Source: an uncultured Chloroflexia bacterium
GTDB lineage: Bacteria > Chloroflexota > Anaerolineae > Caldilineales > Caldilineaceae
Assembly (NCBI GenBank): GCA_963791135.1
Contig: CAWBRX010000001.1
Coordinates: 5,463 to 69,462 of the forward strand
DNA length: 64,000 nt
Reading direction: 5' to 3'
The notes below the pieces were generated by a model. The model was given only the letters and a program-made list of their open reading frames with translations, ran no database searches and had not been told where the DNA came from. Of the stretch, positions 1 to 64,000 are shown piece after piece (position 1 is the stretch's first letter; the number at the start of each line of letters is the position of its first letter). The translations under genes were made by a program, and so were the position numbers.

Positions 1-497
1 GGCGGCAGGCTGTGCAGCTGCTGCAGAGTGGCGAACTGTACGCGGCTGCGCGCTACATTGGGCCGCCAACGCAGGGGCTGCTCCAGCGGCGTGTGCCCCA
101 GGGCTGGTCCACCACGCTGAGCAAGCTGCAGCATGTCACGGCTGCCCAGGATCTCGACGTGGCGCTGGAAACGGCGCTGCGGGCGTTAGGCGCTGCCGCA
201 CCCGAGTTCGAGCACAACTGGCCTGAAGTTGAGGCCGCATTCGGGTATGGGTTGATGCCGCAGCCAAGTTGGCTGGGGCTTAAGAAGTTGCCACCAGTAG
301 TGGAGTTCCGTATCAGCAACCGCAGCCGCGGCTACCTTCACGGCTGCCTGCAGCCTCTCGTGCCTTGGTTGAGCGTCGACTACCCGGACTTCGGTTGTTT
401 CCCGGGCCAGGAGGCACGCATCGCCATACGCACAAACTCACGTGTGCGCAGGACTACCGGATTACGCATGAAGCTTGTTCAGCTGCAGATTAACTAA
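1..497 (+). CDS. C-terminal part of a hypothetical protein entering from upstream of the window
   Basis: Frame open from base 3 to the stop at 495-497 (track ORF 12..497). No domain I recognise. Confidence 0.35.
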   Translation, partial: RQAVQLLQSGELYAAARYIGPPTQGLLQRRVPQGWSTTLSKLQHVTAAQDLDVALETALRALGAAAPEFEHNWPEVEAAFGYGLMPQPSWLGLKKLPPVVEFRISNRSRGYLHGCLQPLVPWLSVDYPDFGCFPGQEARIAIRTNSRVRRTTGLRMKLVQLQIN

Positions 498-525
498 CTT
501 TCTTGTGAACAACGGGCGGCGTCTC

Positions 526-1743
526 ATGACCAGCAAAAATACCCCTCAGGGCATCATGCATATCCCCTTCCGGCAGTCCGGCCTGGTTCTGGTGCTGGCC
601 GCTGCCGGACTGCTCGCTGCCTGCGGTCCTGGCGATAGCACGCCGAAAGCAACGCCGACCGGTGGCTTCGAGGTTACGACGCCGGATGTCCAGGCCGCCT
701 CAGCCAAGATGACCATCGAAGCCGCAATCAACAACAAAGATCCCGAAGGGGGCGCTACCTTCACGCCTGCGCCACCCAAAGACACGCCGACTCCTATTCC
801 GGCCTCCCCGGAGGTGGCGACGAACACAGCTGAGCCTGCCACGCCGACCTTTACGTTGACGCCGCCGACCGCACCCACGACAGTCCCAACGACAGTCCCA
901 ACGGAAACGCCGGCACCTACGGCAACGCCGATCCCGCCGCCCACACCGGATCAGCCCGCCACGGCCACGGCGCTGGCACGTGAACTGGCGACAGCCGTTG
1001 CGGCTACCTTGACGGCGGCGGTGACGCCAACCGAGACACCCGACATTGAGGCTACCATGCAGTCGCGCATGGCCACGTCGGTGGCAGCCACCTTAACTGC
1101 CCAGCCTACACCGACGCACATGCCGACACCAACGTTTACGCCGTCGCCAACCAAAACACCGCCTCCGACTGTCAACTATCAAGCGACGCTCGATGCCAGG
1201 CTGGCCACGTCAGTAGCAGCCACGCTGGTGGCTCAGCCCCTCCCAACTGTGCCACCTACTTTGCCCCCACCTCCACCTGTGTCTGGAGCGGCACAAGAAC
1301 TGCAAGCGCGGTTGGGCGGCGCTCGCATCGGCAGCCGCTTCCCCAATGAAACGTATGCCTTTGTCGGCGCGATCGGGGCGCACATCAACGACTTCCAGCT
1401 GCCTACGCTGGGAATCACGACAAACTCGATGAACGATGCCCTGCGCCGCAGCGGTGCGGCCGACCGCGCCAATGCCCTGGTTAATCAAATCTGGGGGGAC
1501 TGGCTTGGAGACGTGAAGGCGAAAGGCCTAAACGCTTACACGAGCGATCCCAGCAGTGCCGGGCTGTCGCCGTTCCGGCAGTTGGTAATCCGGTTGATTC
1601 AGGGACGGCAGGGCGCGTTGGTAGATAACCAGCAGCATGGCCTCTACAACTTCTTCACCCGCAACGAGGAGGACCATGTCTGGTACGACAATGTCAACGG
1701 CGTGATCGGGGCGGTCAACCGCGAGAGCTTCCTATGGCCATAA
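526..1743 (+). CDS. Secreted lipoprotein, unknown function, with PT-rich linker carrying 'VAATLTAQ' motifs
   Basis: Track ORF 475..1743; ATG 526 lies after the upstream stop. Lipobox LLAAC. Three copies of A-x-[AS]-V-A-A-T-L-[TV]-A-[AQ] (ATAVAATLTAA, ATSVAATLTAQ, ATSVAATLVAQ) separated by Pro/Thr runs. About 150-aa C-terminal domain (IWGDWLGDVKAKGLNAY...) of no family I recognise. Confidence 0.6.
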   Translation: MTSKNTPQGIMHIPFRQSGLVLVLAAAGLLAACGPGDSTPKATPTGGFEVTTPDVQAASAKMTIEAAINNKDPEGGATFTPAPPKDTPTPIPASPEVATNTAEPATPTFTLTPPTAPTTVPTTVPTETPAPTATPIPPPTPDQPATATALARELATAVAATLTAAVTPTETPDIEATMQSRMATSVAATLTAQPTPTHMPTPTFTPSPTKTPPPTVNYQATLDARLATSVAATLVAQPLPTVPPTLPPPPPVSGAAQELQARLGGARIGSRFPNETYAFVGAIGAHINDFQLPTLGITTNSMNDALRRSGAADRANALVNQIWGDWLGDVKAKGLNAYTSDPSSAGLSPFRQLVIRLIQGRQGALVDNQQHGLYNFFTRNEEDHVWYDNVNGVIGAVNRESFLWP

Positions 1744-3156
1744 CACGGTCAGCTGCGGGGCTGCTGCTCGCAGTCTTGCTTGCCGGCTGTGGCGGGCAGG
1801 CCCCGGGAGTTGAGGTAGCCGGCGCGCCCGGCGCATACCGACACGATCGGAGAGGCCGCCAAGGCTACGGTCAACGCGGTCTTGACTCAGTCCGCTGCGC
1901 CAACTGACGTGCAGGGTCCTGGCGCGCCAGGTCCTATGAGCGGCGACGGCACGGACGATGCCACCACGGCTACTGCCACTTCCACTCCCTCGGCGACGTT
2001 GGCGGCGCCAGAGGTGCCTTCGCCTACTACGCTGCCGAGTGTTACACCCCTGCCGACTGCTACCCCTGCGCCGAGTGCTACACCTACGCCGTCCGCCACG
2101 CCCTTGCCGCCACCAACGGCGGATCTTGCTGCGACGCAGACGGCTCAGGCGCAGCAAGTTGCCGAAGCAGTGGCGGCAACCTTGGCCGTTCAGGCGACCA
2201 CGGCAGCGCTGGAGCACACGATGGCAACGGCAGTCGCCGCCACCCTGACTGCCCAGGCTCCACCGCCACCAACCCCTACCCCGACATTCACCGCCACGCC
2301 GCGCCCTACCTTCACGCCGACCTTTACCGCACCTCCCACGCCGACGCCTGCCCCGCCAGCGGCTAGTCTGCTGCTTGCGTATGTGTATGGCGATGTGGGC
2401 GACAGTGATATTCAAGTCTACGACCCCGCAAATGGCCGGACGTGGACAGTGGCCGACCGAGCGTGCGACGAAGCCGAACCCGACTGGATGCCCGATGGGC
2501 GCAGCATCGTGTACCAGGCAGACTGCGACGGCAGCTATGAACTCTATGCTGCCGACGTACAGACGCGGTCGGTGCGCAGGTTGACGTCCACGCCCGGCCA
2601 AGATGAGCGTGAGCCCGATGTTTCACCTGACGGCGGCTGGATCGTCTATCGCACCAACCGTGAGCAGAATGCCCGCAATGTAGACGGCAGCCTGGAGGTG
2701 CTCAACCTGCGCGGCGGCGACCCACAGGCACTCGGTATCAGCGGCCGATCGCCAAGCTGGTCGCCCGACGGCAAAGAGATTCTGTTTATGTCGGAGCGTG
2801 ACGCAGGTTGGGAGGTATACGTGTATTCATTGGACGACGGCAGCACGCGGCGGCTGACGAACTGCTCGCCAAACTGTCGCTTCCCTGCCTGGTCGCCTGA
2901 CGGCCAATGGGTCGTCTATCACTCTACGACGGGGCCGAATACGGCTGATGCCGAGACGATCTGGCGGGTGGCTGCCGGCGGGGGCGAACCAGAGATGGTG
3001 GTGACCGGCAGTGGCGCCGGCCGGCCGACCTGGTCGGCAGACGGGCTTATCGCCTTCAATTCGCAGCGTGGCATCGAAGCGGTGGATGCGCGCGGCCAAC
3101 AGCGGCGCACGCTGCTGCAGGACAACAGCCATTGGGCTCCGGCATGGTCACGATGA
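1734..3156 (+). pseudogene. TolB-like PD40 beta-propeller lipoprotein (frame-disrupted as sequenced)
   Basis: Signal/lipobox MAITRSAAGLLLAVLLAGC from ATG 1734, which overlaps the previous stop (ATGGCCATAA). Body is one frame over (track ORF 1882..3156), junction about 1819-1835. Blades: DWMPDGRSIVY, DVSPDGGWIVY, SWSPDGKEILF, AWSPDGQWVVY, TWSADGLIAF. Linker carries AVAATLAVQ and AVAATLTAQ. Confidence 0.65.
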
Positions 3157-3186
3157 ACGCAGTTAAGAAGTATCGTACGTTGATCC

Positions 3187-4428
3187 ATGCTTTCCGGTGT
3201 ACGCGCAGCGGCGAGCCTGCTCATGGCGGCCGGCTGCATGGCGCCGGCACCAGGGCCGGCTTCCCCGGGTATTACCACGCAGACCTACGCGGCACCTGTC
3301 GAACCGGCGATCTCGTTGGCTGTGAAGGAGACAGCGGAGCCCACAGTTGACCTGTCCCCCGAGTCCACTGAAGTTCCAACTGAGGCGCCCACTCAGGTTC
3401 CGACTGAAGTTCCGACCGAAGTTCCGACCGAGGTTCCTACCGAGGTTCCGACCGAGGCTCCGACCGAGGCTCCCGCAGTGCTGCCGACGGCAACCCCAGC
3501 GCCCGTGGACGATGACGAGAGTGAACCGCCGGCGCAGCCATACCTCTTCTCGCCGTTGTACGACGGCCTGGCCGCGGGTTACGGAGAGACACTGGCTACG
3601 GAGCGCTTTTTGCTGCACTACACGGCTGGAACGCTCCCTGCAGAGGACCCCCAGCACGTAGCGGATCTGATCATGGCTGCCCTGCTGCACCATGAGCAGC
3701 TCCTGGGTGTCACGCTGGACGGAACCTTTGACATCTATGCCGCGGGTACGTTGTTCGCCGCGCCGGACCAGGCGCTGCGGGGACGCAGCTTTTCTGCCAA
3801 TCGGCGTACATTCTTCCTTCACGATGGCACCGGCAGCCCGGCAGAGCAGGCGTATATCGCTGCGCATGAACTTACTCACCTGTCTGGCATGGAATACCTT
3901 GGGTGCGCCGAGCTCCGTCGTGTTGAGTGAGGGCACCGCCGTCTACGCGGGTATGGATTTTGTGCGCGGTCAGGAACTGCTGCCGCTGCGGGATTTCTGC
4001 GCGGTGTATTGGCAGGCGGGTGCACTGCCCCGGGTGTCGCAAGACCTGGACTTCCTGGGCCATATTCGCAACTTGGAGAACTACTACAGCGCGGGCTGCT
4101 TCGTCGAGTTCTTGATCGAGCGGTATGGCGCCCCCGCGTTCGGCAACCTATATGCAACCGGCGAGCTACGGCGCCGTATACGGCAAGAGCCTGCTTGAAC
4201 TGGAAGAAGAGTGGCTGGCTGACCTGGCCCAGTATGTGCCTTCGTTTGCCTACCCCCCGACCGATCTGGTCGCTGCGGTCGAGCAGGTCGAAGACGAGCT
4301 ATGGCGAACTGTTTGCTGCGTTCGATGGTACTCCGGAAGAACTGGCCCGGTACCGGGCCCTGGATCACGCAAGAATGGCCCTGCTGACGGGCCAACTGCA
4401 TGAAGTGCAGCTGTTCTACGGGCAGTAG
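3187..4428 (+). pseudogene. HExxH (MA-clan-like) metallopeptidase lipoprotein (three +1 frame breaks)
   Basis: Lipobox LLMAAGC and a PTEV tandem repeat. AAHELTHL zinc motif. Track fragments 3187..3930, 3692..4198, 4125..4403 and 4009..4428 read on from each other (frames 1->2->0->1). Confidence 0.5.
3364..3477 (+). repeat. 12-nt (4-codon) in-frame tandem repeat encoding (P-T-E-[VA])n
   Basis: Translated STEVPTEAPTQVPTEVPTEVPTEVPTEVPTEAPTEAP. About 9 imperfect copies with period 12 nt, inside the peptidase gene. Confidence 0.8.
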
Positions 4429-4454
4429 CCCGGCATCTCGAGAAGGATGGGTCT

Positions 4455-5052
4455 ATGGGGCGACGCAATCGACAAAAGGGCACGTTGTCGGCGACTTGGG
4501 GGTGTATGGTCTGGGTGCTCATGCTGGGCGCTCTGACCGTATTGGGGGCCTGCACATTCTATTTCCGTGAACCGCTAAAAGACACAATTAGCAATGTTCT
4601 TGCGACTCCAACACCATCTCCGGTTCCGACGCTCGCACCGGACTACAAGGCAATTGTCGACCAGTTCCGTCGCGCCGAGAGTGCCGCCGTCGCGTCGGCA
4701 CTCGACGACCGCAATGCCGACGTGCTGGCGGCGCTGGCTGTCTTCGCGTCCGGTGACGCCTTGGCCAGCGTTCAGAAGGAGGTGGCGAGTCTGCAGCGCA
4801 ACAATCGCTTTGAGAAGTTCACACTGGAAGAACCTTGAAGTTCAGCAGGTGATCCCGGATTCGCCCACGGTCGTCAAGCTGCTGGTAGACGAAACGCACC
4901 TGCGCCAGACCTATGCACGCGAGGCTAGCGGCGACAGTCTGTTGGGCACCGATCATTACCGCGCCAGTGTTGGCTACCAACTTGTCTACGACGGCCAGCG
5001 CTGGCGTGTGGACGACGTCGGGATTTCTTCGACTACACCGCTGCATCCGTAG
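4455..5052 (+). pseudogene. Membrane-anchored hypothetical protein (C-terminus tentatively NTF2/DUF4101-like; one +1 break)
   Basis: TM anchor WVLMLGALTVLGACTF. Fragment 4455..4838 ends ...NNRFEKFTLEEP* and continues in 4594..5052 as LEVQQVIPDSPTVVKLLVDETHLRQTY...YQLVYDGQRWRVDDVGI. Junction about 4826-4835. Confidence 0.4.
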
Positions 5053-5136
5053 ATTTACATAATGATGGCTGGCGCTGCAACCTTACGGCAGCAGTCACCA
5101 AGGAAAGAGATTGCGCGGAAGGCAAGGAGCAGGACA

Positions 5137-6460
5137 ATGGCCATACAAGTGACATCTGTCCGCTGCTTATATTTGGCGGCAGTGCTAGTCTTAGCTGCAT
5201 GTAGTTCCCAACCGCCCCGCCCAGCGGCGACACCGCTGGCAGCGCCACCGGATGCAACGGCCTCAGCTGCAGCAGTGGTAATTGCCGAGGCACTCGGCGT
5301 GGACGCAGCCACGCCTACGCCGGGTGAGGATGTCACTACCGCAACAGCCGCATCCGCCACGGCAGCACCTTTGCCCGTACAAACGGCAGTGGAACCGCCA
5401 GCACAGCCCCCAACGAAGCCCGCAACGGAAACTCCAGGAAGTTCCAACGGAAACTCCGACGGAAGTCCCAACGGCGTCAGCGACTGCGACGCCCATGCCC
5501 ACGCAGTCGCCGACGCCCGACCTGCCTGCTACAACTGCCGCGCATGCGCTGGCGATTGAAACCGCGGTGGCGGCGACACTTACCGCCCAGCCGACGGCTA
5601 CTCCCGACTGGGCAGCCACACAGGCTGCCCAAGAAGCAATGATTGCCACTGCGATCGCCGCCACGTTGGCAGCTCGTCCCACTGCGACGTTTACACCGCT
5701 GCCTACCGTAACCCCGCTGCCGCGCGCCACGCCAACGCCAACGCCCATCGTACCCACCCCTACGCCTGTCACTGTCCAGCGTTTCAGCATCGGCAGTTCG
5801 GCGCGCGGCCGTTCGCTCGACGTGGTGGAGATCGGCAGCGGCGGCCGCACGGTTATCCTTGTAGGCGGCCTGCATGCCGGTTTTGCTCCCAGCACTGTCA
5901 GCCTTGCGCAGCAGGCCGTGGACTATTTCACGGCCCACCCCGAAATTGTCCCGGGCGGCTTGAAACTGGCGATTGTCGTCAACGCCAATCCGGATGCCGG
6001 CTATGCACCCGGCAAGCTTGAGGGTCGGCTCAACGCCAACGGCGTGGATTTGAACCGCAACTGGGATTGCGATTGGCAGCCCCAGGCCAAGTGGCGTGAC
6101 CACACTGTGAGCGGCGGCAGCGCACCGCTGTCTGAACCCGAGACACAGGCGCTCGCAAGTTACATCTTGGGGCAGTCGACGGCCGCCGTAGTCTTCTGGG
6201 AAGCCAAGATGGACAACGGCCAGGTGTCGGCCGGTGGTTGCGGCGATCGGACGTTTGTATCGCAGCCAGTGGCGGAACTCTACGGTCGGTCTGCCGGATA
6301 TGTCGTAGAGCCGTGGGCGTGGTACCCGGTAAACGGCGATGCCTCCAACTGGCTCGACCGGCAGGGCATTCCTGCGATATCGGTGTTGATATTGGACTAC
6401 GAACGTGTAGATTGGGAAAACAACCTGCGCGGTATTCGCACATTGTTGGACAACTTATGA
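5137..6460 (+). pseudogene. M14-family zinc carboxypeptidase-like lipoprotein, paralogue 1 (one +1 break in linker)
   Basis: AAGGAG RBS 8 nt before ATG 5137. Lipobox LVLAAC. Linker motifs AVVIAEAL, AVAATLTAQ, AIAATLAAR. Catalytic-domain motifs GRLNANGVDLNRNWDCDW and SEPETQAL. Track fragments 5062..5559 and 5282..6460, junction about 5430-5450. Confidence 0.7.
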
Positions 6461-7575
6461 CGAAATACCTGGTGCTTCTCTTGCTCACGCTGTCACTTTG
6501 CAACTGCACGTGGTGGCCGGCACCGCAGCCTCCTGCCATGACGCCTCGCCTGCACCCATACGTGACTCTGCACGAGCCTTCAGCAGCAAGTGCGGCCGAG
6601 TCCGTGCCGCTGCCAACTGTGACGGTCGCTGCTGCGACAGCTCGTATTCGTGCCTGATGGAACAGCGTCTGGCGAGCAAGTGGCGGCGCGCACCACAGCT
6701 GGTGAAGCCGCGGCCGCGACGCTGCCTGCCGGCGCTGCCTTGTCTGCCACCCAGTCAGTGACTGCGACCGGCGTTGTGACAGACACTGCTCTCCTTGACC
6801 CTGCCTCTACTCAACCTGGCGTCATTGGAGGCCCCGTAGCAGGCGAGCGTGTGATTGGCTACTCTGTGCAGGGGCGGCCGATCACGGCTGCTGTGTTTGG
6901 CTCAGGGCCAGGACTTGTGGCCTTGGTAGGTGGAATCCACGGCGGCTATGAGTGGAATACGATTCTGACTGCTTATCAACTGCGCGACTACCTGCAGGCG
7001 AATCCTGGTGCAGTTCCGGCATCTCTCACCGTGTATGTGATTACGTCCGCCAACCCGGACGGCCAGGCGCTGATTACCGGCGGCGACGGCCGGTTTACCC
7101 CCGATCAACTGGCAGCCGACACCCGGCCCGGGGCGGTTGAATGCCAACGGTGTTGACCTGAATCGCAACTGGGATTGTCATTGGAGCCCGACCGCAACGT
7201 GGGGTGACACACCAGTCAGCGGTGGCAGACGCGCCTTTTTCTGAACCCGAGGCCGCAGCACTCGCCGCGTTTCTGACACAGCCCGATATGCAAGCCGTGA
7301 TCTTCTATCACAGCGCCGCCTCGGGTGTATTTGCCGGTGGCTGTGACGGTCCGTTTGCTCCCGGTGAGGCTCTTGGGCGGATCTACGCTGCGGCTTCCGG
7401 CTACCCGTTCCAGTCGCAGTTTACGAGCTACACAGTGACCGGCGACGCAACGGACTGGCTGGCGCGCCAGGGTATCCCGGCCCTGACAGTGGAATTCTAC
7501 AACCACCAGGATCTCGATTGGGACATAAACTTGGCCGGCACGCTGGCTGTACTCAGTGCGCTGGGCGATCGCTAA
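6457..7575 (+). pseudogene. M14-family zinc carboxypeptidase, paralogue 2 (three +1 breaks)
   Basis: ATG 6457 overlaps the stop of paralogue 1 (ATGA). GGIHGGYEWNT; GRLNANGVDLNRNWDCHW (frame 0, 7131-7184); FSEPEAAALAAF...GDATDWLARQGIPALTVEF. Frames run 1->2->0->1 (fragments 6238..6657, 6650..7156, 7204..7575). Confidence 0.65.
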
Positions 7576-7612
7576 GCGCCCGGCGTTCCTATTTGCGAAA
7601 GGGTGAAGCAGA

Positions 7613-8953
7613 ATGAGCATGCCTCTGCATCTCCAACTGACCTCCTGCCTGCTTCTGGCGGCTGCCTGCACCTTGATCGCCTGCGGTCCGCAGGCACCAG
7701 CGGCGACGCCCACTGCTGTGGCGGCAGTGACGCCCCCGGCAGATGTGACGGCAACTGCCGCCGCTGCGGTGATCGCCCAGGCGCTTGACCCTGCAACTCC
7801 GTACAATGCCGTCGATTTGACGCCGGCCACGCTACAGAATCTAAGCGCAGCGGGCGGCGCAACGCACACCCCTAGCCAACCAGCGACTACGCCCACACCT
7901 ATGGCGACGCCTACTCCTACGCGCGCGCCCACGAACACACCACTCCCCACGGCAGTGAGCGCGGTTACACCATCTGTCACACCCGCCAGCACAGCAACCG
8001 AGCCGCCCACGGCAGCCCTCAATGCGGCAGGTACTGAGCCTGTATTTGCGGAGCAAGTGGCCACGGCCTTGGCTGAGACATTGACTGCCATCCCGAGCGC
8101 AACTCTAAGCCCGACTCTTAGCCCAACCCTTAGCCCAACTCCGAGCCCAACTCCAAGTCCTGTCCCAACCAACACTGCGCTGCCCGCACCTACCAGTACA
8201 CGAGTACTGGTCGAGGCACCTGCGCCGCAAGCAGAACGAACATCGGCAAACATCGGCGCTGCCCATGTACCGGCACCGCGCTGGATTGCTGTCGCCCCCG
8301 GAGAGTTTGTCATGGGCAGTTCGGAAGACGATATCTGGTCGGCCGTAGCGGCCTGCAACGAGTGGGAAACCAATTGCCAATTCGCATGGTTTGACTCTGA
8401 GCTGCCGCGCCGGATTGTTTATCTGTTGCAATTTGACATAATGGAGAGCGAGGTGACCAATGCCCAATACTTGGAGTGTGTGGCTGCGGGCGCATGCAAG
8501 CCCGCAGGACGCTACGTAAGCGACTCCAATATCGCTTACTCCGCGACTTTCGAGCGTGACACCTATCCAGTGGTGGCTGTGAATTGGTACGACGCCCATG
8601 CGTACTGCTCCTGGATCGGCGGCAGGCTGCCGAGTGAAGAGGAATGGGAGAAGGCGGCGCGCGGGACGGATGGACGCACATACCCGTGGGGCAGTGCAAT
8701 TGATACCCGGCAGGCCCATATCTACAGCGGCGGCCCCGCAGCGGTGGGCAGTTCCTCGGGGGTAAGCCCCTATGGGATCTACGACATGGCGGGCAATGCC
8801 TTTGAGTGGACGAGCAGCAGCGACGGGGGCCGGTACGTGGCGCGCGGCGGTTCGTGGCTTACGTACCCATTCCGCGCCCGCGCTGCCGACCGCGGTACAA
8901 AACTTCCGCCCGACTTCGCGAACTATGATATCGGTTTTCGCTGCGCACGCTAG
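7613..8953 (+). CDS. FGE-sulfatase (SUMF1/formylglycine-generating-enzyme-like) domain lipoprotein
   Basis: Intact 446-aa ORF. Lipobox TLIAC. Linker motifs AAVIAQAL and ALAETLTAI. C-terminal domain has EVTNAQY, VAVNWYDAHAYCSWIGGRLPSEEEWEKAARG, PYGIYDMAGNAFEW, RGGSW and GFRCAR. Confidence 0.8.
   Translation: MSMPLHLQLTSCLLLAAACTLIACGPQAPAATPTAVAAVTPPADVTATAAAAVIAQALDPATPYNAVDLTPATLQNLSAAGGATHTPSQPATTPTPMATPTPTRAPTNTPLPTAVSAVTPSVTPASTATEPPTAALNAAGTEPVFAEQVATALAETLTAIPSATLSPTLSPTLSPTPSPTPSPVPTNTALPAPTSTRVLVEAPAPQAERTSANIGAAHVPAPRWIAVAPGEFVMGSSEDDIWSAVAACNEWETNCQFAWFDSELPRRIVYLLQFDIMESEVTNAQYLECVAAGACKPAGRYVSDSNIAYSATFERDTYPVVAVNWYDAHAYCSWIGGRLPSEEEWEKAARGTDGRTYPWGSAIDTRQAHIYSGGPAAVGSSSGVSPYGIYDMAGNAFEWTSSSDGGRYVARGGSWLTYPFRARAADRGTKLPPDFANYDIGFRCAR
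8105..8164 (+). repeat. 12-nt in-frame tandem repeat encoding LSPT/PSPT
   Basis: Translated LSPTLSPTLSPTPSPTPSPV; five imperfect 12-nt units. Confidence 0.7.
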
Positions 8954-9089
8954 GAGCATGTCTAAGGCCATCGTTCAGTTCGCACGCCCACGTGCGATTC
9001 TCCGGCACGCCCACGTGCCCTCTATCCAATGATGATTAACAGACCGCTATCGGATTTGTGCGGCATACGCCAGAGCAGGAGGTGCTTAC

Positions 9090-10239
9090 TTGCCAACCAA
9101 CACGATTCGTCCTCATGGTCCCGCGGCTGCGCGCATGGCTTTGGCATGCACAGTGTTTTTGGGTGCCTTGCTCGCCAGCTGCGCCGCGCCGGCAAAGCCC
9201 GGCAGCGCGCCGGCAGGTGACACCACCGCCGTGACGCCCGACGCTACGGCCACGGCTGCTACCCAGGTGATTGCCGGCGCACTTGGCGCAAGTGCCGCTG
9301 CCCCCACCTCTGTGCCGGCACCGACCACGGCGCCTGCCGAGCGCGACGGCAACCCCGACACCAGTCCTTCTCTTCGCGGCTACCGCTACACCTTCTCCCT
9401 CTAGCACACCGACGACAGTCAGTACCTCCACGCCCGATGCCGCAGCCTCGGCAACCGCTATGGCTGTGCAGATCGTCGAGGCGCTCAACGCAACGTTGAC
9501 GGCGATACCCACATCAACTGCAACGGCGACTATCACACCTACGCCCACCAACACGCCCAACGCCGCTGCGACGAGCGCCGCCATCGAAACACGTGTGGCC
9601 GACAATGTTGCCGCCACACTGGCGGCGGCCCTTGCTGCCCAGTCAACTGCGACGCAGCCGCCGGCTCAGGCTGCTGCTCTCGACGTTGGTGCAGCGGTAG
9701 TCGTTGTGTCCACGCCTGTGCAGGTGATATCCACTCCGGCGCCGATCGTTTGCTCGGAGGTAGCTGCCGCTGAATTGAGCGGCTTGTGGCAGGCTGACCT
9801 GGGCTGCCCGGTCGGTCAGGCCCATCTCACCTGGGCCTCATGGACGCCCTACGAGCGCGGCTACATGCTATGGCGGGACGACACCCACCTCATCTACGGA
9901 TTTTTCAACAGCGGTTGGTGGCAGGCAGTGGCCGATGTGTGGGATGGCCAGTCGCCCACCCCGTCTCGTGGGGCGCCGGCACCTGGCCTGCTGGAACCAG
10001 AACGCGGTACGGGTCACATCTGGGGCACAAACGACACTTTTTTCAACGAACTCGGGTGGGCACGCGACAAGCAGAAAGGGTTCTGCGCCCTCGTGCAGGA
10101 GTTTGAGTACGGGTTCCTGCTGCGCAGCAGCCAGGTGGAGTTCTGTAAAGACGCCTTGTACAACCACGCTCGTGAGGGCGACTTCTCGCTGAGTTCGCTG
10201 CGTGCATACGCAGGCGGCGGCTGGCGCCTTAACCGATAG
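9090..10239 (+). pseudogene. Lipoprotein with uncharacterised Trp/Cys-rich C-terminal domain (one +1 break)
   Basis: AGGAGG 7 nt before TTG 9090. Lipobox LLASC. Linker motifs TQVIAGAL, EALNATLTAI, NVAATLAAALAAQ. Fragments 9090..9404 and 9271..10239. The C-terminal domain (LGCPVGQAHLTWASWTPYERGYMLWR...IWGTNDTFFNELGWARDKQKGFCALVQEFEYGFLLRS) has a paralogue at 59.0-59.5 kb. Confidence 0.55.
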
Positions 10240-10349
10240 GCACTTGGCAGGAAAGCGGCAAACTTGCGCCGGGGATGAAAGAAACCGGCCCCTTTCTGCA
10301 TTATACCTGTTAGCGACTCATGTTGTGTTAGCGAAAGGACGTCCCGACT

Positions 10350-11612
10350 ATGCCCGGCGAAGTAAACCTGGCCTGTACGCTGAGCAAAGACGCTTTGCCC
10401 GTGACCGGCCAGCCGCAGCTCACCTATGTGCTGCTCGAGGTCGCGCCCACCGATGTGATGGCGGCAGTGCAGATGCCGCTCAACTTCTGCCTGGTCCTGG
10501 ACAAGAGCGGCTCGATGGACGGGGCCAAAATGGACTGTCTCAAGGATGCCGTCAGGCGCGTGATTGACTTGCTTGGGCCGGATGATTATCTCTCGCTCGT
10601 GTCGTTTGATACGAGCCCCCACACCGTGGTCAAGAGCCAGCAGGCACGCAGCAGTTCGGATAAGCAGGCACTCAAGCGTCAGGTCGATCGGCTGGATGCA
10701 GGCGGAGGGACGGAGATTGCGCCGGCGTTGGAAAGCGGGTTTGCGGAGTTGAGCAAGGCTTTTGCGGCCAATCGCATCAACCGCCTGGTGCTGTTGACCG
10801 ACGGGCAGACGGAACACGAGGATCGCTGCCGCAAGCAAGCTCAGAAAATCGGCAGCAGCGGGATCCCGATCACCGCCCTCGGCATCGGCGCCGACTGGAA
10901 TGAGAAGCTGCTCCTGGAATTGGCGGGCGCTACAGGCGGACAGGCGGACTATATCGCCGGCCCGCAAGATATTGTGCCCTACTTCCAGTCCGCCGTGCAG
11001 TCGATGCAGTCGGCGGTTGTGCAGAACGCCGAACTCGTGCTGCGCCTGGTCGGCGGCATCAACCCGCGCAAGGTGTGGCGTGTGGTGCCCGCCATCACGG
11101 ACCTCGGCTATCGCCCCATTAGCGACCGCGTGATTGCAGCTCCGCTGGGCGAGTTGGAAAAGGGCCAGGGGCAGGCGCTGCTGATCGAACTGATGCTGCC
11201 CGATCGCCAGGCGGGCACCTACCGCATCGCGCAGGCCGAGGTCAGCTATGACGTGCCGCTGCTGCAGCTAGTCCAGGAAAAGGTGCGTGTTGACGTCATG
11301 CTCAACTTCACGCACGATTCATTTGCGGCGCAGCAGGTCAATCCAAAGGTCATGAACATCGTCGAAAAGGTTACGGCGTTCAAGCTGCAGACGCGCGCGC
11401 TGCAGGCGGCAGAAGCCGGTGATCTCGCTGGCGCAACGCAGCAGTTGCGTGCTGCCCATACGATTTTGCTCAACCAGGGCGACGCAGAACTGGCGCGTAC
11501 GGTTAAGCTGGCCGCCGATCAACTTGAGGGCCAAAACCAGATCAGTTCCGAGGCCAAAAAAACCATCCAGTTTAAGAGCGGCAAGACCGTACGGCTGGAC
11601 CAGCAACCCTGA
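10350..11612 (+). CDS. Cytoplasmic von Willebrand factor type A (vWA) domain protein
   Basis: Intact 420 aa. MIDAS motif LVLDKSGSMDG, then SLVSFDT and LLTDGQ. Followed by a beta-rich region and a helical tail. No signal peptide. Confidence 0.85.
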   Translation: MPGEVNLACTLSKDALPVTGQPQLTYVLLEVAPTDVMAAVQMPLNFCLVLDKSGSMDGAKMDCLKDAVRRVIDLLGPDDYLSLVSFDTSPHTVVKSQQARSSSDKQALKRQVDRLDAGGGTEIAPALESGFAELSKAFAANRINRLVLLTDGQTEHEDRCRKQAQKIGSSGIPITALGIGADWNEKLLLELAGATGGQADYIAGPQDIVPYFQSAVQSMQSAVVQNAELVLRLVGGINPRKVWRVVPAITDLGYRPISDRVIAAPLGELEKGQGQALLIELMLPDRQAGTYRIAQAEVSYDVPLLQLVQEKVRVDVMLNFTHDSFAAQQVNPKVMNIVEKVTAFKLQTRALQAAEAGDLAGATQQLRAAHTILLNQGDAELARTVKLAADQLEGQNQISSEAKKTIQFKSGKTVRLDQQP

Positions 11613-11625
11613 TGGTTGAAGCACG

Positions 11626-13233
11626 ATGATCTGTTCACGCTGCGGCAACGCAAATAAACCGAACGCGCGATTCTGTGCTCGCTGCGGTCAGCCGTTGACG
11701 GCAGGAGCGCCGCCTGCTGGCGTTCAACCGCCGGGGTCTCGCCCTCCCCAGTTGACCGGAATGCTGCCGGCCAATACCGTGCTCGCCGGCCGCTACTACG
11801 TGCAAAAACGCCTGGGACAAGGTGGTATGGCGGCCGTGTACAAGGCGGAAGACGCTCGGCTGCCCGGCACGTACTGGGCTGTCAAGGAGATGTCCGAGGC
11901 CGCGCTGGCGAATCCTGCCGAACGCGTGCAGGCAATCGAGGGCTTTCGCCACGAGGCGCGCGAACTGGCATCCTTGAGCCATCCGAACATTGTACGCGTC
12001 ATCGACTTCTTCGCCGATGCCGGCAAGTACTATCTCGTGATGGAGTACGTGGATGGTTCCACGCTCGAGGATCTGCTTGTGCACAACGGCAGCGCCTTCC
12101 AGGAAGCCCAGGTGCTGGCGTGGCTGCGCCAGCTCTGTGACGCCTTGCACTATCTGCACAGCCAGACTCCGCCGATCATCTTTCGCGACTTGAAACCCAG
12201 CAACATCATGGTCGATCGCAACGGCACGATCAAGCTGATCGACTTTGGCATCGCCCGGCGCTTTGATCCCAGGAAACCGACCGACACGACTGCCCTGGGC
12301 ACAGAGGGGTATGCCGCTCCGGAACAATATGGAAAGGGACAGACCGACGCCCGCTCTGACATCTATGCGCTCGGCGTGACGACACATCGTCTCTTGACAG
12401 GCTTTGATCCATCTACACGTCCCTTCAGCATCCCGGCAGTGCGCACCCTCAACCCGCAAGTGTCGCCGCGCCTGGCGGAGGTAGTCGATGCCTGCGTGCG
12501 ATCCGAAGTTACGCAGCGACCACAGCGCGTGGCCGACATCCAGCGCAGCGTAACCGGCATGCTGCCGTCGCCTCAATCCGGCAGCGGTGCTTTTTCTTCG
12601 CCACGCGGCGGTCTGCCCGCCGTGCAGACATCGACGCGCCCGACCACGCGGCTCATTCAAGCGGCTGCACGTTTGAGCGGCCGCCAGCTCGCGACTATCA
12701 TCGGCGGCAGCCTGGCCGGCCTGGTGCTGGCGATCTGGTTGTTTGCCCCCTGGATCGAAGCGAACTTCCCAGCCCTATGGTATGAGGTGCCCGCCTTCAT
12801 GATCGCGGGGCCGCTTGCGTACGCCGCCACGCGACGCCTGGGACCGGCTTTTGTCGCTCAGCTAGCCGTTACTGTCGTCGTCTTTGTAACATCGTGGATG
12901 CGCTTTGGCACGTGGACCTATGAGCCAAGGGGGTTCCTGCTGGGCGCCATCCTCAGCGCAGTTGTCTACGAAATCAGCTTTTTTCTGCTTGACCACCAAA
13001 CAACCTGGTCCCAACTGCCCGATGCATGGAAGCGCGAGATCGCTTGGTATGCGGCTACAGCTGTGCTGGCGACTGCTTGCTTTTACCTGCCCTGGTATCC
13101 CGTGCGCTTCCAGGGCTCACTGTGGGTATGGTTCAACACGGCCTTGATCGGTGCTGCCGGTTGGTTCTTGGGCGATCTTGTCCATCAGGGGATGGCGCAG
13201 CGGCTGTGGCTCCGCTTTGCGCATACGCCTTGA
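11626..13233 (+). CDS. Hanks-type Ser/Thr protein kinase with N-terminal zinc ribbon and C-terminal polytopic membrane domain
   Basis: Intact 535 aa. CSRCGNANKPNARFCARCG; GQGGMAAVYKA; WAVKEM; IIFRDLKPSNIMV; DFGIAR; GTEGYAAPEQ. Several predicted TM helices after about aa 360. Starts 13 nt after the vWA stop. Confidence 0.9.
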   Translation: MICSRCGNANKPNARFCARCGQPLTAGAPPAGVQPPGSRPPQLTGMLPANTVLAGRYYVQKRLGQGGMAAVYKAEDARLPGTYWAVKEMSEAALANPAERVQAIEGFRHEARELASLSHPNIVRVIDFFADAGKYYLVMEYVDGSTLEDLLVHNGSAFQEAQVLAWLRQLCDALHYLHSQTPPIIFRDLKPSNIMVDRNGTIKLIDFGIARRFDPRKPTDTTALGTEGYAAPEQYGKGQTDARSDIYALGVTTHRLLTGFDPSTRPFSIPAVRTLNPQVSPRLAEVVDACVRSEVTQRPQRVADIQRSVTGMLPSPQSGSGAFSSPRGGLPAVQTSTRPTTRLIQAAARLSGRQLATIIGGSLAGLVLAIWLFAPWIEANFPALWYEVPAFMIAGPLAYAATRRLGPAFVAQLAVTVVVFVTSWMRFGTWTYEPRGFLLGAILSAVVYEISFFLLDHQTTWSQLPDAWKREIAWYAATAVLATACFYLPWYPVRFQGSLWVWFNTALIGAAGWFLGDLVHQGMAQRLWLRFAHTP

Positions 13234-13297
13234 TACCCGGCCGAGCGGTGCACGCCAGATGCAATGCTGCCGATGAAGCTAAAATGGGAGGAGACGC

Positions 13298-14245
13298 ATG
13301 GGATTGGCTTGGCCTATAGCTCTGCTGGGGCTTCTGCTGGGGATCATTGCCGTGCTGTTTGTCGTGCTCATCGTTCTATTGGTGCGCAACTATCTGCGTG
13401 ACCGTTCGCGGATGCCTACAGCCCTGCGTAAGGCACAGGGGACAGCTGCAGATAACGAGGCTGCGTCCCCTGCGCCTCCGCCTGTTGCGGCTGCCCCTGC
13501 ACCTACGCAGGCTCCGGCACCTGCCCAACCACTCGCGCCGGCGCCAGCCGGCTCGCCACGCCCGGCGGCATACCTGGAGCAGGATACGAACGGCGGGCCG
13601 CCGCAGATTTTCCGGCTTGACCGGCCCGTAACCGTTATAGGCCGCGATCCTGCTTGTGACATTCGCATCGACGAGCGCTTTGTCTCAGTCTCGCGCCGGC
13701 ATGCCCAGATTGCCCGTGAGGACGATACTTATGTGCTCAGCGACCTGGGCTCAGGCAGCGGTGTCTACGTCAACGGTGCGCGCATCGGGCGCAACCGCGT
13801 ACGTGATGGTGCGGTTATCCGGATCGGACAGGATGTACAGTACACATTCCACGTGAATCCCACCGCGAGGCTTGCCATGACTGTATGTGCCAAGTGCCAG
13901 GCCGAAAACCATCCCAGCGCCAAGTACTGCCGCACCTGCGGTGCTGCGCTGCCGCAGCCTGGCAATTCGCCCCTTGCAGGTGTCGTGCGAGCGCCGGCGC
14001 CAACCCAGGCGCTGCCCGCTGTGGGCAAGTTCTCTCCCCTGGCCGACAGCGAACTGCTGCAAGACGACCGCTATGAGATCGTCCGCCTGGTCACCGGGGC
14101 GACAGCCGCAACGCATATATCGTGCGCGACCAAGGGTGTACACAGTGCGGCCGAGTACGACCGCAAGGAAGGGAAGTTCTGCGAAGCCTGTGGTGCCCAA
14201 CTGGGCCGGCTCTTTGTGCTGCTCGAAGGGAGCAACTGCCGGTGA
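13298..14245 (+). CDS. Membrane-anchored FHA-domain protein with zinc ribbons (probably the N-terminal part of one FHA-pseudokinase-PP2C protein)
   Basis: TM LGLLLGIIAVLFVVLIVLLV and a Pro/Ala linker. FHA: VTVIGRDPACDIRIDERFVSVSRRHAQI...YVLSDLGSGSGVYVNG. Zinc ribbon CAKCQAENHPSAKYCRTCG. Then RYEIVRLV... with local frame damage. Confidence 0.8.
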   Translation: MGLAWPIALLGLLLGIIAVLFVVLIVLLVRNYLRDRSRMPTALRKAQGTAADNEAASPAPPPVAAAPAPTQAPAPAQPLAPAPAGSPRPAAYLEQDTNGGPPQIFRLDRPVTVIGRDPACDIRIDERFVSVSRRHAQIAREDDTYVLSDLGSGSGVYVNGARIGRNRVRDGAVIRIGQDVQYTFHVNPTARLAMTVCAKCQAENHPSAKYCRTCGAALPQPGNSPLAGVVRAPAPTQALPAVGKFSPLADSELLQDDRYEIVRLVTGATAATHISCATKGVHSAAEYDRKEGKFCEACGAQLGRLFVLLEGSNCR

Positions 14246-15551
14246 GCTGGCCGCGGAGCGCCGGCTGGCACAGAGCGGAGTAAGCCATGCCAACCTGGTC
14301 AACTACCACACGGCATTCGAGGCTGCGCCCGTTGGCTCCGTTACGCGCAGCTACGCGGTAGCGGAGCCGATCCTGGCGGGCGTCCGGGCACCGGGACTGC
14401 TGGCGGCTCAACGGCTGTGCGAACAACTGCCTGCTGCCGCTGACACGGCTGTGGGCTGGATCGAGGCCATCCGGCCGGCTGCTGAGGCACTGCTGGCGGC
14501 CAACCTCTGGCTGCCCAAAATTGAGCCGGCCCAATTGCTGCTTGTGGAGGGCGTGGTGCGCCTGGATGCGGCGTCCACAGTGCAGCCGTACGAGGCTGCC
14601 CAGCGCAGCGCGATCAGGTCACAGCAGCAGCTGGCATTGGGGAAACTGCTGCAGCAGCTGGCGCCAGGCGCACAGCTGTCCGGTACGCCTGTAAAGACGC
14701 TGCCGCTGCCCACTCCGGCCGGCCCGGTTTCCCTATCCGTGCGTACAGGCGCCTTAACCGATCTCGGCAACGTACGCGAGATCAACGAAGACAGCATTGT
14801 AACGCTGGAAGTTGACCTGGTGCATAACTCGGCAAGCCAACCGCTGCGCTTGTACGCAGTCGCGGACGGCATGGGAGGGCATGCCGCAGGCGAAGTAGCG
14901 AGCATGTGTGCGACGAACGAACTCACAAATGCGCTGATGAAGAAACGCAGCGCCGCCATTGCCGGTGGCACCAGTGCTGGCAGTGTTGATCTGCGCCTGC
15001 TGCTTAAGGAGGCAGGCCTGAGTGCCGCGAAGGCCGTCTACGAGCAGGCGCAGCGCATGCGCACCGACATGGGCACCACGTTGGTTGCGGCACTGGTCGA
15101 CGCCAAATCGGCGAAGGCGTATGTGATCAATGTGGGCGACAGCCGACTCTACAAGATTTGCAGCCAGTCTATCCGGCAGGTGACGAAAGATCATTCGATG
15201 GTGCAGCTGCTGATCGATAAGCAGCAGTTGACGCCCGACGAGGCGCGCCATCATCCCAATGCGAACCTGATCTACCGCACGCTTGGCGACAAGCCCCAGG
15301 TGGAAATTGACCTGTTTGAAGAGTCGCTGGTGCCCGGCGATGCTCTGTTGTTGTGTAGTGACGGCTTGAGCGGCTTGGTTGAAGACCGGGAACTGCAGGC
15401 AGCCGTCGAGGAAGAGCCGACTCCCGAAGGTGCGTGCCGGCGGTTGGTGGCGCTGGCTAAGCAGCGCGGCGGGCATGACAACATTACCGTTATCGTCGTA
15501 CGGTTCAGCGCTGCGCCATCGAACGGTATGGCGAATGCGGGTGGCCTATGA
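14246..15551 (+). CDS. PP2C-family Ser/Thr phosphatase preceded by a degenerate kinase-like region (continuation of 13298..14245 in the next frame)
   Basis: Meaningful part of track ORF 13887..15551. HANLVNYHTAFE...LWLPKIEPAQLLLVEGVVRLD (kinase-like). PP2C motifs REINEDS, YAVADGMGGHAAGEVAS, INVGDSRLY, LLLCSDGL and GGHDNITVIVV. Confidence 0.85.
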
Positions 15552-16285
15552 ATGAGCAGCGCTATGCGATCCGTCACATAGAACCATTGTCGGCATTCAA
15601 GTTCGGTTTGGTCGTAGGCGGGATGGTGATGCTGCTGCCCGGCTGTGCCCTGGGCATCCTGGTGAAGGATCTTGTAGATCTGCTTGTAGAGATGGCGAAC
15701 GCCGTTATGTTTGCCCCTGATCTTGGTCCCATCGCGCAACTGCACCAGATGGGTTGGGGCCTGGTTTGGCTGGTTATGGTGGGGAGTGTGATCTTTGGCG
15801 GTATCAGCGGCGCGCTGGCTGCCGTGTTGAGTGCTGTGCTCTACAACTTGGTGACAGGCGTCAGCGGTGGGATCGTCGTTCATGCTGCCGTGCTCAATGC
15901 TGCAGCGGCGGGTCCAGCCCTGGCTTACACTCCGGCAGCACTGCCCCCGCCACCATTAACACTATCGCCGGCACCAGCGCCAGCCGCCAAGAGCTATGGC
16001 GGCCCGGCGCTGGTAGCCGTGGGTGGCAGTAGTGATGTCTGGCCGCTGCATGGCGCCGTCACGATTGTGGGCAGCGCGCCGTCCTGCAACATCCAAGTGG
16101 CCGGCCTTGCTACGCTGCATGCCGAAGTGCGCCTCGAAAACGGCCGCTATGTGATCTATGACATGAGCGGCGGGCAGACCTGGGTCAACGACCGCCAGGT
16201 CACGACTGCCAATATGCTCAAGGACGGTTTCCGCGTCCGGCTCGGCGGCGAGGACTTCCTGTTCCAGGCGCCGGCCGGCCCATGA
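15548..16285 (+). CDS. Membrane protein with C-terminal FHA domain
   Basis: ATG overlaps the PP2C stop (ATGA at 15548-15551). Two or three TM helices. FHA: VTIVGSAPSCNIQVAGLATLHAEVRLENGRYVIYDMSGGQTWVNDRQV. Confidence 0.8.
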   Translation: MNEQRYAIRHIEPLSAFKFGLVVGGMVMLLPGCALGILVKDLVDLLVEMANAVMFAPDLGPIAQLHQMGWGLVWLVMVGSVIFGGISGALAAVLSAVLYNLVTGVSGGIVVHAAVLNAAAAGPALAYTPAALPPPPLTLSPAPAPAAKSYGGPALVAVGGSSDVWPLHGAVTIVGSAPSCNIQVAGLATLHAEVRLENGRYVIYDMSGGQTWVNDRQVTTANMLKDGFRVRLGGEDFLFQAPAGP

Positions 16286-16291
16286 GGAAGG

Positions 16292-16390
16292 TTAGCGCAC
16301 AATGTTGGGGCGGCTCATGGATACGCCGACGATCATGCCGAAAATGAAAGAGATCAGCATCCCGATCGCGAGAATGGCTTCGTAACTCAT
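16292..16390 (-). CDS. Small hydrophobic peptide (32 aa), not in the ORF track
   Basis: Minus strand: GGAG-N8-ATG, then MSYEAILAIGMLISFIFGMIVGVSMSRPNIVR*. One TM helix. Its stop is 6 nt from the convergent FHA-gene stop. Confidence 0.4.
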   Translation of the reverse strand: MSYEAILAIGMLISFIFGMIVGVSMSRPNIVR

Positions 16391-16581
16391 AGTTTTTCTC
16401 CTTGCGCGACCTGCGCATTCGGTGAATAGACTGGCAACGGGTCATGACCGTACGGACAACGTTGCTGAAGGTACAGAGGATTGCGGCACTAAAAATCTTT
16501 CGTGTGGAGGAAAACTGATGGATGAGAACTGGCATAATCCCGAGGCGAGGTTAGAGGCAGCGGACGCAATTTCTAGTAGCG

Positions 16582-17007
16582 GTGGAGGTAGCTCGGAGTC
16601 GCGTTTGGCAGCGTGCGCCGGAAGGTGAAACATTTCGCTACTACGATACGAAACTTGGCGGTGAGGTTCGCACGACGTTGGATCGCGCAGATGCACTAGA
16701 GCCGGAAGCGGTGGCATATCTACACAGCCGCGACGGCACGGTACGTGAAATCGGCAGGCTGCGCTATGCGCTTGACTTGGAGGATTGCAACTTGCGTGGT
16801 TATACCCACGCACCTGAAACGTATGGCATTGAATCTGCCTTGCAGTCAGAAGTGTCAGCGCACGCTCGAGAAGCGCACATCGACAAGATGCGTGTTTGGG
16901 TGCCAGACGGAGATGCAGACGCAGCAAAGACCTGGTCTTCGCATGGATTTATCGAAGGAACGCGTGATCCTGGCGCCAGCGGCACGTTTTGGAACCGGCG
17001 TCTCTAG
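16582..17007 (+). CDS. Hypothetical protein, weakly GNAT-acetyltransferase-like
   Basis: Track ORF. THAPETYGIESALQSEVSAHAREAHIDKMRVWVPDGDADAAKTWSSHGF resembles GNAT motifs A/B. The true start may be ATG 16518 (GGAGGA RBS) in another frame. Sits in a locally lower-GC stretch. Confidence 0.3.
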   Translation: MEVARSRVWQRAPEGETFRYYDTKLGGEVRTTLDRADALEPEAVAYLHSRDGTVREIGRLRYALDLEDCNLRGYTHAPETYGIESALQSEVSAHAREAHIDKMRVWVPDGDADAAKTWSSHGFIEGTRDPGASGTFWNRRL

Positions 17008-17058
17008 ACATGCAGTGATCGCCGGTACGAATTCCATTTATTGACAAGGAGTAACGAG

Positions 17059-17652
17059 ATGGCCCCCGTTTCGCTGGTTATTGCTGCTGTCGGGTTAGTA
17101 CTGTTGTTTTTCGGCCGTAAGCTGTTCTGGGTCTACATCGCCATCAGCGGCTTTGTGCTTGGCACACAACTTGGCGCCTATCTGGGCAGTAATCTGGGTA
17201 CCCCAGCCATTGTCTTCATCGGCCTGGTCATGGGCGGTTTGTTCGGCGTCCTGGCTATCTATCTCCAGAAGCCGATGGCCTCGATTGCAGGTTTTTTGTT
17301 GGGCGGGACTCTTGTCCTGCTGCTCTTCCTCTATTTCGGCACCGGCGGCAACCTGTTTGCGCTGATGTTCTACCGCTATGGCGCAACCGATCTGGCCGTA
17401 TTCTTGATCGGCGGCCTGGGCTGCGCCGTACTTGTGTGGGTGACGTTTGAGTGGGCACTCATCATCATCTCGTCCGTGACCGGGTCTTTGATGGCTGTCG
17501 GCGGCCTCAGCCCGCTAGTCAGCCTGCCTGGGGCAGGGTACCTGCTGTTCTTCCTCGTATTGGCGGTGCTGGGCATGTTCGTCCAAGCGCGTATGTTGGC
17601 CAGGCCGGTGCCGGCCGCTGCCCCGCCGGCGCTGCCTGGTCAACATCCATAG
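17059..17652 (+). CDS. Polytopic membrane protein (DUF4203-like, tentative)
   Basis: AAGGAG 7 nt before ATG 17059. Five or six hydrophobic helices rich in Gly/Leu (FWVYIAISGFVLGTQLGAYLG...). Confidence 0.55.
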   Translation: MAPVSLVIAAVGLVLLFFGRKLFWVYIAISGFVLGTQLGAYLGSNLGTPAIVFIGLVMGGLFGVLAIYLQKPMASIAGFLLGGTLVLLLFLYFGTGGNLFALMFYRYGATDLAVFLIGGLGCAVLVWVTFEWALIIISSVTGSLMAVGGLSPLVSLPGAGYLLFFLVLAVLGMFVQARMLARPVPAAAPPALPGQHP

Positions 17653-17694
17653 CGCACAAGCCAAAAATGGTAACAGGGATGTACCTCTGCTGAC

Positions 17695-19626
17695 ATGATG
17701 CAACCTATGCCCCCACCTGCGTTATGCGTTTTCTGTGGTGCGCCGCTGCGGCGGCCGGACGCCCACTTCTGCGGCGCATGCGGTAAACAGCAGCCGGCTG
17801 CGCAGCCGGCACCAAAGTCGCCCAATGCTGGGATGCCAGGAGGAGCCGCCGGCGGCTCTGGATCACAGCCTGGCGCCCGGCCGCTGCCGGCAACTCAGTT
17901 TCTGCCGAGCGGTGGCGCAGGCGCAAGCCAGGCTCCATACCTGCTGGTGCACGAGCCCGGCGTGCCACCGCGCACCGTGCCGCTGCCCTCGCTTCCTATC
18001 GTACTGGGCAGCGTGGCGGCCGCCGGTGTTATGGCCCTCCCTCATCGTGCCGTAGCAGCACGCCACGTACGTATCGACCAGAACAGCGGCAGCTACTTCG
18101 TGACCGACCTAGGCTCGCCCAACGGCACAAGCCTCAACGGCCAACGCCTGGCGGCACAGGCGGGGCACCGGCTGGCCGACGGCGATATCCTGCGGATTGC
18201 CGATGCCCAGGGCAATTCAATCGGAATTGTCTTTCGCAGTGGCGCTGCGGCCGCCGTAGCTACGAGCGTCAAGATCGGTAAGCTGAACCTGGGCGGGAAA
18301 ACCGGCGCCGCCACGCTTGGCCGCGATCCTTCGAACACCGTGCCGCTAGACCATCCTACGGTCTCGCGCCTGCACGCCGAGGTGCGGCGCAGCGCCCAGG
18401 GCGATATGCTCTTTGACCACAGCAGCAACGGTACGTTCGTAAACGGCCAGCGCGTGCGCGGGCAGCATCTGCTCCACGCCGGCGATGTGGTACAAATTGG
18501 GCCGTTTCGGCTCACCTACGACCAGGCTGCATTTACCCAGATTGCCGCTACAAGCTCGTACCGCGTTGATGCCCTGCATTTGACGCGCCAGGTAACCATC
18601 GGCAGGAGGCTGCCGGCGCTCAAGGCGTCCACATCGCCCGCCCAGGCTGCCCGGCTGATCCTAAACGATGTCTGCCTCTCGATCTACCCGCGCGAGTTTG
18701 TGGCGCTGGTAGGCGGCAGCGGCGCCGGCAAGAGCACCCTGATGAAGGCGTTGAGCGGCGTGACACCCGCCAGCGGTCAAGTGCTCGTCAACGGGGAAGA
18801 CCTCTATGCCAACTTTGCCGCTTACCGCAGCATTCTGGGCTATGTGCCGCAGGACGATATCGTGCACCAGCATCTTACCGTCACGGGCGCCCTGGACTAT
18901 GCCGCACGGCTGCGCCTGCCCGACGCGACCCCGGCCGAGATCAAGGCCCGTATCGACGACGTGCTGGGCCAGGTGGAGCTGAAGCAGCACGCTGCCAAGG
19001 TTGTGCATCAGCTGAGCGGCGGCCAACGCAAGCGTGTCTCGATCGCCGTCGAACTACTGGCCGACCCGGGGCTGTTCTTCCTGGACGAGCCGACGTCAGG
19101 CCTGGATCCGGGACTGGAGAAGAAAATGATGCATACCCTGCGCCGTCTTGCGGATGCAGGGCGCACGATTATTCTGGTAACTCACGCTACCGCCAACATT
19201 GACCAGTGCGACCATGTGGCCTTCATGGCGGATGGTAAACTGGCCTTTTACGGGCCTCCCAAAGAAGCGCTCAATTTCTTTAACGCGCATGACTTTGCCG
19301 ACATTTATTCGCGGTTGAACTACCCAATTGACCCGGTTCAGAACCCCGCACCGCCCCAGTGGCAGCCGCCGTTGGCCGGTAACCAGATCCCTGCGGCGGG
19401 CACACCCCCGGCGATCCCGGCGACCCCCTCCGCCGCCCAGGTATGGTCGCAATGTTATCGCTTATCCCCCTACTATCACCAGTACGTGGAACAGCGCTTG
19501 CAGGCGCTGCCCGGCCCTGCCGCCCCTGCCTGCCGCCCCTGCCGCGGGCACGACGCGTCAGAAAGACTCCCCATGGCGGCAGTGGAGCGTGCTGACACAG
19601 CGCTACCTGGACCTGATTCGCCGTGA
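17695..19626 (+). CDS. Zinc-ribbon + two FHA domains + ABC ATPase (N-terminal part of an Rv1747-like FHA-gated ABC exporter)
   Basis: CVFCGAPLRRPDAHFCGACG. FHA1: IVLGS...ARHVRIDQNSGSYFVTDLGSPNGTSLNG. FHA2: ATLGRDPSNTVPLDHPTVSRLHAEV...FDHSSNGTFVNG. Walker A GGSGAGKST, signature LSGGQRKR, Walker B LFFLDEPTSGLD. The correct frame ends about 19529. Confidence 0.85.
   Translation: MMQPMPPPALCVFCGAPLRRPDAHFCGACGKQQPAAQPAPKSPNAGMPGGAAGGSGSQPGARPLPATQFLPSGGAGASQAPYLLVHEPGVPPRTVPLPSLPIVLGSVAAAGVMALPHRAVAARHVRIDQNSGSYFVTDLGSPNGTSLNGQRLAAQAGHRLADGDILRIADAQGNSIGIVFRSGAAAAVATSVKIGKLNLGGKTGAATLGRDPSNTVPLDHPTVSRLHAEVRRSAQGDMLFDHSSNGTFVNGQRVRGQHLLHAGDVVQIGPFRLTYDQAAFTQIAATSSYRVDALHLTRQVTIGRRLPALKASTSPAQAARLILNDVCLSIYPREFVALVGGSGAGKSTLMKALSGVTPASGQVLVNGEDLYANFAAYRSILGYVPQDDIVHQHLTVTGALDYAARLRLPDATPAEIKARIDDVLGQVELKQHAAKVVHQLSGGQRKRVSIAVELLADPGLFFLDEPTSGLDPGLEKKMMHTLRRLADAGRTIILVTHATANIDQCDHVAFMADGKLAFYGPPKEALNFFNAHDFADIYSRLNYPIDPVQNPAPPQWQPPLAGNQIPAAGTPPAIPATPSAAQVWSQCYRLSPYYHQYVEQRLQALPGPAAPACRPCRGHDASERLPMAAVERADTALPGPDSP
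19517..19542 (+). repeat. Perfect 13-bp direct tandem duplication (CTGCCGCCCCTGC x2) at the ATPase/permease frame break
   Basis: 19517-19529 is identical to 19530-19542. Deleting one copy gives ...QALPGPAAPAAGTTRQKDSPWRQWSVLTQRYLDL..., joining ORFs 17695..19626 and 19328..20563. Confidence 0.9.
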
Positions 19627-20563
19627 TGGGGTGAGCCTGGTCATTCTGCTGGCCGTCATGCCCCTGATCGGTTTCCTGCTGCTGATCATGGCTAACCGCT
19701 ACGACATCACAGGTTCGCCCGCCCATGAGATCGCGGCCGAAGTTCAACAGAAGATAGATACTGCCTGGCTCAACGAGGACGACCCAACTAACGACAACGA
19801 CCAGTTTGACGGCACGTACCAGGTAGCCGGCGCAGCGCAAACTTTGCTCTTCATGTTGGCGCTGGCCGCCAATCTTCTTGGTGTGTTTGGGGCATCCTAT
19901 GAGATCGTGAAGGAAGACGCGATCTATCGCCGCGAGCGCATGGTAAACCTGTCACTTGCGCCATACCTGTTGTCAAAGACCGCGGTGCTGGCCGCCTTTG
20001 CCGCCATCCAGTGCGTTCTGCTGCTGTGGGTCGTGCAGCGCAAGGTGGAGTACCCGCAAGACGGAGTGCTGCTGGGTGCGTTCGGCGAAATGTACGTGAC
20101 CCTGCTGCTCGTATCGTTGGCCGGCATCACTCTCGGCCTGCTGCTGTCGGCAGTGGTGCGCAACCAGAATACGGTGATCTACCTGATGCTGTTGGTGCTG
20201 TTTGTGCAGATATTGTTTGCCGGAGCGATCTTCAAGCTGCCCGGCGCTGCCGCCCCCATCTCCTATCTCACGCCAACGCGCTGGGCGCTTGAAGCCCTGG
20301 GGAGCACCGTGGACATGAACCGCCTCAACGCCCTCAGCGTGACCTGCGTGGAGCCTGAAAACGAGCAGCAGCGAACGCTGATCGAAAAGAGTTCACCGCC
20401 CTGCGACGAAGGCCAGCAGAAGCTGTCGCCGGTGCTCGACTTCAACGTCAACTATGAGCATGAGACAGGTCATCTGCTTATTCGCTGGGGCGTGCTGCTG
20501 CTGCTCTCGGCTGCCTTCGTTGGTATAACATTCTACGTCCAGAAACGCAAGGATATCATGTGA
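19543..20563 (+). CDS. ABC-2-type permease domain (C-terminal part of the FHA-gated ABC exporter)
   Basis: Meaningful part of track ORF 19328..20563. WRQWSVLTQRYLDLIRRDGVSLVILLAVMPLIGFLL..., six predicted TM helices and a large loop between TM1 and TM2. Confidence 0.8.
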
Positions 20564-23109
20564 GTGCCGGTACAACCCTTCGCCGTGAACAGATCGGACG
20601 GCTGCTGGAAGAGCTGGAGCAGCGGCAGCGTGACCATATGGCCCCCAGTGGACCGCCGTTCTGGGGGCCGCAGGTCCAGTCGCAGTCCTACTGGCAGGTG
20701 CTGGCGCTGGCTCGCTTCTGGGAACGCCCCGCAGCCCAGCCGCAGGGAGAGGAACTGGACTACGCCCAGCATATGGCAGACCTGCTGACCGGCAGCCATG
20801 CCCCTAGCCGCACCGTCCGCTACCTGGTGACCAGCACAGGCCAGGACGTGGGCGTCTACCTGGCACTGCAAGATGAAACTGCCCCTGCCGACCGGGTTCT
20901 GCCGGCACTGCTGCAAGGCACGTTTCCCGGTATCGAACTCGCTGCCAAGCCTGCCGCCAACCTGGGTAAAGATCTGTATGCGCAAGGCGTGTTCACGCAT
21001 GCGGGCATGCTCACCGGCATTCCAACCCTAAAGCTGCGCGCAAACCCTCAAGAAGGGCGCGCAGCGATGCAGCAGATCGAGCGCGTGCTGCGCGGTCTCT
21101 CCGGCAGCAATTGGGGATACTTAGTGGTCGCCGCTGCGGTGCCACAGCCGCGCACGTTGGACCTGGCGCAGCAGGCGATGCAGCGTGTAACCCAAGTATC
21201 TGCGCTTGTGCATGAGCAGACCAGCCGCCAGGGCGGCCGGCCTGAACTGGTAGACAACCAGGTGCAGACCGTGACACGTACGGCCGACCAGACCCACTAC
21301 GATGCGAAGACGTGCTTGGAACTGCTGGAAAAGAACCTGGATCGCCTCCAGATCGCCCGTGCCGAAGGGCTCTGGCAGGTGCAGGTCTACTATTTTGCCG
21401 CGGAGGCCCTTGTGCAAGCACAATTGGGATCCTTGCTGCGCGGCATATTTGCAGGTCCTGACTCTTCGCCCGAACCGATGCGGACCGTTGCGCGGCAGAC
21501 CGACCCCAACGCGGCGGATCGTGATGCAGAGCTGCAGACACTGCTCAATACGCGCGAATTGGCTGCCCTCATGCAGCTGCCGCGCGAGGAGTTTCCCTCC
21601 TATGCATTGCGTGACTATGTGCGCTTCGACAGTGACCTGCCCAAGCCGCAGCCCGTCGATGGTATCGAGTTAGGGCAGGTGCTTGACGGCGGGCGGCCCC
21701 TGGGCCACAGCTACTGCGTGGAGCGCCGCGACTTTACCAAGCATGGGCTGATAGCCGGTGTCACGGGCAGCGGCAAGACGACGACTGTCTTTAGCCTCCT
21801 CGACCAGATCTACCAGCAGGGCAAGGGAACTCCGTTCCTGGTCATCGAACCGGCCAAGACGGAATATCGCGCCTTGCTGCAAGCGGCAGCGCAGTTCCCA
21901 AACTTGCGTATTTACACGTTGGGCGATGAACGCTGTGCGCCGTTCAGGCTCAACCCTTTTGCCTTCGCAATCGGCGACGCCCAGCACCGCATCCATGTGC
22001 AGACCCATATCGATTTCCTCAAGGCCGTTTTCAACGCCGCCTTTGTGCTTTATGCGCCGATGCCGTATGTTCTGGAGACCTGCCTGCATGAGATCTACAT
22101 AGACAAGGGCTGGGATCTGGCCAGCTCTGTGAACCAGCGTCTGCCCTTTGCGCAGCAAGGTAGTGAGATGCTCTGGCCGGTTTTCCCGACCCTGGGCGAC
22201 CTGCACGCCAAGGTGGACGAAGTGGTGGATCGACTGGGGTATGAGGAGCGGATTGCCATGGATGTCAAGGCCGGCCTCAAGGCGCGCATTGGCAGCCTCC
22301 GTCTCGGCGGCAAGGGCTTTATGCTTGACTGCCGCCATTCGGTGCCCATGCACGAACTCGTCGCGTACCCGACTATCCTCGAAATGGCGTCGATCGGCAA
22401 CGAGGACGAAAAGGCGTTTGTGCTCGGCTTACTGCTCACTGCGCTTTATGAATACCTGATCGTGCGCCACCAGATCGCTGCCGCCGGTGGGGGACCGGCA
22501 ATGAAGGCGCGTGGGGGACTGGCACACTTGACGGTGCTGGAGGAGGCTCACCGCCTGCTTAAGAACGTCTCCACTGAGGTAAGCACCGAGAGCGCTAACA
22601 ACCGCGGCCAGGCGGTCGAGACATTTACCAATATGTTGTCGGAGATTCGCAGCTACGGCGAGGGCGTTCTGATTGCTGAGCAAATTCCTACCAAGCTGGC
22701 ACCCGACGCTATCAAGAATACGAACTTAAAAATCGTCCACCGTCTCCTTGCGGGCGACGATCGCGAGGTGTTAGCGGCGACGATGAACATGAGCGATGAG
22801 CAGAGCCGATTTCTAACGACATTGCGCGCCGGGCAGGCCGTCGTACACGCCGAGGGTGCCGATCATCCCTATTGCCTCGCCTTGCGTGACATCAAAACAC
22901 AAGTGAGTGGCCGGACCACCGACGCAGAAATCGCCCAGGCAATGGCCGGCATTGTTGCCCAGCCGCTGTACGAACCCACTCCGGAGTTTTCGCAGCACTT
23001 CCCAAAAGCTATCATGCAGGGGCAAGCACGGCCGGCAGCATCGCTGTCCACGGTCCGTACCCTGGCGCCTGGCGCTGGTCGACCAGGCTGGCTTCACAGA
23101 GCAGTTTGA
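20560..23109 (+). CDS. HerA/FtsK-superfamily (DUF87-type) P-loop ATPase with a long unassigned N-terminal region
   Basis: GTG 20560 overlaps the permease stop (GTGA). Walker A GLIAGVTGSGKTTTV, then FLVIEPAKTEYRAL. Walker B LTVLEEAHRLL. GEGVLIAEQIPTKLAPDAIKNTNLKIVHRL. The correct frame ends about 23068. Confidence 0.75.
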   Translation: MSAGTTLRREQIGRLLEELEQRQRDHMAPSGPPFWGPQVQSQSYWQVLALARFWERPAAQPQGEELDYAQHMADLLTGSHAPSRTVRYLVTSTGQDVGVYLALQDETAPADRVLPALLQGTFPGIELAAKPAANLGKDLYAQGVFTHAGMLTGIPTLKLRANPQEGRAAMQQIERVLRGLSGSNWGYLVVAAAVPQPRTLDLAQQAMQRVTQVSALVHEQTSRQGGRPELVDNQVQTVTRTADQTHYDAKTCLELLEKNLDRLQIARAEGLWQVQVYYFAAEALVQAQLGSLLRGIFAGPDSSPEPMRTVARQTDPNAADRDAELQTLLNTRELAALMQLPREEFPSYALRDYVRFDSDLPKPQPVDGIELGQVLDGGRPLGHSYCVERRDFTKHGLIAGVTGSGKTTTVFSLLDQIYQQGKGTPFLVIEPAKTEYRALLQAAAQFPNLRIYTLGDERCAPFRLNPFAFAIGDAQHRIHVQTHIDFLKAVFNAAFVLYAPMPYVLETCLHEIYIDKGWDLASSVNQRLPFAQQGSEMLWPVFPTLGDLHAKVDEVVDRLGYEERIAMDVKAGLKARIGSLRLGGKGFMLDCRHSVPMHELVAYPTILEMASIGNEDEKAFVLGLLLTALYEYLIVRHQIAAAGGGPAMKARGGLAHLTVLEEAHRLLKNVSTEVSTESANNRGQAVETFTNMLSEIRSYGEGVLIAEQIPTKLAPDAIKNTNLKIVHRLLAGDDREVLAATMNMSDEQSRFLTTLRAGQAVVHAEGADHPYCLALRDIKTQVSGRTTDAEIAQAMAGIVAQPLYEPTPEFSQHFPKAIMQGQARPAASLSTVRTLAPGAGRPGWLHRAV

Positions 23110-23782
23110 CCGGCTTGTTCTCAGCATCGTCGAGGCGCCCGAACGCACGGTTGTGAGTTTTGCCTGGCTGGCGCGCCAGGCACAGCAGAGTTGGATCGAG
23201 GATGCGGTTGCGATGCCTGTGGTGCTCTATGCTGTGCTCATTGCCGTGGAAGAGCACAGCACACGACGCGGCCAGCAGTATCGCTGGCCGTATCATCGCA
23301 TCGGCAACGCCTATGGACATTTGCGGCGCACGCTCTCTGAGACGGCGCGCAACTATCCGTATCACGTGACTGACCACCAGCAGCGCGACCATGCGCTGCG
23401 CCAGCTGGCGGCGGCGGTGCAGCCATCAGCTGCCCAGTTTCAAGCGGCATATGGCAAGCTGACCGCAACCCATGCGCCCTACGACTTATGCCACGCATGT
23501 GCGACCTGCTGCCGGTATCGATTTGAGGCAGCCAACATTGCGCAGCGATCCGACAGCCAGGCTGCTCTGCGCCACGCTTTCGAGACCAAGGATGATCAGG
23601 CTATGTGGAAGCAGTTGACAGACTACTGCAGGAACGCGGCTGCGCAGATCGCCCGTGGACCCGCCGGCCAACCGCCACGCGATGCATGTATTTGTGTGGC
23701 CGTGCACAGCGCTTTGGTTGCGCGGTTTAGTCCGGCCACCCAGACCAAAATGGTGCGCAATGTCGTGAACCTGCTGCCTTAG
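23076..23782 (+). CDS. C-terminal ~235-aa extension of the HerA-type ATPase (next frame), Cys-rich, no known domain
   Basis: Meaningful part of track ORF 22907..23782: LVDQAGFTEQFDRLVLSIVEAPERT...LCHACATCCRYRF...DACICVAVH. Joined to 20560..23109 by one +1 shift. Confidence 0.55.
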
Positions 23783-23805
23783 GCTTGTCCGGTTTACCGG
23801 CCGGC

Positions 23806-24678
23806 CTACTCCATGCAGAGCAGCAAGCGCAGTTGGCGCAGCGCGCGATGGCGGAGAGTCTGTACGGCGCTGCGGCTCTTGCCAATCGCCTCCGCGATCT
23901 CTTCATCAGACAGCTCTTCAAAGAATGTGTACAGAATGACGTCGCGCCGCTGTTGGCTCTGCATCTGTTCAATCGCAGCAATCAGCTCGCTGGCATCACC
24001 GTAACTCTGGTAGGTATCAAGCTCAGCTTGGCGGTGATTGCCAGCCGCTCCCCCCTTGCCCGCATGCTCGCACAAGTCTTCCAACTCCAGTTCTTCGGGG
24101 GCAAACGGCCCGCGGTCCATGAGATCGCGTGAACGTGTGCAGCGCTGCAAGAATACATTGCGGACAATCGTACGCGTCCACAGATCGAACGAGATATCCC
24201 ATGGGTACGTAGCGGCGAAGATGTGTTCGCAGGCCTGCTGCGAGAGTTCGGTGGCCTGGTCGCGTGCGTACTGGCTGCACATACCGCTGCGCTGCAGCAT
24301 GCGTTGAGCTGCCTGCGTCAGCTGTCTGGTCAGCGTCTCCCATGCGGCCATATCGCCTTCATGCAGCGCGTCGTACCGGACATGTTCGCATTGAAATGTA
24401 TAGAGCACGCGGCGTTGGTACTGTTCCCATCCTTCGGGCGTACACGAAAAGTACTGCTCCATCACGCGCAGCGCACGGCGGCTGGCTACATTTTGCACAA
24501 GGATGCCGTGCACGCGCTCGTACTGCGTGTCAGTAAAGCCTGGTGCCAGATCGCGCTGCAGTGGGTAGGCGATCCCGTGGAGGACAAAGTGTGCTCTGGT
24601 CCCGCCAGGGACGTCCGTGCAGTTGGAGGCATCGGGAATGGCGGTGTCGTGGCTGGAGTCAGCGGCTCGTCCAGACAT
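23806..24678 (-). CDS. Sigma-70 family (ECF-like) RNA polymerase sigma factor with N-terminal extension
   Basis: Region 4 HTH: LYTFFEELSDEEIAEAIGKSRSAVQTLRHRALRQLR. Region 2-like: FDLWTRTIVRNVFLQRCTRS. ATG 24678 has a GAGGT RBS 6 nt upstream; the track ORF extends to 24729. Convergent with the HerA-type gene (24-nt gap). Confidence 0.75.
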   Translation of the reverse strand: MSGRAADSSHDTAIPDASNCTDVPGGTRAHFVLHGIAYPLQRDLAPGFTDTQYERVHGILVQNVASRRALRVMEQYFSCTPEGWEQYQRRVLYTFQCEHVRYDALHEGDMAAWETLTRQLTQAAQRMLQRSGMCSQYARDQATELSQQACEHIFAATYPWDISFDLWTRTIVRNVFLQRCTRSRDLMDRGPFAPEELELEDLCEHAGKGGAAGNHRQAELDTYQSYGDASELIAAIEQMQSQQRRDVILYTFFEELSDEEIAEAIGKSRSAVQTLRHRALRQLRLLLCME

Positions 24679-25058
24679 AGTTACCTCGGGAGATGATAAT
24701 TTGACACACGGAGTCGTGATGGTCGGCAATGCGCTGTCGGTGTAGGGGGGTAACGGCCGCCGTCACTATACTTTTCGCAAACAGCGTACATTGCGTTGGG
24801 CTTACAGTCAACTGACAAAATGCTGACAAACGGGGAGTTACTGACGAAATGAGAGGGTTTTGAGAGGAATCGGGATAGGTTTTACAGCGCGAAGTTGTTT
24901 TGGTTCCTGACGAATTGCCTGCGAAATCCAAGCTTGAGCTTACAGGGTGAGCGCCCAAGCTGCCCTTTTGAGAGGTGCTTCTCTACCCGATCGGCCACCG
25001 CGATTGCTGCCTTATTTCGCTGACCTATCTTGTTGATGAAGCGAACGTTGGGCTCTCC

Positions 25059-27561
25059 CTACGGCACCAGCTCCAGCTTATACGCCATCACCTTCTCCAC
25101 CGCCTCGCGCGACCACGGCATGACGTGGTACACGCCTTCGCGCCACATCATCACCTGGTCGTCGTACAGCCGGCTGAGCGGATGGCCGGACTGGCCACCG
25201 GCCAGCACGGTCTCGGCACGGTCCCAGGTGCCGACTTCGTAGATCTGCCGGTAGACGGGGATGGTGGTGACCAGGCCCGGGGGCAGCCGCGTTTCGGGGC
25301 GGGCGTCGGTGCGGGTCTGCTGCGGGGTGGTGGCGTCGCCGCCTACGGGGAGGGGACCGCGGTCGAAGAACTGGCCGACAAAACGGGCGCGGCCTAAGGG
25401 ATGCGCAAAGCGCACCTGGTGCGTCCGGCCCCACGCCCAGCGCAGGCTGCTGTCGCCGTGCACCTGGCGCACGGATCTTCATCGCCCGCGTCAGCGCCTC
25501 CTGCAGGATCTCGTCGCGCAGCCGCTGCCGCCCGCCGGCGATGTCGGCATACCAGAACGACTCCTCGTGCGTGTTGAGCAGCTCCAGCAGCTTTGTCTCG
25601 GCACGCAGCCGGAAGCCGTGCAGCGGAAAGAGCGGCGTGCCGGCCACGCCGAGAAAACCTTCATACCCGCGACCGCAGCTTGTCGCCCCATACCATCTGC
25701 ATCAGGTGCGCCAGGATGTAGTGGAAACAGAGCGCAGCCTGGCTGTCAGTGTCCATGCGAAAGTTCCACTTGCGCAGAAACTGGAGCGCCGTCTTTTCCC
25801 AAGGGTCCTCGCTCCGCAGCAGCGTGAACCACGGCGTCAGCGCCTGCGCATACTTGGAGAGCGTGTCCTGCTGGATCTCTTCCATGTCGCGGATGGTGTA
25901 GCGGTCTTTCTCGACCAACATCTCCTCGATGCGCGCTGCACGCCAGCCGGGATCGAATTCGATTCCCAGGAAATGCCCGTAGTCGTCCCCCGCCGGCTTG
26001 TTGTTCGCCACCACGATCTTGCCGGATGGCGGGTTGTAGAGCCGCGGCAGCTCCTCGAACGGGATCGGTTCCCCCCATTCGTAGCTGGGCTCCCAGCCCG
26101 GCGCCGGCAGCAGGCCAAGATTTGTCGCCCGCTGCGGCACACGGCCCGCCAGCGTGAACCCGATATTGCCGCGCGCGTCGGCAAAGGTAAATGCCTGCAC
26201 CGGCGCTTCCCAGTCTGCCAGCGCCGCGTTGAAGCTCTGCCCAGTCCGTCGCCCTGGCAAGCGCCAGCTGTGCGCGCCAGCGTGCGCCCGGGCACATGGC
26301 CGGTCCACTGCAGCGCCAGCGGCGCCGCGATCTGCGGCTTGGCAGGCCTGCCGCCCTCCGGCGCCTCGGCCCGCAAGAAACCCGTGATGATCGGCCCGTG
26401 CCGCGTGATGACGACCCGTTCCACATGCGGCGCGCGCGCGGCGCACCTGGATGACCTCTTCGACGACCTGCGCCTGCTCCCAGCTGTCCCCGTAGTGCAA
26501 ACTGCGTGGGATCGGTTGGATGCGGCTTCTCGATAAACAGGTCCTGCGTATCGACGAGCGCCATTGGCGATGCCCCAGGCGATCGCATGGTTGTGGCCCA
26601 TCGCCAGACGCCGGGCTGGCCCGGATACGTGGCGCCGCTGATCTCCAGCGTGGGGCAGCTCAGGTGCATCTCGTAGATCGGCCCGGGCAGCTGTACGTTC
26701 AGTGCGGGTCCGCGCACAGCAGGGCGCGGCGGTTGAGGCTGTGCTTCGGCGCCACCACCCAGCTGTTGGATCCTTGCCCCTCGCCGCCGCCCAACCAGGC
26801 ACGGGCATTCTCATACTGCGTGAGCAGCAGGCCGGCCGTAGCTAGCAGCCGCTCTTTTGTCTCGCTGCTCACCCCTTCCAGCAGCAGCGGATTCTTGTGC
26901 GGATAGTCGGGCTCCAGCTCCGCTGCCGTATACGGGTCCAGCTCGTGCAGCAGGCGCAGTCGGGTCAGTTCGCTCTCCCAGTTGACGCTCATCGACCAGG
27001 CCGCGGCCTTGGCACACGCCAGCGTGTCGAGCGGCGTCCACGGATCCACCTGCGCCCGCAGCAGGTTGATCTCTGCGGCCAGCCGCCCGGGGTGCGTCGC
27101 GATGTAGGCGTTGACGCCCGCCGCGTACCACTCCAGCACCTGGCGTGTGGCGGGGTCCAGCGCCGCCAGTTCGGCCTCTGCCGCGCGGCGAAAGCCGACG
27201 ATGCGGCAGAAGCGGTCGGCGTCCAGCGCGGGCGCGCCAAAGAGCTCGGCCAGCCGCCCGGAGGCGATGCGCCGGCTCTGCTCCATCTGCCACATGCGGT
27301 CCTGCGCATGCAGCCAGCCCTGGGCACGCCAGAGGTCGGCCTCGCTCTGCGCATAGACATGGGGCACGCCGTGCTTGTCGCGCACGACTTCCACCGGCTG
27401 TTCGAGACCGGCCACGTGGAGCTTGCCGTCCAGCTTGGGCGTAGGCCGCTGCAGCCGCCACCAGTAGACGTACATGAACAGCGCGGCGGCCAGCAGCACG
27501 AGCAGAAAAAGGATGGCAACGAGTACAATAGGGAAGAGAGCTGAACATGGGCGTGTTTCAC
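25059..27561 (-). pseudogene. Penicillin acylase/amidase family (Ntn-hydrolase, S45) protein, at least 9 frame breaks
   Basis: Fragments 26699..27499 (VRDKHGVPHVYA...GSNSWVVAPKHS...LLCADPH), 25746..26717, 25837..26814 (MGHNHAIAWGIANGA), 25661..26500 (FTFADARGNIGFTLAGRVP...), 25078..25647 and 25059..25472 (...AGGQSGHPLSRLYDDQ) tile one protein. Confidence 0.8.
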
Positions 27562-27626
27562 CGCTGTGTTTTGTGCTTACCTGTGCTTACTATACACGAT
27601 GGTAGATTCTACGAATAGTCAACGGA

Positions 27627-28487
27627 GTGAGATTGCTCTCTATGTCACAAGTAAACGGCGCCGGCGCTCCAGGTGACCGGAAGCTATGGATCGGCATCAC
27701 CACGCAGCCGTGGGGACGCCGAATGGGTGCAGAAGCAACACGCGCAATTACGTCGCCATGGTGCACGGACTGCCGGCGCCGAACCGATCATTCTCTCCCC
27801 CGACACACCGGCCGTGCTCCCCGACGGCCGTACCTTTACGCCTGACGCGCAGGGCCGCCTGCGGCACCCAAGTACTAGGTGCTCTCGATGGCCTGATTCT
27901 CTCGGGCGGCGGTGACGTCCATCCCAGTTACTTCGGCCAGCCGCTTGCCGGCGCCGAACCAGAGTCGATCGACCTCCTGCGCGACGAACTGGAGATTGAG
28001 CTGGCGCAGGCCGCGCTCGCGCCGGATCTGCCGCTCTTCGGCATCTGCCGCGGCTGCCAGGTCCTCAACGTGGCCGCCGGTGGCAGCATGCTCCAGCACT
28101 TTGGCGGCCACCGCACGCCCGAGGGCGGCCCGACCAACTTTCACGATGTCGCCATCGAGCCCGGCAGCAAGCTCCACACCATCGTCGGCGACGGCACGCT
28201 GCCGGTCAACACCTTTCACCACCAGGGCGCTGGACGTGCCGGCCGCTGGCGCCGATCTTTGCGACCGCCGCCGTACGCCCAGCCCGACACGTGGCTGGTC
28301 GAGGCCTACGAGAGCCCGTCACCACCGCTGGGTGGTCGGCGTGCAGTGGCATCCGGAACGCCACTTCGAGTTGGAAGACGGCCACCGGCGCATCTGGGAC
28401 AGCTTCTTCGCCGCATGCTGGGACCATCGAACCAACGGAAAGGAACAGCCGCATGGCAGCACAGCCACCGGGAGCCAGCCCCGCTGA
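27627..28487 (+). pseudogene. Class-I glutamine amidotransferase / peptidase C26 (PuuD-like gamma-glutamyl hydrolase), multiple frame breaks
   Basis: KLWIGITTQPWG; GAEPIILSPD; LDGLILSGGGDVHPSYF; LPLFGICRGCQVLNVAAGG (nucleophile Cys); VGVQWHPE. Spread over track ORFs 27627.., 27673.., 27686.. and 27912..28487. Confidence 0.7.
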
Positions 28488-29601
28488 TACCAAGCAGATG
28501 CTGGCCAGCCTCCAGGACGAACTGGACGGCGTCACGCTCTATTCTGCACTGGCCGAGCTGGAAAAGAGTCCGCAATTGGCGGAGGTCTACCGGCGGCTGG
28601 CTGCGGTCGAGGGCCGCCATGCCGAGCGCTGGCAGTCGCAGCTGGCGGCGGCAGGGAGTCGCCGTCCCGACCGTACAAGCCCTCGTGGCGCACCAGCACC
28701 CTGGTCTGGCTGGCACGGCGTTTTGGCGTGGGCTTTGTCCTGCCTTCGGTGACCGCACGCGAGCAGGCCGATGCCGGCAAGTATCAAGGCGATCGCCGGC
28801 GCCGCCGATATGAGCGGGGACGAGATTCTCGCACGCGCGCATGCTGAACCAGGTGACGCGCTCGCTTCCCGGCGGGCTGGAGGGCAGCGCCATCGCCCAG
28901 CTGGAGGGCCGCCATAAGGCCGGCGGCGGCAACGCCCTGCGCGCGGCCGTGCTGGGCGCCAACGACGGCCTTGTCTCCAACATGAGCCTGGTCATGGGCG
29001 TCGCCGGCGCCTCGCTGGCCAACAACCAGATCCTGGTCACCGGCCTCGCCGGCCTCCTGGCCGGCGCCTGCTCGATGGCGCTCGGCGAGTGGCTCTCGGT
29101 GCAGAGCTCGCGCGAACTCTATGAAAAGCAGATCGCCATCGAGCGCGCCGAGATCGAGGCCGACCCGCAGGAAGAAGCTGCCGAACTGGCGCTGATCTAC
29201 CAGTCCCGCGGCATCGCCGAGGCCCAGGCGCGCGAACTGGCCGACGCGCATCGTCAGCGACCGCAGCAGCGCGCTCGAAACGCTCTCGCGCGAGGAACTG
29301 GGCATCGACCCCGCCGAACTGGGCGGCTCGGCCTGGGAGGCGGCGATCACCTCGTTCCTGCTCTTCTCGATCGGCGCCATCATCCCCGTGCTGCCGTTCT
29401 TTCTCCTGAGCGGCATGACGGCCGTCATCGTCAGCCTCGTGCTCAGCACGATCGGCCTCTTTGCCATCGGCGCCGGCATCACCCTGTTCACCGGCCGCGG
29501 GCTGCTCTTCTCCGGCGGCCGCCAGGTGCTCTTTGGCCTCGCCGCCGCCGGCATCACCTACGCGCATCGGCCATCTGATCGGCGTCAGCATCGGGGGGTA
29601 G
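28453..29601 (+). pseudogene. VIT1/CCC1-family iron/manganese transporter with N-terminal ferritin/rubrerythrin-like domain, multiple frame breaks
   Basis: LQDELDGVTLYSALAELEKSPQLAEVYRRLAAVEGRHAERW; LRAAVLGANDGLVSNMSLVMGVAG; GEWLSVQSSRE; PFFLLSG...GLFAIGAGITLFTGR. A reconstructed end ...GHLIGVSIGG* gives a stop at 29599-29601. Confidence 0.7.
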
Positions 29602-29616
29602 CTGCTGCCGCCAGCG

Positions 29617-30476
29617 CTACTTCCAGCGTTTCTGCACCTGCCCTTGCAGGAAGGAAAGCCCGCGCCGCACGAACGCCTCGCCGTCCGGGCAGACGTTGTG
29701 GAACATGGCCCGCTCGTAGGCAAACTCGCCGATCGACGAGTTGTACGCCTCCATCGTCAAGCGGGCCGTCAAAGCCGATCTCGTGCAGGGCATCAAAGAA
29801 GGTCGTCCCACGGCACGAGCCCGCCGCCGGGCACGCCGCGATCGTTTTCACAGGGATGCACGCACCACAGCCGCGGCGCCAGCAGCCGGATGGCATCGCC
29901 GTAGTTCCGCTCTTCGGTCATCATGTGGTAGGTGTCAAAGAGGGCATAGACATTGGCATGGTCGGAGAGCTCGATCAGCCGCATCAACTGCGCCGCCGTG
30001 TTGACCATGTGGGTGCGGAAGTGGCTCATCGGCTCCAGCACGATCCGCACTCCTACCTGCGCCGCATAGTCGGCCAGCGCATGCAGCCCCTCGGCCGTCG
30101 CCCCATACTCGCCGGCCGGCGGCCGGCGCCGCTTGATCACGCCCGGATGGCCGTAGAGTGCGCCGGCATACGCCACCGCACCGATCTCGGCGCACAGATC
30201 CACCTGGCGCTTGTGCCACGCCAGCCCCTTCGCCCGCTGCTCGGGCTCGTCGGCCGACAAGTCGCACTCCACCGGCCACGTTCCTCCGGGTCCAACGGTG
30301 AGCGTCAGGCCCAGCGCCTGCGCGTGCTCCCGAGTCTTGGCGTGCGAGAAGTGGATGTCGTCGCCGACCGAGATCTCGACCAGGTCCAGCCCCAACTCCT
30401 TGGCGGTATCGAAGACCCAAAGCTGGTCGTCGGCCCAACGCTGTGTAAAGATATAGATGTGTGCGCCGTACTGCAT
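29617..30476 (-). pseudogene. Sugar-phosphate isomerase/epimerase (xylose-isomerase-like TIM barrel), two frame breaks near the 3' end
   Basis: MQYGAHIYIF...LDLVEISVGD...RIVLEPMSHFRTHMVNT...FDTYHMMTEE. Tail FDALHEIGFDGPL / TMEAYNSSIGEFA... lies in the other two frames (track 29793..30527, 29585..29896, 29617..29811). Confidence 0.65.
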
Positions 30477-30541
30477 GAGGTGCCTCGCGGTGGTGATGCG
30501 GATTTGATACTGCCAGTATAACACCAAGCCTGCGCTGGCCC

Positions 30542-31882
30542 ATGTCGTGCTATACTACTCGCATGATGGACCTCTTCACCCAAATCCAACAGATTGAGTT
30601 CGAGTCGCCCCTGCCGGCGACGCTCCTGGAAGTCGAGCAGCGGTTTGATGCCCCACGCGTGGACGATGTGACACAGGCCACGCGCACAGCGCTTGAAGCC
30701 AGCGGCCTGCTGGCGCGCATGCGCGAGGGCGACACGGTCGCAGTGGGCGCAGGCAGCCGCGGCGTGGCCAACCTGCCGGTGATCGTGCGCGCCGTTGTTA
30801 CACGCCTCGCCGAGGCAGGCCTGCAGCCGTTCGTCGTCCCCGCCATGGGCAGCCACGGCGGCGCCACGGCCGAAGGCCAGATCGACGTGCTGGCTCAATT
30901 GGGGGTGACAGAGGCCTCGGTTGGTGCACCCATCCGCGCCACGATGGAGGTGCGCGAGATCGGCCGCCTTCCCGACGGCGTCCCGCTCTACCAGGGGCTG
31001 GATTCTAGCGCCGCCGACCACACGCTCTTGGTCTCACGTATCAAGCCGCACACCGACTTCCGCAGCCAGGTGGAGAGCGGGCCGGCCAAGATGGCCGTCA
31101 TCGGCCTTGGCAAGCAGCGTGGCGCACTCGCCATGCACTCACTGGGCGGCGCCGCCTTCCAGAAGTACCTGATGCCGGCCGCACGCGTATATGCCACGTC
31201 TACCAATCTGGTGGGCGCCATTGCCGTGGTCGAGAACGCCTATGACGAGACGGCCGAGGTCGTCGGCCTGACCGCCGACGCGATCGGCGCGGCCCCAGAA
31301 GTGGAACTGCTCCAAAAGGCCAAGAGCCTGATGGCGAGCCTGCCCTTCCCTGCCATCGACGTTCTGGTCGTGCGCCAGCTGGGCAAGAACATCAGCGGCA
31401 CGGGCATGGACACCAACATCCTCGGCCGCCTGCTGATCCCGCGCCAGCCTGAGACTTTCGGCGACATCGACGTTGCGGTGGTCGTTGCCCTTGACCTGAC
31501 CGACGAGACGCACGGCAACGCCACCGGCATGGGCCTGGCCAATATCACAACCGCGCGCCTGGCGCGCAAGATCGACTGGATCTCCACCTATACCAACGGC
31601 TTGACCTCGGGCATCTTCAGCATGTACCGCGGCAGCCTCCCCATGGTGATGGCTGACGACCGCCGAGCGTTTATGGCTGCCTCACACTGTTGTGCCGTGC
31701 CGCAGCCCGCTACACGCATCGTCCTGATGCACGACACGCTGCACGTCGACCGGCTCTGGATCAGCCCTGCACTGCGCTCCGCCGCCGAAGCCCACGGACG
31801 CCTGCGCGTCGTAGGCGAGCATCCCTTGACCTTCTCTCCTGCCGGTGATCTCATCAGCCCCTGGTGTTTGAAGAATACCTGA
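30542..31882 (+). CDS. LarA-like N-terminal (DUF2088) domain protein, function unknown
   Basis: Intact 446 aa. GDTVAVGAGSRGVANLPVIV...VVPAMGSHGGATAEGQ...VSRIKPHTDF...GKNISGTGMD. The family call is from memory of this motif pattern. Confidence 0.45.
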   Translation: MSCYTTRMMDLFTQIQQIEFESPLPATLLEVEQRFDAPRVDDVTQATRTALEASGLLARMREGDTVAVGAGSRGVANLPVIVRAVVTRLAEAGLQPFVVPAMGSHGGATAEGQIDVLAQLGVTEASVGAPIRATMEVREIGRLPDGVPLYQGLDSSAADHTLLVSRIKPHTDFRSQVESGPAKMAVIGLGKQRGALAMHSLGGAAFQKYLMPAARVYATSTNLVGAIAVVENAYDETAEVVGLTADAIGAAPEVELLQKAKSLMASLPFPAIDVLVVRQLGKNISGTGMDTNILGRLLIPRQPETFGDIDVAVVVALDLTDETHGNATGMGLANITTARLARKIDWISTYTNGLTSGIFSMYRGSLPMVMADDRRAFMAASHCCAVPQPATRIVLMHDTLHVDRLWISPALRSAAEAHGRLRVVGEHPLTFSPAGDLISPWCLKNT

Positions 31883-31893
31883 TCGGCAGGGCC

Positions 31894-31926
31894 AGAAACC
31901 GAGTTTCTCACAGAGACTCGGTTTCT
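31894..31926 (+). terminator. Hairpin + T-rich tail after the LarA-like gene; copy 1 of a repeated palindromic element
   Basis: AGAAACCGAGTTTCTC-ACA-GAGACTCGGTTTCT followed by TTGCC. The left arm is identical to 54184-54199. Confidence 0.55.
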
Positions 31927-31970
31927 TTGCCTCTCATAGTAGATCCGCCAGAAATTCCATATTGAGTTTG

Positions 31971-31993
31971 ATGGCGTAGATCTAATACGCCAT
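31971..31993. repeat. Inverted repeat ATGGCGTA-N7-TACGCCAT upstream of the histidine-kinase gene (possible operator)
   Basis: Perfect 8-bp arms at 31971-31978 and 31986-31993, in an AT-richer intergenic stretch. Confidence 0.3.
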
Positions 31994-32033
31994 ATTGCTG
32001 ATGTGCTGACCTCTGCTTACGCTTATAGTAGGG

Positions 32034-34867
32034 TTGCCCGCAATCTGCAGGATGACCGCAGCCTGCCACGTGAGCCAAGGAGTCAGCAAGGTGTGGCCCT
32101 TCTCGGTGATCTCACCCATCTCGGCAGTCTATTTCTTCGCCGCCGCCGTGGCATTTGGCGCAAGCCTCTATATCTGGACCCGTCGTGACACGCTTGGTGC
32201 CGGCTACCTGTGCGGCCTGATGGCCGCCACAGGGTGGTGGTCACTGTGGGACGGCATGCAGCAAATGGCGGTCGACCTCCACCAGAGCATCGTCTTTTCG
32301 GAACTCAGCCATCTCGGCATTCAGTTTGTCCCGCTTCTGTTCTTGCTGTTTGTCGCCCAGTATACTCGCCAGGACAAGTGGCTGACGCCACGCCATATCT
32401 TGCTGTTGACAGTCATCCCTGTCATTACCCTGATTGCCGTATTTACCAATGAGTGGCATGGCTGGATCTGGCCGTCCGTCTACCTGGTGGACCAGCCGAC
32501 CGGCACGACCGCCGTCTTTGATCATGGTTGGTTGTTTTGGATTTCTGCTGCGTACCTGCATGCTTTGACCATCGCCGCCGCCGTGCTCATGGTGCGTGCT
32601 ATAGTGACCCGTCCCGCCCTTTACCGGCGCCAGGGCATCGTAATTCTCTGCGCAATGGTGCTCCCGTGGATAGGCAACGTGCTGTATCTCGCCCGGCTGA
32701 CGCCACTCAGCGGCGTGGACTGGACTTCTGTATCCTTCGCCTTGACCGGCCTGCTGATGACGTGGGCTGTGTTCAAGATGGGCTTGCTGGAACTGCTGCC
32801 CGTGGCGCGCAACGTCGTGTTCGAAGGCATGAGCGACGGGCTGCTTGTCGTCGACGCGCAGCTGCGCATTGCCGACATCAATGCGGCAGCCCGGCACATG
32901 TTGGGCAAAGCCAGCGCCGAGGTCGGCCGCCGCATCGACCATCTCGACAACACGCTTGCTGCGGCACTAACGGGCCTGACGCGGCCCGGCGCCGGGCAGT
33001 CGGTCAATACCCTGGAACTGGAAGGTGGCCGCTTCGTTCACCTGCGCTCCACCCGCCTGCGCGACCCGCGTGGCGCCACGCTCGGGCACGTCATCAGCCT
33101 GCACGATGTAAGCGAACTCAAGTGGTACGAGCATCTGCTGGCGCAGAGCGAACAGCGCGCACGCCAGGCCCAAGAAGCTGCTGAGTCCGCTACGCGCGCC
33201 AAGAGCGAATTCCTAGCCAGCATGAGCCACGAGATTCGCACACCCATGAACGCCATTGTGGGCATGACGAGCTTGCTGCTCGACACCGAACTCACGGCCC
33301 AGCAGGCCGAATACGTGGAAACGGTACGCAGCAGCAGCGATTCCCTGCTGACCATCATCAACGATATTCTCGACTTTTCGAAGATCGAAACGGGCAAGCT
33401 GGATCTGGAATTGCAGCCCTTCGAACTGGCCGCGTGCCTTGAGTCCGCGCTGGATCTGGTCGCCTTACAAGCCGCCAAGAAGGGGTTGGAGCTTATTTAT
33501 CAGCGCGACGAAAGCGTGCCGCTGAACGTATGCGGAGACTCTACACGCTTACGCCAGGTTGTCGTCAACCTGCTGAGCAATGCCGTCAAATTTACCGAGC
33601 ATGGCGAAGTCACGCTCGCTGTGTCCGCGATTGACCTGCCCGACTACCGGTCGACCGCCAGGGTGAGTGTAGATCGTCTGCCAGGGAGGACGCCACGGAA
33701 GATGCCCGATCCCCTGGTGCGGCCTGCTGGGTTCAGCTCCAAATCGACGTGCGCGATACCGGTATCGGCATTCCACCTGACCGCATGGATCGCTTGTTTC
33801 GTTCGTTCAGCCAGGTCGACAATTCGACGACGCGCCGTTTTGGCGGTACCGGCCTGGGGTTCGCCATCAGCCGGCGCCTGGTTGAACTGATGCACGGCAG
33901 CGTTGAGGTCGAAAGCGCCGGCATTCCCGGGCGGGGCAGTCTCTTCCGCGTGCGCCTGCCCGTGCAAGTCGTGGTGGACGAGGGCGCTGCATCTGACGCC
34001 CTGCTGCTGAACCAGTTGAGAGATAAGTCCGTGTTGGTGGTCGACGACAATGCCACCAATCGCAAGATACTCGAGCATCAACTGTCGGCATGGGGCATGC
34101 GCGTGCGTGTTACGACCTGCGCTGCTGAAGCATTGGCGCTGCTGCTCGCCGGGCACAAGTACGACCTCGCCGTGCTCGATGGGGTCATGCCTGATATGGA
34201 CGGCTTTACCCTGGCCCGTGCAATTCGCGAGAACTACAGCCGCGCTGTGCTCCCCCTCGTGATGCTGACCTCGTTAGATCGGCAAAGCGAGACTTCTGCC
34301 GATCTCGACGCCGCCTACCTACGCAAGCCTGTAAAGCCTTCGCAGCTGCAAGAAGCGCTGCAGCGGGTGCTGGCTCAGCAGCCGTCGGCAGGCTACCGCA
34401 GCCCGGAAAACCGCTGGGACTCGACCTTGGGCGAACGCCAGCCTCTCCGCATCCTGATGGCGGAAGATAACCGTGTCAACCAAAAGGTCATTCTCGGGAT
34501 GCTGGCCCGCTATGGGTATCGCGCCGATGTGGCCGCCAATGGCCTGGAAGTGCTCGAATCTCTCCACCGCCAGCCCTACGATGTGGTCTTGATGGATGTA
34601 GAAATGCCGGAAATGGACGGCGAGGAGGCGACCCACTGCATTCGGCGGCAGTTGGAACTCTCTCGGCAGCCCTATATTATCGCCATGACGGCGAATGCCT
34701 TTGAGGATCAGCGCAGACAGTACTTGAATACCGGCATGAACGACTACATCAGCAAGCCGGTTGACCCCGCCAAGTTGGTCGACGCACTGGAGCGCGCATG
34801 GCAGCACACAGCTATCATAGCGCAGCCGCCCGCCGCGTACTCCCTCGTTCACCCTGCCGCGGATTGA
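32034..34867 (+). pseudogene. Hybrid sensor histidine kinase: N-terminal 7TM sensor, PAS, HisKA, HATPase, two receiver domains (frame break about 33650-33730)
   Basis: Seven hydrophobic helices. H-box [49 protein letters not shown]1 [14 protein letters not shown]...DGVMPDMDG. REC2 ILMAEDNRVNQKVI...LMDVEMPEMDG...KP. Track ORFs 32034..33890 and 33749..34867. Confidence 0.85.
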
Positions 34868-34937
34868 AACAGCACAACCTATCCTGCGTTCGGCGCATCT
34901 CATAGGCTCCACGTATACTGTGCGGACTGAATCCGCC

Positions 34938-35444
34938 ATGCTAAACCGAGGAGAGCCTATGGACGACGTCTTGAAGTGGATCATCTTGCAGCCTGTGGCA
35001 CTCGTACACAACGCACGGCTGGTTCCCGAAGATGACAATTGGGGCGAGGTCATTTCCACCATCGAACTGCTGCCCGAATACCCGGCTGAGTCTCTTGACG
35101 GTCTCGACGCATTCTCTCATGTGGAAATTCTTTATTACTTTCACCAGGTGTCTGCTGCCAAGGTGGAATCAGCCGCGCGCCACCCACGCAACAACCCGGC
35201 ATGGCCAAAGGTTGGTATATTTGCCCAGCGTGGCAAAAATCGGCCCAATCGCGTCGGTGCGACCATCGCTCGCGTGCTGCGCGTGGAAGGTCGCACCCTT
35301 ACCGTCGCCGGCCTCGACGCCATCGACGGTACGCCTGTACTCGACATAAAACCTGTCATGTGCGAGTTTCTGCCCCAGGGCGAGGTGCACCAGCCGGAGT
35401 GGGTCGGCGAGTTGATGATCGACTACTGGTCCAAACCCTCGTGA
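34938..35444 (+). CDS. trmO: tRNA (N6-threonylcarbamoyladenosine37-N6)-methyltransferase TrmO/TsaA family
   Basis: FSHVEILYYFH, FAQRGKNRPNRVGATIARVL, GLDAIDGTPVLDIKP. Start ambiguous (34920, 34938 or 34959). Confidence 0.7.
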   Translation: MLNRGEPMDDVLKWIILQPVALVHNARLVPEDDNWGEVISTIELLPEYPAESLDGLDAFSHVEILYYFHQVSAAKVESAARHPRNNPAWPKVGIFAQRGKNRPNRVGATIARVLRVEGRTLTVAGLDAIDGTPVLDIKPVMCEFLPQGEVHQPEWVGELMIDYWSKPS

Positions 35445-35497
35445 TCACGGTCCGCAAATCAACATGCAACCTTGCGCTGCGTGCATCTGCATGCTAG

Positions 35498-36692
<1,195 letters not shown>

Positions 36693-36701
36693 TTTAATAA
36701 G

Positions 36702-37614
36702 ATGCTGCGCTCGCCTGTATGCCTTTCTCTGTCTCCTAAGCCTGCTGCTCCTGGCAGCCTGTGAAAGTACAGGCGTGGCCACGCCTGTACCGACCACGAT
36801 TACCATTGCCGGTTCGACTGCCATGCGTCGTGTGCTCGTCGATCTGACGGCGGCGTTCAACCGCCAGCACCCAGATGTCCTGTTCGTCATTCGGGGCGGC
36901 GGCAGCACGATCGGCGAAGAGTTGGTGCGCCGCCGCGAGGTTGACCTGGGCGCCAGCACACTTTTCCCGCCGCAGCAGCAGGCCGCAGATCCCACGCCAA
37001 CTGCCCCGGCGACCGCTGACCCCCTGGTGCGTGTGCCGATCGGGATCGACGGCCTGGCCGCGGTCGTGCATCCCAGCAACAATATTGCGGGGCTGTCGCT
37101 CGTGCAACTGCGCGATATCTTCGCCGGGCGCCTGCTGGACTGGCAGGCCCTCGGCAGCGACGCCGGTGAGATTCAACTTGTCAGCCGCGAAGACGGCAGC
37201 GGCTCGCGCATCCTGTTTGAAACGCGGGTCATGGGCGACGAGCGTGTCGCACTCACTGCTGTCGTCATGCCTACCAGCCAAGATGTCGTCGACTACGTGG
37301 CCAAGAACCCCCAAGCCATCGGCTACGTTTCACGTGCCGAGGTTGCCGAGTGGATCGCCGAGGATGATGCAGCCACCGCTGCTGCTGCCCCGGCAGAAGC
37401 AGTTACGGGGGCACCGGCGCGTGTAAAGGTCATACCTGTCGAAGGCAAACTGCCGACGCGCGCAGTCCTGCGCAGCCAGGAATATGCCTTGACTAAGCCG
37501 CTCTACCTCATTTCTTACGGACAACCCTCCGGCAGAATTCGCCAGTTTATCGACTTTGCGCTCAGCCCCGCAGGTCAGGCCATCGTCAATCGTTACGACG
37601 CCCCTATCCGGTAG
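36702..37614 (+). CDS. PstS-family (PBP type 2) phosphate-binding lipoprotein; start region ambiguous
   Basis: Lipobox LLLAAC. ITIAGSTAMRRVL...IRGGGSTIGEE...REDGSGSRILFE...IGYVS. The only ATG (36702) is one frame off the body (track ORF 36577..37614). No pstCAB genes adjacent. Confidence 0.55.
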
Positions 37615-37741
37615 CGCAACCTGATCCCACCACTGATATTCTCCCGCTAATTGATGTACCGATAGATAGGTCATTTGCCTGAACTAGGCGGATTTTCTTC
37701 GTGTTACAGTTGCTCTAAACTGCAATCGCACGGTTCTGTCT

Positions 37742-40238
37742 ATGCAATTTGTCACACAGAAAACGAAGGTGGCATCTATGTTCCCGCCCAGGCGGTTTGC
37801 TCTTCTCATCGGCTGGCTTGTTTGGCTTCTGACCTTCGCGGTGGCTGTCCACGCCCAATCGCATGGCACAGCGGACGGGGCACAGCCAGAGTCGAATGTA
37901 GTGTCAGATGCCGTGGCAAACGTGGTGGGTTCCGGCCCGCTGCGGGTGTCGAGCGCCAACCCGCGCTATTTTGCGGACGGGACGGGGAAGGTGGTGTACC
38001 TGACGGGGTCGCACACGTGGGCGAACTTCCAGGACAACGGCAACGGGAACCCGCCGGCAGCCGTTCGATTACGCGCAGTACCTGGACTTCCTCACGGCGA
38101 ACAACCACAACTTCTTCCGGCTGTGGACATGGGAGCAGTCACGGTGGACGCTGGAGACGTCAGACGACAACTACTGGTTCAACCCGCAGGGACCGTACGT
38201 GCGGTCGATCAGGGCAGGGGAATGCGCTGGACGGGCAGCCGAAGTGGGACGTGAGCCAGTTCGACCAGGCGTACTTTGACCGGATGCGGCAGCGGATCGT
38301 CGCGGCGGGGCAGCGGGGGATGTACGTGTCGATCATGCTGTTCGACGGCTGGAGCGTGGTGAGCGACCAGTACCCGGCGTTGAACAACCCGTGGCAGGGG
38401 CACCCGTACAATGCGGCGAACAACATCAACGGCGTGAACGGGGATGTGAACAACGACAACAACGGCCGCGAGGTGCACACGCTGGCGAACGGCCGGCGGT
38501 GACGGCGCTGCAGGAAGCGTACGTGAAGAAGGTGATCGACACGGTCAACGACCTGGACAACGTGCTGTACGAGATCGCCAACGAGGCGCCGGACGAGTCC
38601 ATTGCGTGGCAGTATCACCTGATCGACTACATCAAGGCGTACGAAGCGGGCAAGCCAAAGCAGCACCCGGTGGGGATGACGGGGCGCTACGAGTGGGCGC
38701 TCAGCGACCTGCTGGACAGCCACGCCGACTGGATCTCGCCCGGCGGCGGCGCGTTCCAGTGGGATCCGCCGGCAAACGACGGGCAGAAGGTCATCATCAA
38801 CGACACGGACCACCTGTGGGGCATCGGCGGCGACTATGTGTGGGTGTGGAAGAGCTTCACACGCGGGCTGAACCCGATCTTCATGGACGGCTATGACGGT
38901 GCCGGCTACGGCGTCGGCGGGGATGGGTTCGTCTTCGATGCGCCGCAGTGGGTGAAGCTGCGGGCGAACCTGGGCTACACGCGGGCGTATGCCGAGCGGT
39001 GAACCTGGCGGCGATGCGGCCGCGCAGCGACCTGTGTTCGACGGGCTACTGCCTGGCGAATGCGACTGCGCCCGGTGCGGAGTTCATCGTCTACCAGCCC
39101 AGCGGCGCCAACAGCTTCACGGTGAAGCTGAACGGGCTGAGCGGGAGCCTGGCCGTCGAATGGCTGAACCCCGAAACCGGCGCCAAGAGCACCGGTGCGG
39201 CCGTGAACGGCGGCGGCACGGTGACCTTCAACCCGCCCTTTGGCAACGCCGTCCTCTATCTCAGGCAGCCGGGCGCTGGGACCGCCACGCCGCAGCCAAC
39301 TGCACCTGCTACACCCGACGACACCAAGCGTGACGCCAACTGCTATGGCTAACGCTACCAGGGTTCCACCCACCCTCACGCCTACGACCGTGCCGCCTAC
39401 CGCCACGGCTACGGTCTTACCGCCCACAGCTACGGCTACTGCCGCGGCTACGCCGACAGCCCCGACGGCGACTCCAAACTCAGGCGTCGCCTTCCCTGTC
39501 ACGCCGCTCCTGGACAACTTCAATCGGGCAAACAGCACGAAGATCGGCGCCTCTTGGGCCGGCAGCAAGAGCGGCTATCGCATTGCAGCCGGGCGCCTGG
39601 ACGTCGGAACAACGTCCGACATCTACTGGAAAGCGGCTCGCTTCGGCGAGAACCAAGAGGCATATGTCACGCTGACAGCCATCGATCCGGCAGCCACGGA
39701 GATCGGGCTCATTCTTAAGGCGCAGAGCTACACTGGACTTGGCGCAGGCCTGGTCGAGGTCTTCTACTCGCCGCGCGATCGTACGGTACAGGTCTGGACG
39801 TATACAACTCGTCTCGGTTGGCAGCAGCAGGGTCCGAGTATCAGCAGCACTTTTGTCAACGGCGATCGCTTTGGCGCACGGGTTTACAGCAGCGGGCGTG
39901 TAGAGGTCTATCGCAATGCGACGCTGATCGGACAATGGAACATTGCAGCCTGGCGTTATGTGGCCGCCGTAGGCTACGTAGGTATCTTCACACTTCAGGC
40001 ATCTAATGCATTGCTGGACGACTTTGGGGGTGGCGCCATCGGTCCGCAGGGCACCATCGAACCCAACCCAGACCTTGGTGACGAAAACGCTCCTGAAGAA
40101 TTTGACTTGCTGCGTTATAAGACTAATGTTTGGCTGCCTGACAGTCCGGTCCTTTCCCGATTGAGGCTGGCCCGATCCCAGGCGCGAACCGCCTTGCGGT
40201 TATCATTCCAGACAGCATTCATATGTGTGCAGCTTTGA
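37742..40238 (+). pseudogene. Secreted clan GH-A (GH5/DUF4038-like) glycoside hydrolase + beta-sandwich + PT linker + ConA/LamG-like C-terminal domain (at least 5 frame breaks)
   Basis: Signal FALLIGWLVWLLTFAVAVHA. RYFADGTGKVVYLTGSHTW, NFFRLWTWE, NVLYEIANEAPDE (NE acid/base). EWLNPETGAKS...FNPPF beta-sandwich. C-terminal SWAGSKSGYRIAAGRLDV...LLDDFGGG. Fragments 37742.., 37675.., 38391.., 38948.., 39240..40238. Confidence 0.65.
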
Positions 40239-40284
40239 AGATGGCTGCATACATATGTGCGTGTGCGATCTGCTGCCTCCGCCG

Positions 40285-40314
40285 TTGGTCACACCTTTGT
40301 AACCCTGCTAGAAT
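40285..40314 (+). promoter_or_regulatory. Candidate sigma-70 promoter for ettA (TTGGTC-N18-TGcTAGAAT)
   Basis: -35 at 40285-40290. Extended -10 (TG-n-TAGAAT) with the hexamer at 40309-40314, about 90 nt upstream of ATG 40406. Confidence 0.3.
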
Positions 40315-40405
40315 GTGTCCCGCGAACGGCCGGAAGGTCTGTCTCGTACTTTGCCGCAAATAACTCGTTCCCAGACTGATCTGGCCCTAGAAGAGGCTTT
40401 TCTGT

Positions 40406-42089
<1,684 letters not shown>

Positions 42090-42128
42090 TAATCGCCAGG
42101 GCAATGACAAGAGGGAGAATGCATCCCT

Positions 42129-43621
42129 ATGAGCGAGCAGTCGCGGCAGTTGGAAGAAATCATCAATGCTGTACCCGTCGGCGTTGCTGTGCTCGACGAC
42201 AGCCTGCGGGTTCTACTCGCCAATGCGGCCGCCGTCAAGTGCCTGGGGCAGCTTGGTTTCGAGCAGGAGATGGGCCGGATGACCCATCTTGGCGACCAGC
42301 CGATCGTAGAACTGCTGGCTCCCGCCGCGTCCTCGCGGCGATATGAGGTGCAGTTCGATCAGCGCGCCTACGAAGTGCAGATCTCGCCGATCGGCAACAA
42401 CGGGAACAGCCAGCGCTGGGTGCTCGTGATCGACGACGTCACCGAAGCACGCGAGGTGCAGCAGCGCGCGCAGACCCAGGATCGGCTGGCCGCCATTGGC
42501 CAACTGGCGGCAGGGATTGCCCATGATTTCAACAACCTCTTGGCCGTCATTGTCCTTCACACTGAAATGGGGCTGCTGCAGCACGATATTCCCCCGCGCC
42601 TGCGCGAGTACCTCGACATCATCCTCAAGCAGGCTGTGCGCGCCGGCGATCTGGTTCAACAGGTGTTGGACTTCAGCCGCCGTGCCGTGCTCGAACGGCG
42701 GCCCCTGCGGCTGGGCCCCTTTGTCGCCGAACAGGTAGATCTGTTGGCACGCACGCTGCCCGAGAGCATCACCGTCAGCTTTGCCGATGAAGATGTCGAC
42801 TACACCGTGAGCGCTGACCCGACACGTTTGCAGCAGGTGATCGTCAACCTGGCGTTGAACGCACGTGACGCCATGGTGGAAGGTGGGCACCTCTGGTTTG
42901 CCCTGGAAGAGGTGACCGTCACTGCCGACGAGACCGCTCCGCTGCCCGAACTGCAGCCCGGCCGCTGGGTGCGGATCAGCGTCAAAGACACCGGTCACGG
43001 CATTCCGGCCCACGTGCTGCCGCACATTTTTGAGCCCTTTTATACGACCAAGGCTCCGCGTGGGCACCGGCCTTGGCCTGGCGCAGGTGCACGGCATTGT
43101 CAAGCAGCACGAGGGCGAGATCGACGTCATCAGTGAGGCCGGCATCGGCACGACGTTTGCCTTGTATCTGCCTGCAGTCGAACCCATTGAACTGGAGCCC
43201 GAGACAGTCAACGAAGAGGCTCTTCCCCTGGGTGGGGGCGAGACGGTGCTGGTGGTCGAAGACGACGCTGCGGTCCGCATGGCACTGGTCGCCAGCCTTG
43301 AACAGCTCGAATATCAGCCGGTCGAAGCCAGGAACGGGCGCGAAGCCCTGGCGATCCTGCAGCGCCGCAGCCAGGAGTTCGATCTTGTGCTCAGCGACTT
43401 GATCATGCCCGAAATGGGTGGGACGTGCCCTGCAGGAGGCGCTGCGTGAGCAGTCCATCAACTTGCCTATCGTCTTTCTGAGTGGGCACCCCATGGATAC
43501 GGAGCCGCTGGCTGCCGGGCAAGATGAACTGGCAGGCTGGCTGCAGAAGCCGGTAAACCTGGAGAACCTGGCACGTCTGTTGGCGCGCATTCTGGCGCTG
43601 CGCCGGCAGCCGCGTCCTTAA
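42129..43621 (+). pseudogene. Hybrid histidine kinase (PAS-HisKA-HATPase-receiver), two +1 breaks
   Basis: H-box LAAGIAHDFNNLL, NLALNARDAM, DTGHGIP...[27 protein letters not shown]: [11 protein letters not shown]...[11 protein letters not shown]...KP. Track 42129.., 43030.., 43418..43621. Confidence 0.8.
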
Positions 43622-43626
43622 AGGAT

Positions 43627-44597
43627 TTGCTCTTGCTTGATCCGGCGCCCAACTATTACGACATACTCGGCGTCAAGTCGACAGCCCAGCTCGACGAGAT
43701 CCGCCGCCGCTACAAGTTCCTGGTGGTCGCCTTCCACCCCGATCGCTTTCTGCGCACCCCTGAGCACCATGCCCTCGCCGAGCAGCGCATCAAGCAGGTG
43801 AATGAGGCCTACCGGGTCCTCTCCGACCCGCAGACACGCACGCAGTACGACCTGGCGCGGCTCTCTACCTATGCTTCGTCCCGCTGCCTCCGTGCATCCT
43901 TTCATGTCGCAGCTGCAGTACGACGTAACGCAGGCGCAGGCGCGCAGTGCCCAGCTTGAACAAGAGCTGCTCGCCTGGCGCAGCCGTTACGAAGTTGCGC
44001 TGGCGGACAAGTCCGTCCTCCAACAGGAACAATCCGAGCGGGAGCAGTCCTATCTGCAGGAGCGGCAGTCGCTCCAATCCGAGATTGACCGGCTCAGCCG
44101 CCAGCTGGAGGAAATGGCACGCGGGCAGGTTGGCGATGGAGGCCCGTCTCAAGGAGCAGCAAACCAAGGCCAACAAGAAGGCCGCCAAGCTGGCGCAGGA
44201 GCTTGCCACGCAGGAGCGGCTGGTGGAAAACCTGGCTGCGACCAAGGCCGACTGGGAACGCTCAAACCAGTCGCGTTATGAACTGCTGACGCAGCAGGTG
44301 CAGAAGCTGCAGGAAGAGATTAAACGCCGCGATGCCAGCTTGATCCAACTGCGCCAGGTGCAGCGCGGCCTGGAGGAGCGCCTGGCCAACGCCGAACACG
44401 AGGCGCGGCTGGCCGCGCAGTCGGCGGCGAATGCCCTACGCGCCAAGCAGCAGGAAGTCGACACGCTGCTGGCCGACCGCGAGCATGCCGGCGAGGCGCA
44501 GGTCCACGAACAGAAGTCGGTGCGCCTCTGGCAGATCGTGGCCGTAATCGCCATCGTCAATATCCTGATCTTGCTCGGCCTGTTCCTGGTACGTTGA
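43627..44597 (+). pseudogene. J-domain protein with long coiled coil and C-terminal TM anchor (two +1 breaks)
   Basis: NYYDILGV...FHPDRF...AYRVLSDPQTRTQYD. Heptad-rich Q/E/L region. Tail LWQIVAVIAIVNILILLGLFLV. Track 43627.., 43802.., 43947..44597. Confidence 0.7.
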
Positions 44598-44675
44598 GTC
44601 CGGATCTGTAACCTTCTTTGCACCCCCGCATCTAATCCAACAGAAAACGTAATCATCCGTAGAAGGAGAACGACC

Positions 44676-45092
44676 ATGCAGGCTTCAGTCGTCTGGAGCA
44701 AAGGAATGAGCTTTACCGGTACGGCCGACAGCGGCCACACCGTGGCGATCGGCACCGACCCGGGCGTCGGCGGCGATGACGATGGGCTGCGGCCCATGGA
44801 ATTGATGGCGATCAGCCTGGCGGGCTGCACGGCCATGGACGTCATTTCCATCTTGCGCAAGAAGCGCGTCGACGTGACCGGTTTTGAGGTCAAGGTCGAC
44901 GGCGACCGCGCAGCCGAGCACCCCAAGGTGTTTACCGCCTTCAACATCCATTACATCGTGCGCGGCCACAATGTCGAGCCTGCCGCCGTCGAGCGGGCGA
45001 TGGAGCTGTCGCGCACCAAGTACTGTCCCGCCCAGGCCATGCTGGGGCAGCTCGCCCCGATCACGTTGAGTTACGAAATCATCCCAGAATAG
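44676..45092 (+). CDS. OsmC/Ohr-family peroxiredoxin-like protein
   Basis: Intact 138 aa. RPMELMAISLAGCTAMDV and SRTKYCPAQ (two conserved Cys). Confidence 0.8.
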   Translation: MQASVVWSKGMSFTGTADSGHTVAIGTDPGVGGDDDGLRPMELMAISLAGCTAMDVISILRKKRVDVTGFEVKVDGDRAAEHPKVFTAFNIHYIVRGHNVEPAAVERAMELSRTKYCPAQAMLGQLAPITLSYEIIPE

Positions 45093-45129
45093 TTTAGAAG
45101 TAGTTTGACGTAGTCCAAAGGAGTTCCTT

Positions 45130-45842
45130 ATGTCTTTCTTGAATGCCGATATCCAGAAGCAGGTCCGTGAAATGTTTGGGGATCTCGATGCACCTGTGAA
45201 CCTGGTCGTCTTCACCCAAGGCGAAGATGCCGTGGAGTGTGAGATGTGCCGCGAGACGCGTGAGCTGTTGGAGGAGGTCGCCTCCCTTTCCGCCAAGCTC
45301 AGTGTCGAGGTCCACGATTTTGTCGCCGATGCCGAGATCGCCGCTGCCTATGGCATCGACAAGATTCCTGCCGTCGCGATCGTCCGTGGCGGCGAAGAGC
45401 CCAAGGATTACGGCATTCGGCTGTACGGCATTCCTTCCGGCTACGAGTTCGGCACCTTGATCGAAGATATCAACATGGTGAGCAAGGGTGATCCGGGCCT
45501 GAGCGCCAAGACGCTGGCCGCGCTGGAGACAGCTGCCTGGGCCGATCGAGATCCAGGTCTTCGTCACCCCCACCTGCCCACACTGCCCGCGTGCCGTACT
45601 GCTGGGGCACAAGCTGGCCATGGCCAGCGACAAGGTGAAGGCCGCCATGGTCGAAGCCACGGAGTTCCCGCACCTGGCCAACAAGTACCAGGTCTACGGG
45701 GTGCCGCGCACGGTTGTGAACGACGTGATCCATGTCGAGGGCGCCGTGCCTGAGTCCATGCTGATGGACAAGACTGGCTGCCCTGGCCGACGACGGCGCC
45801 ATGCTGCGCCTGCGCACGCAGTGGGAAAAGAACCTCAACTAA
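45130..45842 (+). pseudogene. Two-domain thioredoxin-fold protein disulfide oxidoreductase (PDO/glutaredoxin-like), two +1 breaks
   Basis: First half ECEMC, second half TPTCPHCP, then [17 protein letters not shown]. Track 45130.. and 45620.., with the tail ...LRLRTQWEKNLN* in the third frame. Confidence 0.65.
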
Positions 45843-45935
45843 AAGTACTCTCGTTGAGTCCGCACGCACCGTGCGGACTCAACGGAACCATGATCCTGGC
45901 ACACAGGCCAGGAGGAGTGGAGACGTCCATGCGGC

Positions 45936-46538
45936 GTGTCTATCTGGTCGCTATTTGTCTCATTGTTCGTATCCATGTTTGCCCTGGCGGCATGCAGCAG
46001 CAGCAACGGCAACAGCAGCAAGTCTGCCAGCGGGTCTGGCCCCCAGCTGATCACGCTCGCCGATATGCCAGACGGTATCGGGCGCGGCTATCCCACGGCG
46101 GTCGTGGAACAGGGAGCGCAGAGCGGTGCATTCCACGTTGGCGACACGGCACCTAATTTCTGGCTGCAGCTTGAGGACGGGCGCTACGTGCGTCTCTCCG
46201 ATCTGAAGGGCAAACCCGTCGTCATCAATTTCTGGGCCACCTGGTGTCCGCCCTGCCGCGCCGAAATGCCTGAATTTGTTAAAGCCGCTGCCGATGAAGA
46301 CCTTATCGTGCTTGCGGTCAATGACGGGGAAGACCGCAAAGCGGTTGAAGAATTTGCGGCGGCGTTTGGGATGACGATGCCCGTCGTGCTTGACAGCGAT
46401 AGCATGTTAAGCGAGCGCTACCTTGTCCAGGGTCTGCCGACCACCTACTTTGTCGACAGCGAGGGCAAGCTGTCGTCGCTGGCAGTGGGGCAGCTGACGC
46501 CGGAGTCGTTGGACGCCAAGCTGCCGCATACGAACTGA
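45936..46538 (+). CDS. TlpA/ResA-like thiol:disulfide oxidoreductase lipoprotein, copy 1
   Basis: Lipobox FALAAC. GKPVVINFWATWCPPCRAEMPE, GLPTTYFVD. ATG 45929 with a GGAGGAG RBS sits in another frame, so the 5' end may carry an indel. Confidence 0.8.
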   Translation: MSIWSLFVSLFVSMFALAACSSSNGNSSKSASGSGPQLITLADMPDGIGRGYPTAVVEQGAQSGAFHVGDTAPNFWLQLEDGRYVRLSDLKGKPVVINFWATWCPPCRAEMPEFVKAAADEDLIVLAVNDGEDRKAVEEFAAAFGMTMPVVLDSDSMLSERYLVQGLPTTYFVDSEGKLSSLAVGQLTPESLDAKLPHTN

Positions 46539-46647
46539 CAGTTGAAGGCCACCAGCCGGTCGCAGCAGGCGCCCACAGCTCGGCCCACTTTGAGAGTCGA
46601 ACCGTGCGACACCTGCTGCCTCCGCGGCCGCGATCGAATAGCCTGCA

Positions 46648-46685
46648 ATTTTCATTGTTTCTTTGGTGTAAGGAACAATGAAAAT
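46648..46685. repeat. Perfect 12-bp AT-rich inverted repeat (ATTTTCATTGTT-N14-AACAATGAAAAT) about 30 bp upstream of the amylopullulanase promoter
   Basis: Arms 46648-46659 and 46674-46685. Lies in the lowest-GC stretch of this region. Possible operator or terminator of the TlpA-like gene. Confidence 0.5.
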
Positions 46686-46713
46686 ATGTTATATTCTACG
46701 TGCCTCACCTGTA

Positions 46714-46742
46714 TTGACTTTCCGTGTAATCCCGCCTACAAT
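46714..46742 (+). promoter_or_regulatory. Near-consensus sigma-70 promoter TTGACT-N17-TACAAT
   Basis: -35 at 46714-46719, a 17-nt spacer, and -10 at 46737-46742. About 126 nt upstream of ATG 46869, which has a TAGGAGGA RBS. Confidence 0.55.
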
Positions 46743-46868
46743 CGGTATACTCATTCCGTTTGGAACATTGCGCATTATCTTAGACGGAGTTTTCTCAGCC
46801 GCTTCCCAGTTCCGCATCATTCCACAAACCCTTAAATCACCCTTCCGTTCCCTTAGGAGGACGACCGT

Positions 46869-54131
<7,263 letters not shown>

Positions 54132-54140
54132 GCAGAAAAA

Positions 54141-54170
54141 GAGGTGGGGGAAGCACGCTTCCCCCACCTC
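54141..54170 (-). terminator. GC-rich perfect hairpin; on the minus strand it is followed by TTTTTCT (intrinsic terminator for the convergent minus-strand gene, possibly bidirectional)
   Basis: GAGGTGGGGGAAGC-AC-GCTTCCCCCACCTC, preceded on the plus strand by AGAAAAA (54134-54140). Confidence 0.65.
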
Positions 54171-54183
54171 TCAGTCCGCACGC

Positions 54184-54216
54184 AGAAACCGAGTTTCTCC
54201 GAGAAACTCGGTTTCT
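54184..54216. repeat. Copy 2 of the palindromic element AGAAACCGAGTTTCTC / GAGAAACTCGGTTTCT
   Basis: Perfect 16-nt arms around a single C (54200). The left arm is identical to 31894-31909. Lies between the convergent genes ending at 54131 and 54232. Confidence 0.7.
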
Positions 54217-54231
54217 TGGGTCATCCGCTGA

Positions 54232-56332
54232 CTACCTTCCAACATCCCACATCGTCACGTTGTCAAACGTGGCCGCGACGTTCGGGCTGGCAAAGCTGCC
54301 AACTGCCAGCGCCAATCGCCCCATCGGCAAACGTATCGTCCACGGCGGTGGCAACAGCCTGCCCGTTGACCAGCGCCGTCAGCTGTGATCCCTCCGCCAG
54401 GACGCCGATGCGGTTCTCTGCCCCCTTCTGGGTCAGCAACTCATCAGTCTTTTCCCCAGGGCGCCAGGGCCTCCCACTTGCCCTTCTCGCCTTCTTCCAG
54501 ATGCTGACACGCCCGGTAGTTATCGATGGCCATGAAATAGAAGTTGTCCTCATCCTGTTTGCGGAACATGATCCCCGACTTCGCCCGGCGTCGTATTGTC
54601 GTCCAGCGTCGTATCCACCTCCAGCAGGAAGTCCACTGCGGGATTCGCCATCTGGCTCCAGGCCAGCCACTGGGCTGCGGTCACAACGATGCGCAGGCGC
54701 CCGCGCTGGACTTCGACGCTGGATGCCGTCGTTGGATCCGGTGCTCCACGTTCCATCATCGCGTGTAAAGCGCGTGTTGTAAGTGGCGTCATTCGTCTTC
54801 ACGTCGTCCGCCCGCGCTTGGGCTGCAGCACAACGCCTCTTCGTCGACCGGCGGCGCAGCCTCGCCTTGCGTCAGAACCCACACGTCCAGATTGTCAAAC
54901 GTCACATCCAGGTCGCCCTGGTCGTAGGTGCCGGCATAGAAACCTGCGCCGCCCGCCGGCAGCGTGGCATCGTGCACAGTCCGCCATCGGCGTGTCGTTG
55001 GCCATCAGCACGAAGCGGTCGCCCTGTGCCAGTACGCCCAACCGATTGGTGTCACCGTCCGCCGTCATGATGGCGTCCGACTTCGTCCAGTCCACCAGTT
55101 TGGTCCACTCGCCTGCCACGACGCGCCAGAACGAGAACGTGCCTTCACTGCTGATGCCAAAGTAGTAATAGTTGTCGTTGTCGACAAACCGCACCATCAG
55201 GCCGTACGTCGCGTCGGATGCGCCCTGCTCGCGGGTCACGTCCGCCTCCACCAGCGCGTCGGCTGGGCTTCAAGTCCGCTACATCCTGGCCTGCCGTCCA
55301 CAGTGCGTAGTATGGCGCCGCGATCTTGATGTTCAGCCCACGGTGGGCGAAGGCGATCTGGCCTTCGTCATACTCGGCCGTCGGCCAGCGGTCGTCCACG
55401 CTGCGGAAATCGTCGCTTACGTCCGGGTTTTCGCTGCGGATCGGATCGATCAGCGTCTGCATCAGCGCTGGGTCGGGGGTCGCCAGCCGGTTGGGCGTGG
55501 CTTCTGCCGTAGGCGCCGATTCTTCTGTAGGTGTGGCTTCCTCGGTTGCGTGACCTCTTCGGGGTGCGCTTCTTCCGTGGGCACGACGGTCGCCTCGCCG
55601 GACGGCGACCAGTACATGAAGTCTTCAAACGCGACCTCGACGCCGGCCTCGGAGAAGCTGCTCGCCATCAGCGCAACCTCGTCCCCTTGGACGGACTCGT
55701 CGGCGGCGGTGGCGAGGACCTGGCCGTTCACCAGCAGGCTGATCTGCTCGCCGAAGGCGAGTAGCCCGACTACGTTGTGGCTGCCTTCACCCTTGTTGAT
55801 AGCCGTCGCCTCTGTCCAGTCAACGATCGACTGCCACTCGCCGTCCAGCCACTTCTGCAGCCGGAAATAGCCGTCGCTGCTTATCCCGTAGGCGTAATAG
55901 TTGTCGCCGTCGTTGCGGAACACAAAGCCAAACTCGTTGTCGAGTGGCCCGGCCACGTGGTAGGTATCCACCTCGACATAGAAGTCGGCGGCGCGTACGG
56001 GACCTCCGCTCCAGCCCAGCATATTGGGCGATGCGATGCCGAATCTGGAAGACGCCGGGACCGTAGCCGCGCGTCAACATCTTCGCTGCTGTTGGTATCC
56101 CAATCGCCCTCATCGGCGTTAAACGAGCTGTGGAACGGCTCACCCGCCGCCTTAATCTCCGCAACACGCGCCAGCACCTCTTCGCTGGCGGCGCTGCCGG
56201 CGTGGTATGGCGGCGCCACTTCACCGCTCTGTGCGGGTGGGTGCTGCAAGACATGCGCCGTAGCTGCGTACACCGGAGTCGCAGCAGGACCAGGCAAAGA
56301 ACAAGCATAAAGGCGTAAACACGCAACTTCAT
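54232..56332 (-). pseudogene. Secreted protein with three tandem ConA/LamG-like beta-sandwich repeats (multiple frame breaks)
   Basis: AGGAGG RBS before ATG 56332; signal MKLRVYAFMLVLC. Repeat cores FGFVFRNDGDNYYAYGISSDGYFRLQKWLDGEWQSIVDWT; YGLMVRFVDNDNYYYFGISSEGTFSFWRVVAGEWTKLVDWT; a third copy ends ...VAATFDNVTMWDVGR* (stop 54232-54234). Confidence 0.6.
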
Positions 56333-57039
56333 ACGTCCTCCTGAAGGTAAGTTTGGACATCGGGCCTCTGCCTATCTGCCACACGGTAGCACAATCATGT
56401 TGAGCTGCTAATAGAAGCTTCCAAAGATATCCCTGAAATCGCTATGTCATACGATTGTATTCAAGTGCGACATGATCTGATCCTGTATTTGCTGCGCATC
56501 GAAACTCTCAACGACAGCAGGTGCACGCAGCGATGCAGGCAACGCCTGGCAGCTGGTCGCCTAACTACTCGAGTAAGCTGCAGCTGAAATGGCATAGTTT
56601 GCACTTGCCGCTGATTGCTGCGGACATTGCGGTGTCAACTGCAAGCATAGAGCGGCAAGTTACGTTCTGCACAGGCAGAGTTGAAAAGGGCCTCAGCTTC
56701 TGCTGCCAGGGGCAGAAGCTCTTCATTATCCTGCCAGTGCGCGACTAACAGTACGGCTCAATGCTCCTTTCAGAGAGACACGGCGTTCAGGGTTGTGGGA
56801 GGAGAGGGGAGATTATTCAACATCGGCGAGGGAGCCAACAATGCTTCTTCCACATAGCGCGGGCTGCCAGAATACGCAGCGCGCTTCCAATCCTATACGG
56901 CTGCATGCACGCTTGACTTACCCATAGGAATGCCACGGATGTTGCGATTCTCTGCATCTATGTCAGTTATTGCCTGGCGATGGCGGGCCGAGCATGGCAC
57001 CACGTGACACCAAGCGGCAATAATACGCTAGGAGTGGTG

Positions 57040-59525
57040 CCAAGTCTATCCTAACACCGGCGACAGTATTCCTGACAAGAAGTGGACGCAGATTACGAGC
57101 GACGATGCGGTCAAGGAGTGGGATGCCTCATGGTCGCCCGACGGCCGGCATCTTGCAGTCGAGCGCGACACGCAGCTGTGGTTAATGGATGTCGACGGCG
57201 GCAACGAACAGCAGCTGGGCAGCCAGATCATTCGCTTTGTCGCCTGGTCGCCTGATGGCAAGACCATTGCTTATGAGTCGCTTGCAGCGTCGAACGAAGC
57301 GAGAGCTACTGGGATATCTGGGCTGTGGATGCAGATGGCGCCAACCCGCGCAACTTGACCAATGACCCGAGTTGGTACGAAGTAAACCCTGCCTGGTCAC
57401 CCGACAGCCGTTCCATTATCTACAATGCCTCCTCAACGCTGGACGGGTCGAGCGCTATCTGGATCTTGGACATGGTCAGCGGCGAGAAGCGCAAGGTCAT
57501 CGACAAAGGCGACAACGTGCAGCCGATCTGGTCGCAGAGTCACACCAACAGCGAGCACCGGTGGAGGCAAGCCTGGAAGCGGCGAAGTGCAGGGGTCGAC
57601 GGGCCGGCTGGTTCCAGACGGCCGGTTTCATCCTTGACGGCAGCCTATGGACCATTCAGGCCGATGGCTCCGGGCTGCGCCGGCTGACACTGAAGAGGAC
57701 GGGAGTGTATCCGCCTCTGCCTGGGCGACGATGGCTCGGCGTTAGCCTTCATTGCCCAGAAGGATGGGAAGTCCCCGCGCTGCTGCGCATGGACGTGCCG
57801 ATCATGCACAGCGCAGGTGCTGTGACTAGCACTTTGACGAGCACCGTGTCAACTACCATAACCGGTACTGTCGTGAAGATTCTGGACGATGTGAAGCTGG
57901 GCAAGCTTGCCTGGTCCGGCAGCAAGATTGTGCTGCTTTCGTCGCGACAGGCATCAGGCGGAGGATGCTGGCTATGTGTTTGAAGATGAGCTGACTATTA
58001 TCGACCTGGCGGTAGACCCGCCGGCCCAGACGTCCGTGCGCGGCGGATGGCAGATGCTCGCCACTGAAGCGGGTGAGTACAGCTATGTCACCGTCTCGCC
58101 AGACAGGGCAATGGATCTACTTCGCCGATGCTAACGTATACGGTCTGGCCACCATGGACGGCGCCGCGGTCGACTTTCATCGATGCAAGACTTACTACTG
58201 GCAGTTTGGACAGTGGAAGGCGAAGCCAACCGCACTCACATTTACGCAGTACGACAATGAAAGCAATGATCCTGGCGGACGCAGCATACTCAGCTAGCGC
58301 CGGAAACAGGTGAAGCTTCTGCGTTCTTTGGTGCGCATGCCGAATATGTCATTTCACCGCTGATGGCAAATGGGCGGCCATTGCCGATCCAAATCTCAAG
58401 CTGCTGGATGGCGATGGTGAGCAAGTGAGGCTGCTCAGCTCTGTGCGCGCCGGAGATCTGCGCTGGTCGCCCTGGGGCGACGCACTTCTATACCGCCGCA
58501 CCGTTTCTGACCCCGAACTCTTCGGTGCGTCCAAGATGGAATCAGAACTGGAAAAACCGATCGGCTACGATGTTATTACTGTGGACGGGAAGTATCAACA
58601 GCTCCTCCTGCCCAACGACGTCGAGGATCTTGCTTGGCGTCTCGCTTTGCCGCTGCGGATGCTGCTCTATATCAGCTGCCAACAATCAAGAAGAGCTTCG
58701 CCACTTTGCCTTTGGTGGCTGGCCGGACGGCGAGTGGAAGCATAGCTGGCACTGGCGCGGCCAGCGCAGCAATGCTAAGGCTAGACGAAATCGGCATCGT
58801 GGCAGCCGAGCCGCTCAATTTCCGTGCCGCCCTGTCAACCGGGGCTAAGGTAATCGACCAACTCAAGCAGGGCTCACAGGTTGTAATTCTTGAGCGCTCG
58901 CCCGATGGCCAGTGGCTGCACGTGCGCATCCCACGTGGTTTGGAAGGCTGGCTGTCTGCCGAGTTTCGTCACGCTCGCGCGGCAGGGCAGAGCGCAGGCT
59001 GAGAGCAATGGCGGTTCATCTGCTGCGCCTGCAACTGCGCAGGCGGCCAGCTGTGCAACAAGTGCTGACGAACAATTGGTCGCGCTGGGACGAGGCAACA
59101 TTAGGCTGTGCGACTGCGCCGGCCGCATATGTTTGGGCGGCGTGGCAGCCTTTTGAGCGTGGCGCAATGCTCTGGCGGAAGACACACACCAGATTTATGT
59201 CATCGGCGGCGGTGGAACGTGGCGCAGCACGGCAGACGTGTGGAATGGCTCACATTGTAGGGCGGCGCGGGTAATCCACCGCGTCACGCCAGGCGCCAGC
59301 GCGGCATCGGCTATGTGTGGGAGAACGACGACAGCATCTTTGACACTCTCGGTTGGGCCGTCGACAAAGAGCGCGGTACCTGCGTGCTCCTACAGCAATT
59401 CGAGGCCGGCGAACTGCTGCGCAGCACCGGCTCTGGCTGCGCCAATGGGCTGTACAGCACGGCCAGGAACCTGGCTTTTCGCTCAATAGGTGGCGGAGTT
59501 CGATTCTGCGCGCTACGTGCGCTAG
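57040..59525 (+). pseudogene. PD40 beta-propeller + SH3b + uncharacterised C-terminal domain protein; heavily frame-broken, no identifiable start or signal peptide
   Basis: ASWSPDGRHLAV, VAWSPDGKTIAY, PAWSPDSRSIIY. SH3b: LNFRAALSTGAKVIDQLKQGSQVVILERSPDGQWLHVRIPRGLEGWL. C-terminal LGCATAPAAYVWAAWQPFERGAMLWR...YVWENDDSIFDTLGWAVDKERGTCVLLQQFEAGELLRS. Confidence 0.5.
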
Positions 59526-59582
59526 GAAGTGGTATGATGCACCAGTTCACGTTCCCTGTAACCGGAAGGTGTCGCAAATCGC

Positions 59583-60131
59583 ATGGCCCTGACTGCAACG
59601 ATCTACCAATTCACCGTCGAGCTCTCTGACGTGGACCGCGGAGTCTACGAGACGCTGGACCTGCGCGTGGCGCGCCAGCCCTCGGAGTCCGCCGAGTACA
59701 TGGTCACCCGCGTGCTCGCCTACTGCCTCGAATACGCCGATGGTATCGCCTTCACCCAGGGCGTCGCCGCCAAGGATGAGCCGGCCGTCTGGGTGCGCGA
59801 CCCGACCGGCAGACTGCTAGCCTGGATCGAGGTCGGCCTGCCCGATGCCGAGCGCCTGCATCGCGGCAGCCGGGCCGCCGACCGTGTCGCCGTCTACACC
59901 CATCGCGATGTGGAGCAGTTCCAAAAGCAGCTCGCCGGCAAGCGCATCTTCCGCGCCGAGGAGATCCCGATCTACGCCCTCGAACGCCGCTTTGTCGAAG
60001 ATCTTGCCGCCCTGGTCGACCGCCGCACGAACCTCGCCATCACCGTCACCGAGGGCCAACTTTTTGTCACGATCGGCAGCCAGGCGCTGCATACGCAGGT
60101 GACAGAGTACCGCATCCCGCAAGACGCATAG
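59583..60131 (+). CDS. yaeQ: YaeQ-family protein (PD-(D/E)XK-like fold)
   Basis: Intact 182 aa. MALTATIYQFTVELSDVDRGVYETLDLRVARQPSES..YMVTRVLAYCLEY... Confidence 0.7.
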   Translation: MALTATIYQFTVELSDVDRGVYETLDLRVARQPSESAEYMVTRVLAYCLEYADGIAFTQGVAAKDEPAVWVRDPTGRLLAWIEVGLPDAERLHRGSRAADRVAVYTHRDVEQFQKQLAGKRIFRAEEIPIYALERRFVEDLAALVDRRTNLAITVTEGQLFVTIGSQALHTQVTEYRIPQDA

Positions 60132-60169
60132 CCCCGCAAGGTTGACGAAAACGCCTGCCCCACATTAGG

Positions 60170-60800
60170 ATGTCATGCATGCTGCACCTGAACACTCGTT
60201 GGCGCCGCGCTTGCACCGTCGCCCTTGGCCTGCTGCTCACACTCCTCGTGCTTAGCGCCTGCGGCGCCACGAGTGGCGCGTGCCAGCAGGAAAAACAGGC
60301 CGATCGCCCTGGCGGATCTGCCCGCGGGCCTCGGCCGCGGCTACCCGGTTGCGCAGGTGGACACGCAGCCGGCTCCCGGCGGGCTGCTCAAGCAGGGCGA
60401 GGCTGCTCCCGATTTCGCCATGGTCCTCGACGACGGCCGCTACCTGCGGCTGTCCGACCTGCAGGGCAAGCCGGTGGTGCTCAACTTCTGGGCGACCTGG
60501 TGCGGCCCCTGCCGCCTCGAGATGCCCGAACTCGTCAAGGCCGCCGACGCGAACCAGGACCTGGTCGTGCTGGCTGCCGACGTGCAGGAGGCCCGCTCCC
60601 CGGTTGAGGACTTTGCCGCCGAATTCAAGATGAACCTGCCGATCGTGCTCGACAAGGACGGCAAGGTGCGCAGTCTCTACCGGGTACCCGGTTTGCCCAC
60701 CACCTACTTCATCGACAAGACCGGCAAAATCGCTTCCGTCGTCGTCGGCCCCCTGACCCCCCAGGTGCTTGCCGATCGCCTGGCCGAGATCCAGTCGTGA
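60170..60800 (+). pseudogene. TlpA/ResA-like thiol:disulfide oxidoreductase lipoprotein, copy 2 (one +1 break after the lipobox)
   Basis: Signal ALGLLLTLLVLSAC in ORF 60170..; body in ORF 60225..60800. GKPVVLNFWATWCGPCRLEMPE, GLPTTYFID. Colinear with copy 1 (ALADLPAGLGRGYP vs TLADMPDGIGRGYP). Confidence 0.75.
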
Positions 60801-60828
60801 CCTCAATGCACAGGCGGAACAGGTGGCC

Positions 60829-61173
60829 ATGGCGCGCACTGTAACCCAATCAGAACGCGTAGAGGGCGAGCGCAGCCAGGCGGTCATGCAGCCGCAGCCC
60901 GTTGTCGACCGGCTCTACCGGCTGCAGCCCGCCGATCTTGGCGGCGTCAATGCGCGCCCGCGCCGCGCGACGGTACGCTTTGTCGGCACGCAAGGCATCG
61001 AACGGCCCGCCCCCGTCCTTCACTTCCAGGGCATCGCCAAGCCGCTCATATTGGACGCCGCCAATGTAACCGCCATGGCCGCCCTGGCCGGCAGCCCGCT
61101 CCAGCGCGACTGGCTGGGCAAAGATGTTGTGCTCGCCGTCGTCGGCCAAGCAACGAACAGGACATTCCGGTGA
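60829..61173 (+). CDS. Hypothetical protein (possibly continues through an in-frame TGA to 61407)
   Basis: MARTVTQSERVEGERS...; part of track ORF 60769..61173. The same frame stays open after TGA 61171-61173 for 77 codons, including a TM helix AAVVFLVLLAVAYGVVYVI. Confidence 0.3.
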   Translation: MARTVTQSERVEGERSQAVMQPQPVVDRLYRLQPADLGGVNARPRRATVRFVGTQGIERPAPVLHFQGIAKPLILDAANVTAMAALAGSPLQRDWLGKDVVLAVVGQATNRTFR

Positions 61174-61543
61174 TCCGCCTCTTTGCGCCCTGGCGACCCT
61201 GCCCTCGCCGGGTTCCGACGCAAAAGTGTCCAGGCAGAACACGCCAGGACCCGCAGCATTTATCTCCGCCAGGCCATGCGTGCGGCCGTTGTGTTCCTCG
61301 TGCTGCTTGCTGTCGCCTATGGCGTCGTCTACGTGATCGACAACTGGGCTGCTCTCGCTGGCGGCCGTCCTCGCCTTCGTCAGCGCCCTTCGCAGCTGAT
61401 CGCATAGTGCCAGGTTCGCACCACAAGGTTGCGGATAGGCCAGGCCCCATCGATCGGAGCACCGGCTACTGACCCGCCGCGCAGTGTCCCGCTAAAATCG
61501 CCGCAAAGCTTATGCAAAACCCGTTCGTAAAAGAGGATTCCGC

Positions 61544-62042
61544 ATGCAGCTGAATATCAACGGGGCGCCCGTCGAGGTGACAGCCGGGCCGGGTGATCTC
61601 CTGCTCTGGGTGCTGCGCGACGAATTGGGGATGATCGGCACGCGTTTTGGCTGCGGCGCCGGTATCTGCGGCGCCTGCACCGTCCATGTCGACGGCGTCG
61701 CCACCCGTTCCTGTATTACCCCGCTGGCCCTGGTCGAGGGTAAACAGATACGTACGATCGAGGGCATGGCTGCGGCGGACGCCGACGGCACGTTTGTCCT
61801 GCACCCGCTCCAGCAGGCCTTTATCGACGTCCAAGTACCCCAGTGTGCCTGGTGCATGAGCGGCCAGATCATGACCGCCGCCGCCTTTCTCGCCCAGAAT
61901 CCATCCCCCAGCGAGGACGAGATCGTCGACGCTATGGGCAACAACTACTGCCGCTGCGGCTGCTACGCCCGCATCAAGCGCGCCGTCGCCCAGGCGGCAG
62001 AACAGATGGCCGCCGGCAGCCTTCGAGGAGGTGGCAGCATGA
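61544..62042 (+). pseudogene. (2Fe-2S)-binding small subunit of an IorA/aldehyde-oxidoreductase-type molybdoenzyme (+1 break near the 3' end)
   Basis: GCGAGICGACTVHVDG, CxxxxxC...QCAWCMSGQIM, YCRCGCYARI. A reconstructed tail ...AAFEEVAA* stops at 62040-62042, overlapping the next ATG (ATGA). Confidence 0.8.
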
Positions 62043-64000
62043 GCACAGAAACTGAGCAGCCCACAGGTCGAGCCTTCACAGCAGATCGTCGAGGAGCCGC
62101 CGGCGGAGAACAGGCGCCGCTGGCGCCCCACCCGCCGCGGCTTCCTGATCGGCCTGGGCGTGACGGGCGGACTGCTTGCCTTAGGGATCGGCGTGGGCGC
62201 CACCGCCGGCGTTCCCTATGCCCGCCTGCAGATTGCCGGTATGCTCGACGGCGCCGAAGGCCAACCCGCCCGTTTCCCCAAGGACCCCTGGGCGTGGTTC
62301 GAGGTGCTCCCCGACAGCCGCATCCGCCTCTATCTCTCCAAGGTCGAGATGGGCCAGGGCGTCCATACCTCCATTGCCCAGTCCGCCGCCGACGAACTGG
62401 ACATCGCCTGGGAAGACCTCGACGTCGCCATGGCCACGACTGCCCGCGACCTTGGCGATGCGATTACCAGCGGCAGCAGTTCGGTGTCGGGCACCTTTCT
62501 CCCCGTGCGCCAGGCCGCCGCAACCCTTATGCAGATGCTGCGGGCCGAGGCGGCCGTACAGCTTGGCGTAGCGCCCACGGCGTTGGTCGTCGACGGCCGC
62601 GGCTTTGCCGTACAGGACAACCCCACGCAGCGCCGCGATTTCGCGGCGATCGTCACCGCCAAGACCGGAGACTGGGAAGTGCCCGAAGCTGCACCTGCGC
62701 TCAAAGACCCAAGCGCATTTCGCTATATCGGCCAGCCCATGCCGCGCCGTGACTTTGCGGCCAAGCTCACGGGCCAGGCCGTCTATGGCTATGATGCCCG
62801 CCTGGAAGGCATGAAATACGGCGCCGTTGCCCGCCCACCCACCGTGAACGGCAAGCTCAAGTCCGCCGCACCGGGAAACGCCGCGGCCATGCCGGGCGTG
62901 CGCAAGGTGGTCATTGCCGACGGCTTTGCCGGCGTCGTGGCCGACACGCGTGCGCAGGCGCAGGCCGCCGCCGCCCAGCTCCAAACGGATTGGGATCCTG
63001 GCCATCCCTGGCAGCAGGCGGAGCTGGAGGCGATGGTAACCGTCGGCAGCGGCACAGCCGTCACGATTCAAAGCGAAGGCGACGCGCCCGGTTCGCTGCG
63101 TGGCGCAACCACTCTCACCGCCGAGTATCGCACGCCTTTTGCCGTCCACGCCCACCTGGAGGCGCAGGCCGCCCTGGCCGACGTGCAGCCGGACCGCATT
63201 CGCGTCTGGTGCTCCACCCAGGCGCAGAGCTCGGTGCAGGGCGCCGTCGCCAAGGCACTGGGTGTAGACGAAAAGCTGGTCGAGGTGATCCCCACCTATG
63301 TCGGCGGCGGCTTTGGCCGCAAGGTCGGCGACGAGGTCGCCATCGAGGCTGCCCGCCTGTCGCAGGCAGCCGGCGTGCCCGTGCACGTGGGCTGGACGCG
63401 CACCGAAGATATGCGCTATGGCTACTTCCGCCCGCCGACGCACCATCAGCTGGCCGCCAGGCTCGACGCCGACGGCAAACTGGCCGCGATCGAGCACCGC
63501 CAGGCCAGCGGCGACGTGGCCTTTGCCTTCCTGCCCAATTTCCTGGCTCCCATTATGGGTGCAGACTTTGGCGCCTACCGCGGCGCGCTGATCCGCTATG
63601 CCGTGCCCAACAAGCAGACGGTTGCCTATCGCACCGAGCTGCCCATTCGCACCGGCTGGTGGCGCGGCCTCGGCCTGCTCGCCAATGTCTTCGCCGTAGA
63701 GTCATTTATGGACGAAGCGGCCCATGCTGCCGGCGTCGACCCGCTCGAGTTCCGCCTGCGCCACCTCGACGACGCAGTGCCGGGCCAGGCCCGTCTCAAG
63801 GCCGTGCTCAACGCCGCTGCCGAGCGTGGCGGCTGGAATACGCCGGTTCCCGAGGGGCGCGGCCGCGGTATCGCCTGCTGCCTCGACGTCGACACCGCCG
63901 TGGCCATGGTTGCCGAGGTTTCAGTCGACCGTGCCGAGGGTAAGATTCGCGTGCACCACGTCGCGGCCGCCATGGACCCGGGCCTCGTCGTCAACCCTGA
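62039..64000 (+). pseudogene. Molybdopterin-binding large subunit (IorB/aldehyde-oxidoreductase beta-like), 3'-partial; +1 break about 62045-62066; not in the ORF track
   Basis: ATG 62039 (MSTETEQ), then frame 0 from 62043 open to the window end. Tat-like RRRWRPTRRGFLIGLGVTGGLLALG; VEMGQGVHTSIAQSAADEL; EYRTPFAVHAHLE; TYVGGGFGRK; WWRGLG. Confidence 0.8.

Follow-up and report, generated by a model that had tools for sequence, protein, structure and literature searches.

Our best explanation of the gene block at positions 10350 to 23782 of the 64-kb window (the whole stretch of DNA that was analysed) is a clade-specific juxtaposition of three separately recurring modules: a putative phosphothreonine switch, an Rv1747-type exporter and a VirB4-like ATPase. 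Together with the roles proposed for the modules below, we give this reading a probability of about one half. In this co-directional block of a Chloroflexota (Caldilineales-like) genome, one member of an uncharacterised family of VirB4-like (secretion-motor-like) ATPases stands beside a kinase/phosphatase/FHA/vWA switch of known type and an FHA-gated ABC exporter. The evidence lies in the domain content of the genes, their conservation and co-directional linkage, and similarity of fold, and comparison with about 170 related loci (given L numbers) showed that the modules are separable and do not form one obligate machine.

Gene content and integrity of the block

The genes, domains and junctions listed in an earlier sequence-only reading were confirmed by ORF calls and, with the corrections given below, by domain searches, and the gene order and operon-like spacing described there matched the ORFs found. 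Coordinates, strand, description and main evidence are as follows.

10350 to 11612, + strand: ArnB/4FX5-type tripartite vWA protein, 420 aa (Pfam VWA, 5.6e-20)
11626 to 13233, + strand: zinc-ribbon Hanks Ser/Thr kinase with a polytopic C-terminal membrane tail (Pfam)
13298 to 15551, + strand: TM-FHA-zinc ribbon-pseudokinase (ribbon insert)-PP2C protein, one frameshift (Pfam, NCBIfam, tblastn, hhalign)
15548 to 16285, + strand: membrane protein with a DUF3566-like TM region and a C-terminal FHA domain (Pfam)
16582 to 17007, + strand: small conserved ORF (orthologue in L009)
17041 to 17652, + strand: TM7S3/TM198-like (formerly DUF4203) polytopic membrane protein (Pfam PF13886, 6.9e-5)
17695 to 20563, + strand: zinc ribbon-FHA-FHA-ABC ATPase-ABC-2 permease, Rv1747-type, one frameshift (Pfam)
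20560 to 23782, + strand: VirB4/HerA-clade ATPase, ~1,073 aa when repaired, one frameshift
23806 to 24729, - strand: Sigma-70 region-4 (HTH) protein, transcribed towards the ATPase gene (Pfam Sigma70_r4_2, 2.5e-9)

The vWA stop codon and the kinase ATG are separated by 13 nt. The PP2C and TM-FHA genes share an ATGA overlap (15548-15551) and the permease and ATPase genes a GTGA overlap (20560-20563), and the GTG start of the ATPase agrees with the N-termini of its homologues. Promoter and terminator scans gave results at chance level only.

The three long genes are each broken by one frameshift, at ~14203-14265 in the PP2C gene (the frame changes between these points when the L090 orthologue is used as tblastn query), ~19530-19553 in the ABC gene and ~23069-23100 in the ATPase gene. 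Intact orthologues of the latter two encode 927 aa and 1073 aa. These frameshifts, and the fragmentation of further genes in the window, would fit a decaying, non-functional locus in which three of the longest genes are pseudogenes. We consider such decay quite improbable, as identity to intact orthologues is undiminished past each frameshift (for the intact 927-aa ABC orthologue of L007, 74% before the frame switch and 84% after it) and all four invariant Cys are kept in the ATPase C-terminal domain. Single indels in otherwise conserved genes, moreover, are spread through the window, a pattern that assembly errors typically leave in a MAG contig (85 kb public record).

The putative phospho-switch cassette

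The vWA, zinc-ribbon Hanks kinase, FHA-pseudokinase-PP2C and TM-FHA genes form a recurrent Chloroflexota cassette. Among the 41 vWA-centred loci that are 8 kb or longer, a kinase was present in 27, FHA in 25, PP2C in 16 and all three in 15, usually in the order KIN-PP2C-VWA-FHA-KIN.

The vWA family (more than 1,797 homologues) gave a profile that matched PDB 4fx5 at 2.4e-23 (residues 48-384) and the ArnB paralogue VWA2 (5a8j) at 3e-13, and the protein is of the ArnB/4FX5 tripartite type. The MIDAS is intact, with D51, S53, S55, T121 and D151 invariant in the family, and the C-terminal region carries six family-invariant threonines (T348, T363, T371, T384, T405 and T413). One family member, in L088, lies alone among housekeeping genes.

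The kinase matched Pfam Pkinase (3e-49) and Zn_Ribbon_1 (1.3e-6), has a hydrophobic C-terminal tail and, as read from the translation, retains its catalytic motifs (AVKEM, FRDLKPSN, DFG and APE). In the PP2C protein, Pfam identified FHA (1.2e-18) and a Zn-ribbon (DZR) at 13298-14245 and PP2C at 13887-15551, the latter also matching NCBIfam Stp1-type PP2C at 1.9e-68. The degenerate kinase-like domain proposed earlier for this protein was undetected by Pfam and by the kinase HMM, but was recovered by hhalign when a profile of 3 orthologues was compared with 52 kinases (probability 96.8%, E 2.7e-10); L-P-K-I-E-P-A-Q stands where the catalytic loop HRDxKPxN is expected. Three of the four zinc ribbons attributed to the block are intact and in frame as CxxC...CxxC (11632, 13886 and 17725), whereas the fourth, an insert in the pseudokinase N-lobe that is intact in orthologues, is half-degraded here. 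The TM-FHA protein matched Pfam FHA (1.4e-8) and DUF3566 (3e-3). Inspection of the translations by eye showed that the second FHA domain of the ABC protein retains the full Arg/Ser/His/Asn set and that in the FHA domain of the PP2C protein the canonical Arg and Ser-x-x-His are preserved, with Ser replacing the usual Asn; the canonical Arg is missing from the TM-FHA domain and from the first ABC FHA.

The vWA+kinase+PP2C triad named in the sequence-only reading does appear in the literature as the ZnR-kinase + PP2C + vWA theme of Kaur et al. 2020 (PMC7159879, section 29). The cassette is a close analogue of GAP1-N2 systems (theme 3), of Deinococcus DRA0331-0334 and of archaeal ArnA/ArnB. [quoted passage not shown] By analogy with ArnA/ArnB, the kinase may phosphorylate threonines of the vWA C-terminal helical region and of linkers; FHA domains would read the phosphothreonine marks and PP2C would erase them, so that the kinase, FHA-pseudokinase-PP2C, membrane FHA and vWA proteins would make up a reversible switch.

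The exporter and the small genes before it

Pfam identified a Zn-ribbon, FHA (2 stretches, 4.6e-31) and ABC_tran (2.4e-30) at 17695-19626, and ABC2_membrane (2.6e-18) at 19328-20563. The analogy with Rv1747, a counterpart under PknF (PMC3138270), holds for this ZnR-FHA-FHA-ABC protein, and its N-terminal FHA pair would make it a client of the switch.

The region at 16.2-17.7 kb had been regarded as an interruption but is not foreign: in Caldilineales-like relatives, both the small ORF and the TM198-like gene reappear beside the ATPase. L008 and L009 carry orthologues of the TM198-like gene upstream of the ATPase, and the small ORF orthologue of L009 sits between the ABC and ATPase genes. A GNAT-like label for this ORF was not upheld, with no match in Pfam or NCBIfam and an hhalign E of 0.12 against neighbouring GNATs. 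The DUF4203-like assignment of the membrane protein did find its PF13886 match, although a weak one under the curated cut-off.

The ATPase family

The last gene of the block had been read as a giant HerA/DUF87-type ATPase. A Pfam DUF87/HerA match (2.4e-7, 20560-23109) agrees with this, and the P-loop motifs GVTGSGKTT and EEAHRL are present, but the N-terminal domain is VirB4-like and not classical HerA. TrwK/VirB4 gave the best PDB matches to the full structural model, which aligned to 4ag6, a VirB4 ATPase domain, with a TMt of 0.80. When the N-terminal domain was modelled alone (pLDDT 81.5), its only significant PDB matches were TrwK/VirB4 (E 5e-6 to 2e-4; next >6e-3), at a moderate TMq of 0.36-0.42. 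These models suggest that the protein is better described as VirB4-like than as HerA. Searches of Pfam and NCBIfam gave no VirB4 sequence model above cut-off, and further T4SS genes were not observed.

The C-terminal domain is helical and family-specific, with four invariant Cys; it was found in 490 representatives, solely at the C-terminus of its own family. The family has more than 2,277 homologues, about 1,030-1,090 aa in length, and spans 159 species of Chloroflexota and Melainabacteria. No description of it was found.

Neighbourhoods of the ATPase gene

The synteny of ATPase homologues with kinase and FHA genes on which the sequence-only reading had staked its claim is present in other genomes. 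Within 10 kb of the ATPase in related loci, 50/50 kinase domains and 27/29 FHA domains are on the ATPase strand. In Anaerolineae and relatives the gene is part of arrays in which zinc-ribbon kinases and FHA proteins are encoded in its own direction, and 13 of 19 Anaerolineae-type loci have a kinase within 10 kb (44 domains in 274 kb). The case for kinase enrichment is built on strand coherence, on adjacency and on how the clades differ: none of the 42 Melainabacteria loci has an FHA, PP2C or vWA neighbour or a kinase nearby, and in 9 Ktedonobacteria/Chloroflexia loci neither FHA nor PP2C was found, with vWA in one. PP2C and vWA genes near the ATPase are almost limited to the Caldilineales-like clade, where FHA was found near it in 5/5 loci and PP2C, vWA and ABC in 4/5 each despite rearrangement. 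The full combination is confined to this clade and its gene order varies there, PP2C and vWA lying on the opposite side of the ATPase gene in three relatives.

Chloroflexota genomes have many Hanks kinases, and such kinase- and FHA-rich genomes could place unrelated genes together by chance, as the solitary vWA gene of L088 might suggest. This explanation is disfavoured and seems very improbable given the strand counts, the immediate adjacency seen repeatedly across orders, linkage that survives rearrangement, and the fact that the block holds every FHA domain and the single kinase of the 64-kb window.

The block had also been interpreted as one obligate system, in which kinase/PP2C marks read by FHA modules gate an exporter mechanically coupled to the ATPase motor. 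The GTGA overlap, an adjacency repeated in L007, and the persistence of FHA, PP2C, vWA and ABC in 4-5 of 5 Caldilineales-like loci despite rearrangement speak for it. However, the overlap was seen in the window and L007 only; the ABC gene is 2-6 kb from the ATPase in L008 and L009, with other genes intervening, and in L025 it is encoded on the other strand. The ATPase was found in 0/41 vWA-centred loci, the Melainabacteria loci do without these partners, the Ktedonobacteria/Chloroflexia loci have neither FHA nor PP2C (vWA in one), and in L087 no ATPase accompanies the set of vWA, an adjoining DUF3566-FHA gene of TM-FHA architecture, ABC, ZnR-PP2C and kinase. We therefore regard a single coupled system as improbable.

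Proposed role of the ATPase

Under the three-module reading, the ATPase is probably docked at the membrane, where it would serve as a translocation or effector motor. This VirB4-like, hexameric-type enzyme would dock through zinc-ribbon membrane partners encoded just upstream, and in Anaerolineae and Caldilineales it may be under Ser/Thr-kinase/FHA control; we infer the kinase-substrate pairs, the physical contact between ATPase and partner and any translocated substrate. The gene upstream of the ATPase encodes a zinc ribbon in 12/21 Anaerolineae-type and 34/42 Melainabacteria loci. In 13 loci the gene of an unannotated ZnR-TM-beta protein precedes the ATPase gene and stops no more than 200 nt before it. 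Melainabacteria have as partner a ZnR-TM-coupling-protein-like ATPase, in which a TM segment and Walker A/B motifs are present and which matches TrwB/T4CP weakly. Elsewhere the partner would be one of these two proteins or a ZnR kinase, and in the window the ZnR-FHA-FHA-ABC protein. The window has no ZnR-TM-beta partner, so it is conjecture that the zinc ribbon of the ABC protein stands in for it.

A defence or programmed-death system, as in multicellular bacteria, is unlikely but deserves consideration; here a HerA-like ATPase scaffold or sensor would activate effectors, with kinase, PP2C, vWA and FHA as a GAP1-N2-type regulatory layer. HerA scaffolds are known from Sir2-HerA and DUF4297-HerA defence systems (PDB matches), and the ZnR-kinase + PP2C + vWA theme is among those of Kaur et al. 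(PMC7159879). GAP1-N2, GAP1-M and DO-GTPase2 genes immediately precede the ATPase gene in L001 and L038, CHAT proteases occur in L003 and L038, Endonuclease_NS_2 toxin and YezG-like immunity genes are next to the ATPase gene in L005 and L006, and FGE-sulfatase domains are found on neighbouring kinases and at 7613-8953 of the window. The CHAT, endonuclease-toxin and GAP1-N2/DO-GTPase genes fit the conflict and translocation readings equally. Against a conflict system, PADLOC HerA models matched the ATPase core only, and weakly (1.7e-14), NCBIfam antiphage HerA scored 30 bits versus a cut-off of 800, and the N-terminal domain is not a HerA barrel. GAP1-N2 or GTPase genes were not found at about 4.6-30.5 kb of the window, Kaur et al. 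do not list the ATPase in their systems, and Melainabacteria synteny is stable (SelA upstream in 15 loci), unlike that of variable defence islands.

The Sigma-70 region-4 gene directly follows the ATPase gene in 5/5 non-redundant Caldilineales-like loci (the window, L001, L007, L008 and L009), and its product is a conserved neighbour of the ATPase across this clade.

Gene content and reading frames of the block

The window has a G+C content of about 62%, and a run of same-strand ORFs occupied positions 10350-23782, exactly where the sequence-only reading had placed its genes. The 13-nt gap, the ATGA overlap and the GTGA overlap that it had described at the junctions were all found, and the genes were confirmed by profile-HMM domain assignment with Pfam, NCBIfam and PADLOC.

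Features of the block, with coordinates and strand
10350-11612 (+): vWA protein (Pfam, NCBIfam, PADLOC)
11626-13233 (+): zinc-ribbon Hanks kinase with a hydrophobic tail (Pfam, NCBIfam, PADLOC)
13298-14245 (+): TM-FHA-zinc-ribbon ORF, continued after a frame change by a PP2C phosphatase (13887-15551)
15548-16285 (+): DUF3566-like TM-FHA protein (Pfam, NCBIfam, PADLOC)
17041-17652 (+): TM7S3/TM198-like membrane protein (weak match, 6.9e-5)
17695-19626 (+): zinc-ribbon-FHA-FHA-ABC ATPase, continued after a frame change by an ABC-2 permease (19328-20563)
20560-23109 (+): DUF87/HerA-type ATPase, running on in another frame to 23782

Catalytic motifs read from the translations were intact in the kinase, the PP2C phosphatase, the ABC nucleotide-binding domain, the vWA MIDAS and the Walker A and B motifs of the ATPase. 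Each of the three long genes carries one frameshift, at 14203-14265 (PP2C), 19530-19553 (ABC) and 23069-23100 (ATPase). Pfam matches showed a penicillin-amidase gene (25059-27499, - strand) and an M14 carboxypeptidase gene (5282-7575, + strand) each lying in three ORFs, which suggests indel errors or gene decay across the whole window and bears on the frameshifts of the block. Identity to intact orthologues was as high downstream of each frameshift as upstream, and the exact 849-aa product is present in the NCBI/ENA record of the 85-kb contig. Because of this undiminished identity, the fragmentation of the other genes and the contig record, assembly indels are regarded as more likely than decay.

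The stretch at 16.2-17.7 kb had been taken for an interruption of the block, but both of its genes recur beside the ATPase in relatives. The ORF at 16582-17007, previously called GNAT-like, had no family match, and its hhalign comparison with the GNAT cluster of the neighbourhoods gave an E-value of 0.12; the label is therefore unsupported. Scans of tRNAs, promoters and terminators were uninformative, and PADLOC and PHROGs matched kinases or P-loop proteins only generically and assigned nothing to a defence system or a phage.

The vWA, kinase, PP2C and FHA genes

The vWA family (420 aa) is strongly conserved, with the DxSxS, T and D of the MIDAS invariant. Its profile matched PDB 4fx5 at 2.4e-23 over residues 48-384, nearly the full length, and the ArnB paralogue VWA2 (5a8j) at 3e-13. 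[quoted passage not shown] Six Thr residues are invariant in the last ~75 residues of the vWA family and ZnR-FHA genes (ZnR, zinc ribbon) adjoin the vWA genes in relatives, which is suggestive only of a putative phosphorylated bundle bound by a ZnF-FHA protein.

The degenerate kinase-like domain noted in the PP2C protein proved real, and was detectable by profile-profile comparison only (three orthologues against 52 true kinases, probability 96.8%, E 2.7e-10); its catalytic loop is replaced. A kinase HMM search of the window gave noise only at this domain, and single-sequence hhalign a weak match (probability 8.8%). An iterated pseudokinase profile was discarded for drift, as it pulled in every zinc-ribbon protein together with true kinases. 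The fourth zinc ribbon of the sequence-only reading is an insert in the pseudokinase N-lobe, intact in orthologues but half-lost in the window. By eye, the second FHA domain of the ABC protein has the full canonical set of phosphothreonine-binding residues, the FHA domain of the PP2C protein keeps the Arg and the Ser-x-x-His with Ser where Asn is usual, and the TM-FHA protein and the first ABC FHA domain are without the Arg.

Three described systems are close to these genes. The Sulfolobus module of ArnA/ArnB with ArnC/ArnD and a phosphatase, whose output is control of archaellum expression (PMC6509490), likewise has a tripartite vWA protein whose MIDAS is intact and whose C-terminal helical region bears Thr residues; zinc-ribbon/FHA readers, Hanks kinases and a phosphatase are encoded with it. 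That module is archaeal with PP2A, whereas the window module is bacterial with PP2C, and its FHA domains are fused to the pseudokinase-PP2C protein and to membrane proteins. By domain composition, the window also encodes together the four parts of DRA0331-DRA0334 of Deinococcus radiodurans, namely a vWA protein, an STPK, an FHA protein and an FHA-PP2C; the preprint describes a PP2C phosphatase with a fused FHA domain and experimental evidence of push-pull antagonism between kinase and phosphatase (bioRxiv 10.64898/2026.01.23.701218). Compared with these Deinococcus proteins, the window phosphatase is extended by zinc ribbons, a pseudokinase domain and a TM segment and the window kinase is membrane-anchored, and neither an ABC exporter nor a VirB4-like ATPase is reported for Deinococcus.

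The third system is the GAP1-N2 theme (theme 3) of Kaur et al. 2020. Its triad is identical, with a ZnR kinase that has TM helices, a PP2C that is active and a vWA protein that stands alone, but the theme was described as actinobacteria-restricted and GAP1-N2-linked (PMC7159879). No GAP1-N2 or GTPase gene was matched by Pfam among the window ORFs between 4.6 and 30.5 kb, and an ATPase of the present family is not mentioned by Kaur et al. (PMC7159879).

The vWA neighbourhoods were sampled at 41 loci centred on a vWA gene, each 8 kb or longer and together spanning 666 kb. Kinase genes occurred in 27 of them, FHA genes in 25, PP2C genes in 16 and all three in 15; an ABC gene was found in 3/41 and the ATPase gene in 0/41. 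One such locus (L087) holds vWA, DUF3566-FHA, ABC, ZnR-PP2C and kinase genes together without the ATPase, and another (L088) a vWA gene alone amid housekeeping genes. The phospho-module is thus a self-sufficient, widespread cassette of known kind. An ArnA/ArnB-like vWA-FHA-kinase-phosphatase switch, studied so far in archaea and Deinococcus, is a widespread Chloroflexota cassette, and the block suggests two clients for it, an Rv1747-like exporter and the ATPase.

The FHA-ABC exporter

The earlier analogy with M. tuberculosis Rv1747 was borne out by Pfam, which assigned two FHA stretches, ABC_tran and ABC2_membrane, forming one chain after repair at 19530-19553; a Caldilineales-like locus (L007) holds an intact 927-aa orthologue. 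As in Rv1747/PknF, two N-terminal FHA domains, the nucleotide-binding domain and the permease lie in one polypeptide (PMC3138270), and a Hanks kinase is encoded nearby, although in the window it lies ~4.5 kb upstream on the same strand and not adjacent to the exporter gene. The window exporter differs in its additional N-terminal zinc ribbon, in a first FHA domain without the canonical Arg/Ser, and in an inter-FHA linker of ~20 residues with few Thr, whereas that of Rv1747 is long and bears pT152/pT210 (PMC3138270). By analogy, the protein would be an Rv1747-type client of the phospho-switch. More ABC ATPase-like matches, unrelated to this gene, were seen at ~40494-41066 (+), 17-18 kb downstream of the ATPase.

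Family and predicted fold of the ATPase

More than 2,277 homologues of the ATPase were found, of ~1,030-1,090 aa, and the family was present in 159 species representatives, with members in Caldilineales, Anaerolineae, Thermoflexales, Herpetosiphonaceae, Ktedonobacteria and many Melainabacteria/Obscuribacterales. Sequence models detected the HerA-like core alone, far under curated cut-offs: NCBIfam HerA models scored 21-30 bits (cut-offs 800-970), and the PADLOC HerA model matched the core only. No Pfam VirB4-family model matched, and NCBIfam conju_CD1110 scored 17.7 bits against a cut-off of 325.

Structure prediction pointed to VirB4. The best matches of an AlphaFold model of P0003, an 82%-identical homologue (pLDDT 77), were to TrwK/VirB4 of the R388 type IV secretion system, with a TMt of 0.80 to the VirB4 ATPase domain 4ag6, ahead of HerA proteins. 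When the N-terminal 362 residues of the window ATPase were modelled alone (pLDDT 81.5, pTM 0.83), 14 TrwK/VirB4 chains were the only significant PDB matches (E 5e-6 to 2e-4, TMq ~0.4), and the next match exceeded 6e-3. The models thus predict a VirB4 fold, with a VirB4-type N-terminal domain and a C-terminal ATPase domain.

A helical domain made up of the ~240 C-terminal residues contains four invariant Cys (CxxCxxxC...C) and is confined to the C-terminus of this family (490 50%-identity representatives among 1.84 billion). These Cys, CxxCxxxC and one distal, lie within 23069-23779 of the window and residues 977-1045 of P0003, and may form a Zn or Fe-S site.

The protein shares with VirB4/TrwK the two-domain plan, in which the N-terminal domain resembles that of VirB4 alone and is followed by a P-loop ATPase domain. 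It differs in the added four-Cys helical domain and in a chromosomal family that in Chloroflexota is set in kinase/FHA arrays. No other type IV secretion genes (VirB3/6/8, coupling protein, relaxase, pilin) were found in the window or the examined Chloroflexota loci. With the HerA proteins of NurA-HerA, Sir2-HerA and DUF4297-HerA it has the same core, seen in Pfam DUF87 and in PDB and PADLOC HerA matches, but it is twice as long and its N-terminal domain is not a HerA barrel; Pfam found no NurA, Sir2 or DUF4297 partner among the window genes. The HerA-type label of the sequence-only reading therefore holds for the core, while the protein is not a classical HerA and its N-terminal domain is VirB4-like. 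The EssC/EccC ATPases of type VII secretion are FtsK/SpoIIIE proteins with several ATPase domains, and FHA domains are fused to them in Firmicutes; this identity was rejected for the window ATPase, which has a single P-loop domain and no FHA domain.

The VirB4-like N-terminal fold, the family-specific C-terminal domain and the HerA-like core therefore set the protein apart as a family of its own within the VirB4/HerA clade, built on a VirB4-like plan but not canonical VirB4 by sequence or gene context. No description of the family or of the full gene combination was found in the searchable literature, outside which lies the 2004 FtsK-HerA survey of Iyer et al. What is new is this uncharacterised VirB4-like ATPase family in an unusual context rich in phospho-signalling; the signalling and exporter modules are already known.

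Neighbourhoods of the ATPase

Gene neighbourhoods were scanned at 87 ATPase loci including the window; the HMMs used were made from domains of the window itself, and all called proteins were clustered. Counts by clade are from non-redundant ATPase loci with at least 4 kb of flank.

Loci with each gene type around the ATPase, by clade
Caldilineales-like, window included (5 loci): kinase 3, FHA 5, PP2C 4, vWA 4, ABC 4, Sigma-r4 5
Other Anaerolineae-type (19 loci): kinase 13 (44 domains/274 kb, about one per 6 kb), FHA 8, PP2C 1, vWA 4, ABC 2, Sigma-r4 0
Ktedonobacteria/Chloroflexia (9 loci): kinase 3, FHA 0, PP2C 0, vWA 1, ABC 1, Sigma-r4 0
Melainabacteria (42 loci, 667 kb of flank): kinase 0, FHA 0, PP2C 0, vWA 0, ABC 0, Sigma-r4 0

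All 50 of 50 kinase domains and 27 of 29 FHA domains were on the ATPase strand. Three Caldilineales-like relatives carry a PP2C-ZnR-vWA-ZnR/FHA-DA1-kinase set downstream of the ATPase, past a convergent sigma-r4 gene, and the window has the equivalents upstream. The phospho-switch, the exporter and the ATPase are joined in the Caldilineales-like clade only, in variable order, so the single integrated machine of the sequence-only reading is only partly supported.

The commonest partner in Chloroflexota is a small protein with a zinc ribbon as its sole Pfam annotation. Its plan (ZnR-TM-beta) is a zinc ribbon, a Pro-rich linker, one to three TM segments and a conserved beta-rich C-terminal domain with the motif ...VRYLRVxD...G(D/E)PSG...GD.V..WG.... 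(examples at L010 9146-9961, L014 2232-3089 and L038 9185-9934). Tandem paralogues are frequent, one typically immediately upstream of the ATPase. At 13 loci fewer than 200 nt separate the end of this gene from the ATPase gene downstream, and 24 loci have it within 10 kb; neither the window nor its nearest relatives contain it.

The upstream gene conserved in Melainabacteria (~1,284 aa) codes for a protein in which a zinc ribbon and a single TM segment accompany a P-loop domain. The P-loop domain matched a coupling-protein model weakly (TrwB_AAD_bind, 6.7e-5), a sequence search of the protein against the PDB gave no match, and a conserved ~190-aa gene follows the ATPase. This three-gene set recurs in L040-L086 (e.g. 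L053 6012-9866), where the partner has a long disordered region between zinc ribbon and TM segment and the Walker A motif GGSDQGKT; SelA lies upstream in 15 of these loci, which hold no kinase or FHA genes. The immediately upstream gene carries a zinc ribbon at 12/21 Anaerolineae-type and 34/42 Melainabacteria loci. The ATPase family is thus tied independently to zinc-ribbon membrane proteins everywhere, and to kinases and FHA proteins in the Anaerolineae-type lineages.

Possible roles of the ATPase

The small membrane-protein gene immediately upstream recalls type IV secretion systems, where virB3 precedes virB4, and the coupling-protein-like ATPase partner in Melainabacteria is a second likeness to them. 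Because of these two features and the VirB4-like plan, we favour a membrane-docked translocation or effector motor, which would be recruited through its zinc-ribbon partners.

Some ATPase loci also hold CHAT proteases. Directly upstream of the ATPase, L001 (619-5894, Caldilineales-like) and L038 (203-8342, Ktedonobacteraceae) have complete GAP1-N2/GAP1-M and DO-GTPase2 sets with DZR-FN3, and in L038 a CHAT protein follows the ATPase. An Endonuclease_NS_2 toxin gene followed by a YezG-like immunity gene lies directly after the ATPase in L005 (13250-14252) and, in L006 (6126-7065), on the ATPase strand ~3 kb upstream; the pairing is a hint of a role in delivering toxins or in conflict. With GAP1-N2, CHAT and toxin genes present at some loci, the membrane-docked motor, which the VirB4-like plan and the upstream partners favour, has a serious competitor in a HerA-like scaffold of a regulated conflict system.

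A bolder possibility, to which we give a probability of roughly one in five, is a VirB4-derived translocation apparatus for secretion or uptake. This would be an undescribed apparatus of Chloroflexota and Melainabacteria, defined by the ~1,070-aa ATPase and anchored by ZnR-TM-beta proteins or by a ZnR-TM-coupling-protein-like ATPase. Its control in filamentous Chloroflexota would fall to Ser/Thr-kinase/FHA/PP2C proteins, analogous to PpkA/PppA/Fha of type VI secretion, and in the clade of the window the apparatus would additionally be wired to the FHA-gated ABC exporter.

To our knowledge, every VirB4-family motor described so far belongs to type IV secretion/conjugation or a related DNA-transfer machine, and the secretion biology of Chloroflexota has been little studied. 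Vertical conservation of a VirB4-like ATPase across 159 species, with no other type IV secretion genes and amid Ser/Thr-kinase/FHA arrays, would point to a new envelope translocation system of Chloroflexota or, alternatively, to a new class of effectors for the regulated conflict systems of multicellular bacteria. The cultured Ktedonobacter racemifer DSM 44963 has both the ATPase and its ZnR-TM-beta partner, and the question is therefore open to experiment.

Genes flanking the block

Directly upstream of the vWA gene lies a 322-aa ORF (9271-10239, +) that had no Pfam or PHROGs match; its long N-terminus is of low complexity and rich in Pro/Thr/Ala, and its C-terminal region is rich in Trp/Gly. 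Just upstream of the block, at 7613-8953 (+), a 446-aa protein carries an FGE-sulfatase domain at its C-terminus (1.7e-43); the domain recurs among the conflict systems described by Kaur et al. (PMC7159879). This domain is fused to zinc-ribbon kinases in the ATPase loci L010 and L005, and the gene may be part of the block's neighbourhood.
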